DNA from: Blastocatellia bacterium
Lineage (GTDB): Bacteria > Acidobacteriota > Blastocatellia > UBA7656
Assembly: GCA_035634255.1 (NCBI GenBank)
Contig: DASQDI010000089.1
Coordinates: forward strand, 45,142 to 109,141
Direction of reading: 5' to 3'
Length of the DNA stretch: 64,000 nt
Shown: positions 1 to 64,000 of the stretch, piece by piece
Layout of the letters: every line of letters begins with the position of its first letter
Numbering within the stretch: the first letter of the stretch is position 1
Program-made: the position numbers and the translations under genes
Notes under the pieces: generated by a model
Told to the model about the DNA's origin: nothing
Database searches by the model: none
What the model saw: only the letters and a program-made list of their open reading frames with translations

Positions 1-820
1 TCACCCCGACCACGCCGCTCTGGCCGATCAGAGGGGCGCACATCACCGACTGCACGCCCTGCACGGCGAGGGACGCCGAGCTCTCGAAGCGCTGGTCGGC
101 CTGCGCGTCGATGGAGAGCAGGGAGACGCGCTCGGACAACACGCGGTCGAGCACGGTCCGGCTGATGGTGAACCTCTCGTCCCTGCGTCCCCCGTCGCGG
201 AACTCCGTCGCGAACGGCGAGAGCTGGTCGCCATCTTTCAGCAGCACGATGAAGCGGTCGGCGGCCGTCGTGCGGAATATCATCTCGCTCACTTTTTTGA
301 ATATGTCCCCGAGCGAGAATACGGAGCTGAGCATCCGGCTCAGTTCGTAAAGGCGCGACAGCACCTCGGCCTTCACCTGAAGGTCCGCGATCTCTTCGCG
401 CGACAGGGCGGACGGGGGGTGCTCGCCCATGCGCCGGCCGGTGTCGTAGGTGATGTGCGCGGGGCTGCGCAGCAGAACGTTCTCGCCGATCTGGCCGTCC
501 TCGAACCGCACGTCGAGGTGCTCGGGCCGGTCTTCGAACCGGAGGGAGTAAGAGCCTATCGCGATCAGGTCTCCGTTGCGCAGCAGGGCCTCGTCGACGC
601 GCTGCCCGTTCACGAAAGTCCCGTTGGCGCTCTTGAGATCGACCAGCCTGCACGCCTGCTCGGACCACTGCACGATGGCGTGCACGCGCGACACCTGGCT
701 GTCGCTCAGGGAGATGTCGTTGACCGACAGGGAGCGCCCGATGCGGGTCTCCGGCCCCGACAGCTCGAAAGTCGAAACGTCCCCCGAACCGGCCTTCTTT
801 ATAATCAGCTTCGGCGGCAT
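1..820 (-). CDS. FHA-domain plus GAF-domain signalling protein, C-terminus runs off the window start (partial)
   Basis: Manual minus-strand translation from ATG at 820 (RBS GGAGGTGAG upstream; stop of the upstream gene at 830) gives MPPKLIIKKAGSGDVSTFELSGPETRIGRSLSVNDISLSDSQVSRVHAIVQWSEQACRLVDLKSANGTFVNGQRVDEALLRNGDLI..., a classic FHA pattern (GR...D..L.D..VSR.HA....L.DL.S.NGT.VNG). It is followed by a GAF-like segment (...FIVLLKDGDQLSPFATEFRDGGRRDERFTISRTVLDRVLSERVSLLSIDAQADQRFESSASLAVQGVQSVMCAPLI...). No stop before position 1. Absent from the supplied ORF track because it is open-ended. Confidence 0.6.
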   Translation of the reverse strand, partial: MPPKLIIKKAGSGDVSTFELSGPETRIGRSLSVNDISLSDSQVSRVHAIVQWSEQACRLVDLKSANGTFVNGQRVDEALLRNGDLIAIGSYSLRFEDRPEHLDVRFEDGQIGENVLLRSPAHITYDTGRRMGEHPPSALSREEIADLQVKAEVLSRLYELSRMLSSVFSLGDIFKKVSEMIFRTTAADRFIVLLKDGDQLSPFATEFRDGGRRDERFTISRTVLDRVLSERVSLLSIDAQADQRFESSASLAVQGVQSVMCAPLIGQSGVVGV

Positions 821-829
821 ACTCACCTC

Positions 830-1600
830 CTACCACTCATACTCGCGCCCGATCTCGGCGACAAATACCGGGGGGGCCTCAAGCCGCGCGAGCTGCCGCA
901 CTACCTGCTCGCGGTTGCTGGGCTTGATGTGTACGGCAAAGACCTGCGCCTCTCTTTCGAGCTTTGTGAGGTCGCGGGCCAGCGTCCGCGGGGTGAAGTG
1001 CCTCGACGCGGCCGCGAGCTCCTCAAGCTCGTCCGGGTAAGAGACATCGACGAAGATCGCCTTCAGCCGCTCGCACCGGTTGGCCGCCCGCCATATCGCG
1101 TCGGTCGTGCAGGTGTCCGAGGTGAACAACACGGAGGCCGAGTCGTCCTCGACCAGCAGCCCCATCGTCTCGACGACGTGGTTGACCGGTATGGGGGTCA
1201 CCTTAAGGCCCGCGATCCGCGTGGCCAGCAGCGGCTCAAGGGGGTGGAATTCGAGCGCGGGGCCGGCCCCGTTGGCGAGCGGAATCTTCTCGAAGTCCGG
1301 CCACACCTGATCGTTGAAGACGAATTCGCGCAGGGCGGAGATGACCGCGCGCGTGCCGTAGACCGTGATCGGCTCCGTCAGGCCGGTGAATGCCTCGGCT
1401 ATGAAGATGGGCAGCGAAGCGGTGTGGTCGCTGTGAGAGTGCGTTATCACGATGTGGCGGAGAGAGGCCATCTCCTCCGGCGCGAGCGCCAGCCCGATGC
1501 TGCCGCCGTCGACGGCCAGACAGTCGTTAACCAGAAAAGAGGTCAACGCCTGATGCTGCGCGCCGGATGCGATGCTGCTCGGCAAGAGTTTGATTTTCAT
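830..1600 (-). CDS. metallo-beta-lactamase-fold hydrolase, class II 3',5'-cyclic-nucleotide phosphodiesterase-like (CpdP/PDE1-like)
   Basis: 256 aa; HSHSDH (HxHxDH metal motif) in IVITHSHSDHTASLPIFIAE; N-terminal LTSFLVND..LAVDGGS resembles the class-II cAMP phosphodiesterase N-terminal signature; stop at 830 sits 10 nt before the next gene's ATG. Confidence 0.6.
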   Translation of the reverse strand: MKIKLLPSSIASGAQHQALTSFLVNDCLAVDGGSIGLALAPEEMASLRHIVITHSHSDHTASLPIFIAEAFTGLTEPITVYGTRAVISALREFVFNDQVWPDFEKIPLANGAGPALEFHPLEPLLATRIAGLKVTPIPVNHVVETMGLLVEDDSASVLFTSDTCTTDAIWRAANRCERLKAIFVDVSYPDELEELAAASRHFTPRTLARDLTKLEREAQVFAVHIKPSNREQVVRQLARLEAPPVFVAEIGREYEW

Positions 1601-1738
1601 GAATCTCCGGTTCAGGGGCCGGTGGTCAGTGGTCAGGAGTCAGGGGCTAAGGAAGGAGCATCTCAGACTCTCTTTGTAGAATCCTTTTCGAGTATATCGA
1701 AATCTCAAGTTGCATCTCTGAATCCCGACCCCTGACCC

Positions 1739-4700
1739 CTAGCTAATCTTAACCCCGAGGCTTTCGAGAAACTTCGTCGGCTTCTCGCCGCCTATCAGGG
1801 CGAACACGTAATCGTTCGGGATCCGCGCCTTCTCCTCCCCCGTCTTCACGTCTTTCAGTACCACTTCGCCCTCTTTAATCTCTTTGATCTCGGCCCGAAA
1901 ATACACCTTGATCCTGCCCTTATCCATGCAGTCGTACACGTTCATCTTGTTGCCCAACTTCAGGTCGGCTTTGAAATCGCTGCGCACGACCAGAGTCACT
2001 TCGTTGTCGCGCGTGAAGGTCATGCCGTCCCCGTCGCGCCTGAGGCCGCACAGGTCGACCGCCGCCTCCACCGCCGAATTTCCCGCGCCCACGACGACGC
2101 ACTTCCGGCCGGAATAGTCGTCGGGGTCCGTGAGCCTGTACTTGACCTTGCTGTCCTGGTAGGAGGCGGTCAGGGTCTCCGGGAACTGGCTGCCGCACGC
2201 CGCACAGCGGACTTGCGCGCCCTGCCGCGCGGCCCCGCACTTCACGCAATGCTTCACAAGTCCCGGCTGAAGTTTGATCGTCAACTCTTCGCCCGGCACT
2301 CTGAGCTTCATGGGGGTCCCGCGGTTGCCTATCGCGAGGATCACCGCGCGCGCCTTGTAAGCGGAGGTATCTTTTAATTTGCCCTTCTCCGTGACGACTC
2401 GGAAGAAGCCCTGCTCGCGCTTGATGTCTTTGCAACTCTCCTGGTCGTGAATCGCGATGCCGTTTGACTTCATCGTCCGCATCCAGCTTTCGAGTATCTG
2501 CTCTTTCTTGTCGCCGGCGCCCGCCAGAGGCAGCCCGCCCCTCGCGTCCATCGTGTCGGGCTTGAAGTAGATATATTTGCCCGCCGGGTACGCCTCGATG
2601 GTGCTCACGACCCGGTCCTGCTCTACGAGAATGTATTTGAGGCCGCGCTGCCGCGCGATCACGGCGGCGGACAGCCCCGCGGGGCCCGCGCCGATCACGG
2701 CCACGTCGTAGTCGGCCTCGCCCGACGCCTCTCCGCGGAACGACTCGATTATGTGGTCCACGACCTGCGCGCCTTCGTTAACGGCGTTCTTGATCAGGGG
2801 CACTCCCGACACGTCCCCGATCAGGTAGATGCCATCGACGTTGGTCATGAATCTCTGGTCCCGCGCCGGGACCTTCCTCGGCTGGATAACCTTCGTGGTG
2901 TTGATGACGATGCAGGCTTTCGGGTTGGTGGGGCATTCGACCTGGCAGCTTGTGTCCTCCATGCATTGATCGATGGCGACCGAAGTGGCGATCCCGTTGA
3001 CGATGGCTAAGACATCGTGCGGGCACACTTCGACGCAGGCGTGGCAGCCTATGCAGAGCACGGGGTCTATGACCGGGTGAGGGTAGGCCGGGCCGACCTC
3101 TTTGAGCTTGTCGAGGTCAAGCGACCGGCTCCCGAGCATGCCGCTCGATTCGGCCTGCCCGTCATGTTCGGCCCGCGGCCTCACGGTTTTGAAGAGGCTC
3201 CTGCGGCGAACGGTCCCCGCGAAGACCGCCGCGAGCCCGAACAGAATGGGCGCGCCGACCAGCGCGAGCCATACCCTCCACGAGAGCGCGCCCATGCCCG
3301 AGATGAAGCCGCCCGCGGGCGCGTCGCGGTCCTGCCTTATCCGCCCGGCCTCTCCGACCCCCGCGAAGACGCGCGCGGTGGCGAGCCTGTCGGAGTCTTC
3401 ACCGGGGCCGCCCGCTCCCAGGGTGGTGAAGTAGGCTTTCAGCTTCCTCTCGTCGTCTTCGGCAGAGGCGAGGAATTTGGCGAGGTCTTCGCTCTGGCCG
3501 TGCTGCTGATGACAGCCGTTGCAATTCGCCTGCACGCGCTCGACGCGGCCCTCGGAGACCGAGGCGACCCCGTGGCACTTGGCGCACTCGTCGCGGGGCG
3601 AGTCACGATAGATGGCGCTGCCCCGCGTGCCGGAGTGGCAGTCTTTGCAGGTCATCCTGTCCTTCATCCTGCCCAGCTGGTGAACTCCGTGGAACTGGTC
3701 GTGGGGACTCAGAGTCGCCACGTATCCCGGCAGTCCCTTCCTCTTCACCTGCTCCGCCGAAAGCTTCCACTGCCACGTGCCGTTCGCTTTCGGGTAGCCG
3801 GTCACGCCCCCGTGCGGGATGGCGAGCGGGCTCCCGGCCCTCTCCCCGGTCTTTATCTCGTACGAGCCGTTGTGACAATTCGCGCACAGACCGTAGCTCA
3901 TCAACCCCATCTCGGAGTCGGTCCCCTCGTGCTCCGTGTGACAGGCCGTGCAGCCCATGCCTTCCCGCTCGTGCGCGTCGTAGATGGCGGGCCGGAATGC
4001 CTGCGTCGTGTGGCAGTCTCCGCACTTGTTCTGCATCAGAGAGGTGATGCCGTGGCAGCTCGAACACGACCCGCCATTCGGTTGCAGGGCGACGTTGCGC
4101 GCGGGCGGGGCCGCCCCGGACTGCGCGGACGCCGAGTGCGCGGCCGAGAGAGGCCCCGGCGAGTAGGCTTCGTCGAAGAGATAAAGCGCGCCCAGCGAAG
4201 CGGCGGCGACCGCTATCACGCCCCACGCGAAGTACGATTTGCGCCAGAGCCTTTTCAGGTCGAGTGTAGGCCGCCAGTTCCATTGCGCCTTGCCCACCCT
4301 CTGATTCTCCTTTGGGTGGAGCGGCGTGCGGGCGTTGATCTTGCCGGCCTCGCGCCTGCGCTTCTCCCAGAACACGTCGAGAGCCTGCTGATCGATTGAA
4401 GGCAGCGCGGTGTTGAGCAGGCCCCTGCCGGGGAGCCGTCCCGTGGGAGGAACCCCCGCCCGCTTCTTCGCGGAAGCCACGGGCATCCTGACCAGCACCG
4501 TCGCGCCCGAGCCGTCGTCGACCGGAAGGACCTTGCTCGGGGTGAGGCCGAGCGCGTGCAGTTCCAGCTCCCGCTCGACCGTTATGGCGAGCGCGTTCCC
4601 GAGACGACTCGCGGCCAGAACGTACGGCCCGATCTGAATTATGTCCCCTTCGGAGAGCGGGCTCTTCTCCACAAGCTCGCCATTGAGCACAGTGCCGTTC

Positions 4701-4915
4701 GAGTTCGAAAGGTTGAAGAGCCAGAACTCGCCGTTGATCTCTTTTATCCCGGCGTGCGTGCGGGAGACCGCGCGGTGGTTGAGGACGAGGTCGTTGCCTA
4801 TCAGGCGGCCGATGGTCAGCCCCTCGCTTTCGAGGGCCACGTCGTCGACGCCCCGGTCCTTGTCTTTCCTCTTAATGATGAAGTTACTCTTTGCGGACAT
4901 AGCATCCCACTTCAT
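1739..4915 (-). CDS. multidomain redox protein: N-terminal FHA domain, TM helix, heptaheme cytochrome c domain, TM helix, 2x[4Fe-4S] ferredoxin domain, FAD/NAD(P)-dependent pyridine-nucleotide-disulfide-type oxidoreductase domain
   Basis: ORF 1739..5002; start assigned to ATG at 4915, which forms an ATGA overlap with the TGA stop of the upstream gene (4912-4914). FHA: GRLIGNDLVLNHRAVSRTHAGIKEINGEFWLFNLSNSNGTVLNGELV...GDIIQIG. TM1 YFAWGVIAVAAASLGALYLF. Seven CxxCH motifs (CSSCH, CGDCH, CTACH, CANCH, CKDCH, CAKCH, CNGCH). TM2 WRVWLALVGAPILFGLAAVFAG. Fe-S: CIGCHACVEVCP and CQVECP. Rossmann folds DYDVAVIGAGPAGLSAA and KCVVVGAGNSAVEAAVDL, plus an inserted C4 zinc ribbon (CVKCGAARQGAQVRCAACG). Confidence 0.85.
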   Translation of the reverse strand: MKWDAMSAKSNFIIKRKDKDRGVDDVALESEGLTIGRLIGNDLVLNHRAVSRTHAGIKEINGEFWLFNLSNSNGTVLNGELVEKSPLSEGDIIQIGPYVLAASRLGNALAITVERELELHALGLTPSKVLPVDDGSGATVLVRMPVASAKKRAGVPPTGRLPGRGLLNTALPSIDQQALDVFWEKRRREAGKINARTPLHPKENQRVGKAQWNWRPTLDLKRLWRKSYFAWGVIAVAAASLGALYLFDEAYSPGPLSAAHSASAQSGAAPPARNVALQPNGGSCSSCHGITSLMQNKCGDCHTTQAFRPAIYDAHEREGMGCTACHTEHEGTDSEMGLMSYGLCANCHNGSYEIKTGERAGSPLAIPHGGVTGYPKANGTWQWKLSAEQVKRKGLPGYVATLSPHDQFHGVHQLGRMKDRMTCKDCHSGTRGSAIYRDSPRDECAKCHGVASVSEGRVERVQANCNGCHQQHGQSEDLAKFLASAEDDERKLKAYFTTLGAGGPGEDSDRLATARVFAGVGEAGRIRQDRDAPAGGFISGMGALSWRVWLALVGAPILFGLAAVFAGTVRRRSLFKTVRPRAEHDGQAESSGMLGSRSLDLDKLKEVGPAYPHPVIDPVLCIGCHACVEVCPHDVLAIVNGIATSVAIDQCMEDTSCQVECPTNPKACIVINTTKVIQPRKVPARDQRFMTNVDGIYLIGDVSGVPLIKNAVNEGAQVVDHIIESFRGEASGEADYDVAVIGAGPAGLSAAVIARQRGLKYILVEQDRVVSTIEAYPAGKYIYFKPDTMDARGGLPLAGAGDKKEQILESWMRTMKSNGIAIHDQESCKDIKREQGFFRVVTEKGKLKDTSAYKARAVILAIGNRGTPMKLRVPGEELTIKLQPGLVKHCVKCGAARQGAQVRCAACGSQFPETLTASYQDSKVKYRLTDPDDYSGRKCVVVGAGNSAVEAAVDLCGLRRDGDGMTFTRDNEVTLVVRSDFKADLKLGNKMNVYDCMDKGRIKVYFRAEIKEIKEGEVVLKDVKTGEEKARIPNDYVFALIGGEKPTKFLESLGVKIS

Positions 4916-7347
4916 TCGGCCGCGTAATAGATCACCTGAATTATGTGAACGATCATGAGGGCGAGCATAATGGAAGTGGTCGCCACATGCGGCGGCAGCC
5001 ACACCTTCAGCAGGCGGTGTACGTAGATCAGCGCGTCGACCCTCCTCAGGGCCGCCGCCGATTCGACCGCGCGCAGAAGCTTCCGCCTGTCCCTCTCGCT
5101 CTCCAACCTCCCGGCTTCACCCTCGAACTCTCCCTTCGCCAGGTCGAGCGCCCGGTCGGGGTCCTCGCGCTTCGTGTACTGTTTGAGCAGGTACCCGAAA
5201 GAGATGAACCGCGGAATCACTCGCCTCTTTATCAGGTGCGAAACCTGCTCCGACGTATCCGAGGCAAGCTCCATCAACTCTTTCTGCAACTCCTGCCGGC
5301 GCACGAGCAGGTCGTCGAGCAGGAGCGGAGCGCCTTCGATCTTCGTGAGCAGTCGCGGGCCGAGGTAATAACAGGCGATCCCGAACAGGCCGGTGAGTAT
5401 CACGAGATCGAAGCTGATCATGAGGGCCGTCGTGAGCATCCCCCCGGAGTCCGTGCCGCCGTGGAGGAAGATCATCACCGCGCCCAGTACCCCCAGGTAA
5501 GAATGCGCGAGCATCCAGTACCTCAGAGCGCCCGCGCGCTTCTTGTATATCTGCCGCCTCACCGGGTAGAGCATCGCGAAGAAGATCGCCGCGAGCCCCG
5601 CGAGGCCCGTGACCCACCGCATGTTGAGAAAGCCCCAGAGCCGCTCTCCGAACCCGTAACGGTCGAGGCCGAAGACCGCCGCCGCCGACAGCAGCAGGAG
5701 GCCGAGGATTCCCACGGCATGCGTGAGGCGGCGGGGCGGGTCCGACCTGTGAATGTTGCGGCCATAGGCGTGCCTCGGGTCGAGAACGAGCAGCCCCTCG
5801 ATCTCCCCGATCTCCGTGAAGTACTCGCGCGGGTTGATGCGCGCCAGAGCGCCGGTTGGGCAGTTCTCTTCGCAGCTGTAGGCGCGCCGCCTCGCGGTCG
5901 GAGGGTTGAGCGAGGCGCGGTCGCTGCACAGGTTGCACTTGACCGCGAGCAGGTCGTCGGTCGCTTCGACCGGCGGCGGGAGCGGGTCGAGCCTGATCCG
6001 CAGCAGGTCTTTCAAGCGCGCGGCTAAGCCCATCTTCGACGAAGCCGGGGGCCTGCGCGAGGTCATCGAGATCGCGTCGTAAGGGCACTGGGCCGCGCAG
6101 TCCCCGCAGCCGATGCAGGTCGATGTGTTTATGTCGATCTGCCCCCCGGTGAAACGCCCGATGGCCCCGGTCGGGCACCCGGTCAGGCACTCCGGGTCCT
6201 TGCAATGCATGCAGACTTCGGGCGAAAGGAGGCTCTGACGCGCGCCCGCCTTCGGGGCCTTCAGCCGCGTTATGTGGATGCCTCGTCGCGTGAGCCGCGA
6301 CTGCCCGTGAATCTTATGGCAGGCCAGGGAGCAGTTGCCGCACCTGACGCAGAGGTCCATGTCCATCACGAGCAGGTTGGTCGCGTCCACCAGCCCCGTG
6401 TCTATCAGGTCTTCGCGCGCCGACATCACCGCGGAACGCACTCCCGGAGCCTGTTTCGTGTCTTCGAGCGGGAACGGCGGCGGGGTAAATCGCGCGAGCT
6501 CCGAGGAGAGAGACTCCCTGACCGCGGGCGTTTGCCGGAGCGGGTCAATGGGTATTTCAATGACTTCGGCGCGGGCCATGATCGTGACTGTGTAAGGCCA
6601 CAGGGAGTTTTTCATCACCTCTTCCAGCCCGAAGCAGAAGCCGCTCCCAAGGAAGTCCCGGACCTCGGAGCCCCCGGCCTGTCTGCTCCTGCGAATCCAC
6701 CCTTCCTTGATTATGTACACCCGATCCGCCGGCAGGCCCTCGTGAAAGAGGACGTGGTTCTTGGAGTAGATTTTGAATGACGAGAGATTCTGAAGCTCGG
6801 GCGTCAGTTCCGGCCTGAGGCCCGTAACGAGCTTCAGGTCCTCGATGGCCGCATTCCTGCCGTGGAGCCGGTAAGTCTTGTCGAGCGTCTCCCCGAATTG
6901 CGGGAGCTTGCGAAGGAGCCTGAGGGCCGGGCGCTGCACCTCCAATATATCGGCAGGCGCGAGCCGCGAAGATTTGACCGTGGCGTTGCGAGGCACGCCC
7001 GCCAGCACCGACATCTCGCCGAACTGCGCCCCCGGCCTCAGCTCCGCGACCTTAAGCTCCCCGTCGCCGGGCGTGTTGACCAGCACGTCGGCCGAGCCCC
7101 TGACCAGCAGGTAGAAGGTATTGCCGCCCCAGTCGCCTTCCCTGACCACGACCTCGCCCGGCTCGTAAGTCAGCAGGCGCACGTAAGGGCCGACCTTCTT
7201 CCCCCCGTAGTTGCGCCCGTAAACGATCACTTCGAGGTCCAGCTCGTAATTGAAATGGCCGTCGTTCATCGAGAGCAGCTCGGACACGGAAGGGAGGTCC
7301 CTGATCGCGTCGAGCACCTCGCGGCGACTCTTATGTTCAAGCGGCAT
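4912..7347 (-). CDS. tandem cyclic-nucleotide-binding domain protein fused to a 4x[4Fe-4S] ferredoxin-like module and a C-terminal polytopic membrane domain with conserved His
   Basis: 811 aa. Two CAP-family cNMP-binding domains (FGEMSVL...RNATV; FGLEEV). Cys clusters CVRCGNCSLAC, CMHCKDPECLTGCP, CIGCGDCAAQCP, CNLCS...CEENCP. About five hydrophobic helices at the C-terminus with His (MLAHSYLG, IFLHGG, MIVHIIQ). Confidence 0.85.
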   Translation of the reverse strand: MPLEHKSRREVLDAIRDLPSVSELLSMNDGHFNYELDLEVIVYGRNYGGKKVGPYVRLLTYEPGEVVVREGDWGGNTFYLLVRGSADVLVNTPGDGELKVAELRPGAQFGEMSVLAGVPRNATVKSSRLAPADILEVQRPALRLLRKLPQFGETLDKTYRLHGRNAAIEDLKLVTGLRPELTPELQNLSSFKIYSKNHVLFHEGLPADRVYIIKEGWIRRSRQAGGSEVRDFLGSGFCFGLEEVMKNSLWPYTVTIMARAEVIEIPIDPLRQTPAVRESLSSELARFTPPPFPLEDTKQAPGVRSAVMSAREDLIDTGLVDATNLLVMDMDLCVRCGNCSLACHKIHGQSRLTRRGIHITRLKAPKAGARQSLLSPEVCMHCKDPECLTGCPTGAIGRFTGGQIDINTSTCIGCGDCAAQCPYDAISMTSRRPPASSKMGLAARLKDLLRIRLDPLPPPVEATDDLLAVKCNLCSDRASLNPPTARRRAYSCEENCPTGALARINPREYFTEIGEIEGLLVLDPRHAYGRNIHRSDPPRRLTHAVGILGLLLLSAAAVFGLDRYGFGERLWGFLNMRWVTGLAGLAAIFFAMLYPVRRQIYKKRAGALRYWMLAHSYLGVLGAVMIFLHGGTDSGGMLTTALMISFDLVILTGLFGIACYYLGPRLLTKIEGAPLLLDDLLVRRQELQKELMELASDTSEQVSHLIKRRVIPRFISFGYLLKQYTKREDPDRALDLAKGEFEGEAGRLESERDRRKLLRAVESAAALRRVDALIYVHRLLKVWLPPHVATTSIMLALMIVHIIQVIYYAAE

Positions 7348-7438
7348 AAATGATGACCCTTAACACCCGTCTGATCGCTCCCTTCATCGCGACCGCTCTT
7401 CTTTCAGGCAATGAATGATTCTCCATCGCGAACCGTCA

Positions 7439-8317
7439 TCAGAAAGGGAGCGCCCCCGTGTGGCACTTCGTGCACACGGCTTCGCGCGCGCGGACGTGAC
7501 AACTCCAGCAGGCCGAGCTGTGCCTCTGCCCGCTCGCGGTGCTGATCTCCATAATGTCCGGGCGCGTCGCGTTCCCGCCCGCGTCGGAAGTCTTGTGGCA
7601 CCTCGCGCAGTCGACCTTTCCGGTGTGCGAAGCGTGCCTGAAATTATAGAGCCTGAACGCGGACCCGAGGCCGCGACTGCCTTTCGACGCGGTCGCGGCC
7701 TCCGAGTGGCAGACTCTGCACTCGCTCAACTGCTGGCCCGCCTGATGCGCGTGGCAACTGTAACACTGCTCGTGCGCGGGGAAGCTGGCGTTCACGCCCG
7801 CCGGGTCGAACCGATGGCAGCGGTCGCACTTGCCCGCGTCCGCGTCCGAAGGCATCTTCGACGGGTCGAGGTGGGTCTTATGCGAAAACCCTTTCAGCCC
7901 GAACTCGCCGAGTTTTTCCGGGAAGCTTATCAACTTCCCGTCCACCGGGACCACGTGACAGATCACGCAAAGCTCGCTCGTGGACGAGCTCATGTCCTGC
8001 ACGTGACACTCGATGCATGCCCTGTGGCCCGGAAATTTCGGGACCACATCGTTGTCGGCCCGCTCGTGGCAGGCGTTGCAGTCCTGCGCCCTGGTCCTGT
8101 GCTCGGGCCGGTTGTGATCGAAGGGCGACCTCTTCTCAATCGTCTTCGAGACGACGACGTTGAAGGGCGATTCTACAGACGCCCGCTCGGGCTGCGGCGA
8201 TTCCGAAGGCGCGGGCTGCGTGCGCTTCGCCTCCCTGCACGCGAGCAGGCCGAGCATCAGCGACACGGCCGCGACCGCGACCACGCGCTTGATTTTTATG
8301 GCCCTGTGATTCCGCAT
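7439..8317 (-). CDS. multiheme cytochrome c (about 9 CxxCH), probable lipoprotein
   Basis: 292 aa; signal/lipobox-like LLACREA; CNACH, CIECH, CVICH, CDRCH, CYSCH, CRVCH, CARCH, CWSCH, CTKCH. Confidence 0.85.
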   Translation of the reverse strand: MRNHRAIKIKRVVAVAAVSLMLGLLACREAKRTQPAPSESPQPERASVESPFNVVVSKTIEKRSPFDHNRPEHRTRAQDCNACHERADNDVVPKFPGHRACIECHVQDMSSSTSELCVICHVVPVDGKLISFPEKLGEFGLKGFSHKTHLDPSKMPSDADAGKCDRCHRFDPAGVNASFPAHEQCYSCHAHQAGQQLSECRVCHSEAATASKGSRGLGSAFRLYNFRHASHTGKVDCARCHKTSDAGGNATRPDIMEISTASGQRHSSACWSCHVRAREAVCTKCHTGALPF

Positions 8318-8332
8318 CTCCGCCGCCCCCTC

Positions 8333-9250
8333 TCACCGCTTCGCGAGGCTGTCCAGAATGCTCGCAGGCAGAACGTCGGGGAGCCCGACTTTGCCGTTGT
8401 GACACTGCCGGCAATGCTCCGGCTCCGGCAGCCTTATCTCGTCGAGCCGCGCGGCCCGTGTGACGGCTCGGTGACACTCCGAGCACAACGCGTCCGCGGC
8501 CTTAACGGCTCGGAACTCGCTCTTCTTTTTCGGCCTTATGTCGTAATCGTGGTCCGCGTGCCTGAACTCGCGCACGACCCCGAACAGGCGCGGGGCCTGC
8601 GGATAGCCGAGCCTGTGACAGCCGGCGCAGTCGAACATAGCGGGCCTGACGAGGGGCTTTTCATCATGGCACCTGAAGCAGGCCGCGTGGCCCGTCTCGA
8701 TGGTCATGTCTTCCGCCCGCGCCGCCGCTGGCTCGACCCTCCTGTGGCACTCGGCGCACTTGTTGCTCTCGTTCGCATTCAGGCCGACGGGCGACGGTTT
8801 GAGGTGCGACGGGTGCGAGAAGTCCATGCCGAAGTCGGTCCTGAGGTTCCTCTTCGGGAACTCGAAGAGCGCCGACTGGCTCCTCGACACCGCGCGCCCC
8901 TCGTGGCAGATGCCGCAGAAAGCCACCGGCTTGATGAAGAACTCGGCCGCGAAGTTGTGACACGGGGTGCAGGCGAGGTGCCCCGGAAATCCCTTCACGT
9001 CTATCTGAGCCGGGGAGACGGAGTGGCACTTCGCGCAGTCGAGCGCCCTGTGGCCCTTCGTCTCGTGAGGGAAGCTCGCCGCCGCTCGCGAGGCGGGCGA
9101 CTGCGCCCGAGCCTCGGACGACGCGGGGTTGAAATAGAGCAGAATCCCGCACAGACAGGCCAGAGCCAGCGTCCCTGTCTTTACCGATGTCTTTATCGAT
9201 CTGACGCCCACCTCTCCCTCCGGGTGCCGCGGTCCACCTCCCGAAATCAT
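8333..9250 (-). CDS. multiheme cytochrome c (about 8 CxxCH), secreted
   Basis: 305 aa; hydrophobic N-terminus; CAKCH, CTPCH, CGICH, CAECH, CFRCH, CAGCH, CSECH, CRQCH; its ATG (9248-9250) overlaps the TGA of the upstream gene (9247-9249). Confidence 0.85.
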   Translation of the reverse strand: MISGGGPRHPEGEVGVRSIKTSVKTGTLALACLCGILLYFNPASSEARAQSPASRAAASFPHETKGHRALDCAKCHSVSPAQIDVKGFPGHLACTPCHNFAAEFFIKPVAFCGICHEGRAVSRSQSALFEFPKRNLRTDFGMDFSHPSHLKPSPVGLNANESNKCAECHRRVEPAAARAEDMTIETGHAACFRCHDEKPLVRPAMFDCAGCHRLGYPQAPRLFGVVREFRHADHDYDIRPKKKSEFRAVKAADALCSECHRAVTRAARLDEIRLPEPEHCRQCHNGKVGLPDVLPASILDSLAKR

Positions 9251-9705
9251 CGGGCCGCCGAGACCGTCTGGTGACAGCCGTTGCAGGTCGTCGGCCCTTT
9301 ACTCGAAGCCCGATGGCACGCGATGCAGCTATCGTGAAAAGCCCTCTCCGCGAATACTTCGTCAAAGTCCCTGTTCTTAGGGTTGCCCTTACTGCCCTCG
9401 GCCCTGTGGCACGCGCCGCACTTCGACAACTGCGGCACCCCGAAAGGGTCGCGCGCGTGATGGCATCCGACGCATGCGGCCCCGGCCTTCGATTGATAAG
9501 GGGCCCGAGGGTCGGGGTTCATACGGGCCTCGTGCGCTTTGTGGTTGAACAGCACGACGCCCCGCCTGCCATTCATGTCGAGCCTGAACACCTTCGCGCC
9601 GCCCTGCCCGAACGATTCCGTCCGCGCGACCGGGACGGACGGGGAGATGGAACTGAGGGCGAGCCCGAGGGCGTAGACGACGATGACGGCCAGCTTCAAA
9701 CCCAT
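9247..9705 (-). CDS. small periplasmic tetraheme cytochrome c (c3/c7-like)
   Basis: Start placed at MGLKLAVIVVYALG (ATG 9703-9705, GGAG RBS upstream) inside ORF 9247..9825; CVGCHH, CGACH, CIACH, CNGCH; paralogous to the N-terminal domain of the 13842..16154 product (FNHKAHE...CVGCHH vs FDHKKHE...CVGCHH). Confidence 0.8.
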   Translation of the reverse strand: MGLKLAVIVVYALGLALSSISPSVPVARTESFGQGGAKVFRLDMNGRRGVVLFNHKAHEARMNPDPRAPYQSKAGAACVGCHHARDPFGVPQLSKCGACHRAEGSKGNPKNRDFDEVFAERAFHDSCIACHRASSKGPTTCNGCHQTVSAAR

Positions 9706-9724
9706 CCGAATTCTCCGAGGCGAT

Positions 9725-12700
9725 TCACCTCTTCGCCCTCTTCCTCTGCCTGCGCCATTGCATGACGCTGATCGCCGGGGGCACAAGGATGAAGAAGAGG
9801 TTGAAGAGGTCGGGTGATCGGTCATGCAATCTTTCGGGCGGCGCGGCCTGCTCGATCTCTTCCAGACGCTCCTCCCCCCCGCCCGGCTCCTTCGCCCGCG
9901 ACGAGTCGCCCGAGCCCGCGGGCGGGCCGTAGAAATCGCGAACGTCTCTGTTCTGCTTTCGATTCTGGTCCCGAATCTCCGGCACCGCGTAGGGTTCGGG
10001 CCTGCCCCCGACGGCCTTCAGGTACATTCGCCGCATCTCCGACAGGTTGAAGGGCCGGGACCCCCTGCGCCCGAACACCGCGAGCTGGTTGCCGCTCTCA
10101 TCCGCCGCCCGGTCGCGGTCCAGCCCCTCGGAGACGGCGAGCGCCGGGGCGTGCGTGTGGTGCGTCGCGATGAGTCGGGGCGACGGCTTCGGGCTGAAGC
10201 CGTAATGTCCGGGCGTGTCTTCGGGCGACGTGAGCTGCAGGACCCGCAGGCCGTTGCGCCCGTCGGCGACGTAGGCGAACAGGCTCACGTTCGTCATCCC
10301 GACTTTAACGTCGCGCGCGTCGTTGATCTTCCCGCCCGCGTCGTAAAGTTGCTCGACGCGAGGTCGCTCCGGCTGCTCTATGTTGATGACCGCGAGCCCC
10401 TGCCGGCCCGCCGCGACGTAGGCGTAGGTGCGGACCAGATAAATGCTGTTGGCTTCGGGGAGCGGGACGGTGGCCGAGGCGATGGGCCGCGCGTCGGCGG
10501 GCGCGGTCACGTCGATGACCTTCACCCCTTCCGAATCGCACACGAATGCGTAGCGGAACTGGACCTGCACCGCGCGCGGCCGGTTTAGGAAAGGCGCGCC
10601 GACCTCTTTCACCACCCGCGGCTTCAGCGGGTCGTCGAGGTCGATTATCACGAGCCCCCTGTCGCAGGTGACGTAGGCGTGCGTGCCCGCGATGGTGATG
10701 CTGCTCGCGCCGTTGAGCACCCCGCTCGGGTTCCACGTCAGCGCGCGCCTGAGAAAATTATTTCTCGGGTCGCCGTCGAGCAGGGTCGCCGCGCCCACGA
10801 GCACGAGCCCCTCGTGCCTGTCCGTGACGTAAATGTAGCCGTAGAGAGGATGGATCGGCTGCCCGTCGTCGCGGTTGATGGCCTCTTCGTTTTCCGGCAG
10901 GTGCCGCCTCGTCGGGTCCACGGCCATCGTAGAAGGCGAGGCCACCGAGGTCGCGTACTTCGTGTCCACGTAAAACCTCTGGCCGAGCGGAGAGAACGGG
11001 GCCGTGGTTATCCGTTCGGAAAAGCCCTTCTGGTCTATGTTGGCAACGTCGTAGACCTTGAGCCCTCCGCGGCCCGTCGCCGCGTAAAGGTACTCGCCCC
11101 GGAGTTGCAGGCTCAGCACTTCGGTCTTCCTGTCCCGCAGGGGCGTCAAGGCGTTCAGGATGTCGTTGCCCGGATGCTCGTAGAACTCCTTCAGCTCTTC
11201 GTGATTCTCTTTGTGCTTATTATATTGGTCGGGGAAGGCGAGGCCGTGCAGGTAGCTCCCTATGACCGCCTGCGGCTCGTCCCTTTCGGTGACCACCACG
11301 CCCGCGAACCCCGCGTCCCCCAGGGCGACGTAAGCGAACCGGCCTATGAAGTTGTAGAAGTTGGTCCCCTGCATCAGGGTCATCGCCATGAAAGCGTTGT
11401 TGTCGCCCGCGGCCGACACATGGCAATCGGTGCAGCCGCGCGTCTCGCGGGTGCGGACCGTGTGCGGGAAGTGGGGGCTGAACGCCGTGCCGCTGTAACC
11501 TTCCGCCGAGACCGTCTGCTGCTGCGAGTATATCCACTCGCGGTTCTGATTCTGCGAGCTGACGAGCACGGCGCAGGCGGAGCGGATGGGCGCGACCCTC
11601 CGACCCGTCACCGAGCCGTCGCGCCCGAGCAGGAACACGTCGTCGCGGAGGGTCTGGAAGTTATAAGAGGTGTAGTTGCGCAGGTCCTTCTCGCCCTCGT
11701 TGTGCAGCATCGGCATCTTCTCGTTGGCTTCCATCTTGAGGTGGCAGCCGAAGCAGCTGGGGGTCCACGAGGTGTGGCAACTGTAGCAGGTCATGTTCGA
11801 GTTCGCGTGCGCGAGCGAGCCCTCGCCTTCGGGCGCGCGGCCCCACGTCTTCCCGTCCTTGAGCAGGGTCTTCGCGAGCGCCGCGACCTCGTTGTAGTCG
11901 GGGTTCCCCTCCGAGACCGTGTCGGCCACCTGCTTAACTTCCCAGACCTTCGGGTTCCCCTTCTCGTCCGTCGCGACCGCCGCGCGCTGGAACAGCCTGC
12001 CCTCCCTCTTGAAGAACCGGTCCTTGCCCGAAGGGGTGTCGCGGTACTCGATCATCCGGTTGCCGCCCGCCGCGGCGGAGGTCCGCGCTTCGACCGAGGT
12101 GGGGTCGGCGCGCTTCGTTATCGTGCCGTGACAATCGACGCAGTCGATCTCGATGGCGTTGCGCACTTCGCCGTAGAGCTTCCCGTTCCCGTGATTGTCC
12201 TGCTTGAAGTGACAGTCGACGCAGTGCATGCCCTTTTCGAGGTGGATGTCTTTCAGGTGGACGGGCACGCCTTCGCGCGAGGCCGGGTCGTCGGTCGTCT
12301 CCCTGACGGCCCTCCGCAATTTCTCGTTCGTCACTTCGCCGACGACCTTGCCTCCGTGGTCGAGCAGGTTGCCGTGGCGGTCTTTCTTATAAGCCGACCT
12401 GAATACCCAGCCGTGGCCCGTGAAGTCCGCGAACTGGGTGTGTTTGAGCTTCGGGTTCACCTGCTCCGTGAGGCCCTTCAAAAACTCCACGTCCCCCCAC
12501 CTGCCGCGCAGGGCCGACTCTTCCGGGTTGCGCTTCAGAATCTGCTGCGCCTGCTCGGGGCTGAGGGGCTTGCGCTCGCCGGCCTTCGGGTACATCTTGT
12601 CGCCGTCGGTCTCAAGGTCCCACCACGTGTAGCCGAAGTATGAATTGACGACGAGGGTGCCGGGGTGCATGTGGCAGACCACGCACTGGCTCGAAGGGAT

Positions 12701-13828
12701 CGCGCGCGTGAACTGGTGCCTTATGGGGTGGCCCGGCTCGTCCTTCGGGATCGTCGGGTCTTTGCTGTGGCTGAGCCCCGTGTGGCCGTATTGCGAGTAA
12801 GGCCCCGAGTGGAACTGGTCGCGGTCGTTCGCGTAGACGACGTGGCAGGCCGTGCAGCCGCTCGAACGGTAATCGCCCGGCTGGTCGTTCGTGCCCATGA
12901 ACGAGAGCATCGGGTCGAGCAGCCTCGTCTTTTGAAGCCCGAGGAAAACGGGGTCGGTCCTGAGCAGGGTCCCGAGCCCGCGCGGGCTGAGCAAATTCTG
13001 AGTCGGGCGGCCCGGCGGCTCTTCCGTTATGGGGAGCCCGACCTCCGCCGCCTTGCGCCCCCCGCGCTCGAACGTGCGGAGTATGTTTCCCATCTGGGTG
13101 ATCTCCCACCGCGGGAGCGGGTCGAGGAACGGGAGCACGCCCTTTTGCTTAATATCCTGGGCGGACGGCTGCGGGACGGTCTGAAGGCGCTGGGGGCGGC
13201 CCTCGGAGTCGTAGCTCTCGCCGAACCTGTAATTCTTGAGCGGGTACGACCCGTTGTTATAAAGCGCCGCGCCCCAAAGCATCGAGCCCGTAGTCATCAT
13301 GCTCTTGCCGACGTTGTGCACGTCCTCGGTGTGGCACTCGCTCGTGCCGCAGCTCAGGCGCGCCACGCGCAGGTCGCCGGGGTTGATGAAGCGGATGAAC
13401 TCGGGGCTCTCTTTAGTCAAAAGGGTGTTGGACCGCTCGGGATTCGCGGAGCTCTTCCAGGCTTCGGGGAAGCGCGGCGGGACGTGGGCCTTCTGCTTCG
13501 CCTCGGCGTACGCCGAGGCGCCGGGGCCCGCGCCCTGGGCGAGTCGCGCGCCCGCGTCCCCCCCGTGGCAGTCGGTGCAGCCGATGTCGATGGCCCCGCC
13601 GTGCATGTCCTCGATGCCCGCGTGACAGTCTAGGCAGCCCGCGCTCCTCCGCATGGCCTCTTCGGCCGTCGTGTTCCAGAGCCGGGGCCCCTGCGTTTGG
13701 GGATTTTGTGAAGCGGTTCTCGAATCGGCGAGGACGGCGAACGAGTAGCCGCAGGCCAGCGCCAGTATGAGCGACAGCTTCAGGGTGCTTTTCCGCCAGA
13801 CCAGTTTCATTGGGCCGCCCATCTCCAT
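9725..13828 (-). CDS. giant secreted multiheme cytochrome c (about 9 CxxCH plus one CX4CH) with C-terminal LVIVD-repeat beta-propeller and hydrophobic/polybasic tail
   Basis: 1367-aa ORF (alternative start MKLVWRK at 13810); signal peptide [17 protein letters not shown]. Heme motifs CLDCH, CTDCH, CGTSECH, CTACH, CVVCH, CVDCH, CVDCH, CYSCH, CFGCH, CTDCH. Repeats [13 protein letters not shown] / [17 protein letters not shown] / [14 protein letters not shown] / [15 protein letters not shown] / [15 protein letters not shown] / [15 protein letters not shown]-terminus ...[27 protein letters not shown]. Confidence 0.85.
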
Positions 13829-13841
13829 CTCCCGCCGCGAA

Positions 13842-16154
13842 TCAATAGGTGAATTTCAGGCGGACGAATACCGAGTACAACGATTTCGGTTTAGCGCCGC
13901 ACCCCGAGCCCCCGCAGCTTGAGCTGTAAATCTCTTTGAAGCCCGCGTCGGGCACGAGCGACGAAAAGCCCGCCGACACGATGGCGTTCTCGTTTAAAAA
14001 GGGCCTGTAGATGAACCCGAGCCCGTAATCGAGCCCGATGCTCCTGTTTATCCCCGGCTGAAACAACAGCTCTTCGAGCGGCTCCGGGTGGTGGAAGTGA
14101 AGGTAATTCACGTTGAGTACGCCCTTCAGCTTCGGGGTGAGCTCCGCGTCGAGGCCCAGGTTGTAGAGGAACAATCCGGGGTTGACGAAATTGGACTGCC
14201 CTTCGGTCTTGCTACTGCGGAGGCTCGGTATGAGGCTCTCGGGCTGCACGAGCCCGACGCCCGTCTGCGTCAGCCTTATGGCCTGACTGTTCCAGAAGCT
14301 GAACTTCCCGCCCGCGAACTCGGGGAAATCGAAGATCGCGTCGAAGCCCCTCGCCTTGTCGTCGAATGGGTCTTTGTCGCCCGAGGCGAAGAAGAACGAG
14401 CCCTTGAACCTGAGCCAGTCTCTATCGAGCGACAGTTCGAGCGCGGCCATCTGCGCGTTGATGTCCGTGCGGCGGCCCGCTATCGGGTTGCGCGTGTCGT
14501 GGCCTATGACCTGATAGAGTGCGTGATTGATGTTAAGGCGGCCTATGTGCCCGTCCCCGGCCCAACCGAAATAGCTGGACTTGATCCCGTGCGGCGCAAC
14601 GTCCCCGACGGGCGCGGGCCGCACTAGAAAATCGTTCTCGTCGAAATGGCGGCTCGGGCGGTCATTATTGTAGTGATAGCTGAACTGAGTTGTGTAGCCC
14701 TTCCACCCCGTGTCCTGCCGGTAGAGGTTGGCGATGAAGACGGTCTGGTCCCGGAACTCGCCCAGGTTGACGCGCGTGTTCAACTCGCTGTTGGTGTCCT
14801 TCTCAAGCATGTAGAAGTACGCCGCGTTGAAGTTGTAGCGGTTGTTAGCGTGCTGCCCGAACAGCCTGACGCCGAGGTTGAAGTCATTAAATATGAAGCC
14901 CCGGAAATCCGAGACGAGCGGCTGAATGCCCGCGCGGATGAAGGTCGAGTCGAAGAACGGGCTGCCGCCTCCGACGCTCCCGCTCCCGCGCAGGAAAGGG
15001 AGCAGGCGGGTCGTGTCTCCGAGGCGCACTTCCCCGAAGGCTTCCTGAAAGCCGACGTAGCCGTCCGTGCGGTTCGCGCCCCTGCGCGGGTCGATGTTGA
15101 CTATGCCGTTCTCCTGAGTGTTGAGCAGGTTGATGTTGAAGTTGGGCGTGAACCTGAACCTGTAGTCCGCCGGCTTGAAGGCCGCGTCGCCATGGAACAG
15201 CTCGACGGAAAGCAGGAAGTTCTGCCTGAAGAACAACTGCCCCCCGCGCCCGAAAAACTCGGAGCTGTCGGGCCTCTGGCTGCTGATGTCGCTCGGCACG
15301 GGCACGCGCCGCGCGTTGAAGAACGTGTCGCTTTCCGCCGTGACGACGAGGAAGTTGTGCTGGCCGAACAGAGGGTAATCTCCCTTGAGCACGTTCTGGC
15401 GGTACGGGTTGTACCAGCGGCCTTCCTCGAATCTCGGGTCCGAGGGGAACCCGATGCGCCAGCGGTCGGTGACCGTCACCGCGTCCGAAGACTCCTGCTC
15501 GGGCGCGGGAATCCTCGACGGCCCCGCGTACCCGCGAGGCGGGTCAACCGGAGTCTTTATGATCGCCCCGGCCGACGGCTCCGTGCCGCTTTCCAGCGGC
15601 GCCTCGGCGGGTTCATCGAGCGGAGTCAAGGGCTCGTCCGGCACGGTTACGGGCGTGAGATTCGCCTCCCGGTCGTGGCATTCGGAACAGCGCGTGAAGC
15701 CGACGTTAGTAAATCGCTCGTTAGAGGCCTTCATGTCCGAAGCCTTGTGGCACCCTATGCAGAGGCGGTGGAAGGCGTCCCTCGAATTCAGGTCGAAGCC
15801 TTCCCTGTCGTCCGGGTTGCGCGGGTCGCCCAGGGCCCCGTGGCAGGAAGTGCACTTCTGAAACTGCCCCGCTTCGGTTATGTCTTTGACCGTGTGATGG
15901 CACCCGACGCACGCGAGACTTGCGGGGGCTTTGTGAGGGGAGGCCGGGTCGGGATTCAGGACCGCTTCATGTTTTTTATGGTCGAATAAGACGAGGCCCC
16001 TGCGGCCCTGAACGTCGAGCCTTATCGGGAAGGTCTTCTGCGCCGCCCGCTCCGCCTGCGCGGGCTCGGGGCGGGCGAACGCGCGCGATTCAAGCGTCAC
16101 GGGCACGAGCAGGGCCATCGCGTACAGGGCGACTATTGTGAGCTTGAGTGTCAT
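13842..16154 (-). CDS. porin-cytochrome fusion: N-terminal tetraheme c3-like domain joined to a large outer-membrane beta-barrel
   Basis: Start set at [19 protein letters not shown] (ATG 16152-16154, AGGAAGGA RBS) within ORF 13842..16223; CVGCHH, CTSCH, CIGCH, CSECH; then ~580 aa rich in Gly/aromatics with alternating hydrophobic pattern, ending ...[13 protein letters not shown] (beta-barrel-like terminal strand with aromatic end). Confidence 0.8.
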
Positions 16155-16406
16155 CCGGTCCTTCCTGCCCGCGGGACAGCCAAATAGTGACTGCCATACT
16201 GAATGAAGGGATCCAAAAATCAAAACGATCAGGAATAGTTGAGAAGATCGCTTCTTGAAATAGTTGCTTTACGTTCCCTAAGAGCCCGGCTTCTGCGAGT
16301 CCGCGCCAATATAGCACAACGATTCATCAAAGTTAAGCAGCGGGTTCGGCGCGCTCCGGCGCAGCGATACTTTTCGCTCTACAAAATGATCGCGGTTGCA
16401 TGTAAT

Positions 16407-18383
16407 ATGGCGGCGTCGAAAAACTCACCCAGGCGGGACCCGGAGGGCGTCGTGACTAAAACATGCGCGCGAGTGAAACGGGGCGGCGGGAGGGCCGCGC
16501 TTCTGCTGATGGCGGTCGCGGCTCTGGCGTTGAGCGGGAGCGCATTCGCCGCGCTCGTCCGGGCCGAGGGCGTCCCCGTCATCGACCCGCGAAAATCTTC
16601 TTACGACCCGAACACCGGCGCTCTGACGATCAAGGGCGAGAACTTTCAGGCCGGGGCGGCCATCTCCATCTCGAACGACTCGGGCGAGGTCGGCTTCTCA
16701 CGGGTGAAGGTGAAAGGGCCGGGCAAGATCGTCATCAACGGGGTCGCGGAGGCAGACATCCTCGGCGGCCTGACCGTGAAAGTCACCAACCCCGACGGCG
16801 CGTCGGCGGCCGTAGTACTGGAGTTGGAGGTCTCCGACGACAAGCGGCTCGGCGAAAGCGACGTGCGCAGGATCATCGCGCAGGCGGTGGCGCGGGCGGA
16901 GGCGAGCGACCTTAAAGCGACCGTCGCCGTGGTGGACAGGGAAGGAAACGTGCTTGGGGTCTTCAGGATGGCGGGCGCGCGGGCCGACACGGTGATCGGG
17001 ACTGACCGCCCCTGCCGGGACTGCGGCGCTGAAGGGTTGCGCGTGCCGGCGGAACTGGCCGCGATCTCGAAGGCCGGGACCGGCGCGTTCCTGAGCACTC
17101 AGGGCCACGCCTTCACGACGCGCACGGCCAGCTTCATCGTGCAGGAGCACTTCCCCCCCGGCGTGGACTTCACCCCCGGCGGCCCGCTCTTCGGGGTGCA
17201 GTTTTCGCAGCTGCCATGCAGTGACATAAATGCCAAGTTCCCGCTCGGCCTTTCGGCCGACCCCGGAGGCGTGCCTCTCTACAAGAACGGGCTGTTAGTC
17301 GGCGGAGTGGGGGTCGAAGGCGACGGCAGGTACTCGCTCGACCCGGACCCGACCGATTTCGACATGCCCGTGGAGGAGATTGCGGCGGTGGCGGCCACGC
17401 GCGGATTCGAATCGCCGCCCGACATCCGCGGGAATCAGATAATCGTGAACGGCATACGCCTCCCCTTCGTCAACACTCCCGCGCCGCCCGCGCTCCCTCC
17501 GCCGCCGTTCGACCAGCTTCGCGGGGAGCTGCTGGCGGAGGTGAGAAGCTCGCTCCCTTCCACCTTCCGCGCCATAACTCTGCAAGGTTTGAGGGGGAGG
17601 GTCGATGACCGCTTCTTCCCGTTCAGGGGCACGAGCTCGCTCTCGTCGTCGGAGGTGCAAAGGATAATCGTTCAGGGCGCGCGGCAGGCTTTTCTGACGA
17701 GGGCCGCGATACGGAGGCCGCTCGGGAGCGCGGCCGAAGTGAACATCGCCGTCGTAAGCTCGGAAGGGACGGTGCTCGGAATCTTCAGCACTTCGGACGC
17801 CCCGATGTTCGGCTTCGACGTGAGCGTCCAGAAGGCCCGCACGGCCGCGTTCTTCAGCAACGCGGAAGCCGCGTCGCTGCTGCGCTCGGCCGAAGGCGGG
17901 AAGTTCGCTAAGTACGTCTCGGCGGCGGCGCGCGACGGGGTCGCACTCGATGGCCGGATCGCTTTCAGCAACCGGGGGCAGGGATTTTTGAGTCGCCCCT
18001 TCTTCCCGGACGGGATCAACGACAGCGAGCACGGCCCATTCTCCGTGCCAATTGAGGAGTTCAGCCCGTTCAACGTCGGCCTGCAACTCGACCTGTTGCT
18101 CACGGCGATCTCGAAAGCTCTGATGGGAGAGCGCGCGCCCTGCACCGCGATACCGAATCTCGGGAACGGGATACAGATATTCGCGGGCAGCGTCCCCCTC
18201 TATAAAAGCGGGCGTCTGGTCGGGGCCATCGGGGTGAGCGGAGACGGCATCGATCAGGACGACATCATCGCCGCGATGGGTAGCGCGGGATTCGAAGCGC
18301 CCCCGGAGATGCGGTCCGACCGCGTCTTCGTGCGCGATGTCCGCCTGCCCTTCGTGAAATTTCCCCGCAACCCGAACCGGTGA
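16407..18383 (+). CDS. secreted protein with two tandem GlcG/DUF336 (HbpS-like heme-binding/heme-degrading) domains
   Basis: ORF 16239..18383; likely real start at ATG 16386/16407 or GTG 16476 (signal peptide VKRGGGRAALLLMAVAALALSGSAFA). Domain 1 ESDVRRIIAQAVARAEASDLKATVAVVDREGNVLGVFRMAGA...LVGGVGVEGDG; domain 2 SEVQRIIVQGARQAF...VNIAVVSSEGTVLGIFSTSDAP...KARTAAFF...LVGAIGVSGDGIDQDD. Confidence 0.75.
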   Translation: MAASKNSPRRDPEGVVTKTCARVKRGGGRAALLLMAVAALALSGSAFAALVRAEGVPVIDPRKSSYDPNTGALTIKGENFQAGAAISISNDSGEVGFSRVKVKGPGKIVINGVAEADILGGLTVKVTNPDGASAAVVLELEVSDDKRLGESDVRRIIAQAVARAEASDLKATVAVVDREGNVLGVFRMAGARADTVIGTDRPCRDCGAEGLRVPAELAAISKAGTGAFLSTQGHAFTTRTASFIVQEHFPPGVDFTPGGPLFGVQFSQLPCSDINAKFPLGLSADPGGVPLYKNGLLVGGVGVEGDGRYSLDPDPTDFDMPVEEIAAVAATRGFESPPDIRGNQIIVNGIRLPFVNTPAPPALPPPPFDQLRGELLAEVRSSLPSTFRAITLQGLRGRVDDRFFPFRGTSSLSSSEVQRIIVQGARQAFLTRAAIRRPLGSAAEVNIAVVSSEGTVLGIFSTSDAPMFGFDVSVQKARTAAFFSNAEAASLLRSAEGGKFAKYVSAAARDGVALDGRIAFSNRGQGFLSRPFFPDGINDSEHGPFSVPIEEFSPFNVGLQLDLLLTAISKALMGERAPCTAIPNLGNGIQIFAGSVPLYKSGRLVGAIGVSGDGIDQDDIIAAMGSAGFEAPPEMRSDRVFVRDVRLPFVKFPRNPNR

Positions 18384-18408
18384 CGAAAACGGTTCGGGCC
18401 TCTTCTTT
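18371..18408 (+). terminator. hairpin terminator between convergent genes
   Basis: CCCGAACCG-gtgacgaaaa-CGGTTCGGG then CCTCTTCTTT; spans the TGA of the GlcG-like gene. Confidence 0.5.
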
Positions 18409-19453
18409 AAGGCTTGATGAACGACATCACTGCTTCGTTGAAGACCTGCGGCGCTTCGAGGTGAGGGATGTGGCCGACGCTCTTCAACTCCACCAGCCTG
18501 CTCCCCGGTATGTCTCGCGCGGCAGACTTGCCCAGCTGCGGGTACTGGCCGAGTGTCCTGAGCACGTCTTCTGACACGAAATTCCGGCCGACGACCGTGC
18601 GGTCTTCCTGGCCGATGATGAGCAGGGTCGGCGTTCGTATGAGCCCGAACTCGTGGCGGACCGGCTGCTGGTAGATCATCTGATAAGTCAGGGCGGAGGC
18701 TTTCGCCCAGCGGGGGTACTCCCCGCTCAGAGCTATGCGCGCGCGCACCTCGACGAACCTCTCGTACGCTTCGGGCTTCCACTCGACCACGTACCGCTTG
18801 AGGAAGGCGCGAATCCTGGCCGGGTCGGTGTCGTTCAATTCATTCTCGTAGATTTTGCTAGTGGGCTGGGGCGGCACCGTGAAGCGATAATCTTCGAGCC
18901 CGATGGGGTTTTCGAGAACCAGATGCGCCGTGCGTTGCGGGTAATTGCGCGCGATGCGGACGGCCAGCATCCCTCCCATCGAGTGGCCGACGACTGAGGC
19001 TTTATCGACCCCGAGCGCGTCGAGTAGCTTCATGGTATTTTCCGCGAGCAGGTCGAAGGAGTAGGCGATGTCGGGCTTCGACGACTTGCCGAAGCCGACC
19101 TGATCCGGCACGACGACTCGGTAGCCGGCGGAGGTCAACGCTTTTATCGGCCCTTCCCAGTAACTCCCATAAAAGTTCTTCCCGTGCAGGAGCACCACGG
19201 TCCGCTCGTTAGACCGGGCGGGCGGGGCGACATCCATGTAGGCCATGCGCACGGGCTGCCCTTCGATCTCAAGCGGCAGGTACTTTACCGGGTGCGGGTA
19301 CGGCCAGGACTCCATAGCGATGCCGAGAGGGGCGGAGTAAGCGCCGGGCTCCCGGTTCGGCGCTGAGACGGCGCCAGAGCAGGCGAGGGCTGAAAGTAGA
19401 ATGAGCCTGAGACATTGGAATGTAGCGGAGGCTTTGGCGCGAAGTGGGATCAT
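18407..19453 (-). CDS. secreted alpha/beta-fold hydrolase
   Basis: 348 aa; signal peptide; nucleophile elbow GHSMGG; HGKNFYGSYW oxyanion region. Confidence 0.85.
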   Translation of the reverse strand: MIPLRAKASATFQCLRLILLSALACSGAVSAPNREPGAYSAPLGIAMESWPYPHPVKYLPLEIEGQPVRMAYMDVAPPARSNERTVVLLHGKNFYGSYWEGPIKALTSAGYRVVVPDQVGFGKSSKPDIAYSFDLLAENTMKLLDALGVDKASVVGHSMGGMLAVRIARNYPQRTAHLVLENPIGLEDYRFTVPPQPTSKIYENELNDTDPARIRAFLKRYVVEWKPEAYERFVEVRARIALSGEYPRWAKASALTYQMIYQQPVRHEFGLIRTPTLLIIGQEDRTVVGRNFVSEDVLRTLGQYPQLGKSAARDIPGSRLVELKSVGHIPHLEAPQVFNEAVMSFIKP

Positions 19454-19534
19454 GCCGGCCTTTCATCACGATTGCGGAAAGTATCAGCCTGTCCACTAAT
19501 GTAGAATTCTGTGCGAACGGAAGGATTTTGGCAA

Positions 19535-19575
19535 CCGGAGGGCCTGACCGACGCCACGCCGGTCAGGCCCTCCGG
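19535..19575 (-). terminator. 16-bp perfect stem-loop downstream of the desaturase gene
   Basis: CCGGAGGGCCTGACCG / CGGTCAGGCCCTCCGG with 9-nt loop, directly after the desaturase stop (19584). Confidence 0.5.
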
Positions 19576-19583
19576 CCGCGAGT

Positions 19584-20450
19584 CTACGCGGCCTGCCGCG
19601 ACTGCTTCTTAATGAGGTCGCGCGTCGTCCTTACATCGGACGCGAGCTTCAACGCCTTGAGGGCCCCGATCACATACCACCCAACGTCAACCTGCCACCA
19701 GCGGCGGCCGAACCTCGCCGCGTTTGCGTCCGAGTGATGGTTTCTGTGCCAGTTCTCCCCCCAGGCCCCCAGTTGCAGGGGGCCGAGCCACCAGATGTTT
19801 CGGCTGGAATCCACCCCATCGGGCAGGCCGGGCGTCAGGTGCAGAAGGCTGTTGACGAACATCTGAAAGTGCAGGGCGTAGACCAGACGGATCGCCCCGA
19901 TCCAGAAGAACCCTTCCCAACCGAAGGCCAGTCCGGAGAATATCGACAGGGCGATGATCGGGATCTGAAGCCGCCTCCACAACCTATAGCCCGGCCTGTT
20001 CATGTCGGGGCACCAGCGGCCAACGTCCGAGCCTGACCATTGGTAGACCCACCTCAGGTGCGCCCACCAGAAGCCGCCGTGGCGCGGGCTCGATATGTCT
20101 TCGACGGAGTCGGACTTCGCGTGGTGGTGGCGATGATTCGCGACCCATCCCATCGGCTCCCCCGACGCGTTGAAGATGGCGAAGAATATGAGGACGTTCT
20201 CGACAACCGGGTTCAACCTCAGTGAGCGGTGGGCGAGGCTCCGGTGGTAGCACACGGAGGTCCCCACCCCGCCGATTGAGGCGAGCGCCAGAGCGACCAG
20301 GAGCACGGGCCAGCCGGGCAGGGGGAATAAGATTAAGCCCGCCACCGCCAGCACGTGAATGAGGACGAAATAAAATAAGACGGGGCCATTGCCTTCGGAC
20401 GGCTTCCACCAGGGTCGCATCCAGGGTCGTTTTTCTATTAGCTGCATCAA
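19584..20450 (-). CDS. acyl-CoA (stearoyl-CoA delta-9-type) fatty-acid desaturase, membrane
   Basis: 288 aa; three His boxes HRSLAH, HRHHH, HRNHH; hydrophobic helices. Confidence 0.85.
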   Translation of the reverse strand: MMQLIEKRPWMRPWWKPSEGNGPVLFYFVLIHVLAVAGLILFPLPGWPVLLVALALASIGGVGTSVCYHRSLAHRSLRLNPVVENVLIFFAIFNASGEPMGWVANHRHHHAKSDSVEDISSPRHGGFWWAHLRWVYQWSGSDVGRWCPDMNRPGYRLWRRLQIPIIALSIFSGLAFGWEGFFWIGAIRLVYALHFQMFVNSLLHLTPGLPDGVDSSRNIWWLGPLQLGAWGENWHRNHHSDANAARFGRRWWQVDVGWYVIGALKALKLASDVRTTRDLIKKQSRQAA

Positions 20451-20472
20451 TCTCCTTCTCGCCTCGGACGGG

Positions 20473-20838
20473 TTAGTTATTCGGGAGGGCTCTTTCCTGA
20501 CGAGGGATGAAGCTGGAGATTGCCGCCGCCTCGGAGTCGAACGTCTCGAAAACAGTTATCAACTTTGTGATCACCAACAGATCATTCAGGCGCTTATTGA
20601 GGTGGAGCAGCTTCATATCCCCGCTCACCTTTCGCATCTGTGTGAAAGTGGATATGAGCTCGCCAAGCCCGCTGCTGTCCATATAATTTACTTTCGCCAT
20701 GTTTATGATGAGCTTGCGGCCTCCGGCCTCGATGTTGGTGGTAACGAGCCCTCTGAACTGCCCTTCGCCCCCGAGGACGAACTGCCCTTCGAGATCGATG
20801 ACCGTTACATCATTTAGCGTACGCTCGTGAATTTTCAT
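20473..20838 (-). CDS. STAS-domain anti-sigma-factor antagonist (SpoIIAA/RsbV-like)
   Basis: 121 aa; STAS pattern incl. MDSSGLGELI. Confidence 0.8.
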   Translation of the reverse strand: MKIHERTLNDVTVIDLEGQFVLGGEGQFRGLVTTNIEAGGRKLIINMAKVNYMDSSGLGELISTFTQMRKVSGDMKLLHLNKRLNDLLVITKLITVFETFDSEAAAISSFIPRQERALPNN

Positions 20839-21100
20839 CTTTACTCCTCACCTTTCCTTACCGATTCGCATTCATAAATAACTATATAGACTTCGGCGGA
20901 GAACTTCTGTTCAATACAGGACATGGGTAGATAAAACCGGCATAAAAACATGTTCGGCCCGCGTAGGGAGCCCGAGCCCGCGATTTATCCGCGCCATCGT
21001 CTAATATGGCACAGCGTCGGTACCCCCGGGGGTGTATAATAATTCGGTCCGGGAAGCAACCGGACAGGACGCCACCTTAATCGCCCTGACCGGGAGCGTT

Positions 21101-21781
21101 ATGATCGAGAACAACCCTGAAATGAATTTATTCAAAGAGCGGATACGCGAGTCGCTCCAACGCGAGACCCAAAACTCCAGCGCCATCAGGGTCTCCAAGC
21201 ACAACAAGGTGTACGTGGTCGGGGATGAAGTCGACATGGTCTACTTCATCGAGAGCGGCGAGGTCAAACTGATTATGGTCTCGTCCGAAGGCAAAGAGTG
21301 CCTGCTTGCGATTCATGCCTCGGGAGATATTTTCGGCGAGCTGTGCCTGTCCGGGATGGCCGGCCGCATGGAGACGGCTGTCGCGATGGAGGACACGGTT
21401 CTGAAACAGGTCCATTGCACCAGATTCCTTGAGAGTTTGGCCAGAGACTCTCTGCTCGAAGGTTTCATCAAGTATCTGGCGGTGCGCGTGGCGGACCAAC
21501 AGGTGGTCATAGCGAATCTGGTGACGGTTGACAGCGAGCAGCGTCTGGGGAAGACCCTGCTGCAGCTGGCCAGAAAGCTCGGCAAGAAGGACCCTCGCAG
21601 CATACGCATCGAGCTCAAAATCTCGCACGAGGAGTTGTCCTCGATGGTCGGCACCACGAGGCCGCGCATCAGCATGTTCATGCAGAGATTTCGGAACCTC
21701 GGGCTCATCGAGACGAGCGCGGAGAACCACCTGATCATCAAGGAAGCGAAGCTCACCGCATACCTGTCATCCATCGCCTAG
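21101..21781 (+). CDS. Crp/Fnr-family transcriptional regulator (cNMP-binding + C-terminal HTH)
   Basis: ORF 21032..21781, start probably MIENNPE (21101) or MNLFKER (21122); cNMP-binding beta-roll (GDIFGELCL); HTH ISHEELSSMVGTTRPRISMFMQRFRNLGLI. Confidence 0.8.
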   Translation: MIENNPEMNLFKERIRESLQRETQNSSAIRVSKHNKVYVVGDEVDMVYFIESGEVKLIMVSSEGKECLLAIHASGDIFGELCLSGMAGRMETAVAMEDTVLKQVHCTRFLESLARDSLLEGFIKYLAVRVADQQVVIANLVTVDSEQRLGKTLLQLARKLGKKDPRSIRIELKISHEELSSMVGTTRPRISMFMQRFRNLGLIETSAENHLIIKEAKLTAYLSSIA

Positions 21782-21945
21782 CCCCTCGCCGCCATACGCC
21801 CGGCCATTTATATAAACACATGTCTAATAGTGAACCGCCCCGGATTCAGGCATTTGATATTATAGGTGCAACGAATAACGGCAATAAGAGTGGGCTTGGA
21901 GATATTAACTTAAAGGACTGAAGTCTGAATGAGAAAGGCAACACC

Positions 21946-22365
21946 ATGTCTGTCATGTTACGAGCGACAAAAAGAATTCTTTACGTAGATGATAATGAAG
22001 ATTCCTGCGAAATGATCACCGTACTGCTTGAGATAGGTGGTTACGAGGTGGCCACCGCGCATACCGTGGACGACGGTTTGAGCCGGGCCAAGCTTGAGCA
22101 GTTTGACCTGTACGTCATGGACAACAGATTCCCGGACGGCACGGGAGTTGACCTCTGCCGCCTGATCCGCGCATCCGACGAAGACACTCCGATCATCTTT
22201 TATTCGGGCGCCGCGTACCCCTATGACATCAAAGAGGGATTGGATGCGGGCGCACAATGCTACCTGACGAAACCGAGCGGCATTTACGACATTGAACGGA
22301 CCATAACAGGGTTGCTCGCCGGGACCGGGGAGGTTATGGCGAATCCCCGGCAAAGCCAGCCTTAA
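21946..22365 (+). CDS. single-domain response regulator receiver (CheY-like)
   Basis: 139 aa; ILYVDDNEDS...DLYVMDNRFPDGTG...YLTKP receiver signatures. Confidence 0.85.
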   Translation: MSVMLRATKRILYVDDNEDSCEMITVLLEIGGYEVATAHTVDDGLSRAKLEQFDLYVMDNRFPDGTGVDLCRLIRASDEDTPIIFYSGAAYPYDIKEGLDAGAQCYLTKPSGIYDIERTITGLLAGTGEVMANPRQSQP

Positions 22366-22447
22366 TGCAGGATCGCGGAAACGGCCCTCGCCGGTAAGCG
22401 CGCCGCACGGGGCGAGCGAACTCATTGCCGGGGATTCATCCGGGCTA

Positions 22448-22660
22448 TCAGGCTCCCGCCGCGCTGGCTCGACGCGACAGCGCCATCCTCGCCATATCGG
22501 CAAGGTCCTCTTCGTCGAAGTCAACCTTCTCCATGATCCCGCTCAGATACTCGACGCACTTGCGAAATTCCTTCGAAGGGAATCCCTTCCCGAGGTCGCC
22601 GTCATACTTCCCCTGCGCTCTTTGCTGAGTGTAAGACTCGTACTTTTCTTCCAAGCTCAT
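22448..22660 (-). CDS. small hypothetical protein (70 aa)
   Basis: ORF only; last gene of a four-gene minus-strand cluster in the lower-GC island. Confidence 0.4.
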   Translation of the reverse strand: MSLEEKYESYTQQRAQGKYDGDLGKGFPSKEFRKCVEYLSGIMEKVDFDEEDLADMARMALSRRASAAGA

Positions 22661-22686
22661 AACTGGTACGTCCTTTCTGATTCAGA

Positions 22687-23184
22687 CTATATTTCCGCGG
22701 GCCCGGCAAAGCCGGTCTGCCGTCCGGGGCTGCCGCCCTGTAATTTTTCGACCACCTCTCGGATGGACATTCTGACGTAGTCGGAGCCGAGGTGGCTGTA
22801 AGAGATAAGCCAGTGCGGGTAGAACATCTCCAGGACCTCTTTCGCGTCGCTGGTTTCGCCGAACGTGGCTTTGATCGTGGCATTATTTGCGGCAGTGATC
22901 CTATCTGAGGCCCCGTAACAGACGCTCCCCACGGCGGTATTCCCGCCCCTCGGCACGAGGTCGAACTTCAACTGCCGGTCTTTCTCGAAGGTGAACGGCA
23001 GCATCGCGACGTTGGCATCTTCGGCCCACTCCGCCAGGCCGGAAAAGTCACCTGACAGCCCGACGGACACCGCGTTAAACGCGGGCAGCCGGAACATCTC
23101 GCTCAGATTTTTGTGAATCAATCTGCAAGCCTGCTCGCCTTCGTTTCGTACGGTGCTCTTATTCGATTCGACCGTGTACCACAT
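22687..23184 (-). CDS. hypothetical protein (165 aa)
   Basis: ORF with neighbour-consistent spacing; no recognisable motif. Confidence 0.5.
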   Translation of the reverse strand: MWYTVESNKSTVRNEGEQACRLIHKNLSEMFRLPAFNAVSVGLSGDFSGLAEWAEDANVAMLPFTFEKDRQLKFDLVPRGGNTAVGSVCYGASDRITAANNATIKATFGETSDAKEVLEMFYPHWLISYSHLGSDYVRMSIREVVEKLQGGSPGRQTGFAGPAEI

Positions 23185-23244
23185 AATTAATCCTGACCGC
23201 TCGGGCGCGCCCGTTCCGACTCGGGCCGGCCGAGCGAATCGCGT

Positions 23245-23604
23245 TCAATTAACGAAGCCCGTCAACCACGTCTGGACTTTCGCGGCCTTGTCGCCGAAGT
23301 AAGTTTCCGCGCCGGAGAACGTGTCCGTGCGCAGCCAGAAGCCCCGCTCGTTCATGTCGAGGAATCGGTAGCGCCCCGTGGCCTTCTCGCGCAGGATGTA
23401 GCACTTCTTTGTGAAGACCTCGTAGCGCACGGCGTAGGACCCGCCTTCATAGATGAGCTGGCTCAGGAACCTCTCGCCCTTGTCGCTGTTCTCAATCCAC
23501 ACGTCGAGCTCGCCGAGCTGGTTGCGCCCGAACCGGTGGTTGGTGATGTGTACCTTGTCGGCGTCTACGAGGTCGTAAAGCTCGGGTTCAAATTCTTTGT
23601 TCAT
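23245..23604 (-). CDS. hypothetical protein (~120 aa)
   Basis: Start taken at MNKEFEPELYDL inside ORF 23245..23736; adjacent to the zf-HC2 gene stop. Confidence 0.5.
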   Translation of the reverse strand: MNKEFEPELYDLVDADKVHITNHRFGRNQLGELDVWIENSDKGERFLSQLIYEGGSYAVRYEVFTKKCYILREKATGRYRFLDMNERGFWLRTDTFSGAETYFGDKAAKVQTWLTGFVN

Positions 23605-23606
23605 AA

Positions 23607-23831
23607 TTATCCTTTGGCAGCAATCACGGACATGACATAACTTCGCATGTCCGGAGAAACATCCGGTCGCGCAGAGCCTTTGAGTATCAGCGACACCTGC
23701 TCCAACTCGGCCAGGTATGTGTGACAACCGGCGCATGTCTCAACGTGCGCCCGGTAGTTGACCACATCGCTCTGCCCGAGTTGTCGGTCCAAATGGGCAG
23801 AGGCAATCAATCCGGACTTGTCACACCTCAT
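23607..23831 (-). CDS. small zf-HC2-type (putative anti-sigma zinc-finger) protein
   Basis: 74 aa; HVETCAGCH = H-x3-C-x2-C motif; no TM segment. Confidence 0.5.
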   Translation of the reverse strand: MRCDKSGLIASAHLDRQLGQSDVVNYRAHVETCAGCHTYLAELEQVSLILKGSARPDVSPDMRSYVMSVIAAKG

Positions 23832-23890
23832 ATCAGATCAGCTCCGGTCAACCCCAGGCTCGTTACCAATCAGTACGCCTTCAGGGTAGG

Positions 23891-24142
23891 CTAATTCCTG
23901 GGTTTGGCGTCGGTCACTTTAAGCGCCCGCCCGTGCAGGTCCTGCCCGTTGAGTTTTTCCTTGGCTGACTCGGCATCCTCTTTCAGATTCATCTCGATGA
24001 AGCCGAAGCCCTTCGAGCGGCCCGAATCGCGGTCGGTTATCAGGTGGCAGGAATCCACGGCGCCTACTCCGCTGAAAAGGGTGTTGAGGTCATCACTGGA
24101 AGTATCATGGGAGAGGTTCCCAACGAACAATTTGACTGACAT
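23891..24142 (-). CDS. RRM-type RNA-binding protein
   Basis: Start at MSVKLFVGNL (RNP-2) inside ORF 23891..24187; RNP-1 KGFGFIEM. Confidence 0.85.
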   Translation of the reverse strand: MSVKLFVGNLSHDTSSDDLNTLFSGVGAVDSCHLITDRDSGRSKGFGFIEMNLKEDAESAKEKLNGQDLHGRALKVTDAKPRN

Positions 24143-24349
24143 AAAGGTGGTCCTTTCGGTAGAGGAAGCCTGCCCCTCGGGATACATGTTGCCAGGCTGC
24201 CGGATACTCTGAAGGTGAGCTGTGATTCAGATGGACTGGCGGATTCCAGAGAAGCTGAAGAAGAGAGCGAGCTATGCTCAGTTCTGCCTTAACCCTAACA
24301 CCTCATGGAGGCTTTGTCAAATAATGGCCTTTTTACGCAGGTTTAGGGC

Positions 24350-24392
24350 AAAAAATCGGCCGGCGCGGTCGCTTATTTCAACCGCGCCGGCC
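24350..24392 (-). terminator. rho-independent terminator of uvrB
   Basis: 12-bp perfect GC-rich stem (GGCCGGCGCGGT/ACCGCGCCGGCC) followed on the minus strand by a T6 tract, 14 nt after the uvrB stop. Confidence 0.7.
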
Positions 24393-24405
24393 AGACGGAA
24401 ATCAT

Positions 24406-26391
24406 TCACGTGAGTTCGATCTCGCGGCCGCGCAGGTATTTGATCTTATCGCGCAGTTCCGCCGCGCGCTCGAACTCGAAGCGCGAGGCCGCCCCGCGCA
24501 TCTCAAGCTCAAGGCGGGTGATCGTCTCGCGTATGTTCTCGGGCGTGTAGTCCTCGATCTGGTCGAGGTCGAGAGGCACTTTGAAGTAATCCGCCTCGCT
24601 TATCGAGACGAGAGTCGAGTCGATGGCCTTCACAATCGTCTGCGGGGTGATGCCGTGCTCGGCGTTGTAGGCGGCCTGCTTTTCGCGGCGGCGCTGGGTC
24701 TCGCCAATCGCGCGCCGCATGGAATCGGTCATGCGGTCGGCGTAGAGGATGGCTTTGCCGCGCACGTTGCGAGCGGCGCGGCCTATGGTCTGGATGAGCG
24801 ACATCTCGGACCGCAGGAAGCCTTCCTTATCGGCGTCGAGGATGGCGACGAGCGAGACTTCGGGCAGGTCCAGCCCCTCTCGCAGGAGATTGATGCCGAC
24901 GAGCACGTCGAACTCCCCGCGCCGCAGGTCGCGCAGTATCTTTATGCGTTCGAGCGTGACGACCTCGGAGTGCAGGTAGCGCACGCGGACCCCGAGCTCG
25001 GCGTAGTACTCGGTCAGGTTCTCGGCCATCTTCTTGGTGAGCGTGGTGACGAGCACGCGCTCGTTCCTCGCGACGCGCTCGCGGATCTCGTTCAGGAGGT
25101 CGTCGACCTGCCCGCGCACGGGCCGGACGTCGACTTCGGGGTCGATCAGGCCCGTGGGGCGGATCACCTGCTCGATCACCTCCCCGCCGGTCTTGCCGAG
25201 CTCGTAGGGGCCGGGGGTCGCGCTGACGAAGACGACCTGCCCCACGCGCCGCTCCCACTCGTCGAAGTTGAGCGGGCGGTTGTCCATCGCGGAAGGCAGG
25301 CGAAACCCGAAATCGACGAGGGTGCGCTTGCGCGACTGGTCGCCCGCGTACATCCCGCGCACCTGCGGCACGGTCTGGTGGCTCTCGTCGACGACCACCA
25401 TCGAGTCGCGCGGCAGGTAGTCGAGCAGGGTCGGGGGCGGCTCGCCCGGGAGCCTGCCCGTGAGGTGGCGCGAGTAGTTCTCGATGCCGTGACAGTAGCC
25501 GAGCTCCTTGAGCATCTCTATGTCGTACATCGTGCGCTGGTGGAGGCGCTGCGCTTCGAGCAGCTTGCCCTGGTCGACCAGCTGCGGCTCCCACTCGTCG
25601 AGCTCCTGCCTGATCGTCTTGATCGCCCGCTTGAGCGTATCCTGCGGCATCACGTAGTGAGACTTCGGGTATATCGGCAGGCGGTCGTGCTTTTCGATCA
25701 CCTCCCCGAGCAGGGGGTCGATGGTCGATATGGAGTCGACCTCGTCGCCCCAGAACTCGATGCGGATGGCCTTGTCCTGGTAGACCGGGTAGATCTCGAC
25801 GATGTCCCCGCGCACGCGGAACGAGCCGCGCTCGAAGGCCACGTCGTTGCGCTGGTACTGGATCTCGACCAGCTTGCGGAGCAGGGCCGTGCGCGAGAGC
25901 TGCTGGCCCCGCTCGATGAAGGCCACCATCCCGTAATAAGCGTCCGGGTCCCCGAGGCCGTAGATGCAGGAGACGCTCGCGACGATGATGCAGTCGCGCC
26001 GCTCAAATAAGCTGCGCGTGGCCGAGAGGCGGAGGCGGTCGATCTCTTCGTTGATCGTCGCCTCCTTCTCGATGAACGTGTCGGTCGATGGGATGTAGGC
26101 TTCGGGCTGGTAGTAGTCGTAATAGCTGACGAAATATTCTATCGCGTTGTGCGGGAAGAATGATTTGAACTCCTGGTACAGCTGGGCGGCGAGGGTCTTG
26201 TTGTGCGCCATGACGAGCACGGGGCGGTTGACGCGCTCGACCACGGAGGCCACGGTAAAAGTCTTGCCGCTGCCGGTCACCCCCAGCAGCACCTGATGGT
26301 CGAGGTTTTCGTTGAGGCCCCGGACCAGCTGCTCTATCGCCTGAGGCTGGTCCCCCTGCGGCGCGTAATCCGATACGAGCTTGAAATCCAT
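24406..26391 (-). CDS. uvrB: excinuclease ABC subunit B
   Basis: Start [19 protein letters not shown] (AGGGAG RBS) in ORF 24406..26514; Walker A GVTGSGKT; [10 protein letters not shown]; C-terminal UVR motif [15 protein letters not shown]. Confidence 0.95.
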
Positions 26392-26591
26392 TAGACTCCC
26401 TTTTCCGGCGGTAAGGTCGTTGAGAGGCGGAAAAATTCTCCTCCGCGACACAGGTGTCCGCAATCTTTTATCACCTGAAACGAAATTATACAGGCCAGTT
26501 AACGGGGCAGGCAACGCACGCGGAATGGCTCGAAAAAACAGGCGCGCCGAAAAAAAGAAGACCGAAAGTTTGATGCTTTATGAATAGGCGC

Positions 26592-26620
26592 TTGACATTA
26601 AATCTGCTCCTGTCGATAAT
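26592..26620 (+). promoter_or_regulatory. sigma70-like promoter upstream of purC
   Basis: TTGACA (26592-26597), 17-nt spacer, GATAAT (26615-26620), ~110 nt upstream of the purC ATG. Confidence 0.5.
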
Positions 26621-26728
26621 GCGGGTTGCCACCACAACCCTTTAGAAGGTCGCAACAGTTCCACCGAATTGACTCCAGGCGGAAGAGGTAAGCTGATTAA
26701 CGCAATCCCTCAAGTCAATATCGCCGGT

Positions 26729-27649
26729 ATGAAACTCTACCGGCGCGGCAAGGTCAGAGATGTTTTCGAGGTCGGGGACAAGCTGCTGATCGTCGCCACC
26801 GACCGCATCTCGGCTTTCGACGTCGTTATGCCGGACGCGATCCCGCATAAGGGCAGGGTGCTCACGGCGCTTTCGGAGTTCTGGTTCGGTTACCTGGCAG
26901 ACACGGTGGCGAATCACCTGATCACGACCGACGTCGATAAATTCCCCGCCCCTCTGGGGGAGCGCCGCGACCTGCTCGAAGGCAGGTCCATGCTCGTCGA
27001 GCGGGCGGAGGTCTTCCCCGTGGAGTGCGTCGCGCGCGGCTACCTCGCGGGCTCGGGGTGGAAAGAGTACTCGCGGACGCGGGAAGTGTGCGGGGTGAGG
27101 CTGCCCGAAGGCCTGGAGGAATCGAGCAGGCTGCCGGAGCCGATATTCACCCCGGCGACGAAGGCGGAGACGGGCCACGACATAAACATCTCCGAGCGCG
27201 AGATGGCGGACCGCGTGGGGGCCGAGGCGACGGGGCGGCTAAAGGAACTGACGCTCGCGCTTTACTCGAAGGCGAGCGCCTACGCTTCCGAGCGCGGCAT
27301 AATCATCGCCGACACGAAGTTCGAGTTCGGGGTGAGGGACGGCCGGATAATCCTGGTGGACGAGGCCCTGACGCCCGACTCCTCGCGGTTCTGGCCCCAG
27401 GCCCTCTACAGCCCCGGGCGGGGCCAGCAATCGTTTGACAAGCAGTACGTGAGAGATTATCTGGAATCGCTCGACTGGGACAAGCAACCGCCGGGGCCGA
27501 GCCTTCCCGAAGAGGTCATCGGGCGGACGAGTGAGAAGTACCTTGAAGCCTACAGGCTGCTGACAGGCCATCGGATTTCGGATTTCGGATTTCGGATTTC
27601 GGATTCGGGACGGGCGGGCGCGCCCTCCGATCCAAAATCCAAAATGTGA
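26729..27649 (+). CDS. purC: phosphoribosylaminoimidazole-succinocarboxamide (SAICAR) synthase
   Basis: Start MKLYRRGKVRDVF in ORF 26669..27649; motifs LLIVATDRISAFD, IIADTKFEFG. Confidence 0.9.
   Translation: MKLYRRGKVRDVFEVGDKLLIVATDRISAFDVVMPDAIPHKGRVLTALSEFWFGYLADTVANHLITTDVDKFPAPLGERRDLLEGRSMLVERAEVFPVECVARGYLAGSGWKEYSRTREVCGVRLPEGLEESSRLPEPIFTPATKAETGHDINISEREMADRVGAEATGRLKELTLALYSKASAYASERGIIIADTKFEFGVRDGRIILVDEALTPDSSRFWPQALYSPGRGQQSFDKQYVRDYLESLDWDKQPPGPSLPEEVIGRTSEKYLEAYRLLTGHRISDFGFRISDSGRAGAPSDPKSKM
27573..27607 (+). repeat. heptanucleotide tandem repeat (GGATTTC)x4 plus a degenerate unit at the purC 3' end
   Basis: cggatttcggatttcggatttcggatttcggattcggg read directly; encodes RISDFGFRISDSG C-terminal extension. 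Confidence 0.9.
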
Positions 27650-27662
27650 AATTGCGAACCCG

Positions 27663-28187
27663 ATGACATTTCTCGACTACTTCGTTCTCTTTGTAGTTGC
27701 AGCATCCATCATCCTGGGAGCCTCAAGGGGAATACTCAAGGGAATAATTTCGGTCTTCTCCACCATCGCGGGACTGGTCGCGGCGGCCCATCTTTACGAG
27801 TACGCCGCGGCCGCCTTCAGTGGAGTGACAACCACCTCGCGAGCCGCGAACCTGCTCGGCTTTGTAGCAGTCTTTTTGCTGTTTCTAATAGCCGGAGGCC
27901 TGCTGTCACGCTGGCTGCGCCGCAAGCTCAGGCGCGCGCGCCTTCGGTGGCTGGACCGCGTGTCCGGCGCGGCGTTCGGCCTCGTGCGGGGCTGGCTCGT
28001 CTGCTCCGTGATCTACCTCGCGCTCACGGCATTCCCCGTGAGGCCGGAGGCGGTAGAGCGCGCGGCCTTCGCGCCCGCCCTGCTCGAAGGGACGAGGGTG
28101 ATCTCTTACCTGACATCGAGCGAATTGAGAGAGCGTTTCTTTAACGGGTATTCCACGGTACAGAGTTTGTGGGGATCAAGGGACTAA
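27663..28187 (+). CDS. cvpA: CvpA-family membrane protein
   Basis: 174 aa, four hydrophobic helices, typical purC/purF-linked cvpA position. Confidence 0.7.
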   Translation: MTFLDYFVLFVVAASIILGASRGILKGIISVFSTIAGLVAAAHLYEYAAAAFSGVTTTSRAANLLGFVAVFLLFLIAGGLLSRWLRRKLRRARLRWLDRVSGAAFGLVRGWLVCSVIYLALTAFPVRPEAVERAAFAPALLEGTRVISYLTSSELRERFFNGYSTVQSLWGSRD

Positions 28188-28260
28188 GAATATTAAGAAA
28201 TCAATAGAGAAAAAGATACGCCCTGAGCGACCCCGCTCATTACGTTCTTAGAGGAGAAGC

Positions 28261-28560
28261 ATGCTGATAAAGAGTAAATTAGAGGACCTTGTAACCGAGA
28301 TGGTGGAGCGTGGGATATTATTCGAGGATGCCGTCGAGGAATTCGAGAAGCATTTTATACTCTCAGTATTGAAACGTACTAACGGGAACCTGTCGAAGGC
28401 GGCCGAAGAGCTCCGCATCCACCGCAACACCCTCTCGAAGCGCGTCGAGAAGTATTACCAGAACGGCCACATGGCGGGCGCGCGACTCCGCCGCCCGCGC
28501 GCGCAGAGCTCGAACGGCCCCGCGCGCTCGTCCAAAGCGGCCTCGCGCGCGCGGCGTTAA
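28261..28560 (+). CDS. Fis-type HTH DNA-binding protein
   Basis: 99 aa; KRTNGNLSKAAEELRIHRNTLSKRV (HTH_8-like). Confidence 0.65.
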   Translation: MLIKSKLEDLVTEMVERGILFEDAVEEFEKHFILSVLKRTNGNLSKAAEELRIHRNTLSKRVEKYYQNGHMAGARLRRPRAQSSNGPARSSKAASRARR

Positions 28561-28626
28561 GCCCCGGTCTGAAGTCGGAGAGCCGAAGAATCTGTGCCCG
28601 CCTCAGCAACGCCTCCCGGCCCGAGG

Positions 28627-29145
28627 CTATTTCTGCCCGAGCAGATTCCGGATGTCGGCCTCCAGCTGTTGCGTCTTCGCCGGGCCCCCGCCGATGTACT
28701 TTCGATAGACCTTCCAGTCCCTCGTGACGAGGTAAGTGGTCGGGAAGCTGTCCACCCTGAAATCGTACCCGAGGCTGTCTTCGCCCATGAGGATCGTGTA
28801 CTTCATGTTGTGGCGGGAGACGAAAGGCTTGACCTCTTTGGCCTCCCCCGAGGCGAGGGTCACGCCGACGATCTTGACGCCCTGGCTCGCGTACTTCTGC
28901 TGCAACTCGTTGTAGGCGGGTATCTCCTTTATGCACGGGCCGCACCAGGTCGCCCAGAAGTCGACGACCAGTATCGAGCCTTTCATCTCGTCGAGGTGGA
29001 CGGTTTTGCCGTCCAGGTCCGTGAGCTTCGCAGAGATCATGCTTTTCGAATCGTCGGCGGGCGCGCCGGCGAGCGCGGCGCTCTGCGCCGTCAGGGCGGG
29101 CGCGGAGAAGAGGAGCAGACCGGTAAGTAAGATAAATAATTTCAT
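28627..29145 (-). CDS. TlpA/ResA-like periplasmic thiol-disulfide oxidoreductase
   Basis: Start MKLFILLTG (GGAGG RBS) in ORF 28627..29229; signal peptide; WATWCGPC active site. Confidence 0.8.
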   Translation of the reverse strand: MKLFILLTGLLLFSAPALTAQSAALAGAPADDSKSMISAKLTDLDGKTVHLDEMKGSILVVDFWATWCGPCIKEIPAYNELQQKYASQGVKIVGVTLASGEAKEVKPFVSRHNMKYTILMGEDSLGYDFRVDSFPTTYLVTRDWKVYRKYIGGGPAKTQQLEADIRNLLGQK

Positions 29146-29342
29146 TTCGACCTCCGTGAAGTAATGCATCGGCCCCAGGGCCTTTTTATAAGGGATTGGG
29201 TGAGCCGTTCTCGCGAACCCCGCCGGCAATATTAACCCACGGCGGTTGATCCGGGCAATCCTGGTCCGCGCGGAGTCGGGGCCAGCTTGAGAATCTCGAA
29301 TCGATGTAGTAGACTCTCGATGAAATTTTATGGAGGATACCT

Positions 29343-30101
29343 GTGGGCCCTGAATTGAGTCAACTCATTGAGCTCCAGGAACTCGACCTTGAGATACAGC
29401 GTATCACCGACCGCTTATCGGCGATACCGGCGGAACGAGATCACGCAGAGAACGAGTTCAAGAAATACGCGGCCGAGTTCCTGGCACTTAAGAGCAGATA
29501 CGAGCAGACTCTAGAAGACCGGAAGAATCTGGAAACCAGTCTTACTTCCACCCAAGAGCATCACGAGAAATACAAGCAAGACCTGATGCGCGTCCGTAAC
29601 GAGAAGGAGTACAGCACCGCCCTGCGCGAGATCGACGCGACCAAGAAGCAGGCGAGCGCCCTCGAAGGCGAGATTCTCAAAACCATGGAAGAGATTGAGA
29701 AGCTCGAATCGGAGATGAGCGTCTCGACCCCGGACATCGAGCGCAAGCGGGCCGAGGCCGACCTCACTCTCGACGCTCTGGACAAGGAGCGCGAAGAGTC
29801 GAGCGCCAGGCTCGCGGACCTCGGCGGGAAACGGGAGCAGCTCGTCGGGCGGATCCCCCGCCAGAGGCTCGCCACCTACGAGAGGATGAACCGCACTCGG
29901 AGGGGGCAGGCGCTGGCCGAGATCGTGAACGGCATCTGCATCGCTTGCAGGATGAAAGTACGCCCGAAAGTGTTCAGCGACGTCCGCAAGGGCGATCAAC
30001 TGATCACCTGCGAGAGCTGCGGGCGGATACTGTATTATCGTCCCGAGACCCCGCAATCGACCGAGGCGGCGGTGAGCCAGCAAGGTTCGTCCGACCAGTA
30101 G
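29343..30101 (+). CDS. coiled-coil protein with C-terminal C4 zinc ribbon (COG1579-like)
   Basis: GTG start with GGAGG 8 nt upstream; long coiled-coil; CIACRMKV...CESCGRILY zinc ribbon. Confidence 0.7.
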   Translation: MGPELSQLIELQELDLEIQRITDRLSAIPAERDHAENEFKKYAAEFLALKSRYEQTLEDRKNLETSLTSTQEHHEKYKQDLMRVRNEKEYSTALREIDATKKQASALEGEILKTMEEIEKLESEMSVSTPDIERKRAEADLTLDALDKEREESSARLADLGGKREQLVGRIPRQRLATYERMNRTRRGQALAEIVNGICIACRMKVRPKVFSDVRKGDQLITCESCGRILYYRPETPQSTEAAVSQQGSSDQ

Positions 30102-30161
30102 CATCATCAGGTCTCAAGGGTTCGAAATCCCCTCGGGCAGGCCCCGTCGGCAGGTGATTTT

Positions 30162-31052
30162 ATGATTGGATACGCCCCCCAGAAATTGCACATAGACGGA
30201 GTCTCCGAGCTGTGGCTCCGCCCCCCCCAGCCCGAGGCGGACGCGGCAGGCGCGGCCTACCGACCCGCCATGCTCATCGAATGCGGCGTGAACTTCCGCA
30301 GCCTCCGCGCCGGGCTCAACCATTCCGAGGAGCGCACCTACACGGCGTGGCTGCCGGAAGGCGACCTCGCCATCGACTGGGACTCGGCCGCCGTGGAAGA
30401 CCCGAGGCCGCGGATGTCGGCCCAGCCCGATCCTGCCATCGCGTACGCGCCGGGCAACTACGTCACGACCGCCTCCGACTTCGAGCAGTACGAGGCGGAG
30501 CTGATCAACATGCTCGTCCGCACCGAGCGGATAAAGATATTCTTCAACCCCGTCTTCGGCCTCTTCTCCTCGCCCAACGACCGGCTCGAAGACTTCCTCC
30601 CCGGCATCGCCGAGGCCGCGCTCGGCCGCGTCGAGCCGGAGCTGCGGCAGCTCAGGAACCGGTTCGAGTTGCAGCTTGAGCAGATACGCGAAGCCCACCC
30701 GCAGAGGACTTCGCCTCAAAAGAACCTGAGCTTCGAAAGCATAATCTCCCACAAGCTCCACCTGTTCGAAAGCGAGCACCGCCTCGCGGCCATGTTCTCC
30801 ACGCTCGCCGGGGCCGTCTTCGGGACCACGGAGCCGCGCGCCCACACGGAGGTCTACGAGCCGGACGAGGCCGAGCTGCGCGAGGACCTCTTTCACGTGG
30901 AGCAGGAAGCGAGCTCGGCCCTGCGCACGCTCTACGGCGAATACCTGACCCTCGCGAACGAGTACGACACGTTCGAGATAGGGCTCCAGCCGGACAACAT
31001 TCAGGTGATCCGCCGCGCCCTGTTGTGGGTGCCCGTGGAGACTGAGAATTAA
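30162..31052 (+). CDS. hypothetical protein (296 aa)
   Basis: Long ORF with consistent codon usage; no motif recognised. Confidence 0.55.
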   Translation: MIGYAPQKLHIDGVSELWLRPPQPEADAAGAAYRPAMLIECGVNFRSLRAGLNHSEERTYTAWLPEGDLAIDWDSAAVEDPRPRMSAQPDPAIAYAPGNYVTTASDFEQYEAELINMLVRTERIKIFFNPVFGLFSSPNDRLEDFLPGIAEAALGRVEPELRQLRNRFELQLEQIREAHPQRTSPQKNLSFESIISHKLHLFESEHRLAAMFSTLAGAVFGTTEPRAHTEVYEPDEAELREDLFHVEQEASSALRTLYGEYLTLANEYDTFEIGLQPDNIQVIRRALLWVPVETEN

Positions 31053-31168
31053 TCCGCCCGACCGGCTCCGACCTTTTCGCCAGGCCGCGGTTGATCTATC
31101 CGAACCATCTCCGTTTGATTATACTGTCTAGCGACGGCTGATTTCAGATTTCTTCGGAGGCTTAGTTT

Positions 31169-32038
31169 GTGGGGCAGAGACCACCCGCGCGAATCGGCAT
31201 CATCACCAAGCCCAACGAGCCCCGCGCAGCCCTCCTGGCCGCCCGCATCGCGGACTGGGCCACCGACCACGAGATAAACCTCTTCGTAAGCGACAGGGTC
31301 CCGGACCTCCCGCCCGGCACCTTCTCCGCGACCGACCCGGAGATAGCGGAGAGCTGCGACCTGCTGGTCGTCCTCGGGGGCGACGGGACGATGATCGCCA
31401 CCGCGAGGCTCGTCGCGGGGCGGGGCACGCCCGTCCTGGGGGTCAACCTCGGCACTCTGGGGTACCTGACGGAGTTCGCGCCCGAAGACGTGATCCCGGC
31501 CCTCGAATACGTGACGCACGGCGATTACGAGGTGGAGCGCCGGACGATGCTCGACTGGGCCGTGCTCCGCAGCCAGTCGCCCCTCGTGGAGGGGACGGTG
31601 CTCAACGACGTGGTCGTCAACAAGTCGGCGATCTCCCGGATAATCGAGATCGACTTCACGGTTGGCATACACTACGTCACGACCTACCGCGCGGACGGCC
31701 TCATCGTCGCCACGCAGACCGGCTCGACCGCCTACAACGTCTCGGCCGGCGGGCCGATCATCGCCCCCGGCACCGAGGCGATCTCCATCTGCCCCATCTG
31801 CCCGCACACCCTGACCAACCGGCCCCTCGTCCTGCCGCACGACGCGCTGATCAAGCTCCACATAAAGACGCGCGAGCAGGAGGTCATGCTCACGGCCGAC
31901 GGGCAGACGGGCGTGCCCCTGGAGCCGGGCGACACGGTGTTGATAAAGAAGAGCGCGCGGACTCTGAACACGGTCGTTGCGAAGGACAGGAACTACTTCG
32001 ACATTCTGAGGAGCAAACTGAAGTGGGGCGGACGCTGA
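31169..32038 (+). CDS. nadK: NAD kinase
   Basis: 289 aa; GGDGT motif (LLVVLGGDGTMI), NLGTLGYL, DGLIVATQTGSTAY. Confidence 0.85.
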   Translation: MGQRPPARIGIITKPNEPRAALLAARIADWATDHEINLFVSDRVPDLPPGTFSATDPEIAESCDLLVVLGGDGTMIATARLVAGRGTPVLGVNLGTLGYLTEFAPEDVIPALEYVTHGDYEVERRTMLDWAVLRSQSPLVEGTVLNDVVVNKSAISRIIEIDFTVGIHYVTTYRADGLIVATQTGSTAYNVSAGGPIIAPGTEAISICPICPHTLTNRPLVLPHDALIKLHIKTREQEVMLTADGQTGVPLEPGDTVLIKKSARTLNTVVAKDRNYFDILRSKLKWGGR

Positions 32039-32098
32039 ACCATGAAAGGCACGGGCTGAGCGGGGTCTGCCTCCGGTGTCTTTAATAACGGGGCAAAC

Positions 32099-32836
32099 AT
32101 GCTGATACCTATCTCCGACGACAACGTGGGCAGGCACAGGACGCCTTATGTCGTCTACACCATCATCGCCATAAACGTTCTGGTCTTCTTCATGCAGCTC
32201 ACGGGGGGCGACGCCTTCACGTCGGCCTACGCCGCGATCCCCTACGAGATCACGACGGGCGTGGACCTCACGCGGCCCGTGCGGGTGCCGGGCGTGGGAG
32301 ACATCCCCCAGGCCCCCGGCCCGTCCCCCATCTACCTGACCCTACTCATGTCGATGTTCATGCACGGCGGCTGGATGCACATAATAGGGAACATGCTCTA
32401 CCTCTGGGTGTTCGGGGACAACATCGAAGACAACTTCGGCCACGGGAAGTTCGCGTTCTTCTACATCGTGTGCGGCATCGCGGCCTCCCTCGCGCACATC
32501 GCCGTCGACCCGGAATCGGTCATACCGACCGTCGGCGCGTCGGGCGCTATCGCCGGGGTGCTCGGCTCGTACCTCGTCATGTTCCCGCGCAACCGCGTCA
32601 GGTCGATCCTGCCTCTGGGCATCATCTGGACGACCGTGGAGCTGCCGGCCGTGGCCGTCCTCGGCTTCTGGATAGTGCTACAGATCATCAGCCAGTACAC
32701 GGCCTTCACCAACACCAACATGTCGCAGGGGGGCGGCGTCGCTTACATGGCCCACATCGGGGGCTTCGTCGTCGGGGTGGTCCTCACTTTTCTTTTCCGC
32801 CGCAGGGTCGCGCCCCGGAATTACCGGGAGCAGTGA
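32099..32836 (+). CDS. rhomboid-family intramembrane serine protease
   Basis: 245 aa; six TM segments; GASGAIAGVLG (GxSG) and conserved His in MHIGGFVVG. Confidence 0.85.
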   Translation: MLIPISDDNVGRHRTPYVVYTIIAINVLVFFMQLTGGDAFTSAYAAIPYEITTGVDLTRPVRVPGVGDIPQAPGPSPIYLTLLMSMFMHGGWMHIIGNMLYLWVFGDNIEDNFGHGKFAFFYIVCGIAASLAHIAVDPESVIPTVGASGAIAGVLGSYLVMFPRNRVRSILPLGIIWTTVELPAVAVLGFWIVLQIISQYTAFTNTNMSQGGGVAYMAHIGGFVVGVVLTFLFRRRVAPRNYREQ

Positions 32837-32867
32837 CCGCGGGCCGCGAGAGAGTCTGGAAGTATTT

Positions 32868-33638
32868 ATGATAGTGCTCGACAACCTGACGAAGATGTAC
32901 GGCGACAAAGCCGCGGTGGATCACGTCAGCATGACGATACCTTCGGGGCAGCTGGTCGGCTACCTGGGGCCGAACGGCGCGGGCAAATCGACCACCGTGA
33001 AGATGCTCACGGGGATGATCGCGCAGACCTCGGGGAGCGCGGAAATCTACGGGCTCGACATCAGGAAAGACAGCCTCGAAATAAAGCGCATGATCGGGTA
33101 CGTGCCCGACTCGGGCGCGGTCTACGAGACGCTCTCCGCGCGCGAGTACCTCGAAATGGTGGGGCGGCTCTACGGCCTGGACGACAGGCTCATCCACGAC
33201 CGGATAGCGAAATTCGGGGACTTTTTCGAGATCGACCGGGACACCCTCGACCGCAAGCTGCTCTCCGCCTACTCGAAGGGCATGCGGCAGAAGGTCGTCA
33301 TCTCCGCCGCGCTGATACACAACCCGCGCGTGATCTTTTTCGACGAGCCGCTAAACGGGCTCGACGCCAGCACGCAGCTGATGTTCAAGACCCTGATCAA
33401 GAACCTCGCGGCCGAGGGGAAGACGATCTTTTACTGCTCGCACATACTCGACGTGGTCGAGCGAACGTGCGACCGCATAGTGATAATAGATCACGGCCGC
33501 GTCGTCGCCGACGGCACGCTGACCGAGCTCCAGGCCGCGAGCGGGGAGGGGTCTCTGGAACGCATATTCAACAAGCTCACGTCGCATACCAACCTGGAAG
33601 AGCGCGCCGAGGAGTTCTCGAAGACCTTCACCTTCTGA
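32868..33638 (+). CDS. ABC transporter ATP-binding protein
   Basis: Walker A GPNGAGKST, signature LSAYSKGMRQK, Walker B IFFDEP. Confidence 0.9.
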   Translation: MIVLDNLTKMYGDKAAVDHVSMTIPSGQLVGYLGPNGAGKSTTVKMLTGMIAQTSGSAEIYGLDIRKDSLEIKRMIGYVPDSGAVYETLSAREYLEMVGRLYGLDDRLIHDRIAKFGDFFEIDRDTLDRKLLSAYSKGMRQKVVISAALIHNPRVIFFDEPLNGLDASTQLMFKTLIKNLAAEGKTIFYCSHILDVVERTCDRIVIIDHGRVVADGTLTELQAASGEGSLERIFNKLTSHTNLEERAEEFSKTFTF

Positions 33639-35344
33639 TGCAGATCGGCAGAGACATGAACCGTTGGCTTTTGAAGCGGGGCCTGAACTCCTCGCAGCTG
33701 AAGGCCCTGCTGATCGTCTACCTGAAGCAGGACCTCCGCGGGGGCAAGAGCCTCGTCAACTCGAACAAGGGCGATTACATAAAATCGAACTGGTCCCTGC
33801 TGATGATCGCGGTCCTCTACGCGGTATTCGGGCTGACCGTGGCGGTGGTCGCCCTGACGGACGCGGACGTCTTCGCCTACTCGATGTTAGCCCTGAGCTT
33901 CACTTTCTTCATAGCCCTGCTCGGGATCCTCGCCGAATCCGGCAACGTGATCTTCGACGAGACGGAGGCGGACGTGATAGGGCACCTGCCCATCAGCTCG
34001 GTCACCTACTTCGCGGCGAAGGTGCTGAACCTTTTCCTCTTCACCCTGCTGATCGCGCTCCCGGCGAGCTTCTTCCCCGCGGTCTTCGGCATGTGGGCCA
34101 TGCGCTCGAACCCGAGCTTCGTCCTCGCCCACGCGGTCTCCGCCACCCTGATGGCCCTGATGGCCACGGCCCTGATCGTCATAAGCTACGGGCTACTGAT
34201 GCGCTTCGTCAGCAAAGAGCGGTTCGACAATATAATCGCGTACAGCCAGGGCGCGCTCGCGCTCTTCTTCATGCTCGGGTACCAGATCGTGCCGCGGATC
34301 GCGGGGAGCCATGAAATACTCACGTCCTCCACCGTCTCGTGGTATCACTTCCTCTACCCGCCCGCCTGGTTCGCGGGCCTCACCATGCTGATGATGGGGC
34401 GCGGCGACCCGAAGGCGGCCCTGCTCGCCCTGACGGGCCTGGGCGCGCTCGCGATCCTGGGCACGCTCGCTTTCCGCAAGATCGCCGGCGGCTACAGCTC
34501 TTTCCTCTCCCGGATTTCACCCGGAGTCAGGAAGGCCGGGGCGCGTCAGGAAGAGAGGGCGTCGAAAAGATCGAGAGCGCGGAGGCGCGGGCTGCTCTAT
34601 GGCCTGAAGGCCGCGGCCCTGCGGCGGCCCGCCGAGCGCGCGGTCTTCGATCTGGTCTCGCTCTACCTGAGGCGGGACCGCGAGATCAAGGTCCGCCTCT
34701 ACCCTTCCCTCACCTACGCCGTGGTCTTCCCGATCCTCGCGCTCATCAGCGAAGGGTTGCCCGACCCCTTCGCGACCGCCGAGGTCAGCTTTTACGGACT
34801 GCTCGGGGCCGCGATGGTCTGCTTCAGCGGCCTCTCCGCCGTCGAAGTGCTCGTCTTTTCCGCCCACTACCGCTCGGCCTACATCTTCAAGGTCACCCCC
34901 ATCGGCAGGCGCGGAGACATCCACGGGGGTATCAGGAAGGCCATCTTCATCAACATCGCCCTGCCGAGCTTTCTGGCCCTGCTCATTTTATTCGGGTTCA
35001 TCTGGCGCAACCCGCTCCATGCTCTTTTAGTGCTGATCCCGTGGGTCATCATAACGCCGGTGGTTCTGCTCGTGCCGTTCACCCGGCGGGTGGTGCTCCC
35101 GCTCTCGCGCAAATACCAGAAGGGCCAGCAGTCCGCGCGCAACCTCCTGGTCTTCCTCTCGTCGTTCGTGGGGCTCTCCGTCGTCACCGTGTTCCAGATC
35201 GCGAGCCTGAAGGGGCACATGCCTTACTGGAGTTTCCTGCTGATCGTGGCCCTCGCCGCGCCCCTCGCCCATTTCATCCTGACCAGGGTCAACGGGGAGG
35301 CCGAGCCCCTGCGACAGGAAGACGGCTCGAACGAGGGCGGTTGA
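33638..35344 (+). CDS. ABC transporter permease (large polytopic membrane protein)
   Basis: Start ATG 33638 overlaps the ATPase TGA stop (TGATG); about 12 hydrophobic helices. Confidence 0.75.
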   Translation: MQIGRDMNRWLLKRGLNSSQLKALLIVYLKQDLRGGKSLVNSNKGDYIKSNWSLLMIAVLYAVFGLTVAVVALTDADVFAYSMLALSFTFFIALLGILAESGNVIFDETEADVIGHLPISSVTYFAAKVLNLFLFTLLIALPASFFPAVFGMWAMRSNPSFVLAHAVSATLMALMATALIVISYGLLMRFVSKERFDNIIAYSQGALALFFMLGYQIVPRIAGSHEILTSSTVSWYHFLYPPAWFAGLTMLMMGRGDPKAALLALTGLGALAILGTLAFRKIAGGYSSFLSRISPGVRKAGARQEERASKRSRARRRGLLYGLKAAALRRPAERAVFDLVSLYLRRDREIKVRLYPSLTYAVVFPILALISEGLPDPFATAEVSFYGLLGAAMVCFSGLSAVEVLVFSAHYRSAYIFKVTPIGRRGDIHGGIRKAIFINIALPSFLALLILFGFIWRNPLHALLVLIPWVIITPVVLLVPFTRRVVLPLSRKYQKGQQSARNLLVFLSSFVGLSVVTVFQIASLKGHMPYWSFLLIVALAAPLAHFILTRVNGEAEPLRQEDGSNEGG

Positions 35345-35496
35345 AGCCGCCGCGGCCGGGCTGCTAAACTTTCGCTTTGTCCGCGCGGGCCGACCCAGAT
35401 CCTTGCGCACGCATCCGGCCCCGCATCCCTGAAACCTGGCCGCGAGCGGCCAGTTAAAACCTCTCTGATATACCGGAGGGGAAAAAGGAGAGCAGT

Positions 35497-35922
35497 ATGA
35501 AGACTGAAGTTTTGGAATACTCCGGGCTCGTGATCGAAGAGACCCCGCCCGAAGAGATGAACCTCCACCCGCTCGACACCTTCGAGTACAAGTACAAGGG
35601 GAAGGATACGGTCGTCTCTTTCACCTGCCCGGAATTCACGGCCATATGCCCGTTCTCTGACTTCCCGGATTTCGCCACCATAAAGATCGAGTACGTGCCC
35701 GACGAGCTGTGCGTCGAGCTTAAATCGCTCAAGCTCTACATAAACTCCTTCAGGAACGTGAAGATATTTCACGAGCACGTGGTCAACCGCATCATCGACG
35801 ACTTCGTCCGCGCATGCGACCCCGTCTCGGTCAGTCTGGAAGGCGACTTCAACGTCCGCGGCAACATCAAGACCGTGATCCGGGCGAGCTATAAAAGGGG
35901 GCGGCAGGATTCTGTGAAGTGA
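35497..35922 (+). CDS. queF: NADPH-dependent 7-cyano-7-deazaguanine (preQ0) reductase
   Basis: 141 aa; [16 protein letters not shown] and ELKSLKLY motifs of unimodular QueF. Confidence 0.85.
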
Positions 35923-35951
35923 ATCTCGAATGACTCACGGGGGCTCACGCC

Positions 35952-36260
35952 ATGGAGATGGAGAAGTCTTATTACGTCGTCACCTACAAGCCCGCGTACC
36001 TTGAGCTCGTGCGCGAGCGGGCGGAGCGCGCCGACTCGCCCGACTTCGACGAGCCCGCTTTCGAGCGCGTCGTGGTCGCGATCACGCAGGGCGGGTTCGG
36101 GCAGGACGTGGTCGACGACGAGCGGCAGGTGAAGGAGAGGTTCATCGAGTACCTCTTCCATTCGGGCGACATCGACCTGCCGCGCTCGCCGGAAAGCTTT
36201 GACCAGTATTTCGGGCTTGAGCCGGTCGACGAGTTCGTAGACCTCGACGAAGAGGCGTGA
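35952..36260 (+). CDS. small acidic hypothetical protein
   Basis: 102-aa ORF between queF and the glycosylase gene. Confidence 0.45.
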   Translation: MEMEKSYYVVTYKPAYLELVRERAERADSPDFDEPAFERVVVAITQGGFGQDVVDDERQVKERFIEYLFHSGDIDLPRSPESFDQYFGLEPVDEFVDLDEEA

Positions 36261-36276
36261 CCGCGGAATTGACCTG

Positions 36277-37158
36277 ATGAAGATCACTATCGAGACCCCG
36301 CGCAATTTCAGCTTCAGGCGGACGGCCCTGAGCCACGGCTGGTACGACCTCCCCCCGTTCGGGTTCGATCAAAGCAGCTGGACCCTGACGAGGGTGATAG
36401 CGCTCGGCGAAGACCGGGCCGTCTCGGTAGAGATCACGGGCGCGAAGGGCGCGGTCGTCGCGAGCGTTCCGGGCAGGCCGGGCAAGCGCGACGCGGGGAA
36501 GATCACGCGCGACGTGCGGCACATGCTAAGGCTCGACGACGACATGTCACCGTTTTATTCGGCCGTGCGCCGCGAGCCGGATTTCAAGTGGATCGCGCAG
36601 GCGGGCGCGGGCCGCCTGCTCCGCTCCCCCACAGTCTTCGAAGACCTGGTGAAGACCATCTGCACGACGAACTGCTCATGGGCTTTGACGAAGAAGATGG
36701 TCGAGGGGCTGGTGAGCGCCCTCGGCCCGCGGTCGAGCGACGGGCGGCGCGCCTTCCCGACGCCCGAGGCGATGGCGGGCGCGCCGGACGAGTTTTACCG
36801 CGATGTCGTGCGGGCCGGTTACCGCGCGCCTTATCTTAAGGAACTGGCACAGCGCGCGGCGTCGGGGGAGCTGGACGTTGAAGGGTGGCTCGCGAGCGGC
36901 CTGGATTCCGACTCGCTCAAACGCGAGATGAAGAAGGTCAAGGGCGCGGGCGATTACGCGGCGGAAAATCTCCTGAGGCTCGTCGGGCGGTACGAAGGGC
37001 TCGCCCTGGATTCGTGGGTTCGGGCGAAGTTCGCGCGGACGCACAACGGCGGGGAGGCGGCGGCCGACCATCAGATCGAGGGTTACTACTCGCGCTTCGG
37101 GCCGTGGCGCGGGCTCGCGCTCTGGTGCGACATGACTCGCGACTGGCTCGAAGAATAA
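36277..37158 (+). CDS. HhH-GPD DNA glycosylase (AlkA/Ogg-like)
   Basis: 293 aa; HhH-GPD region VKGAGDYAAENLLRL with catalytic Asp. Confidence 0.7.
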   Translation: MKITIETPRNFSFRRTALSHGWYDLPPFGFDQSSWTLTRVIALGEDRAVSVEITGAKGAVVASVPGRPGKRDAGKITRDVRHMLRLDDDMSPFYSAVRREPDFKWIAQAGAGRLLRSPTVFEDLVKTICTTNCSWALTKKMVEGLVSALGPRSSDGRRAFPTPEAMAGAPDEFYRDVVRAGYRAPYLKELAQRAASGELDVEGWLASGLDSDSLKREMKKVKGAGDYAAENLLRLVGRYEGLALDSWVRAKFARTHNGGEAAADHQIEGYYSRFGPWRGLALWCDMTRDWLEE

Positions 37159-37187
37159 GTCAAAGTGGAATAGTTTGAAGCCGAATA

Positions 37188-37226
37188 GGCCAAAGCCGAA
37201 CGGTTTGCAGCCGTTCGGCTTTGGCC
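37188..37226. terminator. bidirectional hairpin between convergent glycosylase and nth genes
   Basis: GGCCAAAGCCGAACGG-tttgcag-CCGTTCGGCTTTGGCC, 16-bp perfect stem. Confidence 0.55.
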
Positions 37227-37234
37227 TACGACCT

Positions 37235-37930
37235 TCAGGCCGCCGGGGTCTTGAGCAGGGACGAAGGGCAGAGGCTTTCGAGCACGCATTCCGAGCACTG
37301 CGGCAGGCGGGCCTTGCAGACGTTTCGCCCGTGATATATCAGCAGGTGCGAGAAATCCACCCAGTCCTTTTTCGGCACAAGCTCGGCCAGGTCGCGCTCG
37401 ATCTTTTCAGGGTTATCGTGCTCCGTGAGCCCGAGGCGCTGGCTCAGGCGAGAGACGTGCGTGTCCACGACCACCCCCGAAGCGACTCCGAAGGCGTTAC
37501 CCATGACCACGTTCGCGGTCTTTCGCGCGACCCCCGGCAATTCGAGCAGGTCCTCGAACCGATCGGGCACGCGGCCCCCGAACCGCTCGATTATCATGCG
37601 GCACGTTCCCTGAATCGACTTCGCCTTGTTGTGGAAGAAGCCCGTCGAGCGAATGTCCTGCTCAAGCTCTTCCAGGGGGACATTCAGGTAGTCCTGGGCC
37701 GAGCGGTATTTCCTGAACAGGTCCGCGGTCACCATGTTCACGCGCTCGTCCGTGCACTGCGCGGAGAGTATCGTCGCCAGCAGCAGTTCGAGAGGGGTGG
37801 AATGATTGAGGCTGCAATGCGCGTCCGGGTACTGCCTCCTGAGCAGGCGGATTATCTTGCGCGTCCTTTGCTTCTCGTCAGAGTCCTGGTCTGTCTGTCG
37901 CATAATCCTCGGCGTCGGCGTTCGTATCAT
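37235..37930 (-). CDS. nth: endonuclease III
   Basis: ORF 37235..37948, start ambiguous (37948/37930/37903); LPGVARKTANVV HhH-GPD; C-terminal [4Fe-4S] CKARLPQCSECVLESLC. Confidence 0.85.
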   Translation of the reverse strand: MIRTPTPRIMRQTDQDSDEKQRTRKIIRLLRRQYPDAHCSLNHSTPLELLLATILSAQCTDERVNMVTADLFRKYRSAQDYLNVPLEELEQDIRSTGFFHNKAKSIQGTCRMIIERFGGRVPDRFEDLLELPGVARKTANVVMGNAFGVASGVVVDTHVSRLSQRLGLTEHDNPEKIERDLAELVPKKDWVDFSHLLIYHGRNVCKARLPQCSECVLESLCPSSLLKTPAA

Positions 37931-37934
37931 CAAC

Positions 37935-38330
37935 TCACCCAAGCTCAAGCTTGAGCCCGAGCTCGTCGCAGAACTTCTTCAGCTTTCGGACCCTCTTGCC
38001 CGACGGGTGCTCAAGCCTGATCGAGTCATTAATCGAATTCTTATCTACCATCGGATGGGCCCCGTTAAGCCACAGCACCACGGTCCCTTTTGGGAGTTTG
38101 CGAAGCTCGGCCCTGATCGCGTCCATGCCCTTATGGACCACCTGGCCGGAAGTGATCTCCTGGTACGTTTTAGAGCGGTTGGTCCCCGGCACGAGCACGA
38201 AGCTCCAGCCCCCATCGCCCTTCCAGCTGTACATCTCGTAGCCCTTCATCGGGGCTTTTGGAGCCTGACCGAAGGCCGCCATCGCGACCATAAGCATGAA
38301 GGCAGCGGCCATCATCTGTTTGCGGAACAT
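37935..38330 (-). CDS. secreted hypothetical protein
   Basis: 131 aa; signal peptide AAFMLMVAMAAFGQA. Confidence 0.55.
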   Translation of the reverse strand: MFRKQMMAAAFMLMVAMAAFGQAPKAPMKGYEMYSWKGDGGWSFVLVPGTNRSKTYQEITSGQVVHKGMDAIRAELRKLPKGTVVLWLNGAHPMVDKNSINDSIRLEHPSGKRVRKLKKFCDELGLKLELG

Positions 38331-38371
38331 CTAATCCCTCCCTGCGGGCCCGTCACTCGCGAGCATTCGTG

Positions 38372-39715
38372 CTACTCCCCGAGGTGGGCCCCGATCATCA
38401 ACCCTTCGATCTCTTCAATAGTCTTCGGTACGCGGGCCGAAAGCACCGTGTTCCCCTCCGGCGTTACCAGCACGTCGTCTTCGATGCGGACCCCTATTCC
38501 TCTGTAGCGCGGCTCGACATCCGAGAAGTCTTCCGCTATGTAAAGTCCGGGCTCGACGGTCAGCACCATCCCCGGTTCGAGCTTTCGGCCTTCGTCCGGC
38601 GAAACTTTATAAGAGCCGGCGTCGTGCACGTCCATGCCGAGCCAGTGGCTGGTGCCGTGCATATAAAATTTTCTGTACTCGCGCTCTTCGATGAGCTTAT
38701 CGACCTCGCCTTCCAGAAGCCCGAGCCGCACCATCCCCTCGGTGAGGACCCGAACGGCCCGGTCGTGAGCCGCGTAAAAATCGGCCCCGGGCCGGACCTC
38801 TCCTATGGCCGCAAGCTGCGCGTCGAGCACGACCTGATAGACCTGCGCCTGCTCGGGCGTAAAGCTGCCGCTCGCCGGAAAAGTTCGGGTGATGTCTCCG
38901 GTGTAGTAACCGAATTCCGCGCCCGCGTCGATCAGCAACAGGTCGCCGTCCTCGATCCGGCGGTTGTTCGTGGTGTAGTGGAGCACGGTGGCGTTGGGGC
39001 CCGAGGCGACGATAGGAGAATAGCCGGGCCGAGGGCTCCCGTTCCTGCGGAAGACGTACCGCAGGACGGCCTCGATCTCGTACTCGTAGACTCCGGGCCT
39101 GAGCGAGCGGATGGCGGCCATGTGGCCTTCGCTCGAAATATCCACCGCGCGGCGGAGCAGTTCCAGGTCGCTCTCGGTCTTGATCAGGCGCATGTCGTCG
39201 ATGACCTCCGAGAGGTCGATGATCGTCGACGGCCCCTTCCCGTTGCGTTGCCGCTCGCGCTGAAAGCGCGGCATGAGTTTTACCAATCGGACATCGAATT
39301 CGGGATCGACGCCCCAGCGGTGGTAAATCCTGTCGCCCTTGCCGAGCAGGCGCGGCAGTTCCTCGTCGAGCTTTTCGACGGAGTAAGCGGCGTCGGCTCG
39401 GTAATCGGTCACGGCCCCCTCCACGCCGGACCGCCAGCCGTTCCACACTTCGCGCTCGCGGTCTTTAGGCTGCACGAAGAGGACAAACGGGTGCTCGGGA
39501 TCGTCAGGAGTAAGCACGGCGACCGCGCCCGGCTCTTCAAAACCCGTGAGGTAATAAATATCCGAGCTCTGGCGGTATTCGTGCTCAACGTCGTTGTTGC
39601 GCGTGGCAACGGGCGCGCCCACCAGGACGGCTACGCCCCCTCGTACGCGACTCATAAACTCTTCGCGTCTCTGCTTTGCCAGTTCGGTCGCCGAATTTTC
39701 CGTTGTGCTCGTCAT
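38372..39715 (-). CDS. pepP: Xaa-Pro aminopeptidase (M24B)
   Basis: Start MTSTTEN (GGAGGA RBS) inside ORF 38372..39751; HGTSHWLGMDVHD metal site. Confidence 0.9.
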   Translation of the reverse strand: MTSTTENSATELAKQRREEFMSRVRGGVAVLVGAPVATRNNDVEHEYRQSSDIYYLTGFEEPGAVAVLTPDDPEHPFVLFVQPKDREREVWNGWRSGVEGAVTDYRADAAYSVEKLDEELPRLLGKGDRIYHRWGVDPEFDVRLVKLMPRFQRERQRNGKGPSTIIDLSEVIDDMRLIKTESDLELLRRAVDISSEGHMAAIRSLRPGVYEYEIEAVLRYVFRRNGSPRPGYSPIVASGPNATVLHYTTNNRRIEDGDLLLIDAGAEFGYYTGDITRTFPASGSFTPEQAQVYQVVLDAQLAAIGEVRPGADFYAAHDRAVRVLTEGMVRLGLLEGEVDKLIEEREYRKFYMHGTSHWLGMDVHDAGSYKVSPDEGRKLEPGMVLTVEPGLYIAEDFSDVEPRYRGIGVRIEDDVLVTPEGNTVLSARVPKTIEEIEGLMIGAHLGE

Positions 39716-40000
39716 CCGTCCTCCGGGTCGCCCCCGCAGATGGCTGGTCACCTGATCGTCTGCAAGTATTCTTCCATCCCTACAGAGCTCGTAAACAAAT
39801 GAGCCGTTTTATTATAGCGTTTTCCGGGCGTCCTCAACAGTGGCCAATCAGTACCACTTGTGGTTGGGAGATGGCGTCAGTAGATGGCGGGGAACCGGGC
39901 GAGGGTCAGCTCTATGGTGGGCTACCCGGCTTAAGCGTGGCGAGCGATCTGCGCGGCGAACACGATAGAATCGAGGGAAAGATTCGTACAAGCCATGAAA

Positions 40001-40447
40001 TTATCCTGATGATTTAATCATCTCCTTTGCTTTAATCACCATGTTTTTCTCGCTCTTGAATGTGAGCATACTCAGGCCCGTATCTATATCCACCCAACGC
40101 GCCTCATTCACCTCCCTATCGTGATCTTTTGTGTCTCCCGATCTGTATTTGAGCAGATAGAAGTAGACGGACTTATGAAACCGTATCCGCTTAACGCCCC
40201 TCTTTGCGTAGTACCAGTACTCAACCTTGTCTATGAGATCAATCATCTCGGTCTCTATGCCCGCTTCTTCGCGGACTTCACGTAGAGCGGCCTCCGCGCT
40301 CGTCTCATTCTTATCAATCAATCCTTTCGGTAATTGCCACCGGTTATGCTCGCCTACCGAGATGATAGCAATCTCTATCGCCTCGCCTTTCCTGCGATAG
40401 GCTACTCCTCCCGCGGAGGTTTGATCTTCGGTTATGACTTTACTCAT
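40001..40447 (-). CDS. NUDIX hydrolase
   Basis: Start MSKVITEDQ in ORF 40001..40537; Nudix box LPKGLIDKNETSAEAALREVREEAGIE. Confidence 0.8.
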   Translation of the reverse strand: MSKVITEDQTSAGGVAYRRKGEAIEIAIISVGEHNRWQLPKGLIDKNETSAEAALREVREEAGIETEMIDLIDKVEYWYYAKRGVKRIRFHKSVYFYLLKYRSGDTKDHDREVNEARWVDIDTGLSMLTFKSEKNMVIKAKEMIKSSG

Positions 40448-40543
40448 AGAGGGTATTATAGTGCCTGCTTTAGCAGGGGGAAGAATAGCACCCGCCGGCC
40501 ATCTTCCCCTCAAGCCATATACCCACCCACGGCACATCCCGAC

Positions 40544-40930
40544 TCAGGATGGGACTACCCGCACCGGAAAAGCCTGCGTGAGAGAGCAGCCGGCGTTGTC
40601 CGTCAACCTGACAAAGACCGTCGTATCGGCCTCTTCTCTTGGTTTCCCCGTTATCTTCCCATTTTGATTTAAGTGCAGGCCCTCGGGCAGGGTGCCCTGT
40701 ACGACCTCAAAACGGTAGGGCGGCGTGCCGCAGCAGACCTCTAATGTTAAATTCGCGGGCACGCCGATAGGAAAGTCCGGCAGGCTTTCGGTGATAAACG
40801 TCATGGTGCATTGAGAGACGCTCTCAGCCCCTCTCGTGGCAGTTAGCGCGCTACCGTAGTAGCTGGTTTGGCCGAGAGAGACGTAGGTAGCGGCGAGCGC
40901 TACTGCGGCGATGATAGGAATCTTTTTCAT
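40544..40930 (-). CDS. secreted hypothetical protein
   Basis: 128 aa; signal peptide MKKIPIIAAVALAATYVSLG. Confidence 0.55.
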   Translation of the reverse strand: MKKIPIIAAVALAATYVSLGQTSYYGSALTATRGAESVSQCTMTFITESLPDFPIGVPANLTLEVCCGTPPYRFEVVQGTLPEGLHLNQNGKITGKPREEADTTVFVRLTDNAGCSLTQAFPVRVVPS

Positions 40931-41264
40931 AGGCAGCTCCTTTCGATAAGCCAGTAAGAATTAACACGAAGCCCGTAAAGTGATTCGGTTATATTCCAAT
41001 TGCAACAGTCAGTCAATCACTAAGGACGCTGCCAGGTGTCGTTCCATGCTGCTCCATGCGGTTCGATTGGCCACAGTCCATCGCGAAATGTAGTTCCGTG
41101 TAGTCATCGTCGCCCGGTTCACCGACCGAGTTATGAAGGGAGGTTGATTGTCCACAGGCTTGGTGCGAGAATGGTCAACTACATCGGGCGCGCGAGACTT
41201 TCTCAAGTCAGGGGGCCTCGGCGACCGTCACGATCAATTAGCCAGCTAAGGCAAAGCGGATAAA

Positions 41265-43022
41265 GTGAGCAAGACGACCTACACACTCATCACAACCGGG
41301 GCCGGTCTCGACGAAGCGATTGAGCGGATCTCTCGCCACGACCGGATAGGCGTGGACACGGAGACGACGGGGCTCGACCCCCGCCGCAGCCGCGTGCGCC
41401 TGCTTCAGATCGCGACGCCCGAAGAGAGTTTCGTGATAGACCTCTTTCAAGTCAGGGCGCTCGACAACCCGCGCCTGCGACAGGTCTTCACGTCCGACAA
41501 GCCGGAGAAGGTATTTCACAACGCGAAATTCGACCTGAAGATGCTGCTGCACCACTTCGGGCTTGAGGTGCGCGGGGTCTTCGACTCCATGCTGGCGAGC
41601 CAGTTGATCGGCGCGGGGAGCAGGGTGGAAGGCGGGCACGGGCTCGCCTCGGTCGCGGAGCGGCACCTCGGCAATGCGGTCGATAAGTCCATGCAGATGA
41701 GCAACTGGGGAGGCCCCCTCACGGACTCGCAGTACGAGTACGCCGCGAACGACGCCGCGCTTATGCTCCCGCTCAAGGAGAAGCTCTCGTCGAAGCTCGA
41801 AGAGCTGCGCCTGACGGACGCGGCGAAAGTCGAGTTCGATTGCGTGCTGCCGATAGCGGCGATGGAGCTCGCGGGGGTGGCAATCGACGCGGAATGCTGG
41901 CGCAGGCTGGTCGTCGATGTCGAGCGCGCGCACGACATTTTGTCGAAAGAGCTGAAGCAGGAATTGTCGGCGGGTATCCCCCAGCTCACGCTCTTCGACG
42001 AGCCTCCGAACATCAACCTCGACAGCCCGACGCAGATAACCGAGGCGCTCGCCCGGATGGGAATCAAGGTGGAAGGGACGCGAAGCTGGCAGCTACAGCC
42101 CCTCGCGAAGGAGCACACGGCGGTCGCCAAGCTGCTCGAATACCGGAGCGCGCAGAAGGCCCTCTCCAGCTACGGCAACTCACTGCTCGACCACATCCAC
42201 CCGGTGACGGGCCGCATACACGCGGACTTCCGGCAGATCGGGGCGACCGGCGGCCGGATGAGCTGCTCGGACCCGAATCTTCAACAGGTGCCGAACACCC
42301 CCGAATACCGCGTCTGCTTCCATGCGCCGGAGGGGCGCAAGCTCGTCATCGCCGACTATTCGCAGATCGAGATTCGCATACTGGCCGACTGGTCGCAGGA
42401 CACCGCGCTAGTCAAAGCCCTGCTCTCGGGAGAAGACCTTCACTGCGTCACGGCGAGCCAGATGTTCGGCATCCCGCTCGATCAGGTATCCAAAGACCAG
42501 AGGTCGGCGGCCAAGCAGCTCAACTACGGCATCATGTATGGCCTGGGCGCGCCGGGCCTGTCGGCGAGGATAGATTGCTCGGTGGAGGAGGCCGAAAGCC
42601 TCATTCGCAAATACTTCGCGGCTTATAGCGGCGTCGCCTCGTGGCTGCGCGAGGCCGGGGACCGCGCCGTGCGCGAGAAAGAGAGCCGCACGCGCTCGGG
42701 CCGCCTGATCTACTTCACCTTCGACGGGAATGACCGCTCGCAGGTGGCCGCGACCCAGAGGCTCGGCAAGAACGCGCCCATTCAAGGGAGCTCGGCCGAC
42801 ATAATCAAGCGGGCGCTGACCCTGCTCTACGACGCCCTGAAGCCGCTCGACGCGATGATCGTCAACTGCATACACGACGAGATCGTGGTCGAAAGCTCGG
42901 AGGCCGACGCCCAGTCCTGCGCCGAGATACTCGAACACAAGATGGTGGACGCGGCCCGCGAGTTTATAAGCAGCGTGCCGGTCACGGTCGACACGGTGAT
43001 CAATCAGGCATGGATCAAGTGA
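41265..43022 (+). CDS. family-A DNA polymerase with 3'-5' exonuclease domain but no 5' nuclease domain (short PolA-like)
   Basis: 585 aa; Exo I DTETTGLD; pol motif A DYSQIEIRILA, motif B RSAAKQLNYGIMYG, motif C HDEIVVE. Confidence 0.85.
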   Translation: MSKTTYTLITTGAGLDEAIERISRHDRIGVDTETTGLDPRRSRVRLLQIATPEESFVIDLFQVRALDNPRLRQVFTSDKPEKVFHNAKFDLKMLLHHFGLEVRGVFDSMLASQLIGAGSRVEGGHGLASVAERHLGNAVDKSMQMSNWGGPLTDSQYEYAANDAALMLPLKEKLSSKLEELRLTDAAKVEFDCVLPIAAMELAGVAIDAECWRRLVVDVERAHDILSKELKQELSAGIPQLTLFDEPPNINLDSPTQITEALARMGIKVEGTRSWQLQPLAKEHTAVAKLLEYRSAQKALSSYGNSLLDHIHPVTGRIHADFRQIGATGGRMSCSDPNLQQVPNTPEYRVCFHAPEGRKLVIADYSQIEIRILADWSQDTALVKALLSGEDLHCVTASQMFGIPLDQVSKDQRSAAKQLNYGIMYGLGAPGLSARIDCSVEEAESLIRKYFAAYSGVASWLREAGDRAVREKESRTRSGRLIYFTFDGNDRSQVAATQRLGKNAPIQGSSADIIKRALTLLYDALKPLDAMIVNCIHDEIVVESSEADAQSCAEILEHKMVDAAREFISSVPVTVDTVINQAWIK

Positions 43023-43080
43023 GGGGGAAGGCTTTCGTGGGTCGAACCCGAGCGTACCGCAGAGCCGCCGATCTTATACT

Positions 43081-44100
43081 TTACTGAGGCAGCTTACTAA
43101 GGCGTTCCATCGCTTCCTGCTTCCACCTTTCATCGGACGTTACGTCGATGAACTGCTGCAAGTCCCTGCGCGCGGCGTTGTAGAACCAGGCGCGCACGTT
43201 TGCCAGCCCCCGGTTGAACAGAGCCTCTTGAAAATCGGGCTTCTTTTCGAGCGCCTCGCTGAAAGCCGTGATAGCTTCCGGGAACTGTTCGAGCTGGTAC
43301 AGGGCGACCCCCGTGTCGTTCAGGAGTTCCGGCGTGGCCCCCGCGCGGGCCGAAATCTCCCGCAATATCGAGAGGGCCCTTTGCGCGTCTCCGGGCTTGT
43401 CACGCGAAAGGTAAATCCTCGCCAGAGCCAGCCGCGCCTCGGCCGGCGCGGATTCATCTTCAGCAAATTCCAACTTGTTTAACGCGATATCGAACTGCAA
43501 TTCGTCGTTTGTGCGATCCCCGCGAGTCACCGGGTTGGGCGCGTAATCGAACCCGCCCGAGATGCGCAGATTGATGCGCCTGTCGTTTTTGATGGCCGAC
43601 GCAAGGGCCTGCATTCCCTCGTCCTGGGCGTTTCGCGTGTCCGTCACCATGTAGCCGATGGCTACCGCGGCGATGATGACCAGGGTGGCCGCGAAGCCGA
43701 GTTGGGCGTAAGAGACGAAAAACCCCGACCGCGCCGGCTTGGCAGGCTCCGGCTCGGGCCGCGAGGTGAACTGTTTCGCCTCGTCGTCCGCGATGAGCGC
43801 GAGGACTTTGTCCGTCTGCCGCCTGATAAGGTCGTCGGACATCGACCGGGTGACCGCCTCACCGTTTTCGACCTCTTCGCCCGAGATGCGCGCGAATAAT
43901 ACGAGAGTCTCGCGGCAATCGCCGCAGTCAGCCATGTGCGCCTCCAGCCTCGCGCGCCGCTTCGGGGAGACCCTCTTTTCGGCGTACGACAGCAGCTCGG
44001 CTTCGTCGGGACATTGCGATATTTTATTTGCGCCCGGCGCGGAATAATTGCCGAATTTTAATTTATCAGCCAGTAGGCTGGCGACTTCTTGTAATTTCAT
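43081..44100 (-). CDS. zf-HC2 anti-sigma-factor-like membrane protein with TPR repeats
   Basis: 339 aa; HMADCGDC zinc-finger; one TM (FAATLVIIAAVAIGYMV); C-terminal TPR-like repeats. Confidence 0.7.
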   Translation of the reverse strand: MKLQEVASLLADKLKFGNYSAPGANKISQCPDEAELLSYAEKRVSPKRRARLEAHMADCGDCRETLVLFARISGEEVENGEAVTRSMSDDLIRRQTDKVLALIADDEAKQFTSRPEPEPAKPARSGFFVSYAQLGFAATLVIIAAVAIGYMVTDTRNAQDEGMQALASAIKNDRRINLRISGGFDYAPNPVTRGDRTNDELQFDIALNKLEFAEDESAPAEARLALARIYLSRDKPGDAQRALSILREISARAGATPELLNDTGVALYQLEQFPEAITAFSEALEKKPDFQEALFNRGLANVRAWFYNAARRDLQQFIDVTSDERWKQEAMERLSKLPQ

Positions 44101-44320
44101 GGATTCGTTTAACTTCCTTTAGAAAATTGACGCGCCACGCCAGCTGGGAATCGGCTTCAACTGCACATTTCCGCAGCTTGTACTGCCTTTCCTGTTGGGA
44201 GCGGCTGTCTATATAACTGAAGGAGTCGCGTGGCTTGTAATCCCCTTCACTTTTATAGACGGAAAGATTTTCTCTTATAATGCATAGGGTTGCGAATTTA
44301 ACGAAAGACGGTTCCCGCTA

Positions 44321-44605
44321 TCAACTCTTATGAACGCCGGAATCCACGCAAGCTTTTGAGCAAAAGCCTTTATCCCCTATCAATAGCGCGCTTTTCTCGG
44401 TAACAAAAACTCCACAGTTATCACACCTGACAGTCTGGGAAGATGAGACGCGGGGCTCGGAGGGGGCGGGGCGGGGCCTCCCGGCATCAGGGCGCGATGG
44501 GGCGGAAGAGGTAAAGCCTCCGATCATCCGCCGGGCGAAGCGCACGACCATGTAGGCGATTATGAAATATAGGATGAGCTTTATGAGCGTCATCGCTGTC
44601 GTCAC
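44321..44605 (-). CDS. small membrane protein with C-terminal zinc ribbon
   Basis: 94 aa; TM LIKLILYFIIAYMVV; CDNCGV...CSKAC. Confidence 0.5.
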   Translation of the reverse strand: MTTAMTLIKLILYFIIAYMVVRFARRMIGGFTSSAPSRPDAGRPRPAPSEPRVSSSQTVRCDNCGVFVTEKSALLIGDKGFCSKACVDSGVHKS

Positions 44606-45310
44606 CTACTCTTTCGGGATGCTGACGGGCTTGCCTGCCTTCAGGTCAGCGATCAAGCTCTGATAAGTGGCGAGTTTGGGGCTGGACGGCTCGGCCTCTC
44701 TTAAACGGCCCAGGGCTTCCTCCGCCGCGCGGGCGTCTTTCCTCAGGATTTGCGCGTCGATCAGGTGCCCGAGGGCGTGAGAGTTTTTCGGGCTGAGCCT
44801 GAGCGCGCTCTGAAGTTCCTGAAGGGCCTTGGCAGGCTCCGGGCTCTGCTTATAGATCATGCTCGCGCCGATCTGGACGTACAGTTCTGGCTCGTTAGGC
44901 CGGAGCGCCGCCGCCCTGCGGTACCAGGCTTCAGCGTCCTCGTACTTTTTCTGCTCGAAATAATATTGCGCGATTAAGGGAGGGATATGGTACCTGTCGG
45001 ATTCCGCGGGGTTGATCTCGTAAGCTTTCGCCATGTAACTGATAGTCTCCGGGACCATCCCTATCTGGTCATACAATCTGGCGGCTTCTATCTGCGCCAT
45101 GAAGTCACTGGGATTGTTCCTGGCTTTCGCTATGGTCTCCTGCACGGCGGCCATCGAGGGCGGGCCGCCCTGAGCCCCCGGCATGCCCGAAGCCTGCGAC
45201 GCCGGGACCGTGACGGCCTGGGTCCTGTTGTAGTACTGAGTCCAGAAGAAACTGACGACGAAGCCGAGCGCCAGACCTGCCAGCCCGAACAGGTACTTGT
45301 TTTTGCTCAC
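44606..45310 (-). CDS. TPR-repeat membrane-anchored protein
   Basis: GTG start (VSKNKYLFGLAGLALGFVV; GGAGAG RBS) inside ORF 44606..45478; the longer ORF would overlap the RNase P RNA, so it was shortened. Confidence 0.65.
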   Translation of the reverse strand: MSKNKYLFGLAGLALGFVVSFFWTQYYNRTQAVTVPASQASGMPGAQGGPPSMAAVQETIAKARNNPSDFMAQIEAARLYDQIGMVPETISYMAKAYEINPAESDRYHIPPLIAQYYFEQKKYEDAEAWYRRAAALRPNEPELYVQIGASMIYKQSPEPAKALQELQSALRLSPKNSHALGHLIDAQILRKDARAAEEALGRLREAEPSSPKLATYQSLIADLKAGKPVSIPKE

Positions 45311-45368
45311 AATAGCTCTCCAAAGCACGCGAGAAGATGCGCAGGTTTTATCGTAAAAGGCCCCTAAG

Positions 45369-45936
45369 GCCGGTTTCCGGAGCGGGTCTGTAAGCCGAAT
45401 TCTGTGCTCGCTCCCGGCCGCGCGGCCCGCGGCATTGCCGCGAATCGCGAGCCGGTCGCAAAAGCGATGATCATTCATCTAGGCGGCGGATTGCTCCGCT
45501 CGCTCAAGCGACCTACCCGGAGGTCGTTTCAGCCTTGCGCGCTATAGACCGAGTAGAAAAGCGAAACGAACATAGCGCTCTTTTGCTCGATCTGCGCGCG
45601 CAAGGCTGAATCGGACGGGCCGTCCTGATGACGCCTCCCTATTTGGTCTTGCACCGCGGAGAGTTTGCCTAGCCACGGAGTGTCACCACCCGTGCTGGTG
45701 GGCTCTTACATTAAGCCCTTTCGGGCCCCACCGTTTCACCCATCACCTGTGCCCGAAGGCCATCGGCTGGTCTCTTCTCTGTTGCACTTGTCGTCGGGTC
45801 GCCCCGCCTGGCCGTTAGCCAGCCCGCTGCCCTGCGGTGTTCGGACTTTCCTCTCGCCCTCTATCAATCTCGAACCCGAATCATCAGATTTGAAATATCC
45901 TGAAAGCCAGCGACCATCCGACCCACTCCAAAAACC
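45369..45936 (-). ncRNA. rnpB: RNase P RNA (bacterial type A) with expansion segments
   Basis: Minus-strand sequence contains GAGGAAAGTCCGAACACCGCAGGGC, AGTGCAACAGAGAAGAGACCAGCCGATGGCC, GGGTGAAACGGTGGGG...TAAGAGCCCACC, CAAATAGGGAGG, CCTAGATGAATGA and ACAGAATTCGGCTTACAGACC, which align block-for-block with E. coli M1 RNA; TGGTATACT extended -10 just upstream (45943-45951). The ends are approximate. Confidence 0.85.
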
Positions 45937-46077
45937 ACAGAAAGTATACCACGAGCGGGATTGTTCAGGCTAATGAGGCTGAAGCCGGTAGGATTTCGCG
46001 GAGGGACCCTCAAATGATTCCGGGGGCGCGGGCCCGGACCCGCGCCCCCTGCTCTCCTCTTTGGCTTAATCGCCGGC

Positions 46078-48804
46078 TTAATCACCGCCCGGCGTATCGT
46101 CTACCTGCGGGGCCACGCTGTTGGACAGGACATCGCCCGGATTCGTGACGCGCAACTGGAAGCGCGTCGGCCCTCCCAGGGCGACGATCTTGTTCGCGGG
46201 CAGCGTGATGATCAGCTTTTCGGGGGTCATCCTGACGGGGACCTGCTGTCGGACCACCAGGCCGTCCTTGATGAATTCGACTACCGCGCCATCCCTAAAG
46301 TTTTTGCCCTCCATAACGATGCGCCTGCGGTCCTCGTCCCCCGGCGCGGGCTTGATGAGCGCCCCGGTCACTTCCGGGCCTTCGACCTTCAGGAGGTGAT
46401 CCTCCGAGGGAATGCCCTCGCTGTTATTCGGGTTGATGACCTGAAACTTAAGGTCTCCGGGCTGCGCCAGCAGCGAGTTCAATTTGCCCCCGAGCTTCAC
46501 GACTATGCGCGTGTTGGAGATGAAGCGGATGCGCCTCGGGCTGACCTGAAACTCATCGCCGCCGGGGCCTTTGATCTTAACGCGCGCGCCCGGCCTGAAG
46601 TTGGCCCCGTGGATGCCGACCTTCATTTCCTTCTGACCCGCCAGCACCGCCCCCGGACCGACGCTCTCGATGGAAGGGCCGACGGCGCTCAGTTCTTTTA
46701 GATTGGACTCGATATCTCCGGGGTTCAGGACGCTCACTTTCAGGGTGCCGACGACCTGCGACAGCCGGCCCGGCACTCTCAGCTTTATCAGGCTTCCGCC
46801 GAAAAACAGGACATTGCCGGGCGCGACCATCTGATCATTTATCTTCACGCGCGCGCCCGGCCTGAAGTTCTCGCCGAGGATCTTCAGAGTGAAGCTCCCC
46901 GCCCCGGCGACCACATCCTTCTGGTTCGTCCTGAGTTCATCTATGGTCGGCCCGAAGACCGTCAGGTCCATCTCGTTCGACTCAAGCGAGGGCACGGCCA
47001 TGTCCCTGACCCGGACCTTGAGCACCCTCACGGAGTCCGCGAGACTCTTCGGCACCACGGCTTGCAGCTCGACCCCCGCGTACTTCGTATTCAGTTGCTG
47101 GCCGGCGACGTGGATGGCCGAGCTGGGCCGGAAGTTCTTCCCGAGCACTCTGAGCGTGAAGGCGCTGCTGGGGCCGGGGATGCGGCCCGGCTTCAGCTTA
47201 TCTATCACCGGCTTAAGCGGGTCCACCCGCAGGGGTAACGAATTCGAAAGAGCGCCGCCCGGCGTTTTCACCTGCACGGAGAGGTCGCGCGGCTGGGTCA
47301 GCAGAGCTTTGCGAATCGTGCCTTCCAGGACCGCCCCCCCGCGCATGAGCTTCGCCCTGATCTCCTCACCTTCCACGACGAGCGCGGACCCTTGCACGAA
47401 GTTCGTGCCTTCGACTATCAGCCTGAGATTCTGAGGGCGAGACTGTTGGACCACGGAGGGCGAAAGGGCCATGATCGCCGGGGCCCCGGAGCCGGGCTCG
47501 TCGGCCCCATCCGAAGCGGCCTGATCGAAAGATACGATGACGACTTCGTCCCCGCTCGGGGCGGACCTGATCGCCATCACGGTGCGCGATTTTTCGTTCA
47601 CCGCGATGCGCCTCAACTCGCTCCCGATCACCTGATGCGACTCGAGCTCTCCCGTCACGGTGTCGAATGCGAACAGGACACCCGTGGCCGACGCGACGAA
47701 GGCCACGGAAGCGTCGCCGCCGAACACGACGTTGTTAGAGCGAGAGAACTCTATGCCATCAGGAGGGGTGAATTGAGACCTGACCGCAAGCTGACCGCCC
47801 AGATTGACGAGGACCGTGACGCCGCCCGCATTCTCGCCCTTCTTTTCGCCCGCGCGCGTTACCCCGATCAGTTCCTCGGCGCCGGCCGAGGCCACCGTAA
47901 TTTTACGAGGCGAAGAGACCGGGGCGCTTCCCAGTAAAGCTCCGCTTGTCGAATCGACGGCCATGAGCTTATCACCCGCCGAGGCCGCGATGTACACGGT
48001 CCTTCCGTCCGAACTGAAGGCCGGATTGTTCGAATCCTCGAAGCGCGCGTCGCCGGGGCTGAAGCTCTCTGTCAGGGTCAGGTGCCCCTGCCCATCGACA
48101 TTGATGAGAGATAGCGTGTTCGATACGGAACTGGCGACGGCCAGACGGCGCACGCCGCCTTTATCGTAAAGCGTCGCCTCCGACGGCCTCGCGAGCAACG
48201 GCAGGCGCGAGACGAGCGCCCCCGACTCCACGTCGAACGACAGGAGCGAAGGCTCGTTGAAACTCGCGGCGATAAAACAGAGCTTGCCGTCTTCCGAGAG
48301 CAGGGCGTGCGTGGAAGGGGTCAGCAGAGCGTCCTGAGGCAGGACCAGCAGCGAGCGCAGCTCAAGGTCGCGCGGCCTGCCGGCGTCGATAATGCTAACG
48401 GTCGCGGGGTTGCCGTTCGCCGGGTCGTTGAGAGCGGGGACCGCGATGAGGCGCTGCCCGCCCGACTCCAACATCGTGATCGGCCCGATTGTCTCGCCCA
48501 CGACCATCGAGGAGAGCAGCTTGCCCGATGTCGCGCTGAAGGAGATCAGCGAGCCGCCCGTGATTGAAGATACGAATCCCGTCTTGCCGCTCGCCGTGAT
48601 CACAGGCTGCGCGCTCTCGTCAAGTATCGCGTGCGACGGCAGGGAGATGCTCCGCGATTCGCCGAGCTGCGCGCGGTTGCCGCTCCCGTGAGCCACCGCA
48701 AGGCTCAAGGCCACAAGACACGATATTATCGTCGCCTGTCTTTTATTAAGGCTCACTGTATTGACTCCTACTTGCGAAACATGGCGCCGGGGAGGCCGGG
48801 GCAT
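46078..48804 (-). CDS. large secreted protein: N-terminal beta-propeller followed by multiple IPT/TIG-like Ig-fold repeats
   Basis: 908 aa; signal-like N-terminus; repeated L.G.NFRPG..V.I...G modules (at least 5). Confidence 0.8.
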   Translation of the reverse strand: MPRPPRRHVSQVGVNTVSLNKRQATIISCLVALSLAVAHGSGNRAQLGESRSISLPSHAILDESAQPVITASGKTGFVSSITGGSLISFSATSGKLLSSMVVGETIGPITMLESGGQRLIAVPALNDPANGNPATVSIIDAGRPRDLELRSLLVLPQDALLTPSTHALLSEDGKLCFIAASFNEPSLLSFDVESGALVSRLPLLARPSEATLYDKGGVRRLAVASSVSNTLSLINVDGQGHLTLTESFSPGDARFEDSNNPAFSSDGRTVYIAASAGDKLMAVDSTSGALLGSAPVSSPRKITVASAGAEELIGVTRAGEKKGENAGGVTVLVNLGGQLAVRSQFTPPDGIEFSRSNNVVFGGDASVAFVASATGVLFAFDTVTGELESHQVIGSELRRIAVNEKSRTVMAIRSAPSGDEVVIVSFDQAASDGADEPGSGAPAIMALSPSVVQQSRPQNLRLIVEGTNFVQGSALVVEGEEIRAKLMRGGAVLEGTIRKALLTQPRDLSVQVKTPGGALSNSLPLRVDPLKPVIDKLKPGRIPGPSSAFTLRVLGKNFRPSSAIHVAGQQLNTKYAGVELQAVVPKSLADSVRVLKVRVRDMAVPSLESNEMDLTVFGPTIDELRTNQKDVVAGAGSFTLKILGENFRPGARVKINDQMVAPGNVLFFGGSLIKLRVPGRLSQVVGTLKVSVLNPGDIESNLKELSAVGPSIESVGPGAVLAGQKEMKVGIHGANFRPGARVKIKGPGGDEFQVSPRRIRFISNTRIVVKLGGKLNSLLAQPGDLKFQVINPNNSEGIPSEDHLLKVEGPEVTGALIKPAPGDEDRRRIVMEGKNFRDGAVVEFIKDGLVVRQQVPVRMTPEKLIITLPANKIVALGGPTRFQLRVTNPGDVLSNSVAPQVDDTPGGD

Positions 48805-48831
48805 CGGCGGCAGCTATCTTATTATCTTTAA

Positions 48832-48847
48832 CCTTGATATATCAAGG
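48832..48847. promoter_or_regulatory. perfect 16-bp palindrome CCTTGATATATCAAGG (candidate operator)
   Basis: Read directly; lies in the divergent intergenic region between 46078..48804 (-) and the rhodanese gene (+). Confidence 0.4.
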
Positions 48848-48977
48848 GAAATGGCTCTTACGGGTGCCTCAACATCACGACAGATCGGAGGCCGAATGAG
48901 GAAGCATTTTATCCGCCTGGCATACGTCTCAACGCGCATGGCAAAATATTGTTCCGAATAGTCAATGGGAGGGTGTC

Positions 48978-49472
48978 ATGAAATTCAAGCAGGTAATCGC
49001 TCTTTTGCCATTAGTGCTAATGCTGGTGCTGGCCGCCGCCCCGCCTTCGCGGGCGGCCCAACAGAAGCCGGAGACGAAGCAGAAGGCGGACCGACAGGCG
49101 TCCGCGAAACACGAGGCTCCCGACGCGGCGGAAGCCGACAGAATCACCGTCGAAGAGCTCAAAGCTAAGATCGAAAAGAATGAGCCCGTCACGGTCATCG
49201 ACGTGCGCAGCGAGGGCTCGTACGAATCGTCGGACAAGAAGATCAAAGGGTCCATTCGCATGCTCACGGACGACATCGAGTCCCGCGTAAAGGAGATCCC
49301 GCGCGACACTCTGGTCGTCACCTACTGTACCTGACCGAGCGAAGCCACAAGCGCCCGTGCGGCGCAGGTACTCATCGGTAAAGGTTACAAGAACGTGCGC
49401 GCGCTCAAAGGCGGGTGGGACGCCTGGGTCAAGGCGGGAGGGCAGGTCGAGCCTAAAGACCCTTCGAAGTGA
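48978..49472 (+). CDS. secreted single-domain rhodanese read through an in-frame TGA at 49332-49334 (candidate selenoprotein, otherwise pseudogene)
   Basis: Track ORF stops after ...LVVTYCT; the same frame continues PSEATSARAAQVLIGKGYKNVRALKGGWDAWVKAGGQVEPKDPSK to TGA 49470-49472, giving the conserved rhodanese C-terminal half (GGWDAW). The catalytic Cys is at VVTYC, two residues before the TGA. Confidence 0.6.
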
Positions 49473-49517
49473 AATAATCGGGGGTCGAAAGCGCCTTCTG
49501 AGGGAGCCCGAAAACAG

Positions 49518-49889
49518 ATGAAGATAATGAACCGCGACGACTCGCGCGTGCTCGACACGCGGCACGGCTCGCAGATTCGCCCGCTCATGGATCGCACGAC
49601 TTCCGACATAACTCAGTGCAGCCTGGCCGAAGAGATCCTCCCGCCGGGCTGCTCCGTCACGCCTCATCATCACGACCGGCTCGAAGAGGTCTACTATATT
49701 CTCTCGGGCAGGGGCGTGATGTCGGTCGGCGACGAGCAGCGCGAGGTCGGGCCCGGCGACGCCATATACATCCCGCGCGGGACCCGCCACACACTCGCGA
49801 ACACCGGCACGGAGCCCGTGAAGTTGCTGCTGGTTTGCGGCCCCGCCTTCTTCTTCGAAGACGAGATACTCGAGACTTCGGGCGCGTAG
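49518..49889 (+). CDS. cupin-domain protein
   Basis: 123 aa; PHHHDRLEEVYYILSG...GDAIYIPRGTRH cupin motifs. Confidence 0.75.
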   Translation: MKIMNRDDSRVLDTRHGSQIRPLMDRTTSDITQCSLAEEILPPGCSVTPHHHDRLEEVYYILSGRGVMSVGDEQREVGPGDAIYIPRGTRHTLANTGTEPVKLLLVCGPAFFFEDEILETSGA

Positions 49890-49916
49890 ACTCGCCCGAA
49901 GGTCACCCCGCGGGAG

Positions 49917-50375
49917 CTATGACGCGCCGCGCGCGAAGTCGGGCGGGACGTAATGAATGTAGGTGTTGAGCATGCGAATCTCGTCGGCCTTCTCGTCCGC
50001 GTCCACTTCGAGCAGGTCGCGCAGTGACACCAGCCCCAGAAACTTATTCTCTTCGAGCACGGGGATGTGGCGGCATTTGGCCTGCCGCATCTTGCTTATC
50101 CCCTCCTCGCAACTGTCTTCCGGGCCCGCTATCGTCAGCTCGGTAGTCATCACGTCGCGCACGAGCACGTTATTCGGGTCGCGCCCTTCCGCGACCACGC
50201 GCTTCATCAGGTCGCGCTCGGAGAAGAGGCCGACGACCCTCTCGCCATCCACCACCGTGACCGCGCCTATGTTCCGCTCCGTCATGTAAAGCGCGGCCTG
50301 CTGAACCGTCCTGTCCGCGGAGACGGTGTACAGGTCCCTGTTCGATCCTTTTACTATTGAGCCGAGATTTTTCAT
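49917..50375 (-). CDS. CBS-domain pair protein
   Basis: Start MKNLGSIVKG in ORF 49917..50426; two CBS motifs. Confidence 0.8.
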   Translation of the reverse strand: MKNLGSIVKGSNRDLYTVSADRTVQQAALYMTERNIGAVTVVDGERVVGLFSERDLMKRVVAEGRDPNNVLVRDVMTTELTIAGPEDSCEEGISKMRQAKCRHIPVLEENKFLGLVSLRDLLEVDADEKADEIRMLNTYIHYVPPDFARGAS

Positions 50376-50648
50376 GATTACCGCACCCCCTTCATGTCCG
50401 AAGCAGTGAGGAGTTGAAGCCAGCAAACAGCGAGCGCCAGGCCGGAGGGTTGATTATTATTTTCGCGGAAGCCGCCCTCGACGGTTGCCGCCCTGACGCG
50501 CTCTATGTAGCCGATGATCAGATGCGCCCTAGCGAACCGGTTACAAAAGTATAAGTGCGATTGGCCTGAGTCTACATTCCGGCCTCGCGCGTTGTCAAGA
50601 ATCGCCCCCGGAGCCATCCTCCGCGGCCCCGTGTGCTAAAATCCTCGC

Positions 50649-51410
50649 GTGAACAGGGAGGACATAAAGAAGCTGATCGAGGAAGTGCGCGCGGGCCGCA
50701 TGGGCGCGGACCAGGCCGCGGATAAATTGTCGCACCTCCCTTACGAGGACATCTCCTTCGCGCGCGTGGACCACCACCGCGAAATGCGCGTCGGGTTCCC
50801 GGAAGTGATCCTCGGCGAGGGCAAGACCGTCGAGCAGATATTCAAAATATCCGAGCGCATCCTGCTCAACAGCTCGAACCTTCTCATCTCGCGCACGTCA
50901 AAGGAGGTGTTCGAAGCGGTCTCGAAGATCGCCCCCGACGCCGAATTCAGCAGGGACGCGCGCATGGTCTCGGTCATCCGCGACCGCGCGGAGCGAGGGG
51001 AGGGGACGATAGCCGTCATCTCCGCGGGCACGTCGGACATACCCGTGGCGGAGGAGGCGGCCATCACCGCGACCGCCATGGGCAACCGCGTCGCGCGCGT
51101 CTACGACGTGGGGGTCGCCGGCATTCACAGGCTGTTCGGCGCGCGGGCGGAGTTCGAATCGGCGCGGGTGATCATAGTCGTGGCGGGGATGGAAGGCGCG
51201 CTCCCGTCGGTCGTGGGCGGCCTCGTGCCCGTGCCCGTCATCGCCGTGCCGACGAGCATAGGCTACGGGGCGTCTTTCGGCGGGCTGGCGGCCCTGCTCG
51301 GCATGCTGAATTCGTGCGCTTCAAACGTGACCGTGGTCAACATCGACAACGGCTTCGGCGCGGGCTTCGTGGCAAGCCTCATTAATCGGAAGCGGCCCGG
51401 AGGCGGGTAA
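50649..51410 (+). CDS. larB: LarB-like (PurE-related, COG1691) nickel-pincer cofactor biosynthesis carboxylase/hydrolase
   Basis: 253 aa, GTG start; PurE-like core [17 protein letters not shown]...[18 protein letters not shown]...[13 protein letters not shown]. Confidence 0.7.
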
Positions 51411-51640
51411 ATCCCGACCCGCCGGCCGGGGTTTAATTCTCGTCCTAACTTTCAGCGAAAGAGCACACAAACAACTACCCGATATGAGCAGGCATTAAGC
51501 CGAGTATGGCCATTCGAAGAGTCGGGGCCCGCTTAGCAGAGAAGCGGTGAATCAAAGCAAAGCCCGATGCTCCCTTCGATCCGACCCTGCCGACAGTCGG
51601 TACTAAATCAGCAGGCGGGTTGCGGCGAGGGCGGAGGCTC

Positions 51641-52096
51641 TTACTTTGACAGCCGGGCCTTTACGAGGTCGCTCAGGGCCTTGCCGTCCACGGTCTTTCC
51701 TTCGAGCTTGGGGCGCACGGCCTTCATCACGGAGCCCATGTCTTTGGGGGACGACGCGCCCGTTTCTTTCACGGCTTCTTCGACGGCGCGCGCCATGTCC
51801 TCTTCGCTCGCCGAGGCGGGCAGGTAGCTCTGGATGATGCGGGCTTCGTTCTCTTCCTTATCCGCGAGGTCGGCCCGCCCGCCCGCGCGGTAGGCTTCGG
51901 CCGCGTCGCGCCTCTGCTTCAGCAGGGTCGAGAGGACGCGCATGGCTTCCGCGTCGTCCACGCCCGCGGGGAGCTCGGTCTGCCGCAGCTTGAGCGCGGT
52001 CTTCACCATCCGCAGGGCGCTCAAACGCTCCGGCTCCTTGGCCTTCATCGCTTCGGTTATGTCGCGGTCGATCTGGTCGGTAATCGGCATGTGCAC
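51641..52096 (-). CDS. GatB/YqeY-domain protein
   Basis: 151 aa; ITEAMKAKEPERLSALRMVKTALK and GKALSDLVKARL typical of YqeY. Confidence 0.8.
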   Translation of the reverse strand: MHMPITDQIDRDITEAMKAKEPERLSALRMVKTALKLRQTELPAGVDDAEAMRVLSTLLKQRRDAAEAYRAGGRADLADKEENEARIIQSYLPASASEEDMARAVEEAVKETGASSPKDMGSVMKAVRPKLEGKTVDGKALSDLVKARLSK

Positions 52097-52121
52097 ACCT
52101 CGGTTTTAACAATGAATTGCC

Positions 52122-54419
52122 TCACCTGCGCTTGTCCCCGTTGCCCTTCCCGCGCTCCCTGTCGCTCTCTTCGTGCTCTATCTTATAAAAGTCGAGCATC
52201 ACGTCCGACTGCCCGCGCAGGTCGCGCTCAAGCCTGTTCAGGGCCACGCGCACTACGTCGCGGTGGTGCACGCGGCGGCGGCTCGGGACGTTGCTCACCT
52301 GAATCCATATCTTGTGAATCAGGCTTATGTCTTCCTCCGTGAGGTTCGGCGCGTGGGCCCCCAGGTACACGACCTGCTCCTCCCTGTTCGGGGCGATTAC
52401 TCTGAAGGCGACCTGCCGGCGCGGCTTCTCGCGCACGGCTTCCCACGCTCGGCCCAGCTCGCGCGCCTGCTCCTGCGCCGTCATCTTCGAAGATAGGCCC
52501 GCGACGATCTCGTTGGAGTCGAGCCGTATGGCGGTCTGCGCGACGGCGTCGAATATGTTGGTGGCCGGCACGACGACCAGGTCTACCGGCTTGCCGTGCT
52601 TTTCCGCCAGGGAGACGACCCGCGTGAACAGCCTCTGCTCGTACTCCGTGAATATGTTTTCGTCGTACATCTCGCGCTCGCCGCTGTCGGGCCCCGCGAC
52701 CAGCCGCGTGGTCAGGACCACGATGTCCTGCTCCTCGGTGTTGGTCCGCTCAAGCGCGTATTCGAGGTGCGAGAGCGTGTTGTAATCGCGCACGGCAACC
52801 AGCACGTTGCCCGGCCTCGCGCCGACCGCGTCCTGGTCCACCGTCTCGTTCTGCTGCAACTGGAAGCGGTCGAGCTTGGCGACCGTCATGTCGAGCTTCC
52901 GCCGGTTGATCCGCTCGGAGATCGTGAATAAAATCAGGAAGACCGTCGTGAAAGAGATGCCCGAGATCGTGGCGATTGGCTTGGTCAGCAGGTTGGTCAA
53001 CGCGACCGAGACCAGGACCATAGCCACCAGCATCACGCCCAGCGGGACCTCGACCCCCCTGACTCGGATGTTAAGAGGCACCTTCCACTCGCGGGCCCCC
53101 GGCCGCTTGAACCTCAGGACCAGCGTCGCTATGGCGTTGAACGTGAAGCTCCAGATGACCCCGAATGCGTACGCTTCGCCGAGGATGAATATGTCCCCGC
53201 CGGAGCCGATGATCGTGACGAACTGGAGGGTGACGATCATGTTGATGAGGCGGTAGGTGGTGCCGTACTTCTTATGCGGGGCGCGGAACCAGTCGGTCAG
53301 CACCCCATCTTCCGACACGCGATTGAGCACGCCGTTCGACCCGATGATCGCCGTGTTGACCGCGCCCGAAAGCATCAGAAAGCCGACTATGACGACGAAC
53401 CCCTGGAACAGGAGCTTCAGGTAGTCGGGCCCCACGAAGCTCATCGCCAGGCCGGAGATCAGGTTGTCCAGGTATCTGCCCCGCGTCTCGTCGGGGATGA
53501 TCGCGACCGCGAAAATGGACACGAGGGACGTGAACAGGAGCGAGAACACGAATATGACTATGGCCGCGCGCTTGAGGTTCTTCAGCTTCGGGTACTCAAG
53601 CTCCCTGTTGACCTGCGCGAGCGTCTCTTCGCCGCTCATCGCGAGCATGGAGTGGCCGAACGCTATGAGCAGGCCGATGACGCCTATGATGCTCGGGGCG
53701 GTGGGGTCGATTATGGCATGGCCGTCGGAATGGGCGAACCAGTGCCAGGATTTGAGCCAGCCCAGCGAATTGTCCGAAAAGACCAGGTTGCCCGGCGCGG
53801 GCGCGGGAGGCATCTGCCCCCCGCGCTCGATCAGCGTCAGGGCCCCCCATAAGATCAGGATCACGACCATCGCGGTCGTGACGTACATTATGCGCAGGGC
53901 GTCCCTGCTCGACTCGTGTATGCCCTTGATGTTCCGCCGCCAGAAGTAGAGCGTGATGCCGCAGGCCAGAACCATCGCCGTCAGGTGCGTCGGCAGCAGG
54001 TAACCGACGAACCCGGAGCGGGTCATGATCTCGTTGACCAGCCCGGCGATGTAGATGCCCGCCGTGACCGACGAGATGGGGCCGGTCAGCATGTAGTCGA
54101 AGACCAGGGTCGAGACGCTGAGCTTGGCCATCCTCCCGCCCAGGGCCTCTTTCACCACGCGGTAGACGCCGCCGCGCGTGAACATAGTCGACGACTCGAT
54201 GTAGAGCATGCGGACGGCGGCGCTGAACAGCATCACCCCGAGGATGAACCACGGGGCCGACTTGCCCACGGCCTTCTCGGCTATCCCGCCGACGTAGAAG
54301 GCGGAAGAGCCCAGGTCGTTCAGAACGATGGCCGCGGCCCTCCAGAAAGAAATGAACGAGAGCATCACCGACGTGGCGACGACTACCCGGACTCGTGTTG
54401 GTGGTTTCGGAGTATCCAT
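52122..54419 (-). CDS. APC-family amino-acid/polyamine permease with C-terminal universal-stress-protein (UspA-like) domain
   Basis: 765 aa; about 12 TM helices; C-terminal ~250 aa alpha/beta Usp-like fold. Confidence 0.85.
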   Translation of the reverse strand: MDTPKPPTRVRVVVATSVMLSFISFWRAAAIVLNDLGSSAFYVGGIAEKAVGKSAPWFILGVMLFSAAVRMLYIESSTMFTRGGVYRVVKEALGGRMAKLSVSTLVFDYMLTGPISSVTAGIYIAGLVNEIMTRSGFVGYLLPTHLTAMVLACGITLYFWRRNIKGIHESSRDALRIMYVTTAMVVILILWGALTLIERGGQMPPAPAPGNLVFSDNSLGWLKSWHWFAHSDGHAIIDPTAPSIIGVIGLLIAFGHSMLAMSGEETLAQVNRELEYPKLKNLKRAAIVIFVFSLLFTSLVSIFAVAIIPDETRGRYLDNLISGLAMSFVGPDYLKLLFQGFVVIVGFLMLSGAVNTAIIGSNGVLNRVSEDGVLTDWFRAPHKKYGTTYRLINMIVTLQFVTIIGSGGDIFILGEAYAFGVIWSFTFNAIATLVLRFKRPGAREWKVPLNIRVRGVEVPLGVMLVAMVLVSVALTNLLTKPIATISGISFTTVFLILFTISERINRRKLDMTVAKLDRFQLQQNETVDQDAVGARPGNVLVAVRDYNTLSHLEYALERTNTEEQDIVVLTTRLVAGPDSGEREMYDENIFTEYEQRLFTRVVSLAEKHGKPVDLVVVPATNIFDAVAQTAIRLDSNEIVAGLSSKMTAQEQARELGRAWEAVREKPRRQVAFRVIAPNREEQVVYLGAHAPNLTEEDISLIHKIWIQVSNVPSRRRVHHRDVVRVALNRLERDLRGQSDVMLDFYKIEHEESDRERGKGNGDKRR

Positions 54420-54675
54420 CTGATTTGGTTAGTGTCCTCGAAGGTCTTCGAGCTGTGATGGTACGGGTGAGAGAACCATAAGAAATCCGATCTTCACGCC
54501 TCTAACTGGATAGCATACGCGCGCCTTTGAAGATGTCAAGCTCCCGGCCCGGTCGCGACGTGGCGGACAAGGATACACAATGTCAAAACCTAACACAACA
54601 GGAAATGATCGACCCGTTCTTATCGTGAGAGGTTGATAAACTGACCTTTAAGGTGATCTGCTGTATACTCACTCG

Positions 54676-55551
54676 ATGCTGGTCGAAAAGATTACAAGCA
54701 GGCAGAATCCGCTGATCAAACGTTTCCGCCGCGTGCGCTCGGGCAGCGAGCACCACCACGTCTTCCTCGAAGGCGTGCGCCTGATCGAAGACGCCATCGA
54801 AGCGGGCGCGCGCTTTGAGACGGTGGCCTTCACGTCCTCGCTCGAATCGTCGGACAGGGGGCTGGCCCTGCTCGACGCCCTTCAGTCGATCCCCTGCCGG
54901 GGCGCGCACGTCAGCAAGCAGGTGATGGACGCAATCGCGGAGACGGAGAGCCCGCAGGGCATAGCCGCCATAATCAGCCGCCCGCACTACGACCTGTCCG
55001 ACGTGATAACGGAGGACTCGTCTCTCATAATCATCGTGGACCAGCTTCAGGACCCCGGCAACATCGGCACCCTCATCCGCACCGCCGAAGCCGGGGGGGC
55101 CACGGGGCTCGTCACGACGCGCTACACGGTAGACCCGTTCAATCACAAGTCCCTGCGCGCGTCCATGGGCGCGGCCTTCAGGCTGCCCATAGCCACCGAC
55201 GCCGCGCCCGACTCGATAGCCGAGAGGTGCAAAGAGATGGGCATAACCGTCGTCGCCTCCCGCCCGCCCGCCCCGAAAGGGAAGCCCGTGATCGAGGACG
55301 CGGCCCTCGCGGACCCCGTGAGGGTTTACTCGGAAGTCGATTTCACAAAGCCCCTCGCCATCACCCTGGGCAGCGAGGCGGCGGGCGTCTCCAAGGAGAT
55401 CGCTTCCGTGGCCGAGGTCTTCATAAACATCCCGATGGCGGACGGGGTCGAGTCGCTCAACGTCGCGGCGGCCGGGGCCATCCTGATCTACGAGACGGCG
55501 CGTCAGCGCGGCTTCCACTTCACCAACTCGAAACCTAAAGAGCAGCTTTGA
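54676..55551 (+). CDS. TrmH/SpoU-family RNA 2'-O-methyltransferase
   Basis: 291 aa; SpoU motifs LDQLQDPGNIGTLIRTAEAGG, ITLGSEAAGVS, ESLNVAAAGAILIYE. Confidence 0.85.
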   Translation: MLVEKITSRQNPLIKRFRRVRSGSEHHHVFLEGVRLIEDAIEAGARFETVAFTSSLESSDRGLALLDALQSIPCRGAHVSKQVMDAIAETESPQGIAAIISRPHYDLSDVITEDSSLIIIVDQLQDPGNIGTLIRTAEAGGATGLVTTRYTVDPFNHKSLRASMGAAFRLPIATDAAPDSIAERCKEMGITVVASRPPAPKGKPVIEDAALADPVRVYSEVDFTKPLAITLGSEAAGVSKEIASVAEVFINIPMADGVESLNVAAAGAILIYETARQRGFHFTNSKPKEQL

Positions 55552-55642
55552 CTCGCCCCGCGCACGCCGGCCACTGTATAATTTCCCGTGCGCGACACGG
55601 CCCCGAATCGGCGAGCGAAGTTTAAGGAAGTAAGTTGAAGCT

Positions 55643-56629
55643 GTGCTCAATACGTTAAACAGGTACATAGAAGGTCGGCCTGACGGCGATCTCGCGCTCG
55701 CGGGCGCGGGCCTCCGGCGCGACGGCCGGTTCTACCGAATACTGGGGTTTTCGGTCCTCGGTCACCTCGCTTTTTACGTCCTCCTCGTCAACGTCGACAT
55801 CCTCTCGATACACCGCGATGTCGAGCCCGAGGCCCGAAAGGTGGAACTCGTCAGGCTCACGGAAATCGCCCCCCCGCGCAACGTCTCGCCCCTGCGTTCC
55901 GCGCCGGAGACGTTGGAGCGCGCCGACCTGGACCGGATGGAGTTAAACCCTGACAACCCCGACGACCTGCACCTGATCCCGCGCTCGCCGCGACCCGCCG
56001 AGGCGCGGGGCGCGAGCCCGGAGCTCCCGTCGTCGGCTGAGGTAGAGAGACAGCTTAAAGCCGCGCGCGAGTCCGCGGGCCGCACCCAGAGCGAGCCTTC
56101 GCGCACGCAGTCGCAGCCGCCCGTAACCGCTCAGGTGCTTCCGGGCCGCGTCCCTTCGTCGAACGTGCCCGAGGCCATCCCGAACCCTTCGGGGCAGAGC
56201 GCGCCCGCGCCTCCCGCGCCCGCGCAAAATCAGGGCCCGGTCATCTCGCGGACCCCGTCGAATGACGCGGCGAATGCGGGCGCGCGCCGGGGCGAAGGGA
56301 CCGAGCCGCGAGCCCTCGGGCTGCAATCTATCCAGACCCAGTATTACGCCTACATCCGCGCCAAGATCAGCAAGGTGAACGAAAGAAGCATGCCGAAGGG
56401 CTGGATCGAGGAGACCCTGACCAAAAAAGTCTCGGTCGATTTCGAGCTCGTGCTGAGGCGCGGGGGGAAGATAGTTTCGGTCAATCAGCTCACCCGCAGC
56501 GGCTACTCCAACCTTGACGCCACGGCCAGACAAGCGATATACATGGCTAGCCCTTTCGAGGGTTGGCCCTCAAGCGCAGGCGAAACGATCACCATGACGG
56601 TGACCGTCTATTACACACCGACGCGGTAA
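55643..56629 (+). CDS. TonB-like energy transducer (TM anchor, Pro-rich linker, TonB C-terminal domain)
   Basis: 328 aa; N-terminal TM; Pro/Ser-rich middle; C-terminal TonB_C-like. Confidence 0.7.
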   Translation: MLNTLNRYIEGRPDGDLALAGAGLRRDGRFYRILGFSVLGHLAFYVLLVNVDILSIHRDVEPEARKVELVRLTEIAPPRNVSPLRSAPETLERADLDRMELNPDNPDDLHLIPRSPRPAEARGASPELPSSAEVERQLKAARESAGRTQSEPSRTQSQPPVTAQVLPGRVPSSNVPEAIPNPSGQSAPAPPAPAQNQGPVISRTPSNDAANAGARRGEGTEPRALGLQSIQTQYYAYIRAKISKVNERSMPKGWIEETLTKKVSVDFELVLRRGGKIVSVNQLTRSGYSNLDATARQAIYMASPFEGWPSSAGETITMTVTVYYTPTR

Positions 56630-56635
56630 TCTCTT

Positions 56636-59071
56636 ATGAAAAGACTGATGGCACCGGCGCGCTCCGTAGTTGCGCTCGCGGTGGCCGCTGTGTTGTCGAG
56701 TTGTCTCCAGTTTTTCGCGCTCGGCGGCTCGACGCCCGTCCGGGCCGCGGCTTTACCCCGCGCGGCGGGCTCGCACGACCACGAGAACGAGGAACCGCGG
56801 CAGGCCGGATTCACGCGGCCCCGCAGAGTTGACGAGGCGAGGCAAGGCTACTCCGAAGCCGGGCCCGTCATCCGCATCGGGCTCGCGACGGACGTGACCG
56901 CCATCTCGCTCAGCTCGCCTTCCGGCCTCGCCGTGCGCCTGCCGGCCATCGACATCCGCGACAGCCAGAGGATTTCGAGCGGCCGCCTGCGCGCGGAGAT
57001 TCGCCGCCTGCGCGCCGCGCCTCAGGACTCCTCGGCCCGCGAGAAATCGGGCCGGGCCGAGCCTTCTCAAATGAAGCCTTCCCGCCGCGCGCAGCCCGCG
57101 ATTTCAAAGGCGGGCAGGCAATCGCCCCGCAAGGCCGAGGCCGAAGAAGATAAGAGAGTCTCGCGCGTCGTAGCTTTCGACTCGGACAGGATGGTCGCCT
57201 CAAGCGAGACGGTCCTGATCGTCGCGCCCGGCCCCGAAGACAGGGCGCGCGACGATTACGAAGAGCGCTCTGACGACTCCGTTAAAAACAGGGCGGACAG
57301 GCCCGCGCTCGTGCGCGTGGGCGAAAAGGATTACCGGGGGGAGATACACTTGCTGCTCAACGAGCGCGGGCGCATCAACGTGGTCAACGTGCTGCCGCTC
57401 GAAGAGTACCTGCGCGGGGTCGTGCCTCTGGAACTGTCGCCGCTGGCCTACCCGCAGATCGAAGCCCTGAAGGCGCAGGCCATCGCCGCGCGCACATACG
57501 CCCTGTCGCACAGGAACCGATTTCAGCGCGAAGGCTTCGACCTCACGAGCGACGCGCGCTCGCAGGTCTACGGGGGCATGTCGGCGGAGCAGGCCATGAC
57601 CAACCGCGCAGTCGACGAGACCCGCGGGATAGTGGCCGTTTACAGGGCCGAAGACGGCCGCGAATCGCCCATCGAGGCGCTTTACACTTCTAACTGCGGC
57701 GGGAGGACCGAGAACAACGAATCGATATTCCTCACCCGCCCCGTGCCCTACCTCCGCTCGGTCGAATGCGCGCCCGACAGGGAGATGGCGGGAATGAAGC
57801 GCGAGCTTGTTTCGGCAATATCGTCGGAGCCGCTCGTGAGCCCCGACGGCCGGGCCATCGGGCGCGAAGTCGCTCTCGTCCAAGTCCTCGGGTTCAACCT
57901 GCCCCGCCAGTTGACCAATCAATACCTGCGCGGATCAATCGAGCAGGACGAAGCACAAAGCTGGATCGAATACATCGCGCGGATGGCGCGGCCCGAGAGG
58001 CCCGCCCCTCCGCGCGCGAGCATCACCAGACTCCCCGGCTTTGCCTCGTTCCTCGCGACGGCGCTTTACGGAGAAGGCCGCGCGAGACTGCTCCTCACGT
58101 CGTCGGACGTTGACTACATCCTCGCGGGCCTCGACGAGCAACAACTGCCGCCCGAGACTCGCGCGGGCGTGGCGATGCTCCTGAGGAACGGGATAATCAG
58201 GCTGCCCGCCGATGGCCGCCTGAACGCGCGCGCGCCGGTCACGCGCGCTTACGCGATTGAGACCATAGCCCGCGCGCTTTTAAACGGGCTCGACGGGTCG
58301 AAGCTGAAGGTCAGGAAGGCCATCGCGCGGCCCGCGGAGAATAACCGCCTGCTCGTAGCTTCAGTCGGGCAGGCGAAGCCGGAAGCGCGGCCTCAGAATT
58401 CTCATCTCAGCAGAATCTCTTCGGCGAAAGAATCCGAGAGGGAGGCGTCGACCGTGAGCCAGAGGTCCGCCGCGTCGAAGGATATGCTCGAAGAGTTCGA
58501 GATAGAGAAGGGCGCCTGGCTGTTCCGCAGGCTCGGGGGCGAGAGTTATAGGATGGACCGCCTTCAGATCATCGGGGGCGAGCGCATAATCTATCACGTG
58601 AATGGGGCGGGGCGCGTCGACTTTCTCGAAGCGGAGACTTCCGAAAGCGGCGCGGCGAGCGATCGCTTCAGCAGCACGAGCCGGTGGCGGGAGCGCGTCA
58701 CCCTCCCGGAGTTGAAGGGGAGGCTCGCGCGCTCTCGCGTTAGCGTCGGCGACATCGAGGACCTCGCGCCGGTCGTGTACGGCCCATCAAACAGGGTCCT
58801 TGAGCTTGAGGTCGTGGGCTCAAAGGCCCAGACGCGCCTCCGCGGGCACCAGGTCCGGAACGCGCTCGGGCTGAAGGAAAATCTCTTCGTGATCGACAAA
58901 GAGCGCGACGAGCAGGGCCGGGTGATCGCATTCGTCTTCACCGGAAAAGGCTGGGGGCACGGCGTCGGCATGTGTCAGAACGGGGCTTTCGGCCTCGCGA
59001 AAGAAGGCTATTCGTATTCGGCGATCCTGCAAAAATATTACACGGGTGTTAAGCTGCAAAAGGCTTATTAG
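56636..59071 (+). CDS. SpoIID/LytB-domain protein (amidase activator-like), secreted
   Basis: 811 aa; signal peptide; SpoIID signature YRGEIHLL...LEEYLRGVVPLE...AQAIAARTYAL...YTSNCGGRTE. Confidence 0.8.
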   Translation: MKRLMAPARSVVALAVAAVLSSCLQFFALGGSTPVRAAALPRAAGSHDHENEEPRQAGFTRPRRVDEARQGYSEAGPVIRIGLATDVTAISLSSPSGLAVRLPAIDIRDSQRISSGRLRAEIRRLRAAPQDSSAREKSGRAEPSQMKPSRRAQPAISKAGRQSPRKAEAEEDKRVSRVVAFDSDRMVASSETVLIVAPGPEDRARDDYEERSDDSVKNRADRPALVRVGEKDYRGEIHLLLNERGRINVVNVLPLEEYLRGVVPLELSPLAYPQIEALKAQAIAARTYALSHRNRFQREGFDLTSDARSQVYGGMSAEQAMTNRAVDETRGIVAVYRAEDGRESPIEALYTSNCGGRTENNESIFLTRPVPYLRSVECAPDREMAGMKRELVSAISSEPLVSPDGRAIGREVALVQVLGFNLPRQLTNQYLRGSIEQDEAQSWIEYIARMARPERPAPPRASITRLPGFASFLATALYGEGRARLLLTSSDVDYILAGLDEQQLPPETRAGVAMLLRNGIIRLPADGRLNARAPVTRAYAIETIARALLNGLDGSKLKVRKAIARPAENNRLLVASVGQAKPEARPQNSHLSRISSAKESEREASTVSQRSAASKDMLEEFEIEKGAWLFRRLGGESYRMDRLQIIGGERIIYHVNGAGRVDFLEAETSESGAASDRFSSTSRWRERVTLPELKGRLARSRVSVGDIEDLAPVVYGPSNRVLELEVVGSKAQTRLRGHQVRNALGLKENLFVIDKERDEQGRVIAFVFTGKGWGHGVGMCQNGAFGLAKEGYSYSAILQKYYTGVKLQKAY

Positions 59072-59133
59072 GGCGCTCGGAGCGCTCCGCCCAAACCCTC
59101 TTTGCGCACTCGAAATGGCCTCGGGCGTAATGC

Positions 59134-59162
59134 TTGACATCGAGTAACGATAATTATATAAA
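59134..59162 (+). promoter_or_regulatory. sigma70-like promoter ~290 nt upstream of the ECF sigma gene
   Basis: TTGACA (59134-59139), 17-nt spacer, TATAAA (59157-59162). Confidence 0.4.
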
Positions 59163-59450
59163 CAGGGCGGCGAAGGGTTCTCCCGAAGGTTGCCAGCTTC
59201 ATCATCATCGAAAATCAGGCCTGTTGTAGTGTTGAAAATTTTTCAGAAGCCAGCGGTTTAACAGCCCCTTCTGTCGTGTCAAAACGCCGGCCGAATGCTT
59301 TCCGAGAATGATCCCGCGCATGTCCGAACTACCGGAGAAACCTCAGAGAGTCTTCGAACCGAAGGAAGAAAAGACGGGCGTCTTCAGGCATCAACGACGC
59401 TTTCCAACTCATAATCAACTCTGAAAACGGCTCTTTCCAGTAAATTAATA

Positions 59451-60212
59451 ATGAATATGGGAAAACAAGCAGCCCGGCCCGCGGGTCCGATTCCTCACCC
59501 CGCCGCCGACCTGACGGGGACCTTATCGCAGCCGAAGCAGGAGAGCGCCTCACAGGAGCGAATCCTGCGGCTCTATCTTCAGGGCGATCCCGACGCCTTC
59601 TGGAACCTCTGGGAGTTGAACCGCAGCTATCTGTACGGGGTCTGCCTCAGGCAGATGGGGGGCGTCAGGGAAGACGCCGAAGACGCTTTGAGCCTCGCGA
59701 TGCTGAAGGCATGGGAGAGGCTCCCCGATCACGCCCCGAAGATCATCAATGTCAAAGCCTGGCTCACGCGCATGACGTGCAACCTCTGCATAGACATGCA
59801 CAGGGAGCGGCGGCGGGTGAAGAACGTCGGGAGGATCGAAGACATGACTTTAGATGACCACATGTCCGCGGCCTGCTCGGTGGAGTCTCCCGAGCAGGCG
59901 ATCCTCTTCCGCGAGATGAACCTCCACGTGCAGCGCGCGTTCAACGACCTGCCCCCTCGATTGCGAGCGCCCATGATCCTGCATTCGTTTCAGGCGATGC
60001 CTTACAGAGACATAGCCGGGCAGTTGATGCTGACGAACGAGAACGTTCGCAAGCGCATACAGCACGCGCGGGTCTTCCTGCACGAGAGGCTCAGGAGTTA
60101 TCACTCCGGCGTCACAGCTTCGGATTCCAGCGCCTTGAGATCGCGAAAGCCGCGAGAGCTTCGGCGCGCTCCCGGCCGCCTGGCGTCACTTTCGGCGGCA
60201 ACGACCTCGTAA
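59451..60212 (+). CDS. ECF-type RNA polymerase sigma-70 factor with short C-terminal extension
   Basis: 253 aa; sigma-2 and sigma-4 regions (YRDIAGQLMLTNENVRKRIQHARVFLHERL). Confidence 0.8.
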   Translation: MNMGKQAARPAGPIPHPAADLTGTLSQPKQESASQERILRLYLQGDPDAFWNLWELNRSYLYGVCLRQMGGVREDAEDALSLAMLKAWERLPDHAPKIINVKAWLTRMTCNLCIDMHRERRRVKNVGRIEDMTLDDHMSAACSVESPEQAILFREMNLHVQRAFNDLPPRLRAPMILHSFQAMPYRDIAGQLMLTNENVRKRIQHARVFLHERLRSYHSGVTASDSSALRSRKPRELRRAPGRLASLSAATTS

Positions 60213-60238
60213 ACCTTTCTGCGCTTCGGACGAAAGAA

Positions 60239-63040
60239 ATGGCAGACCATTTAAAGAGCTTACTACTCACCTTCTTCATGCTCGCGGCCGGGTTCGGGGG
60301 CGCGAGCGCGCAAGCGGGCCTCACTGTGCGCGGCACGGTCTACGACCAGAATGGCGCGGTCATCAATGGCGCGACCGTCAGGGCGCTGAACATCTCAAGC
60401 GGGAGAGAGAGAGAGACCCGGACCGATTCCGAGGGCAGGTACGAGCTGCCGGGGCTCCAGCCGGGGCTCTATCGGGTCGCGGCCCTGAGCGAGGGCTTCG
60501 CCACCTCGGCCCGGAGCATAACCCTGCGCGAGCCGGGGCCCTTCACTCAGAATTTTTCGCTGGTGCCGGGACAGATCGAGGACGCCATAACGGTCACGGC
60601 CGGCAAGGGGAGCGCCCGCGTGGCCGCAGACACCCCCCAGCCGGTGGTCATAGTCGATTCGCTCGACGTCGAAAAGAGACGGCCTTTATCCACGCTCCAG
60701 GCCATCGAAGCGACGCCCAACCTGAGTCAGGTGGGGGTGAACCCCGCGTTGGAGCGCCCGAGGCTTCGCGGGTTGACATCGAACAGGCTGCTGCTCGTGG
60801 TCGATGGCGAGCGGCTCAACAACGTCCGCAGCGACCCCCTGTCGGGCGTATCTCCGAGCATAATCGACGTGACGGGACTGCAATCGGTGGAGGTGGTCAG
60901 CGGAGGGGGGTCGAGCCTCTACGGGTCCGACGCTCTGGCGGGCACGATCAACCTGATCACACGGCAGCCCGTGCAGGTTTACGAGGGCCGTTATCTCGGG
61001 CTCCGCTTCGACGGGGACCTGCACACTAACGGGACGTTCCGGCGCGGCGCGACGACCCTCAACCTGAGCACGTCGCGAATCGCCCTGCGGCTGAGCGGCT
61101 CGCTCTTTCGCCAGGACGATTACACGGCGGGCGACGGGGCAATCCCGCTCGAAGAGGTCGTGAGGCTGGGCCGGTTCGCGAACGACCTTGGGAACGCGGC
61201 GGGCAATAACGTCGCCCGCACCTACTCGGTCTGGGACCTGCCTAGAGGGGCGGAGATCCCGAACGGGCGGGCGCGCGGGTTCAACGATCAGATCGACGTG
61301 TGGTTCTTCCCTTCCCCGGCCCACAGCCTGCGCTACCGGCAGCTCAACAGCCAGCACAAAGACATAGGCTTTCCCTTCATCGCGCTTCCATTCGAGCCGA
61401 GAGAGCAGTCCAACGGCTTCCGCAGGCTCGACCGTACGGGGGCGAGGTACGAAGGGCGAGAGATAAGCCCGTGGCTGCAAAGGCTGGCGGGCGGCTTCTA
61501 CAGGCAGAAGTACTCCTTCCCCGATAATAATATCGTCTCCACCATCGACGCGGGCAGCAGTTGGGAGATTTCTGGCGGCGGGGGACCGGGGGAAGGGGCC
61601 GTCCCCATACTGACGGGCAACCCTTCGACCTTCTCTCCCGGCAGCTTCACCGAAGGCAAAAGCTCGGTCACTTCTTACGGGCTCGACTTTCAGGCGACGC
61701 TCGCCCGGAGGACCGGGGCGGCCCTCACCACGGGGCTCGTTTACCTGCGCGACTCTTCGAGGGATGAATTCTCTCGCTTCGACCTCTCGTCGCCGACGCC
61801 GGTCGCCCTGGGGGGCCGGGCGAGCAATCCCGATTCGATTTACGAGAACGTCGGGTGGTTCAACCTGGTCGAGTACGAGCCCGCGCGCTGGCTCAGGCTG
61901 AGCGGGGGCTTCCGCCTCGACAACTGGAAGAGCGAGGCAAAGGTAACGAGCGGCTTTCCGCTCGGCGCGGAGTCCGCGATTCTCTCGGCGTCGCTCGAAG
62001 GGCTCGCGGCGAGCCCCGGCTCCATCGACCTTGAGGGGCTCGAAGGCATCGACGAGCTGGTCTCCGGGCAGTCCGGAATCAGCACGAACAACACGATAGC
62101 CACGGGGAATTTCGGCGCGGTCTTCCGACTTCGCGGGGGCATCAACCCCTACTTTCGCGTCGGGAACAGCTACCGCGAGCCGGGCATCACGGAGCGGTAC
62201 ATCCTCAGGAATTTCGGCGACCCGACATTCAGCGTGCTGCTCGTATCGAACACCGCCCTGAAGCCGGAGCGCGGCCTGAACTACGACGCGGGCGTCAAGG
62301 TGCGGCGCGATAACTGGAGCGCCTCCGTCGGGTACTTCCGAAATAACCTGAAGGACTTCTTAAGGCCCGCCTTCTCCGACGCGATCTTCGTGCCCGCCGA
62401 CCCGGCGCGCGGGCTTGAGCCGATCTCGCCGTTCTTCCCTTTTCATGGGGTGCTCTACGTGCAGCGCACGAACACGGCGCGCGCCCGCATTCAGGGGGTG
62501 GAAGCCGCGTATGATTTCAACATCTCTCTGGGGAGCAGGGGCGACATCATGCCGTTCGGGAGCCTGGGGTGGCTGAAGGGCTCGGACCTGACGCCCGACC
62601 CGAATGCGTTGAGGCTGATCGATCAGTTCTATAACTCTGACGAGACTCCGGTGCGGCTCGAAGGGTCGGCGGACGACGTGCCGCTCATCGGCATCACGCC
62701 GTTCCGCGGCGTCTTCGGAGTGAGGTACGGCAGCCGCGAGGGCGCATGGTTCGGCGAGTACCAGGTGCGCTATCAGGCCCGCGTGAGGCGCGCGGACCCG
62801 CTCGACCTGTCGGCCACGATCTCGACGCAGTACGGCACGCTCGCGAGCCTGGACTCGTTCGCGAAGCGATCCCTGCGCGTCGGGTACACTCTTCGCAAAG
62901 AAGACCGCCGGACCGTCTTCACTTTCGGGGTCGAGAACCTGACGGACCGGCTCTACTTCGAGCACTTTCAGACCGCGCCCGCGCCCGGCCGCTCTTTCGT
63001 GTTCGGCGTCACGTTCGATATTTCTAAGGTGAGATTTTAG
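60239..63040 (+). CDS. TonB-dependent receptor with N-terminal carboxypeptidase-regulatory-like domain
   Basis: 933 aa; signal peptide; CarboxypepD_reg-like GTVYDQNGAVINGATVRAL...TDSEGRYEL; plug; barrel ending ...FGVTFDISKVRF. Confidence 0.9.
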   Translation: MADHLKSLLLTFFMLAAGFGGASAQAGLTVRGTVYDQNGAVINGATVRALNISSGRERETRTDSEGRYELPGLQPGLYRVAALSEGFATSARSITLREPGPFTQNFSLVPGQIEDAITVTAGKGSARVAADTPQPVVIVDSLDVEKRRPLSTLQAIEATPNLSQVGVNPALERPRLRGLTSNRLLLVVDGERLNNVRSDPLSGVSPSIIDVTGLQSVEVVSGGGSSLYGSDALAGTINLITRQPVQVYEGRYLGLRFDGDLHTNGTFRRGATTLNLSTSRIALRLSGSLFRQDDYTAGDGAIPLEEVVRLGRFANDLGNAAGNNVARTYSVWDLPRGAEIPNGRARGFNDQIDVWFFPSPAHSLRYRQLNSQHKDIGFPFIALPFEPREQSNGFRRLDRTGARYEGREISPWLQRLAGGFYRQKYSFPDNNIVSTIDAGSSWEISGGGGPGEGAVPILTGNPSTFSPGSFTEGKSSVTSYGLDFQATLARRTGAALTTGLVYLRDSSRDEFSRFDLSSPTPVALGGRASNPDSIYENVGWFNLVEYEPARWLRLSGGFRLDNWKSEAKVTSGFPLGAESAILSASLEGLAASPGSIDLEGLEGIDELVSGQSGISTNNTIATGNFGAVFRLRGGINPYFRVGNSYREPGITERYILRNFGDPTFSVLLVSNTALKPERGLNYDAGVKVRRDNWSASVGYFRNNLKDFLRPAFSDAIFVPADPARGLEPISPFFPFHGVLYVQRTNTARARIQGVEAAYDFNISLGSRGDIMPFGSLGWLKGSDLTPDPNALRLIDQFYNSDETPVRLEGSADDVPLIGITPFRGVFGVRYGSREGAWFGEYQVRYQARVRRADPLDLSATISTQYGTLASLDSFAKRSLRVGYTLRKEDRRTVFTFGVENLTDRLYFEHFQTAPAPGRSFVFGVTFDISKVRF

Positions 63041-63052
63041 AGTCCCCTGAAG

Positions 63053-63700
63053 ATGAAGAGATACCTGACAGTGATGGGGGGCATGGCGGCGCTCTTCCTC
63101 GTCCTGTTCCTGCTCGTCGGGGCGTTACGAATCCCTCTGCTCTCGGACCCGTCGCTCTGGATGGAGCGCGGAGGGGTGGCGGCGGCCCTGGTCGGGGTCG
63201 GGCTGCTGGTGGCGGACGTGGTGCTGCCGGTGCCATCCAGCCTGATTATGATCGCCCACGGGGCGCTGTTCGGAGTGATAGCGGGAAGCTCTCTTTCACT
63301 TTTGGGAAGCGCGGGCGCGGCCATCGTGGCCTTCACGCTCGGCAGGCGCGGCGGCGCGCTCCTCGACCGGCTCGTGCCTCGGGACGAGAGAGAGCGTGCG
63401 GACCGCCTGCTTAAAAAGTACGGCGCGCTCGCGATCATCATAACCCGCCCGGTGCCGATACTCGCGGAGACGGTGGCGATCATGGCCGGGGCGTCGCCGC
63501 TCGGATGGGGGAGGATGCTCGCGGCCTCCCTCGCCGGCTCCCTGCCCGCTTCGGCGCTCTACGCCCTGACGGGGGCCGTGGCCGCGAGCTTTCAAAACGG
63601 CGCTTTGATGTTCGGGCTGGTGCTGATCATCGCGGGCGTCTTCTGGCTCGTCGGGCGCTACGTAGAACCGCTGCTCGGGAGCGAAAGCAGGGCGCGCTAG
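63053..63700 (+). CDS. DedA/SNARE-associated (VTT) family membrane protein
   Basis: 215 aa; DedA-like helices. Confidence 0.8.
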   Translation: MKRYLTVMGGMAALFLVLFLLVGALRIPLLSDPSLWMERGGVAAALVGVGLLVADVVLPVPSSLIMIAHGALFGVIAGSSLSLLGSAGAAIVAFTLGRRGGALLDRLVPRDERERADRLLKKYGALAIIITRPVPILAETVAIMAGASPLGWGRMLAASLAGSLPASALYALTGAVAASFQNGALMFGLVLIIAGVFWLVGRYVEPLLGSESRAR

Positions 63701-63730
63701 GATTTCGAGAAAATCACCAAGGAGATAATC

Positions 63731-64000
63731 ATGTCAACTACACAAGGTGCGAATGCAACAGGGATAGACGTTTCTCATTACCAGGGCACGGTGGACTGGG
63801 CCAAGGTCAGGGGCGCGGGGAGCTCCTTCGCGTTCGCCAAAGCGACGGAAAGCGTCGGGGTCGTGGACGCGATGTTCGCGACGAACTGGCCCGCCATGAA
63901 AGACGCGGGGCTCCTGCGCGGGGCTTATCACTTCTATCACGCCGCGGAGAATGCGACGGATCAGGCCAACCACTTTCTTCAGGTCGTGCAGCTCGCGCCC
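63731..64000 (+). CDS. GH25-family lysozyme/muramidase (partial, runs off window end)
   Basis: ATG 63731 after AAGGAG RBS; GIDVSHYQGTVDWAKV...FAFAKATE GH25 N-terminal signature; no stop before 64000. Confidence 0.75.
   Translation, partial: MSTTQGANATGIDVSHYQGTVDWAKVRGAGSSFAFAKATESVGVVDAMFATNWPAMKDAGLLRGAYHFYHAAENATDQANHFLQVVQLAP

Follow-up and report, generated by a model that had tools for sequence, protein, structure and literature searches.

Gene A and gene B, two adjoining genes in a 64,000-nucleotide stretch of DNA (hereafter the window), appear to encode a two-gene inner-membrane redox module that would carry electrons outward, and under regulation, from NAD(P)H to periplasmic cytochromes. 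We assign this reading, which is drawn from sequence comparisons and predicted structures, a probability of about 0.5. If it is correct, the pair would constitute an undescribed and heavily regulated electron outlet in soil Acidobacteria. All carriers of the system are uncultured organisms represented by metagenome-assembled genomes (MAGs).

The plus strand of the gene A region is full of stop codons, and the minus strand holds a single intact reading frame whose product is an exact match to NCBI protein HYP27675.1 (GenBank, from a Blastocatellia MAG). Gene A can start at the ATG at position 4915, from which residues are numbered here, and a GTG would extend the reading frame to 5002. Most homologues and the GenBank model (1053 amino acids) begin at the next Met, at window position 4900. 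There are at least 120 full-length homologues of 955-1136 amino acids, with 46-100% identity and an identical domain set, and a scan of species-representative genomes found relatives encoded in 407 stretches. These numbers, together with the invariant heme residues described below, argue that gene A is neither a product of chance nor an artefact of sequencing errors that affect separate reading frames. Thus, the proposal of a first-pass annotation that this is one polypeptide stands, and every element of the domain order that it gave is present (Table 1). That annotation did not recognise the architecture, and we likewise found no described family in Pfam or NCBIfam, and no paper in a literature search, that corresponds to it. 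Fusion into a single chain is not obligatory, because members of the Pyrinomonadaceae encode the same protein as two ORFs. The ferredoxin-flavoprotein half of this split form has its own extra transmembrane (TM) helix, which suggests that membrane tethering beside B is preserved.

Table 1. Features of the gene cluster, with positions in the window. Residue ranges refer to the protein named; locations relative to the membrane are predictions.
Feature	Positions	Strand	Basis
Gene A, 1058 aa, FHA-TM-heptaheme-TM-ferredoxin-flavoprotein	1739..4915	-	ORF list, translation, Pfam/NCBIfam matches, homologues
A, FHA domain, residues ~10-115, cytoplasmic	4571..4888	-	PF00498, PDB matches, AF2
A, juxtamembrane segment, residues 166-227, cytoplasmic	4235..4420	-	Conservation
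A, TM1, residues 228-247, signal-anchor, N-in	4175..4234	-	Hydropathy 1.94, charge, AF2 helix 225-246
A, heptaheme c domain, residues 253-475, periplasmic	3491..4159	-	7 CxxCH and 7 invariant His
A, TM2, residues 546-567, out-to-in	3215..3280	-	Hydropathy 2.29, charge
A, 2x[4Fe-4S] ferredoxin domain, residues 612-670, cytoplasmic	2906..3082	-	Fer4 / Fer4_10 matches
A, FAD/NAD(P)H flavoprotein, low-Mr TrxR/YpdA/TrxR-like-FNR fold, residues 686-1058	1742..2860	-	Pfam, Foldseek, pLDDT 85-95
A, C4 zinc-ribbon insert in flavoprotein (C890, C893, C904, C907)	2186..2254	-	Sequence
Gene B, 811 aa, HYP27676.1	4912..7347	-	ORF list, NCBI match
B, two cNMP-binding domains, residues ~45-145 and ~185-272	6532..7215	-	
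B, four-cluster [4Fe-4S] domain, NrfC/DsrO/ArrB/HycB type, residues 326-505	5833..6372	-	Pfam/NCBIfam
B, 5-TM membrane domain, residues 537-811	4915..5739	-	Two H-x13-H pairs, cytoplasmic helical insert 677-782
D1, 9-heme cytochrome c, N-terminal signal/lipoprotein-like sequence	7439..8317	-	Syntenic, ~40 loci
D2, 8-heme cytochrome c	8333..9250	-	Motifs, synteny
D3, membrane-anchored tetraheme c3-type cytochrome	9247..9825	-	PF02085 (E 3e-10), synteny
E, 1367-aa multiheme LVIVD-repeat protein, 9 CxxCH and 1 CxxxxCH	9725..13828	-	Distantly ExtM-like, synteny
F, 793 aa, membrane-anchored tetraheme c3 domain, first gene of cluster	13842..16223	-	Domain matches, synteny
Class-II cyclic-nucleotide phosphodiesterase / metallo-beta-lactamase-fold protein, downstream of A	830..1600	-	PF02112 (E 2e-15), PF12706 (E 7e-17)
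FHA-GAF-(nucleotide cyclase) gene, 5' part, cut by window edge	1..820	-	Translation, synteny

The FHA domain of A matches PF00498 over residues 34-96 (E 9e-15), its PDB matches are GarA and OdhI, and it is modelled by AF2 with a pLDDT of 80-90. Its phosphothreonine-binding residues (R37, S51, H54 and N73) are conserved in about 88-99% of 74 aligned sequences. The juxtamembrane segment that precedes TM1 is conserved even more strongly than the FHA domain in this alignment, with W183, R186, R188, E189, G191, K192, W214, D219 and L220 invariant.

The membrane helices TM1 (YFAWGVIAVAAASLGALYLF) and TM2 (WRVWLALVGAPILFGLAAVFAG) enclose the heme domain. There are five Lys and Arg residues before TM1 and none after it, and none before TM2 and six after it. 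By the positive-inside rule, it follows that the N-terminus is predicted to lie inside, the hemes outside and the C-terminus inside. Hydropathy and charge distribution therefore agree with the two-helix topology proposed earlier, in which both the FHA domain and the ferredoxin-flavoprotein part are cytoplasmic. A conserved periplasmic motif, G-A-L-P/S-W-x-x-W, precedes TM2 and is kept in the split proteins, and G542 and W549 do not vary in any sequence that has the TM2 segment.

The CxxCH motifs of the heme domain are at residues 284, 298, 322, 344, 423, 444 and 465, and all 21 of their residues are invariant in the 74 sequences. The same is true of seven additional His residues (260, 315, 329, 368, 409, 412 and 472), which are candidates for the distal heme ligands and the first of which sits 13 residues past TM1. 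Pfam matches of this domain to Cytochrome_C7 and c3_2 are weak. With an overall pLDDT of 60-65, the AF2 models are of low confidence in the heme domain, in the Fe-S domains and in some stretches of the TM domain. An eighth apparent CxxCH (CIGCH, at 621) was rejected as a heme site because it is part of the first Fe-S motif.

The Fe-S motifs of A comprise Cys 621/624/627/631 and 651/657/661/668, and all eight are invariant in 67 sequences. The flavoprotein that follows matches Pyr_redox_3 (E 2e-36) and Pyr_redox_2 (E 6e-30) over residues 736-1057, and it scores 158 bits against the NCBIfam YpdA model, which is under the 340-bit cut-off. The top Foldseek matches are YpdA structures (7a76 and 7a7b) followed by ferredoxin-NADP+ reductases (FNR; 2zbw and 3ab1). 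The domain is circularly permuted, such that a GD motif (689-724), which aligns to C-terminal regions of TR, TrxR and GR, comes ahead of the GxGxxG motif. The motifs for NAD(P)H and FAD catalysis are invariant. There is neither the CxxC of TrxR nor the Cys of YpdA (the sequence is GAGPAG), and thus no redox-active Cys pair. An earlier assignment as a disulfide-type oxidoreductase is accordingly right as to the two-Rossmann fold and nominal as to the disulfide. A preference for NADPH or NADH would be a guess from R978/S979 alone. The zinc ribbon is about 90% conserved, and it is missing in P0113, in P0117 and in the Bryobacteraceae and Pyrinomonadaceae forms.

The first-pass annotation had electrons crossing the membrane within this one chain, and here we depart from it. 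His, Cys, Met and Lys are all absent from TM1 and TM2, where conservation is confined to Trp, Gly and Pro residues. The absence of His, Cys and Met leaves no cofactor site in the ~30 Å membrane core of A. Physiological electron tunnelling is reportedly limited to ~14 Å, following Page, Moser and Dutton. For transmembrane electron transfer, A most likely needs the membrane heme domain of the upstream protein B, which the annotation had not considered and which most plausibly supplies the missing wire.

Gene B, whose stop codon overlaps the start codon of A (ATGA), is the next gene upstream in 67 of 68 loci (A identity 39-100%, Bryobacteraceae and Pyrinomonadaceae forms included). No B is encoded within 10 kb of one paralogue of A (L074). 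The first of B's two cNMP-binding domains has an intact phosphate-binding cassette. The Fe-S domain has 16 Cys residues, all of which are invariant in 58 sequences, and the lack of a signal peptide and the position after the cNMP domains place it in the cytoplasm. Its matches to the DsrO, HmcB and QrcC models are weak and fall far under the family cut-offs.

The membrane domain of B has no Pfam match and no PDB sequence match, and among Pfam and NCBIfam models there is no hit to NrfD, NarI, HydC/FdnI or NapC/NirT. Two His pairs, H615/H629 in TM3 and H787/H801 in TM5, are invariant in 58 B proteins. These two helices run parallel, such that their orientation puts H615 and H787 at the cytoplasmic face and H629 and H801 at the periplasmic face. 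Of 84 distant representatives that are long enough to judge, 68 retain all four His residues, and the others are mostly fragments. There are 1305 relatives of this domain, and the four residues are retained in stand-alone and fused forms down to 24-30% identity. We propose that the two His-x13-His pairs hold two stacked b hemes. In two natural Rosetta-stone fusions from different samples (P0249 and P0391, 43% identical to each other), one reading frame joins an A-type TM1-heptaheme-TM2 module to a membrane domain of the B type. Both lack cytoplasmic Fe-S and flavin domains, which hints that the membrane domain of B can draw electrons from elsewhere, for example from quinol.

Five further genes upstream of B encode multiheme cytochromes (D1, D2, D3, E and F) that together carry 34 heme motifs. 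The true start of D3 is probably near position 9705. About 600 amino acids of F beyond its c3 domain have no family match in Pfam or NCBIfam, and a promoter-like site ahead of F (16336-16308) is not above chance. The phosphodiesterase gene downstream of A is syntenic in about 40 loci, and a full-length orthologue of the truncated cyclase (at locus L001) comprises FHA, GAF and Guanylate_cyc domains. The complete order, with five cytochromes, B, A, phosphodiesterase and cyclase, recurs in roughly 30 loci; about 40 loci share the majority of these genes.

In the favoured model, NAD(P)H reduces the FAD of A, and electrons then pass to the two [4Fe-4S] clusters of A and on to the four clusters of B, where the order of A before B is assumed. 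From there, two bis-His b hemes in B, each close to a different face of the membrane, would carry them across to the heptaheme domain of A, and they would proceed through the co-operonic cytochromes D1, D2, D3, E and F to a periplasmic or extracellular acceptor. We infer the outward direction because pushing electrons inward onto NAD(P)+ against the membrane potential would be thermodynamically unfavourable. Outward flow would use the membrane potential and pump nothing, which suggests an outlet for reductant disposal or accessory respiration that needs gating. Cyclic nucleotides may take part in such gating, since B has cNMP domains and the operon encodes a cyclase and a phosphodiesterase of its own, and so may phosphothreonine, since A and the cyclase each carry an FHA domain; there is no kinase gene within the 64-kb window. 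The bypass of the quinone pool that the first-pass annotation put forward is possible.

Another possibility, which we consider unlikely, is that the membrane domain of B is a quinone-reactive cytochrome b. The flavoprotein would then supply electrons to the quinone pool or take them from it instead of bypassing it, and A and B would function as a CbcL-like quinol:cytochrome c oxidoreductase, as an NAD(P)H:quinone reductase or in both ways. The two fusions would depend on a donor in the membrane, such as quinol, and their architecture resembles that of CbcL (PMC6295460). In addition, four-cluster Fe-S proteins often partner quinone-interacting subunits, as in the DsrO, ArrB, QrcC and HmcB families matched by B. 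However, no recognisable quinone-site family turned up among the Pfam and NCBIfam models, and a simple quinol oxidase would have no need of the Fe-S domain of B or of the ferredoxin and FNR parts of A.

It is improbable that electrons flow inward, from periplasmic low-potential c3-type cytochromes through the hemes of A and the b hemes and Fe-S clusters of B to the ferredoxin-flavoprotein of A and on to NAD(P)+ or another cytoplasmic acceptor. The class III tetraheme cytochromes in the cluster (PF02085 matches in D3 and F), the reversibility of FNR-type enzymes, a layout that parallels TmcABCD and HmcABCDEF, and weak NCBIfam matches to HmcA, HmcB and TmcA all speak for such uptake. Reduction of NAD(P)+ (-320 mV) against the potential would, however, need donors far below typical c-heme potentials, and the 64-kb window contains no hydrogenase or formate dehydrogenase. 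In addition, Blastocatellia are mostly organoheterotrophs (PMC8100337).

It is still more doubtful that the pair is a signalling device, in which periplasmic hemes sense redox state and steer the flavoprotein or feed a cNMP/FHA network without net flux as the purpose. The cluster is unusually rich in parts for such a role, with FHA and cNMP domains (two of each), GAF, cyclase and phosphodiesterase, and the A-type heme plus B-type TM module has been recruited as a variable C-terminal module of iSTAND/AAA conflict-type systems. However, seven c hemes, six Fe-S clusters, FAD and two putative b hemes exceed the needs of a sensor, as does a set of five adjoining multiheme cytochromes, and the catalytic motifs of A do not vary. 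Finally, we give very little credence to A alone, maybe as a homodimer, being a self-contained wire from Fe-S clusters directly across its TM helices to the hemes: one chain does hold redox modules for both sides of the membrane and TrxR-type flavoproteins are usually dimers, but its helices are poorly conserved and devoid of ligands, the gap spans the whole bilayer (well over ~14 Å), the TM2-ferredoxin linker of ~40 amino acids is variable and modelled with low confidence, one family splits A in two, and B nearly always adjoins it.

The preferred reading, an outward module formed by A and B, has partial counterparts among known systems. The FHA domain of A is most similar to GarA and OdhI, through which Ser/Thr-kinase signalling switches metabolic enzymes on or off; in A, by contrast, the domain is covalently part of the membrane enzyme that it would regulate. 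TrxR-like ferredoxin-NADP+ reductases and YpdA/Bdr are the best matches of residues 686-1058 and share the two Rossmann domains, GxGxxG (742-747) and GxGxxA (943-948). Unlike these enzymes, the flavoprotein of A is permuted, carries a zinc-ribbon insert, is fused to its own ferredoxin and is tethered to the membrane. In the anammox bacterium Kuenenia, kuste4569-4574 encode a Rieske/cytochrome b complex together with multiheme c and FAD/NAD(P)-binding Fe-S subunits; its core is of the Rieske/cytochrome b6 type with a quinol site, and the A and B system has no Rieske or cytochrome b6 domains.

Geobacter CbcL and ImcH are likewise inner-membrane entry points to a multiheme network, and ImcH, like A, carries seven hemes. 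In CbcL, a single chain combines multiheme c with a di-heme b membrane domain (PMC6295460), as the two fusions join a multiheme and a membrane domain. However, the membrane part of CbcL is HydC/FdnI-like and that of B belongs to no assigned family. ImcH has three N-terminal TM helices, a CX3CH motif and a NapC/NirT-like region, none of which is found in A (no CX3-4CH motif and no NNT match in Pfam). Both are quinol oxidases and, unlike A, have no flavin or NAD(P)H module.

The TmcABCD, HmcABCDEF and DsrMKJOP complexes of sulfate reducers combine periplasmic multiheme c, cytochrome b and cytoplasmic Fe-S proteins and link periplasmic and cytoplasmic redox pools, as A and B would. By comparison, A and B lack an HdrD/CCG domain and a NarI- or NrfD-type subunit, add FHA and cNMP regulatory domains, and have at the cytoplasmic end an NAD(P)H flavoprotein in the same chain as the heme c domain. 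There is no sequence or Pfam relation to the transmembrane NADPH oxidases and ferric reductases of the NOX, FRE and MsrQ-Fre types (no match to Ferric_reduct, FAD_binding_8 or NAD_binding_6). In contrast to these, the flavoprotein here has a TrxR/FNR fold rather than an FNR-like beta-barrel, the path would also include six Fe-S clusters and seven c hemes, the components are divided between two proteins, and B has five TM helices with a large cytoplasmic insert. Nevertheless, the logic would be the same, wherein cytoplasmic NAD(P)H, FAD and two stacked bis-His b hemes serve an external acceptor. In these enzymes, as proposed for B, the hemes are held by two helices that run parallel and whose paired His residues are spaced 13-14 positions apart; the enzymes are electrogenic, non-pumping and tightly regulated, as the model predicts for A and B.

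There is a single open minus-strand frame at 1739..4915 that encodes protein A, wherein an FHA domain, a heptaheme segment between two membrane helices, a ferredoxin and a flavoprotein follow one another over 1058 amino acids counted from the ATG at 4915. The longest ORF reaches back to a GTG at 5002, and the GenBank protein HYP27675.1 ('NAD(P)-binding domain-containing protein', from a Blastocatellia MAG) is identical to A and begins five codons later, at position 4900. The coordinates proposed in the first-pass annotation are thus correct on the minus strand, and a plus-strand reading was discarded because stops interrupt it throughout. All of the elements listed in that annotation are found by Pfam and motif searches (see the table). 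A protein search recovers at least 120 full-length homologues of 955-1136 amino acids and 46-100% identity, whose names are generic. Since more than 120 such proteins keep the domain order, A is one real ORF, as had been proposed, and an artefact of sequencing error or gene fusion is ruled out.

There are 407 stretches coding for relatives of A in a scan of one genome per species, and the best 80 of these 407 are all from Acidobacteriota MAGs, including Blastocatellia, Pyrinomonadaceae, Chloracidobacterium-like organisms, two Terriglobia/Bryobacteraceae and a few bins labelled 'Clostridia'. Four MAGs named 'uncultured Clostridia bacterium' (L005, L026, L071, L073) carry a complete Blastocatellia-type cluster at 54-62% identity, and the 'Clostridia' labels on cluster-bearing bins are probably wrong. 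Among 74 aligned sequences, the seven CxxCH motifs and seven further His residues (260, 315, 329, 368, 409, 412, 472) are 100% invariant, which is sufficient for seven bis-His hemes. The eight Fe-S Cys residues and the dinucleotide motifs are likewise invariant in aligned homologues. The Zn ribbon is optional, and is missing from P0113, P0117 and the Bryobacteraceae and Pyrinomonadaceae forms.

Features of A, its partner B, the surrounding operon and variant loci (positions are window nucleotides, residues where stated, or coordinates within the named locus)
Feature	Position	Strand	Description
F	 	-	first cytochrome gene; TM-anchored tetraheme c3 plus ~600 aa
E	 	-	1367 aa, 10 heme motifs, LVIVD repeats, distantly ExtM-like
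D3	 	-	anchored tetraheme c3
D2	 	-	8 hemes
D1	 	-	9 hemes
B	4912..7347	-	811 aa, HYP27676.1; 3' end overlaps A as ATGA
B Fe-S domain	residues 326-505	-	four motifs, 16 invariant Cys
B C-terminal membrane helices	residues ~537-564, 570-592, 607-627, 637-671, 784-810	 	cytoplasmic helical insert between last two
A FHA	residues 34-96	-	PF00498, E 9e-15
A TM1	residues 228-247	-	 
A seven CxxCH	residues 284, 298, 322, 344, 423, 444, 465	-	 
A TM2	residues 546-567	-	 
A ferredoxin	residues 621/624/627/631 and 651/657/661/668	-	eight Cys
A flavoprotein	residues 736-1057	-	Pyr_redox_3 / Pyr_redox_2
A C4 ribbon	residues 890/893/904/907	-	 
Class-II cNMP phosphodiesterase	830..1600	-	3' of A
FHA-GAF-cyclase	 	-	truncated by window start
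P0249	L085 8001-11834	 	 
P0391	L084 8001-11624	 	 
Split A, example	L060 9827-11488 and 11525-13078	 	 
Split A, further loci	L059-L063, L066-L068, L070, L075, L042, L053	 	 

The charge rule and the AF2 helices agree with the topology suggested earlier for A, in which the N terminus is inside, the heme loop outside and the C-terminal half inside. Counting 15 residues on each side, there are five Lys or Arg residues before TM1 and none after it, and none before TM2 and six after it. The AF2 helices span residues 225-246 and 546-572, and no signal peptide precedes the FHA domain. An external heme loop fits the need of covalent heme attachment. The cytoplasmic juxtamembrane segment at residues 166-227 (window 4235-4420) has no match to a known domain, and nine of its positions (W183, R186, R188, E189, G191, K192, W214, D219, L220) are 100% invariant in 74 sequences. 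This segment may be a docking surface for B.

The product of gene B joins two cNMP-binding domains, an Fe-S domain and five C-terminal membrane helices. Its Fe-S domain is cytoplasmic and of the NrfC/ArrB/HycB type, with PDB matches that include 6cz7_B (ArrB), 2vpw_B and 7z0s_B; it carries the four clusters of the NrfC/DmsB/PsrB/HycB group, to which it belongs at the level of fold only, since each named equivalog scores below its cut-off. The third and fifth helices each contain a pair of His residues (H615-x13-H629 and H787-x13-H801), and the 58 B proteins compared (50-87% identity) keep all four without exception. Each of these helices starts inside and ends outside, which places the H615/H787 pair near the cytoplasmic face and the H629/H801 pair near the periplasmic face. 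In cytochrome b and NOX, paired His residues of this kind classically mark a stack of two bis-His b hemes. The membrane domain of B therefore bears the signature of a putative di-heme cytochrome b, wherein two H-x13-H pairs lie on parallel helices.

This domain has no Pfam match even at E <= 10 and no sequence match in a profile search of the PDB. When 1.84 billion cluster representatives (50% clustering) were searched exhaustively, 1305 relatives were found, among them more distant proteins with cNMP, Fer4 and TM regions and stand-alone membrane proteins of ~280 amino acids with 24-32% identity. The four His residues are kept in 68 of the 84 relatives long enough to judge. Thus, the domain represents an uncharacterised family of ~1300 relatives that lacks a Pfam model and has a clear di-heme signature. 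An ion-channel role, suggested by the combination of cNMP and TM domains, was set aside given the Fe-S domain and the His pairs.

B is found directly upstream of A at 67 of the 68 loci with enough upstream DNA, over a range of 39-100% identity in A. The sole exception (L074, from the same MAG as L036) is a second A paralogue of 52% identity with no B within 10 kb upstream. In one complete Blastocatellia genome (L003/L027), an IS200-type Y1 transposase gene lies between B and A (9413-9913), and the linked cytochromes, together with a 1199-aa WD40 protein, are located downstream rather than upstream. A and B are also connected by two independent proteins of different samples, P0249 (1277 aa) and P0391 (1207 aa), which are 43% identical. 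In both, the TM1-heptaheme-TM2 part of an A-type protein continues in frame into a membrane domain of the B type, and the topology fits both parents. By this fusion they are a Rosetta-stone link between the hemes c of A and the putative hemes b of B.

In P0249 and P0391 the heme and His-pair module forms the C-terminal part of proteins of ~1200 amino acids. Their N-terminal ~650 residues are common to hundreds of Acidobacteria proteins with other C-terminal modules, such as TPR/WD40, TonB_C and FGE-sulfatase. Each gene is preceded by genes for an AAA ATPase and for an iSTAND protein carrying TIR_2 or DUF4062, and the redox module has thus been recruited into a conflict/STAND-type system.

Two ORFs encode A at no fewer than 12 loci, which belong to Pyrinomonadaceae and to a small number of other bins of Acidobacteriota. 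The break follows the seventh heme, such that the first ORF carries FHA-TM1-7 hemes and the second (517 aa) has an extra N-terminal TM followed by a conserved 'GGLPWFGW'-TM2-ferredoxin-flavoprotein arrangement. The fused form in the window is thus one of two natural arrangements. In both, the ferredoxin-flavoprotein half is tethered to the membrane, as expected if docking on B is required.

The flavoprotein of A finds its best sequence and fold matches in YpdA/Bdr (7a76/7a7b, E 2e-18), followed by 2zbw, 3ab1 and 6gas. It has the two Rossmann FAD/NADPH domains of low-Mr thioredoxin reductases (Pyr_redox_2/Pyr_redox_3, and many TrxR structures in Foldseek). However, it scores 64.9 bits against the TrxR model TIGR01292 (cut-off 343), and residues 686-1058 lack a redox-active CxxC, the only such motifs there being the two of the Zn ribbon. 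Similarly, the YpdA/Bdr model TIGR04018 gives 158 bits against a cut-off of 339.9, and A has GAGPAG in place of the FAD motif GGGPCG, which contains the conserved Cys of YpdA. Folds of TrxR-like ferredoxin-NADP+ reductases (FNR) of the YumC/Chlorobaculum type also match in Foldseek (2zbw, 3ab1, 6gas, 6gar, 5ygq); the sequence match to 3ab1 is weak (E 4e-4), and a permutation obscures the C-terminal FAD-stacking extension. The flavoprotein has no CxxC and is fused to a ferredoxin, and the fusion makes an FNR-type reaction, NAD(P)H to FAD to Fe-S, a sensible reading.

The permutation shows in the order of motifs. The FAD motif 'TNVxGIYxIGDV...NEGA' is located at residues 689-724 of A, ahead of GxGxxG (742-747). 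Usually it closes the FAD domain; in trypanothione reductase it spans 314-350 of 487 residues and in a TrxR 299-340 of 343. The C terminus of A falls where this 'GD' motif would ordinarily start. Judged by these positions, the flavoprotein is circularly permuted, with the ferredoxin joined to the permuted element. In window coordinates, the GD region is at 2726-2860 (A 686-730) and GxGxxG at 2674-2691. R978 and S979, which follow the second Rossmann strand, hint that NADPH might be the donor.

Both proteins carry putative regulatory domains. The FHA domain of A scores 55.3 bits against PF00498 (threshold 20.7) and keeps the phosphothreonine-pocket residues in nearly every sequence with a residue in the column (R37 in 71/72, S51 in 70/72, H54 in 69/72, N73 in 65/73); it is thus predicted to bind phosphothreonine. 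The cNMP domains of B score 96.7 bits against PF00027 (threshold 27.5). The first has an intact phosphate-binding cassette with conserved G110, E111, R120, A122 and T123, and the second lacks the cassette Arg. There are no Ser/Thr kinase motifs within the window.

The minus-strand gene order is F, E, D3, D2, D1, B, A, phosphodiesterase and FHA-GAF-cyclase, where D1 to F are multiheme cytochromes. The full order is found at ~30 loci and most of its genes at ~40. All multiheme ORFs of the window belong to this cluster (A, D1, D2, D3, E, F), and the remainder consists of unrelated housekeeping genes (UvrB, PurC, Pol I, a permease, a TonB receptor). Two plus-strand ORFs, 419..1735 (438 aa) and 7415..9274 (619 aa), have no family matches and were rejected: the first is the antisense shadow of the phosphodiesterase, the second that of D1/D2. 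A promoter scan gave nothing above chance, and a scan of the minus strand found no intergenic terminator.

Three other features of the region deserve mention. The longest D3 ORF overlaps the 3' end of E by ~100 nt (window 9725-9825); its first 40 codons are rich in Ser and Arg, and therefore the true start is probably the Met at ~9705, just ahead of the TM anchor. Divergent from F, at 16239-18383 on the plus strand, is a gene for a 714-aa protein with three HbpS-like stretches (GlcG/DUF336-type, heme-binding or heme-degrading), which may contribute to the cluster's sensing of heme or redox state. Between A and the phosphodiesterase lies a spacer of 138 nt (1601-1738) with repeated GGTCAG/CTGACC-like elements (…CCCCTGACCCC… / …GGTCAGTGGTCAGGAGTCAGGGG…), which could be either a repeat element or a structure at the RNA level.

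We favour a model, to which we assign a probability of about one half, in which A and B together form a gated outward path from NAD(P)H to cytochromes. Electrons would pass from NAD(P)H to the FAD of A, through its two [4Fe-4S] clusters to the four of B, and from there to heme b on the N side and heme b on the P side. They would then reach the seven hemes c of A and, by way of D1, D2, D3, E and F, an acceptor beyond. Such flow would spend membrane potential and pump nothing, which offers a rationale for heavy gating. One gate would be cNMP binding to B, set by the operon's own cyclase and phosphodiesterase, and another the FHA domains of A and of the cyclase, whose phosphothreonine-binding residues are conserved. 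We are more confident that B supplies the membrane crossing than we are of the model as a whole, and less so of the flow direction, the donor and the independence from quinone. In the fullest version, which we consider less likely than not, A and B would be a transmembrane oxidoreductase of a kind not described before, carrying electrons from NAD(P)H to multiheme cytochromes independently of quinone. The pyridine nucleotides of the cytoplasm would then have a direct outlet, gated by cNMP and phosphothreonine, to acceptors in the periplasm or outside the cell.

The most serious rival is that A and B operate coupled to quinone. P0249 and P0391 lack any cytoplasmic redox domain, so the B-type membrane domain in these proteins is apparently fed otherwise, most simply by quinol. 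Inward electron uptake of the Tmc/Hmc kind is less likely on thermodynamic grounds, because NAD(P)+ would have to be reduced against the membrane potential as well as the redox potential; the outward direction is thus favoured. A purely sensory role is also less likely, given the economy of cofactors. Finally, the first-pass annotation had electrons crossing the membrane within A alone, and this is very unlikely: His, Cys, Met and Lys are all missing from the TM helices of A, which vary freely except at Trp, Gly and Pro, such that nothing there could, by its sequence, hold a cofactor inside the bilayer, and the gap from Fe-S to heme is far above the ~14 A limit of electron tunnelling.

If the quinone-independent version is correct, A and B would be a bacterial functional counterpart of the NADPH oxidases built from different parts, namely a permuted TrxR-like FNR, a ferredoxin, a four-cluster Fe-S domain, a new di-heme b family and a heptaheme c. 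The known entry points to extracellular electron transfer (EET) in diderms, CymA, ImcH, CbcL and CbcBA, take electrons from quinol, and an NAD(P)H-wired membrane module would be a different way of discharging reducing power. Blastocatellia, Pyrinomonadaceae and other Acidobacteriota are among the most abundant bacteria of soil, permafrost and wastewater and are usually regarded as aerobes. The outlet would serve abundant soil members of this phylum, and a module that spends rather than makes membrane potential would alter models of redox balancing and anaerobic survival in these groups. A and B occur widely in a phylum that is dominant in soil. They would feed a multiheme network from NAD(P)H, which is mechanistically unusual, and they would be a rare example of an electron-transport enzyme whose cyclic-nucleotide and FHA control is built in and whose operon supplies a cyclase and a phosphodiesterase. 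Split and fused forms that occur in nature provide ready-made test constructs.

The first-pass annotation had not recognised the architecture, and no description of A or of the A-B pair was found in domain libraries or the openly accessible literature; a 2026 preprint on EET in peat describes porin-cytochrome clusters only. NarI, NrfD, HydC and NapC/NirT domains are absent from A and B, and no equivalog model reaches its cut-off. The nearest EET proteins are CbcL and ImcH. ImcH has three N-terminal TM helices, a membrane-adjacent CX3CH, six CX2CH and a NapC/NirT-like region (PMC6295460), whereas A has one TM on each side of its hemes, no CX3-4CH and no Cytochrom_NNT match. In the CbcL and HydC/FdnI type, a di-heme b domain is fused to a multiheme c, whereas in the window c and b are on separate chains, and B falls outside the HydC/FdnI type, with no match in Pfam (E <= 10) or the PDB. 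The nearest functional analogues are the NOX/ferric reductases, which combine NAD(P)H, FAD and two transmembrane b hemes, and Tmc/Hmc/Dsr, which combine cytochrome c, cytochrome b and cytoplasmic Fe-S. There is no Pfam match to Ferric_reduct, FAD_binding_8 or NAD_binding_6 in A or B, and the analogy between B and the 6-TM Ferric_reduct domain of NOX, with two His pairs on TM3 and TM5, is in His-pair geometry only. A and B would be a conduit of the transmembrane Fe-S/cytochrome b/cytochrome c kind. Their modules are known folds, but these libraries and this literature have no description of how they are combined here, of the permuted FNR, of the unassigned di-heme family in the membrane or of cNMP/FHA control within the proteins themselves.

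Follow-up and report, generated by a model that had tools for sequence, protein, structure and literature searches.

The 811-residue protein encoded at 4912..7347 of a 64,000-nt window from a Blastocatellia bacterium (the window being the whole stretch of DNA analysed) is read here, with modest confidence, as the regulated core, spanning the membrane, of a module in which two genes serve electron export. The protein (the target) joins two cyclic-nucleotide-binding (CNB) domains to a four-cluster ferredoxin module and a probable two-haem cytochrome b, and the gene that follows encodes a partner with FHA, multihaem, ferredoxin, and flavin domains (Table 1). The target family occurs widely and is experimentally uncharacterised. 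Conservation counts given below refer to an alignment of 90 relatives with 24-87% identity to the target; full-length homologues share 62-87% identity.

Table 1. Features of the target operon, with positions in the window
Feature	Position	Strand	Description and basis
FHA-GAF-(class III cyclase) gene, 5' part	1..820	(-)	Cut by window edge; FHA and GAF in fragment
Class-II-cAMP-phosphodiesterase-like gene	830..1600	(-)	Metallo-beta-lactamase fold; PF02112 (PDEase_II) 57.1 bits, cut-off 23.7
Partner gene	1739..4915	(-)	1058 aa: FHA, TM, seven CXXCH, TM, 2x[4Fe-4S] ferredoxin, Pyr_redox_3 FAD/NAD(P)H domain
Target gene	4912..7347	(-)	811 aa: CNB1, CNB2, 4x[4Fe-4S], five-TM putative di-haem cytochrome b; ORF, Pfam, NCBIfam
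Membrane domain	4918..5739	(-)	aa 537-810: TM1-TM4, cytoplasmic helical insert, TM5; AF2, hydropathy
TM5	4918..4998	(-)	aa 784-810; H787 and H801, 14 residues apart, both 90/90
Charged helical insert TM4-TM5	5002..5355	(-)	aa 665-782; predicted cytoplasmic (AF2 secondary structure)
TM3	5458..5526	(-)	aa 608-630; H615 and H629, 14 residues apart, both 90/90
Four-cluster ferredoxin module	5833..6372	(-)	aa 326-505; Fer4 HMMs; 16 Cys, four CxxCxxCxxxC-type groups
CNB2, degenerate cassette	6532..6771	(-)	aa 193-272; PF00027 51.9 bits, E 7.8e-14
CNB1, canonical CNB domain	6931..7170	(-)	aa 60-139; PF00027 51.1 bits, E 1.4e-13
CNB1 phosphate-binding cassette	6976..7023	(-)	aa 109-124, FGEMSVLAGVPRNATV
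Nine-haem c-type cytochrome	7439..8317	(-)	Lipoprotein-like N-terminus; nine CXXCH; Cytochrome_C7, QrcA-like matches
Eight-haem c-type cytochrome	8333..9250	(-)	Pfam, CXXCH scan
Tetrahaem cytochrome c3-like protein	9247..9825	(-)	Pfam, CXXCH scan
Multihaem cytochrome, 1367 aa	9725..13828	(-)	9-10 haem motifs, C-terminal LVIVD repeats, ExtM-like
793-aa protein	13842..16223	(-)	N-terminal tetrahaem c3 domain and ~600 aa without Pfam match

Domain architecture of the target

The initial annotation proposed two CAP-type CNB domains, a reading that depended on both segments matching the CAP-family HMM. When the two halves of the target were scanned separately, both scored well above the Pfam cNMP_binding cut-off of 27.5 bits, and Fer4-type HMMs covered the residues that follow, as that annotation had asked to be confirmed. 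The phosphate-binding cassette of CNB1 retains the Gly-Glu...Arg-x-Ala-Thr pattern, with G110 in 90/90, E111 in 86/90, and R120 in 88/90 relatives and with less strict columns at A122 (69/90) and T/S123 (85/90). In the CNB2 cassette, L241 and W250 replace the Glu and Arg that would bind ligand; the Arg column holds Arg in 48 and Trp in 29 of the 90 members. The notion of two cNMP sensors is thus borne out for the intact cassette of CNB1, whereas CNB2 keeps the fold with a degenerate cassette, and from the sequence nucleotide binding looks possible for CNB1 only. We infer that cNMP gates the target's redox chain; many CRP/FNR-type CNB folds take ligands other than cNMPs. No HTH or channel domain occurs among the Pfam matches of the target, and its assignment as a CRP/FNR transcription factor was rejected for want of the C-terminal helix-turn-helix DNA-binding domain.

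The claim of four ferredoxin-type Cys clusters held up. The four [4Fe-4S] motifs comprise C333/336/339/343, C379/382/387/391, C411/414/417/421, and C471/474/492/496, and each of the 16 Cys is found in at least 89 of the 90 family members. Because the target has no signal peptide, the module is placed in the cytoplasm. Its best NCBIfam matches are DsrO, ArrB, NrfC, and HybA (E 1e-11 to 4e-17), with no named equivalog above cut-off; the best, DsrO, reaches 62.3 bits against 200. No Pfam family for a molybdopterin catalytic subunit or an NrfD-type anchor was found in the eight operon genes.

Hydropathy gives four strongly hydrophobic segments in the membrane domain, and the fifth helix, which bears His residues, comes from an AlphaFold2 model of this domain (pLDDT 89.3, pTM 0.81). 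The full-length model (pLDDT 57) is too poor for contacts between the CNB and redox domains. Exactly four membrane-domain His are invariant, namely the pairs on TM3 and TM5, of which H615 and H629 are also invariant in alignments A2 and A3; H543 and H777 are conserved in the close clade only. An invariant P664...E671 'TKIEG' motif, with P664 and E671 both in 90/90, marks the start of the insert. TM3 and TM5 are parallel, both predicted to run from cytoplasm to periplasm with one H-x13-H pair each, a topology based on the Arg/Lys-rich TM2/TM3 and post-TM4 loops and the missing signal peptide. Two such pairs on two parallel helices are, as judged from sequence and model, a bis-His di-haem b signature. 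The proposal of a five-helix domain with His as putative b-haem ligands accordingly gains from the alignment and the model alike, and we regard the domain as a probable two-haem cytochrome b.

A well-known family explaining the membrane region would have been an alternative, but no Pfam family reached threshold, and the target's domain had no match even at E<=10. Among 29 diverse members, only three Pfam families recurred, each below threshold and each a haem-b family: DUF4405 in 13/29 (best E 4e-5), Ni_hydr_CYTB in 9/29, and Ferric_reduct in 8/29. By clan membership, we take these to belong to the two-haem cytochrome b superfamily. A Foldseek search against the PDB found nothing, and in fold matching di-haem cytochromes did no better than generic helical bundles.

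Gene neighbourhood and distribution

The ATGA coupling described earlier is present: the TGA stop of the target (4914..4912) overlaps the ATG of the partner ORF (4915..4913). An alternative in-frame ATG lies 15 nt beyond the first, so the partner may start at either. Distant relatives also have tight junctions, which vary between a 19-nt overlap and a 3-nt gap. The proposed coupling to the FHA/cytochrome/reductase gene is supported. In 80 genome loci the sequence is long enough to judge, and in essentially all of these the partner directly follows the target; the adjacency extends to distant loci. In the partner, two TMs bracket the seven CXXCH motifs and place this heptahaem loop in the periplasm (CXXCH and TM scan), and the flavin domain shows homology to YpdA/TrxR-type flavoproteins that falls under NCBIfam family cut-offs.

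Upstream of the target stand five multihaem cytochrome genes with about 34 c haems in all. The 793-aa protein, whose gene is kept alongside the cluster in 20 loci, is a candidate outer-membrane component. The multihaem/outer-membrane cluster is missing from a clade at 52-55% identity and from some distant loci, and extracellular transfer is therefore not a universal endpoint of the module.

A link to cyclic-nucleotide turnover, suggested before from a phosphodiesterase (PDE)-like gene, is reinforced by the FHA-GAF-class III cyclase gene after it. The PDE-like gene passes its Pfam cut-off, has weak NCBIfam matches, and is conserved in 25 related loci; the cyclase gene follows it in about 24. 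The fragment in the window is 75% identical to the L001 orthologue, and the full-length orthologues (L001:6485-8101 and L015:16492-18198) carry FHA, GAF, and Guanylate_cyc domains. Cyclase or Ser/Thr-kinase genes flank distant homologues, with Ser/Thr kinases at four distant loci and GGDEF or His-kinase genes also near distant loci.

The two-gene core occurs in at least 452 species genomes, among them Acidobacteriota, Myxococcota-type, and Planctomycetota MAGs; its parts may be fused, split, or rearranged. Two Rosetta-stone fusions combine its parts in single proteins, one with Pyr_redox, cNMP, and Fer4 (P0351) and one with cNMP, FHA, and Fer4 (P0356). In a split form (L081), the cytochrome b is a separate, homologous 285-aa gene (31% identity, E 1e-32), and a cyclase gene adjoins it. 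A Planctomycetota locus has an FNR-type NAD_binding_1 protein and a Fer2 protein in place of the Pyr_redox donor.

Comparison with known systems

In the published description of the ptdABCDEFG cluster, PtdE is a cNMP-binding 4Fe-4S protein, PtdF is a membrane protein resembling ferric reductases, and PtdC is an FAD/NAD(P) oxidoreductase; a porin and periplasmic multihaem cytochromes complete the set, and the function of Ptd is given as "completely unknown" (bioRxiv 10.1101/2023.11.21.568154). Compared by published description and not by sequence, the target operon has a matching inventory of parts, and PtdE/PtdF look like a split form of the target. In the target operon, the PtdE-like and PtdF-like parts are fused into one 811-aa protein, the flavoprotein, ferredoxin domain, heptahaem loop, and FHA are all fused in the partner, and a PDE and an FHA-GAF-cyclase are additional. 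The hosts also differ, being soil Acidobacteriota for the target and marine Proteobacteria, Nitrospirales, or Planctomycetes for Ptd. The earlier statement that this is not a described family is somewhat too strong: the family is uncharacterised, but databases hold thousands of homologues under generic names and the apparent split form already bears the names PtdE/PtdF.

Four Cys groups with the target's spacing pattern are found in the CISM-type Fe-S subunits (DsrO, NrfC, HybA, DmsB, ArrB, QrcC). Unlike these, the target module has neither a Tat signal nor a molybdopterin/NrfD partner, scores far under the equivalog cut-offs, lies in the cytoplasm, and is joined to CNB domains and a cytochrome b. 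The Tmc and Hmc complexes of sulfate reducers share the logic of periplasmic multihaem c, membrane cytochrome b, and cytoplasmic Fe-S protein, and the NCBIfam TmcA, HmcA, and HmcB models give weak matches to the neighbouring cytochromes and the Fe-S module. Their cytoplasmic Fe-S protein, however, is of the HdrD/CCG type, they have no flavoprotein and no CNB/FHA regulation, and their presumed electron flow is opposite to that proposed here. With CNB-regulated proteins (CNG, HCN, and MloK1 channels, PKA R subunit, CRP), the target shares a canonical CNB1 cassette and the tandem CNB arrangement, yet in the target these domains are coupled to a redox chain and not to an ion pore, kinase, or HTH.

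Assignment of the target as an NADPH oxidase/FRE was rejected, as its C-terminus ends in the membrane with no fused FNR-like FAD/NADPH domain and no Pfam threshold was reached. It has five TM helices, not six as in NOX5, SpNOX, STEAP, and MsrQ-Fre. Compared with NADPH oxidase/ferric-reductase-domain enzymes, moreover, six Fe-S clusters intervene, a c-type multihaem domain would act as acceptor, and the flavoprotein is of the TrxR/YpdA type (Pyr_redox_3) and resides on the partner polypeptide.

Proposed mechanism and alternatives

In the pathway that we propose, the thioredoxin-reductase-type flavin domain of the partner would oxidise NAD(P)H, and electrons would move on by way of the partner's 2x[4Fe-4S] ferredoxin domain into the target's four clusters. 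From there they would cross the membrane over two stacked b haems, the cytoplasm-near one ligated by H615/H787 and the periplasm-near one by H629/H801, to reach the heptahaem loop of the partner. In the target's clade, the loop may deliver to the roughly 34 further c haems and the candidate outer-membrane component. Thermodynamic reasoning and the sub-cut-off YpdA/TrxR-type homology are the grounds for the proposed direction of flow and for NAD(P)H as the donor.

The di-haem domain might instead house a site where menaquinone is reduced or menaquinol oxidised, like those of di-haem succinate:quinone reductases, NarI, and FdnI, making the pair a regulated NAD(P)H:menaquinone oxidoreductase or quinol:cytochrome c oxidoreductase with no direct wire from haem b to haem c. 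A four-cluster Fe-S protein on a di-haem b anchor is the classic CISM quinone-coupling module, the NCBIfam matches to DsrO, ArrB, NrfC, and HybA point the same way, and the invariant E671, P664, and R597/R598 near the cytoplasmic membrane face could form a quinone site. Yet no named quinone-interacting family was matched, the operon has no catalytic molybdopterin or NrfD-type subunit, and a direct relay is simpler because the partner's seven periplasmic c haems adjoin the membrane cytochrome b; we therefore judge a quinone link unlikely. Transfer to O2 at the outer haem b or the haem c loop, for regulated superoxide/peroxide production or for scavenging as by CybB, is highly improbable, given that a multihaem c domain of the partner is always present beside the b haems and that the flavoprotein, carried on another polypeptide, does not have the fold of NOX dehydrogenase domains.

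The density of signalling parts (two CNB domains, two FHA-bearing proteins, GAF, cyclase, and PDE) is unusually high, and a Fe-S/haem chain that reports the periplasmic cytochrome pool or NAD(P)H state, rather than acting as a bulk conduit, would form with the FHA-GAF-cyclase, PDE, and kinases a signalling device whose feedback loop the CNB closes. Distant loci flanked by kinase, GGDEF, or His-kinase genes, and certain loci whose only cytochrome is the partner's haem loop, fit such a sensor. Six Fe-S clusters, two b haems, seven c haems, and a flavin dehydrogenase nevertheless seem too heavy for sensing, the target has no fused output domain (HTH, kinase, or cyclase), and the co-operonic set of ~34 extra c haems with a candidate outer-membrane protein is typical of a flux-carrying pathway, so that we give a sensor little credence. 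A similarly small chance attaches to CNB domains that are structural or dimerisation modules or bind other ligands, as in FNR, CooA, NtcA, and CprK, with the adjacent PDE and cyclase acting on other targets. The CRP/FNR superfamily is rich in non-cNMP binders, the cassette Glu and Arg are lost from CNB2 in the target's clade, and the PDE-like protein, with its weak NCBIfam matches, would also fit a generic MBL hydrolase or RNase Z. Against this, retention of the CNB1 G, E, R, and T/S in 85-90 of 90 relatives across phyla would be unexpected for an unused site, and cyclase genes are linked to the fused clade and, independently, to the split form.

Outward flow from NAD(P)H costs the cell both membrane potential and reducing power, much as in NADPH oxidases, and the proposed electron path would for that reason require a switch. 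One input may be cNMP bound by CNB1, with the FHA-GAF-cyclase and PDE encoded in the same operon controlling how much cNMP there is; the other may be phospho-Thr recognised by the FHA domains of the reductase and of the cyclase. We favour, as somewhat probable, an electron valve between NAD(P)H and the periplasm that is regulated by cNMP and phospho-Thr and supplies a chain of extracellular cytochromes.

Domain Architecture and Conserved Residues

The target protein carries the Pfam cNMP_binding domain twice, at residues 60–139 (CNB1) and 193–272 (CNB2), each half scoring ~51 bits when taken one at a time against the Pfam gathering cut-off of 27.5. Residues 326–505 match ferredoxin-type models, and the TGA stop codon of the gene (4914..4912) overlaps the ATG (4915..4913) that opens the ORF of its partner. 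The initial annotation had described the gene in these terms from the sequence, and that description proved accurate. The top named NCBIfam matches are the four-cluster subunits DsrO, ArrB, FdhB, TtrB, DmsB, HybA, and NrfC, whose equivalog cut-offs are far from reached, and the final 290 residues return zero Pfam matches even at E ≤ 10. A CRP/FNR regulator was ruled out as the identity of the protein, as the HTH is absent. The window's other 811-aa ORF (56636..59071, +) bears no relation to it.

Conservation was assessed in an alignment of 90 full-length family members with 24–87% identity to the target. Sixteen Cys residues (333/336/339/343, 379/382/387/391, 411/414/417/421, and 471/474/492/496) are each missing from no more than one of the 90 members. 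Exactly four His residues of the membrane domain are invariant, namely H615, H629, H787, and H801, and they are also invariant in two more alignments, which take in stand-alone forms of the domain; H543 and H777 look conserved in close relatives and are not invariant across the 90 members. The invariant residues form two pairs, H615/H629 and H787/H801, each on a single helix with its partners 14 positions apart, the same separation as between bis-His ligands of two stacked hemes in cytochrome b, prokaryotic b561, and ferric-reductase domains. The CNB1 cassette, FGEMSVLAGVPRNATV, retains Gly in all 90 members, Glu in 86, Arg in 88, and Thr/Ser in 85 and, judged from these residues, is a canonical phosphate-binding cassette. 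Within the clade of the target, CNB2 keeps the glycines while Leu replaces Glu and Trp replaces Arg, so CNB2 is probably not a nucleotide site.

Topology and Fold of the Membrane Domain

The target lacks a signal peptide, and its Arg/Lys-rich segments precede TM1, join TM2 to TM3, and follow TM4. This arrangement places the CNB and Fe–S parts in the cytoplasm, and the same Arg/Lys distribution makes TM3 and TM5 parallel, running from cytoplasm to periplasm. H615 and H787 are predicted to lie close to the inner face and H629 and H801 close to the outer face. Using a diverse 77-sequence alignment, AlphaFold2 modeled the membrane domain with a pLDDT of 89.3 and a pTM of 0.81, yielding five TM helices and a charged helical insert of ~115 residues between TM4 and TM5. 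When 29 diverse members of the domain were compared singly with Pfam, recurrent matches were limited to DUF4405 (13), Ni_hydr_CYTB (9), and Ferric_reduct (8), none reaching threshold. We conclude from the sequence that the domain is a divergent, unmodeled branch of the two-heme cytochrome b fold, with putative heme-binding sites.

A Foldseek search of the C-terminal model against the PDB gave no match at E < 0.3. A profile search of PDB sequences with the C-terminal family returned coiled-coil proteins only (for example, ATP synthase b and 14-3-3), which were rejected as noise arising via the charged insert. A full-length AlphaFold2 model, run on a shallow alignment of 18 sequences at ≥62% identity, reached a pLDDT of 57, with the Fe–S and membrane parts below 50, and was dropped as a guide to domain arrangement.

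Partner Protein and Operon

The partner ORF contains a second in-frame ATG 15 nt further downstream, so the two genes either overlap by 4 nt or lie 11 nt apart. Given as a domain series in the table below, the partner must have a periplasmic heme loop and cytoplasmic flavin and ferredoxin parts. Its Pyr_redox_3 part is nearest to a YpdA/TrxR-type model, under the cut-off. A CxxC...CxxC segment, HCVKCGAARQGAQVRCAACG, is inserted within the Pyr_redox domain at residues ~887–912 and may be a zinc ribbon or an extra metal site; it is missing from the homologue at L081 (numbers L001–L087 denote loci with target relatives in other genomes), where the BLAST alignment has a 43-residue gap.

Features of the target operon and kinase genes at related loci
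Feature	Position	Strand	Description
Target ORF	4912..7347	−	811 aa
Partner	1739..4915	−	FHA, TM, seven CXXCH, TM, 2×[4Fe-4S] ferredoxin, Pyr_redox_3 flavoprotein, in order
PDE-like gene	830..1600	−	Downstream of partner; PDEase_II above threshold
FHA-GAF gene, edge-cut	1..820	−	Starts at 820, runs off the window; 273 residues visible
Multiheme cytochrome	9725..13828	−	1367 aa; 9 CXXCH and one CX4CH, ExtM-like segments, C-terminal LVIVD repeats
793-aa protein	13842..16223	−	N-terminal tetraheme cytochrome c3 domain, four CXXCH, aa 105–183
Ser/Thr kinase genes beside distant modules	L083:8037-10004, L085:739-1977, L086:3881-5173, L084:1-3309

The FHA-GAF gene at the window edge had not been visible to the initial annotation. 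Its visible part is 75% identical to the orthologue L001:6485-8101 which, like a second full-length orthologue (L015:16492-18198), ends in a class III adenylate/guanylate cyclase domain. These cyclase-bearing orthologues, together with the adjoining PDE-like gene, indicate that the operon holds both the synthase and the hydrolase of a cyclic nucleotide.

The upstream cytochromes contain 9, 8, 4, and 9–10 heme motifs, the 1367-aa cytochrome being the largest of the set. An LVIVD protein also closes the Planctomycetota version of the cluster (L084:19699-23699). The 793-aa protein is kept alongside the cluster in 20 loci; its ~600-residue body has no Pfam match, and it may be a cytochrome–porin fusion with which the chain terminates at the outer membrane. 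Immediately upstream of the cytochrome operon and opposite to it in orientation, a mechanical ORF of 714 aa (16239..18383, +) has an HbpS-like (heme-degrading/GlcG) match confined to its last ~40 residues, and the real gene within it is probably much shorter. Beyond the module, a chosen set of ORFs (≥250 aa, as far as position 51410) encodes housekeeping functions (UvrB, PurC, Pol I, TPR proteins), with no kinase and no further signaling gene of the module among them.

Distribution and Rearranged Forms

A protein search with the target returned 2653 matches, the best 120 of which are all full length, 62–87% identical, and given generic names only. Relatives occur in at least 452 species genomes in a scan of one genome per species, and the best 80 of these are Blastocatellia, Pyrinomonadaceae, or other Acidobacteriota MAGs, with a few labeled Clostridia/Heliomicrobium. 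The partner follows the target in all 80 loci with enough sequence. Among those loci, the cytochrome cluster is found in 20–37, the PDE in 25, and the cyclase in ~24, where it lies directly after the PDE-like gene; loci having these additions belong to the closer relatives.

Nine loci (L002, L004, L007, L019, L025, L043, L048, L054, L060) carry an Acidobacteriota-type operon at 55–69% identity in records titled "uncultured Clostridia bacterium" or "Heliomicrobium sp."; the Clostridia/Heliomicrobium-titled loci are probably mislabeled bins. L060 and L004 share contig CAZJQQ010000008.1, so one genome holds two target–partner pairs (55% and 64% identical to the target) at a separation of ~6 kb, one pair on each side of the cytochrome genes.

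With the membrane domain alone as query, 1305 cluster representatives were recovered, some being 730–950-aa proteins with the cNMP and Fer4 architecture and many being stand-alone proteins of 265–320 aa. A distant member as query found the architecture in MAGs labeled Deltaproteobacteria and Labilithrix. A third homology search, with the family profile (A3), yielded chiefly gene fragments from the target's own Blastocatellia clade, with no new taxa.

The target exists in split form in L081 and L082, where a 499-aa cNMP–Fer4 gene overlaps a 285-aa gene whose product is 31% identical to the C-terminal domain (E = 1e-32), followed by an FHA–Fer4–Pyr_redox gene and a divergently transcribed cyclase. 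In L084 (Planctomycetota), NAD_binding_1 and Fer2 proteins precede a cNMP–FHA–Fer4 fusion, after which come a 280-aa membrane protein, a multiheme cytochrome, and an LVIVD protein, while a single protein in L087 fuses Pyr_redox, cNMP, and Fer4. Together, these fusions and splits mark the CNB/Fe–S unit, cytochrome b, NAD(P)H flavoprotein, and FHA domain as one functional unit. A Ser/Thr kinase adjoins the pair in L083, L085, and L086, overlapping the target homologue by 4 nt in L083; such neighbors fit the FHA domains as phospho-Thr readers.

Proposed Mechanism and Alternatives

From the domain inventory, invariant ligand residues, topology constraints, and gene linkage, we infer an electron path, its direction, and a switch. 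NAD(P)H would reduce FAD, which would hand electrons to the two clusters of the partner and next to the four of the target; two b hemes would then carry them across the membrane to the partner's seven periplasmic c hemes and onward. The outward direction is favored on thermodynamic grounds, since electrons moving inward would have to climb in redox potential and oppose the membrane potential. Outward transfer would spend the reducing power of NAD(P)H and depolarize the membrane, as in NADPH oxidases, which gives a rationale for a tight switch. That switch would be cNMP binding to CNB1, the operon's cyclase and PDE controlling how much cNMP is present; binding might move the Fe–S module with respect to the ferredoxin domain of the partner or alter oligomerization. 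Through the FHA domains of the reductase and cyclase, a kinase would contribute a further, phospho-Thr signal.

The di-heme b could instead be a menaquinone site, a quinone-coupled arrangement that is compatible with the sequence and that we regard as rather improbable. A CISM-type quinol dehydrogenase subunit was rejected as the primary reading, as the protein falls short of the equivalog cut-offs and the usual partners are absent. Reduction of O2 in the manner of NOX is possible but not favored, given the obligatory c-heme partner. A module that serves only as a sensor is less economical in view of its cofactor load and cytochrome cluster, and a non-nucleotide ligand for CNB1 is unlikely because its cassette is conserved and cyclases are linked to the module.

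A bolder reading, which we hold somewhat less likely than not, is a self-contained "redox valve" operon in which a CNB domain would gate an Fe–S/heme wire, the signal would come from a dedicated FHA-GAF-cyclase and PDE, and phospho-Thr, through FHA, would provide a second input. It might allow aerobic Acidobacteria in soil, and their relatives from other phyla, to discharge NAD(P)H electrons on demand onto periplasmic or extracellular acceptors, bypassing the quinone pool. This would be the first transmembrane electron-transfer chain switched directly by a cyclic nucleotide at the protein level.

Relation to Known Systems and Significance

Known cAMP control of extracellular electron transfer is transcriptional, for example through cAMP-CRP in Shewanella. 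In the literature found, the parts list has been described once, as the ptdABCDEFG cluster of marine Alphaproteobacteria and other groups, comprising an FAD/NAD(P) oxidoreductase (PtdC), a tetraheme protein (PtdD), a cNMP-binding protein with 4Fe-4S clusters (PtdE), and a ferric-reductase-like membrane protein (PtdF) (bioRxiv 10.1101/2023.11.21.568154). Ptd-type clusters have been reported from marine oxygen-deficient zones and nitrite oxidizers, and their function "remains completely unknown" according to the authors (bioRxiv 10.1101/2023.11.21.568154). Compared by parts list, the target looks like a PtdE–PtdF-type fusion, although it resides in another phylum and has a more elaborate regulatory set. 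The initial interpretation, a cNMP-gated membrane Fe–S redox protein of no described family, stands in substance and is strengthened by the cyclase gene, with the corrections that one CNB is degenerate and that what looks like a split form had already been named.

The target would work like NOX and ferric reductases, lengthened by an Fe–S wire, and like the Tmc/Hmc transmembrane redox complexes of sulfate reducers. By their defining features, it falls outside the NOX/ferric-reductase and Tmc/Hmc families.

A cyclic-nucleotide sensor inside an electron wire, if true, would add a new class of effector to those known for CNB domains and offer a novel, rapid means of regulating respiration-like electron flow. 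It would also offer a concrete candidate function for Ptd-type clusters. The putative cytochrome b is a newly defined family with four invariant His residues, no Pfam model, and predicted heme binding. The module is frequent: it occurs in at least 452 species genomes, and the membrane domain in 1305 cluster representatives. Since abundant, poorly cultured soil lineages carry it, it is relevant to the way Acidobacteria cope with redox stress and to whether they interact with Fe/Mn minerals or humics.

Follow-up and report, generated by a model that had tools for sequence, protein, structure and literature searches.

Fusion of a cytochrome to an outer-membrane porin is not new in principle, because Cyc2 of Fe(II)-oxidizing bacteria is already such a protein (Keffer et al. 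2021, PMC8406198). Cyc2 has a single CxxCH motif in a short N-terminal domain, followed by a 16-strand OprO/OprP-like barrel. In the MtrCAB, PioAB and Geobacter Pcc (OmaB-OmbB-OmcB) systems, a barrel gene lies beside multihaem cytochrome genes in one operon, and barrels of the MtrB/PioB/OmbB type, with approximately 20-26 strands, surround a separate periplasmic multihaem protein. At the inner membrane, cytochrome c_y of Rhodobacter, a small monohaem class I cytochrome joined to an alpha-helical membrane anchor by a flexible linker of ~70 residues, carries electrons on its tether between redox partners that stay in place. A literature search returned Cyc2 and the Mtr/Pcc/Uet systems; the barrel family, the cytochrome c3 fusion and the decahaem-LVIVD protein discussed below were not described there.

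The window analysed here, a 64,000-nucleotide stretch of DNA from a Blastocatellia bacterium, contains a stop-free reading frame (16154..13842, minus strand) for a single protein of 770 aa, in which a signal peptide, a tetrahaem cytochrome c3 domain, a Pro-rich linker, a 37-aa motif and a C-terminal barrel follow one another (Table 1). The length of 793 residues given in an earlier note on this DNA is that of the mechanical TTG-to-stop ORF and is replaced by 770 aa; a ribosome-binding site, AGGAAGGA, lies 5 nt 5' of the ATG of the fusion gene. The signal-peptide motif MxLKLxIV..Y is common to the fusion gene, the free-standing c3 gene of the same operon and orthologues of the latter. A promoter-like site is found ~150 nt 5' of the start codon, inside a 252-nt divergent intergenic region, while the stop codon (13842-13844) is followed after 13-19 nt by the next gene downstream.

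The same note had read the gene as one covalent fusion of a tetrahaem c3 domain and an outer-membrane beta-barrel, and this reading is upheld by the signal peptide, the four CxxCH motifs, the match to PF02085 and the predicted barrel. The chance that separate c3 and porin genes were joined artificially, through a frameshift in sequencing or assembly or a mistake in gene calling, is negligible. The frame is uninterrupted, an identical 770-aa protein was deposited independently in NCBI, and independent assemblies of many different origins contain full-length c3-barrel fusions at 55-93% identity. Homologues of the protein number more than 5000, and the best 120 of these are almost all full length. 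No support for an artefact was found, the 793-aa TTG ORF merely exceeding the real gene in length, and the frameshift was rejected.

Table 1. Features of the fusion gene and its neighbourhood in the 64,000-nucleotide window (aa numbers refer to the 770-aa protein).
Feature	Coordinates	Strand	Basis or remark
FHA, membrane helix, 7-haem segment, second helix, 4Fe-4S ferredoxin, pyridine-nucleotide-disulfide oxidoreductase fusion	1739..5002	-	start codon uncertain
Inner-membrane protein: two cNMP-binding domains, 4Fe-4S dicluster domains, four C-terminal hydrophobic helices	4912..7347	-	
Nonahaem c-type cytochrome, LLAC lipobox, probable lipoprotein	7439..8317	-	
Octahaem c-type cytochrome, c7/c3-type modules	8333..9250	-	
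Free-standing tetrahaem c3 gene	9247..9705	-	paralogue of fused c3 module
Obligate partner, ~1365 aa: 10 haem motifs, then 7-bladed LVIVD beta-propeller	9725..13828	-	synteny, fold, motif counts
18-strand outer-membrane beta-barrel, aa 267-770, C-terminal aromatic beta-signal ...VRLKFTY	13845..15356	-	
Long conserved loop L7, aa 591-660, SGDxDPxD...GFD...FAGG...NFxNPG, between strands 13 and 14	14175..14384	-	column identity 0.81
Pre-barrel motif DRW...NPYxQNxLKGDxP, aa 230-266 (37 aa)	15357..15467	-	family-wide conservation
Flexible Pro/Ala/Glu-rich linker, aa 166-229, with small semi-conserved PxGYAGxS patch	15468..15659	-	composition, conservation, pLDDT
Class III tetrahaem cytochrome c3 domain, aa 46-165	15660..16019	-	PF02085, PDB match, eight invariant His
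Start codon and signal peptide, aa 1-27	16074..16154	-	homologous to signal peptide of free c3 gene
Promoter-like site TTAACT-17-TATATT, TG-extended	16308..16336	-	consensus scan alone; not evidence of function
Secreted protein, Ig-like domain and tandem HbpS/GlcG-like domains, divergently transcribed	16407..18383	+	

All four c3-type haem motifs recognized in the earlier note were located, namely CVGCH (aa 82), CTSCH (aa 101), CIGCH (aa 132) and CSECH (aa 156). Four CxxCH/CxxxxCH motifs within ~110 residues are the mark of a class III c3, and the domain matched the corresponding Pfam family (PF02085, class III cytochrome c) at 36.4 bits against a cut-off of 22.9 (E 6.8e-9), as well as Desulfovibrio c3 structures (PDB 2cy3, E 4e-8; 1w7o, E 4e-7). 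H59, H62, H86, H87, H105, H129, H136 and H160 are invariant across 72 homologues, the distal histidines being those at aa 59, 62, 87 and 129; eight conserved histidines are as expected for four haems with predicted bis-His ligation. In its four motifs, eight histidines, above-threshold PF02085 match and PDB matches, the domain thus resembles type I c3 and TmcA of Desulfovibrio. It differs from these in being attached covalently to an outer-membrane barrel, and in belonging to Acidobacteriota rather than sulfate reducers. The fused module and the free c3 of the operon share 42-45% identity with the signal peptide included (45% at E 6e-32), and the free gene is the probable source of the fused module.

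The C-terminal part of the protein consists of alternating hydrophobic strands without an alpha-helical membrane segment. AlphaFold2 modelled ~18 long antiparallel strands at pLDDT 80-96, the count being taken from the DSSP string together with the fold matches. The best of these are all 18-strand barrels, the nearest being AlgE (PDB 4xnk, 3rbh), OprD/Occ and ChiP, and superposition on AlgE covered 354 residues at 2.7 A. With a Sec signal peptide, amphipathic antiparallel strands and an aromatic beta-signal also present, the domain agrees with a beta-barrel of predicted outer-membrane location, as had been proposed at the outset. Translation bears out the VRLKFTY ending reported earlier, and 78 of 96 representatives of the barrel family end in Y, F or W. 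The estimate of ~580 residues for the barrel needs to be reduced, since the barrel proper spans ~505 aa and is preceded by the ~65-aa linker and the conserved 37-aa motif.

Comparison with MtrB/PioB/OmbB by profile and fold, suggested as a check in the earlier note, did not yield kinship: the MtrB_PioB Pfam profile gave no match, MtrB was missing from the top 60 fold matches, and the barrel is of an AlgE/OprD-like, 18-strand kind. Membership of the MtrB family was therefore rejected. The locus shares with MtrCAB, PioAB and Pcc the placing of a barrel gene beside multihaem cytochrome genes in one operon and, presumably, the linking of periplasmic and outer-membrane redox chemistry; unlike in those systems, the partner is a decahaem protein of low haem density with a beta-propeller. 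Similarly, Cyc2 and the fusion protein both place a signal peptide, an N-terminal c-type cytochrome, expected to be periplasmic, and a C-terminal outer-membrane barrel on one polypeptide. Membership of the Cyc2 family was rejected, as there are four c3-class haem motifs instead of one and the barrel is not of the 16-strand OprO/OprP-like type. None of the top 150 HMMER matches of the barrel had the Cyc2 layout (one N-terminal haem, ~440 aa). Sequence identity to AlgE and OprD is also low (~12%), and the barrel, which gave no match to the Pfam families Alginate_exp or OprD, differs from them further in its N-terminal cytochrome and its unusually conserved loops. No polysaccharide-export genes are found nearby, the neighbours of the fusion gene being cytochromes. 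Residues 170-770 matched no Pfam or NCBIfam model at E <= 1, and the barrel had no PDB sequence match at E <= 10. The profile searches also gave a weak similarity to ExtM.

Residues facing the lumen are polar and conserved, and their charge is balanced (R+K 15, D+E 15), which does not point to ion selectivity. Over the wider barrel family there is no conserved His, Cys or Met, so the barrel itself carries no cofactor. From standard barrel geometry, an 18-strand lumen is too narrow to sheath the c3 domain or any multihaem chain. By analogy with loops of OprD and AlgE, loop L7 is probably an inward-folding constriction or plug. The pre-barrel motif, with a column identity of 0.82 and kept across phyla, is a candidate plug or partner-docking segment. 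AlphaFold2 gave no confident model for the c3 domain, linker and pre-barrel motif, so that some N-terminal segment may sit in a plug-like position. The linker itself, ~65 aa here and 42-78 aa among homologues, contains 18.5% Pro, has a pLDDT below 50 over most of its length and shows a column identity of 0.46 as against 0.78 in the barrel.

The family that contains the barrel is large, unnamed and almost entirely haem-less, with 1564 clusters at 50% identity and relatives in at least 583 species genomes. Haem motifs were present in 3 of the top 150 HMMER matches. In other members the N-terminal position is filled by CarboxypepD_reg (E 1e-14 to 1e-17) or HEAT domains, and the c3 domain occupies the same swappable slot. 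The c3-bearing barrels form a single monophyletic clade of Blastocatellia type nested among haem-less barrels; the fusion arose once, and the cytochrome is a late addition confined to one clade of Acidobacteria. In barrels of the SusC/RagA type, an N-terminal CarboxypepD_reg extension is periplasmic. The swappable slot and the poorly conserved Pro-rich tether thus favour a periplasmic tethered relay over a membrane wire, and we infer that the fused c3 most likely hangs in the periplasm on a flexible tether. The arrangement of cytochrome domain, flexible linker and membrane anchor would then be analogous to that of cytochrome c_y, with a tetrahaem c3 for the monohaem class I domain and an outer-membrane beta-barrel for the inner-membrane helix.

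Tight linkage of the fusion gene to a large downstream cytochrome gene, noted from this locus, extends through the family: in 63 of 64 informative loci the barrel gene is followed directly by a decahaem gene in the same orientation, and the sole unpaired locus carries a transposase. This strict pairing argues that barrel and decahaem protein work together, and gene adjacency alone suggests that they touch. Ten haem motifs are retained in 50 of 53 decahaem orthologues, with 54-78% identity across phyla. The propeller fold matches YncE/BtuG-type proteins, though non-specifically, and PDB sequence matches show weak generic haem-motif similarity to ONR, NrfA and ActA. In NCBI the partner is named 'hypothetical protein', and the gene pair as a whole, very widespread and strongly conserved, is annotated just as 'cytochrome c3 family' or 'hypothetical'. 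Status as an MtrC-like surface lipoprotein found no consistent support, the N-termini being mostly ordinary Sec signal peptides. The partner in the c3-fusion clade carries, in addition, a hydrophobic helix at the C-terminus together with an RRQRKRAKR tail; with its Sec signal peptide and hydrophobic anchor, it may in this clade be held at the inner membrane and not at the barrel. A third conserved member of the module is the gene for the HbpS/GlcG-like protein, close to the barrel gene in 56 of 70 loci, whose PDB sequence matches are weak ones to GlcG/EfgA-type (HbpS-like) structures. Further, the genes for the free c3, the 8-haem and 9-haem cytochromes, the cNMP-FeS membrane protein and the FHA-haem-FeS-flavoprotein occur in identical order in every c3-fusion locus. 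A Crp-family regulator is present as well.

The reading that we favour, at about even chances, is that the fusion protein is an outer-membrane-anchored periplasmic c3 relay serving the decahaem partner, with the barrel as a dock or gated channel and not a haem-filled wire. The 18-strand barrel would insert in the outer membrane, leaving the c3 domain in the periplasm on its tether. The conserved task of the barrel family would be to partner a decahaem/beta-propeller protein, usually alongside a secreted HbpS/GlcG-like protein. In the Blastocatellia-type clade, the operon's soluble c3 gene would have been duplicated together with its signal peptide, the copy being fused to the barrel where another periplasmic N-terminal domain usually sits. 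The tethered c3 could then pass electrons between periplasmic cytochromes and the decahaem protein at the barrel; its periplasmic contacts would be the free c3, the octahaem cytochrome, the nonahaem lipoprotein and the 7-haem domain of the inner-membrane flavo-FeS protein. The last of these, the FHA-haem-ferredoxin-flavoprotein fusion, is the candidate through which the chain would reach NAD(P)H in the cytoplasm. The barrel might serve as a docking platform, as a gated channel for the substrate of the decahaem partner, or as both.

A new form of trans-outer-membrane conduit had been proposed when the fusion was first noted. The covalent union of cytochrome and barrel stands, and together with the strict pairing with a decahaem protein and an operon rich in multihaem cytochromes it would suit a true wire, a chain of haems running through the lumen in the way that MtrA runs through MtrB and supplied either by the fused c3 or by the large cytochrome encoded downstream. 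The wire itself is not supported and is very improbable, given the narrow lumen, the tethering of the c3 domain and a barrel free of cofactors. An unlikely but less remote reading is that the barrel admits a dissolved redox substrate (Fe2+, chelated metal or a small oxyanion) to haems at its periplasmic mouth, where the fused c3, or the decahaem protein in other lineages, would oxidize or reduce it directly. It has a precedent in Cyc2, an N-terminal cytochrome and porin whose haem is proposed to be periplasmic, with Fe2+ entering the pore (PMC8406198). The nearest folds are substrate-specific channels, the lumen is polar and conserved, and the module occurs widely among aerobic lineages of soil and freshwater for which metal respiration is not known, all of which fit. 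However, the c3 domain is carried on a long, variable and flexible linker instead of being packed as a plug, most members of the barrel family have no haem domain, the 70-aa L7 and the pre-barrel motif may block the pore, and the balanced lumen charge does not indicate ion selectivity.

It is also improbable that the barrel is an export or assembly pore, either translocating the decahaem protein or anchoring it at the surface, as two-partner secretion, Slam or usher systems do, or displaying its own c3 domain in autotransporter fashion. The gene lies directly 5' of the presumed cargo gene (63/64 loci), the variable periplasmic N-terminal domains are reminiscent of POTRA/TPR adaptors, polymers are exported by AlgE-type barrels, and the C-terminal helix and Arg-rich tail of some decahaem orthologues resemble a sorting signal. 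The propeller, in its non-specific likeness to YncE/BtuG-type surface proteins, points the same way, as BtuG caps an outer-membrane barrel. Against this, a folded protein of ~1300 aa with 10 haems and a 7-bladed propeller cannot traverse an 18-strand barrel; attachment of c-type haem and protein folding take place in the periplasm. A profile search of the fusion protein found no TPS, POTRA or autotransporter signatures, and the CarboxypepD_reg extensions of SusC-type barrels are periplasmic.

The trio of barrel, decahaem protein and HbpS-like protein is an undescribed module and a more interesting result than the c3 fusion itself, and the pair formed by the barrel and the decahaem/propeller protein probably represents a novel kind of redox module associated with the outer membrane. 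Versions of the three-part module in Acidobacteriota, Planctomycetota, Nitrospira, Verrucomicrobiota, Rokubacteria and Methylomirabilales are 50-60% identical, and a cNMP-regulated FeS membrane protein and an FHA-haem-ferredoxin-NAD(P)H flavoprotein fusion often accompany them. We suggest, tentatively and at somewhat less than even chances, that barrel, decahaem/beta-propeller protein and tandem HbpS/GlcG-like protein form an undescribed envelope-spanning redox machine that links NAD(P)H in the cytoplasm to a reaction located at the outer membrane or outside it; the c3-barrel fusion would then be the first outer-membrane-anchored, tethered periplasmic shuttle. Acidobacteriota rank among the most abundant soil bacteria and, to our knowledge, no function has been assigned to their many multihaem cytochromes. 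Should the module turn out to carry out redox reactions at the outer membrane or outside the cell in aerobic soil bacteria, it would broaden the taxonomic and mechanistic range of such processes. An anchored, tethered cytochrome that bridges the periplasm in place of free shuttles such as PpcA and STC would be a design principle undescribed for the outer membrane. The c3 fusion further provides an experimental handle, as a haem-staining outer-membrane band is expected at ~84 kDa.

The fusion gene is a single open frame of 770 codons and a stop, with a ribosome-binding site (AGGAAGGA) 5 nt upstream of its ATG. The length of 793 aa in an earlier note, made from the sequence alone, came from a mechanical TTG-to-stop open reading frame; the protein has 770 aa. 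Residues 53-160 belong to the class III cytochrome c family (Pfam, 36.4 bits against a cut-off of 22.9), Desulfovibrio c3 structures in the PDB match this domain (E 4e-8), and among 72 homologues exactly eight histidines are invariant. Four bis-histidine haems require eight histidines. The frame, these matches and the invariant histidines bear out the earlier proposal that a signal peptide, a four-haem c3 domain and a beta-barrel are carried on one chain.

An identical protein is on record under the name 'cytochrome c3 family protein [Blastocatellia bacterium]'. The fusion protein has more than 5000 homologues, and the best 120 of these, drawn from NCBI, JGI, ENA and Logan assemblies, share 55-93% identity, nearly all at full length and with the same two-part layout. 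An artefactual merger of two genes was rejected on the basis of the uninterrupted frame, the identical deposit and the full-length homologues across assemblies, and has practically no probability. The next gene begins 13-19 nt downstream of the stop, with no terminator found in between.

Features of the fusion protein and its neighbourhood (window coordinates unless marked aa)
Feature	Position	Strand	Description
Signal peptide	N-terminus of fusion protein
Haem-binding motifs	aa 82, 101, 132, 156		CVGCH, CTSCH, CIGCH, CSECH, respectively
Pro/Ala/Glu-rich stretch	between haem motifs and C-terminal part
C-terminal part	~540 residues		F/G/N/S/R-rich, terminus VRLKFTY
Motifs PxG[YH][AT]GxS and DRW...NPYxQNxLKGDxP	15520-15545 and 15357-15467, respectively	-
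Fusion gene	16154..13842	-
HbpS-like protein	16407-18383	+	658 aa; Ig/IPT-like domain and two tandem HbpS/GlcG (DUF336)-like domains
Decahaem C-terminus	9725-9830	-	hydrophobic helix, then Arg/Lys-rich tail
Order 1, free c3	9250-9705		4 haems
Order 2, octahaem cytochrome
Order 3, nonahaem cytochrome			LLAC lipobox
Order 4, 811-aa protein	4912-7347	-	two cNMP-binding domains, 4Fe-4S dicluster domains (DsrO/HmcB-like), four C-terminal hydrophobic helices
Order 5, 1087-aa protein	1739-5002	-	FHA, membrane helix, seven CxxCH, membrane helix, 4Fe-4S ferredoxin, pyridine-nucleotide-disulfide oxidoreductase
Crp/Fnr-family regulator	21032-21781	+	cNMP-binding and HTH_Crp_2
Response-regulator receiver	21946-22365	+	stand-alone

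Sequence searches of Pfam, NCBIfam and PDB gave no match covering residues 170-770, and the C-terminal ~540 residues contain no alpha-helical membrane segment. AlphaFold2, run on the 72-sequence alignment, modelled residues 267-770 with high confidence (pLDDT 80-96) as ~18 long antiparallel strands, connected by short turns on one face and by long loops on the opposite face. Hydrophobic and polar residues alternate along the strands, and the fold matches include Campylobacter MOMP and the chitoporin ChiP. The C-terminal part is thus predicted to be an outer-membrane barrel rather than a soluble beta-rich domain, the outcome that the earlier note had named as counting against its reading. Residues facing the lumen are polar, conserved and charge-balanced, and the wider barrel family has no conserved His, Cys or Met. 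Two motifs preceding strand 1 (see table) are kept throughout the family, across phyla, and the one beginning DRW is among the best-conserved parts of the protein (column identity 0.82). Despite this conservation AlphaFold2 models both with low confidence; their folding may require a partner or the interior of the lumen.

Even-stranded barrels have both termini in the periplasm, which is also where c-type haem is attached. In other members of the barrel family the position of c3 is occupied by CarboxypepD_reg, the domain type of the periplasmic N-terminal extension in SusC/RagA barrels. The linker that runs from the last haem histidine to the DRW motif spans 42-78 aa (median 68), contains 18.5% Pro, is poorly conserved (0.46 versus 0.78 for the barrel) and mostly lacks a confident model. 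The standard barrel formula gives a C-alpha radius of ~16.5 A for 18 strands at an assumed shear of S=20, and ~23.5 A for 26 strands; a c3 domain is ~30-35 A across. From the even strand number, the periplasmic haem attachment, the CarboxypepD_reg position, the flexible linker, the narrow barrel and the lack of conserved ligands, the fused c3 is most plausibly a periplasmic domain leashed to an outer-membrane anchor. By analogy, it would be the outer-membrane counterpart of the membrane-tethered cytochrome c_y.

We give about an even chance to a barrel that would dock or gate for the decahaem/propeller protein in the outer membrane, with the fused c3 relaying electrons in the periplasm from its tether. 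A true haem wire through the barrel, the trans-outer-membrane conduit of the earlier note, is disfavoured by the small inferred radius and by the absence of conserved ligand residues from the barrel, and is very improbable. A channel through which a dissolved substrate would reach haems placed at its periplasmic mouth has a precedent in Cyc2 (PMC8406198) and suits the channel-type fold, but it is unlikely here given the flexible tether and a barrel family whose members mostly lack haem. An export or assembly pore for the decahaem partner would have to pass a large, folded cargo, and this possibility, together with autotransporter-like display of c3, is considered rather improbable.

Among known systems, Cyc2 is nearest in gene architecture and porin-cytochrome complexes in operon logic, but the fusion protein lacks their defining haem number, strand number and fold relatives; AlgE resembles the barrel in fold only. 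The earlier suggestion of a new conduit variant holds in part: fused cytochrome-porins are already known from Cyc2, while no description of this fusion, of the barrel family or of the decahaem-LVIVD protein was found in full-text literature of partial journal coverage. The more notable result is the conserved three-gene module of barrel, decahaem/propeller and HbpS-like proteins, which deserves experimental attention.

Synteny was assessed by tblastn of each window operon protein against all fetched loci. The gene for the decahaem protein, the giant cytochrome of the earlier note, directly follows the barrel gene in the same orientation in 63 of the 64 loci with at least 1.5 kb of sequence downstream; a median of 186 nt separates the end of the barrel match from the first partner match. 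In the sole exception (locus L073), a PD-(D/E)XK-family transposase (2426-3346) takes its place, followed by unrelated genes (radical-SAM, halogenase-like), and synteny looks recently disrupted. The decahaem orthologues (1200-1460 aa) share an unusually high 54-78% identity across phyla, and 50 of 53 retain all ten haem motifs (nine CxxCH and one CxxxxCH). The C-terminal third is confidently predicted as a 7-bladed LVIVD/YVTN-type beta-propeller, and every source names the protein 'hypothetical protein'. The secreted HbpS-like protein (~600-660 aa) is encoded near the barrel in 56 of 70 loci, divergently in 44 and co-directionally in 12; haem or small-ligand binding, sensing and a chaperone function are possible roles. 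Given this co-occurrence across loci, these three genes, and not the barrel-c3 fusion, form the evolutionarily stable unit.

The C-terminal helix and tail of the decahaem protein also occur in loci L004-L011, L014, L016, L031, L043-45, L055, L069 and L080 and are absent from other clades. They resemble a PEP-CTERM-type sorting signal, but without the PEP motif, or may be an inner-membrane tail anchor. On a 1.07-Mb contig (L001, 12375-16543) gene calling splits the decahaem gene into three successive ORFs (348, 121 and 856 aa), probably owing to an assembly frameshift error or because the gene is a pseudogene.

Genes downstream of the decahaem gene keep the same order (1 to 5 in the table) in every c3-fusion locus. 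The 811-aa protein, named only 'cyclic nucleotide-binding domain-containing protein' at NCBI, may be a regulated trans-membrane electron-transfer subunit. In the 1087-aa protein, whose overall layout is unusual and whose flavoprotein part is thioredoxin-reductase/YpdA-like, topology implies a periplasmic multihaem loop between cytoplasmic regulatory and NAD(P)H-linked domains on one polypeptide. In Pyrinomonadaceae and Nitrospira loci, tblastn also places matches to both proteins close to the module, with identities of only 25-35% for some of them. Judged by their domain content, these proteins may form a chain that starts at cytoplasmic NAD(P)H, crosses the inner membrane and ends, via periplasmic cytochromes, with the decahaem protein at the barrel. 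The Crp/Fnr-family regulator and the receiver lie ~5 kb from the operon and are possible regulators because operon proteins contain cNMP-binding domains.

An exhaustive HMMER search of 1.84 billion cluster representatives with residues 225-770 returned 1564 clusters at E <= 1e-3, of which 423 reached E <= 1e-30. Among the best 150, the four haem motifs are present in only 3; the N-terminal extensions of the remainder measure 30-630 aa and contain no CxxCH, and mostly no Pfam domain. The family is a large one, without a name, in which haem motifs are nearly always absent. When one genome per GTDB species was scanned, relatives turned up in at least 583 genomes, spanning several Acidobacteriota classes, Planctomycetota, Nitrospira and Verrucomicrobiia. 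Whole genes rebuilt in 80 loci carry CarboxypepD_reg in Pyrinomonadaceae, Terriglobia and Bryobacteraceae (Pfam E 1e-14 to 1e-17), HEAT repeats in planctomycetes, and, in other lineages, small repeated domains or no more than a short linker; the N-terminus is therefore a domain-swapping position. Records L004, L006, L008, L011, L056 and L062, which are 'binchicken' and other third-party (TPA) MAGs, are titled Clostridia, Heliomicrobium, Heliobacteriaceae, Cytophagia or Chlorobiaceae; their barrel genes share 52-86% identity with the Blastocatellia gene and keep its synteny, and the taxonomy in these titles looks unreliable.

When 84 barrel domains were placed on a neighbour-joining tree, the seven barrels that bear c3 (window, L001, L004-L007 and L051) grouped in a single clade. 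Haem-less barrels surround this clade, and members of its sister clade have a short N-terminus only. Between the fused c3 and the free-standing c3 encoded two genes downstream, identity is 42-45% (E 6e-32), and the two have the signal peptide motif MxLKLxIV..Y in common. The free c3 gene was seen only in fusion-clade loci, save a weak match (25% identity) in L044. The simplest history would be duplication of the operon's own c3 gene, with one copy joining the 5' end of the barrel gene and displacing its earlier signal peptide and periplasmic domain.
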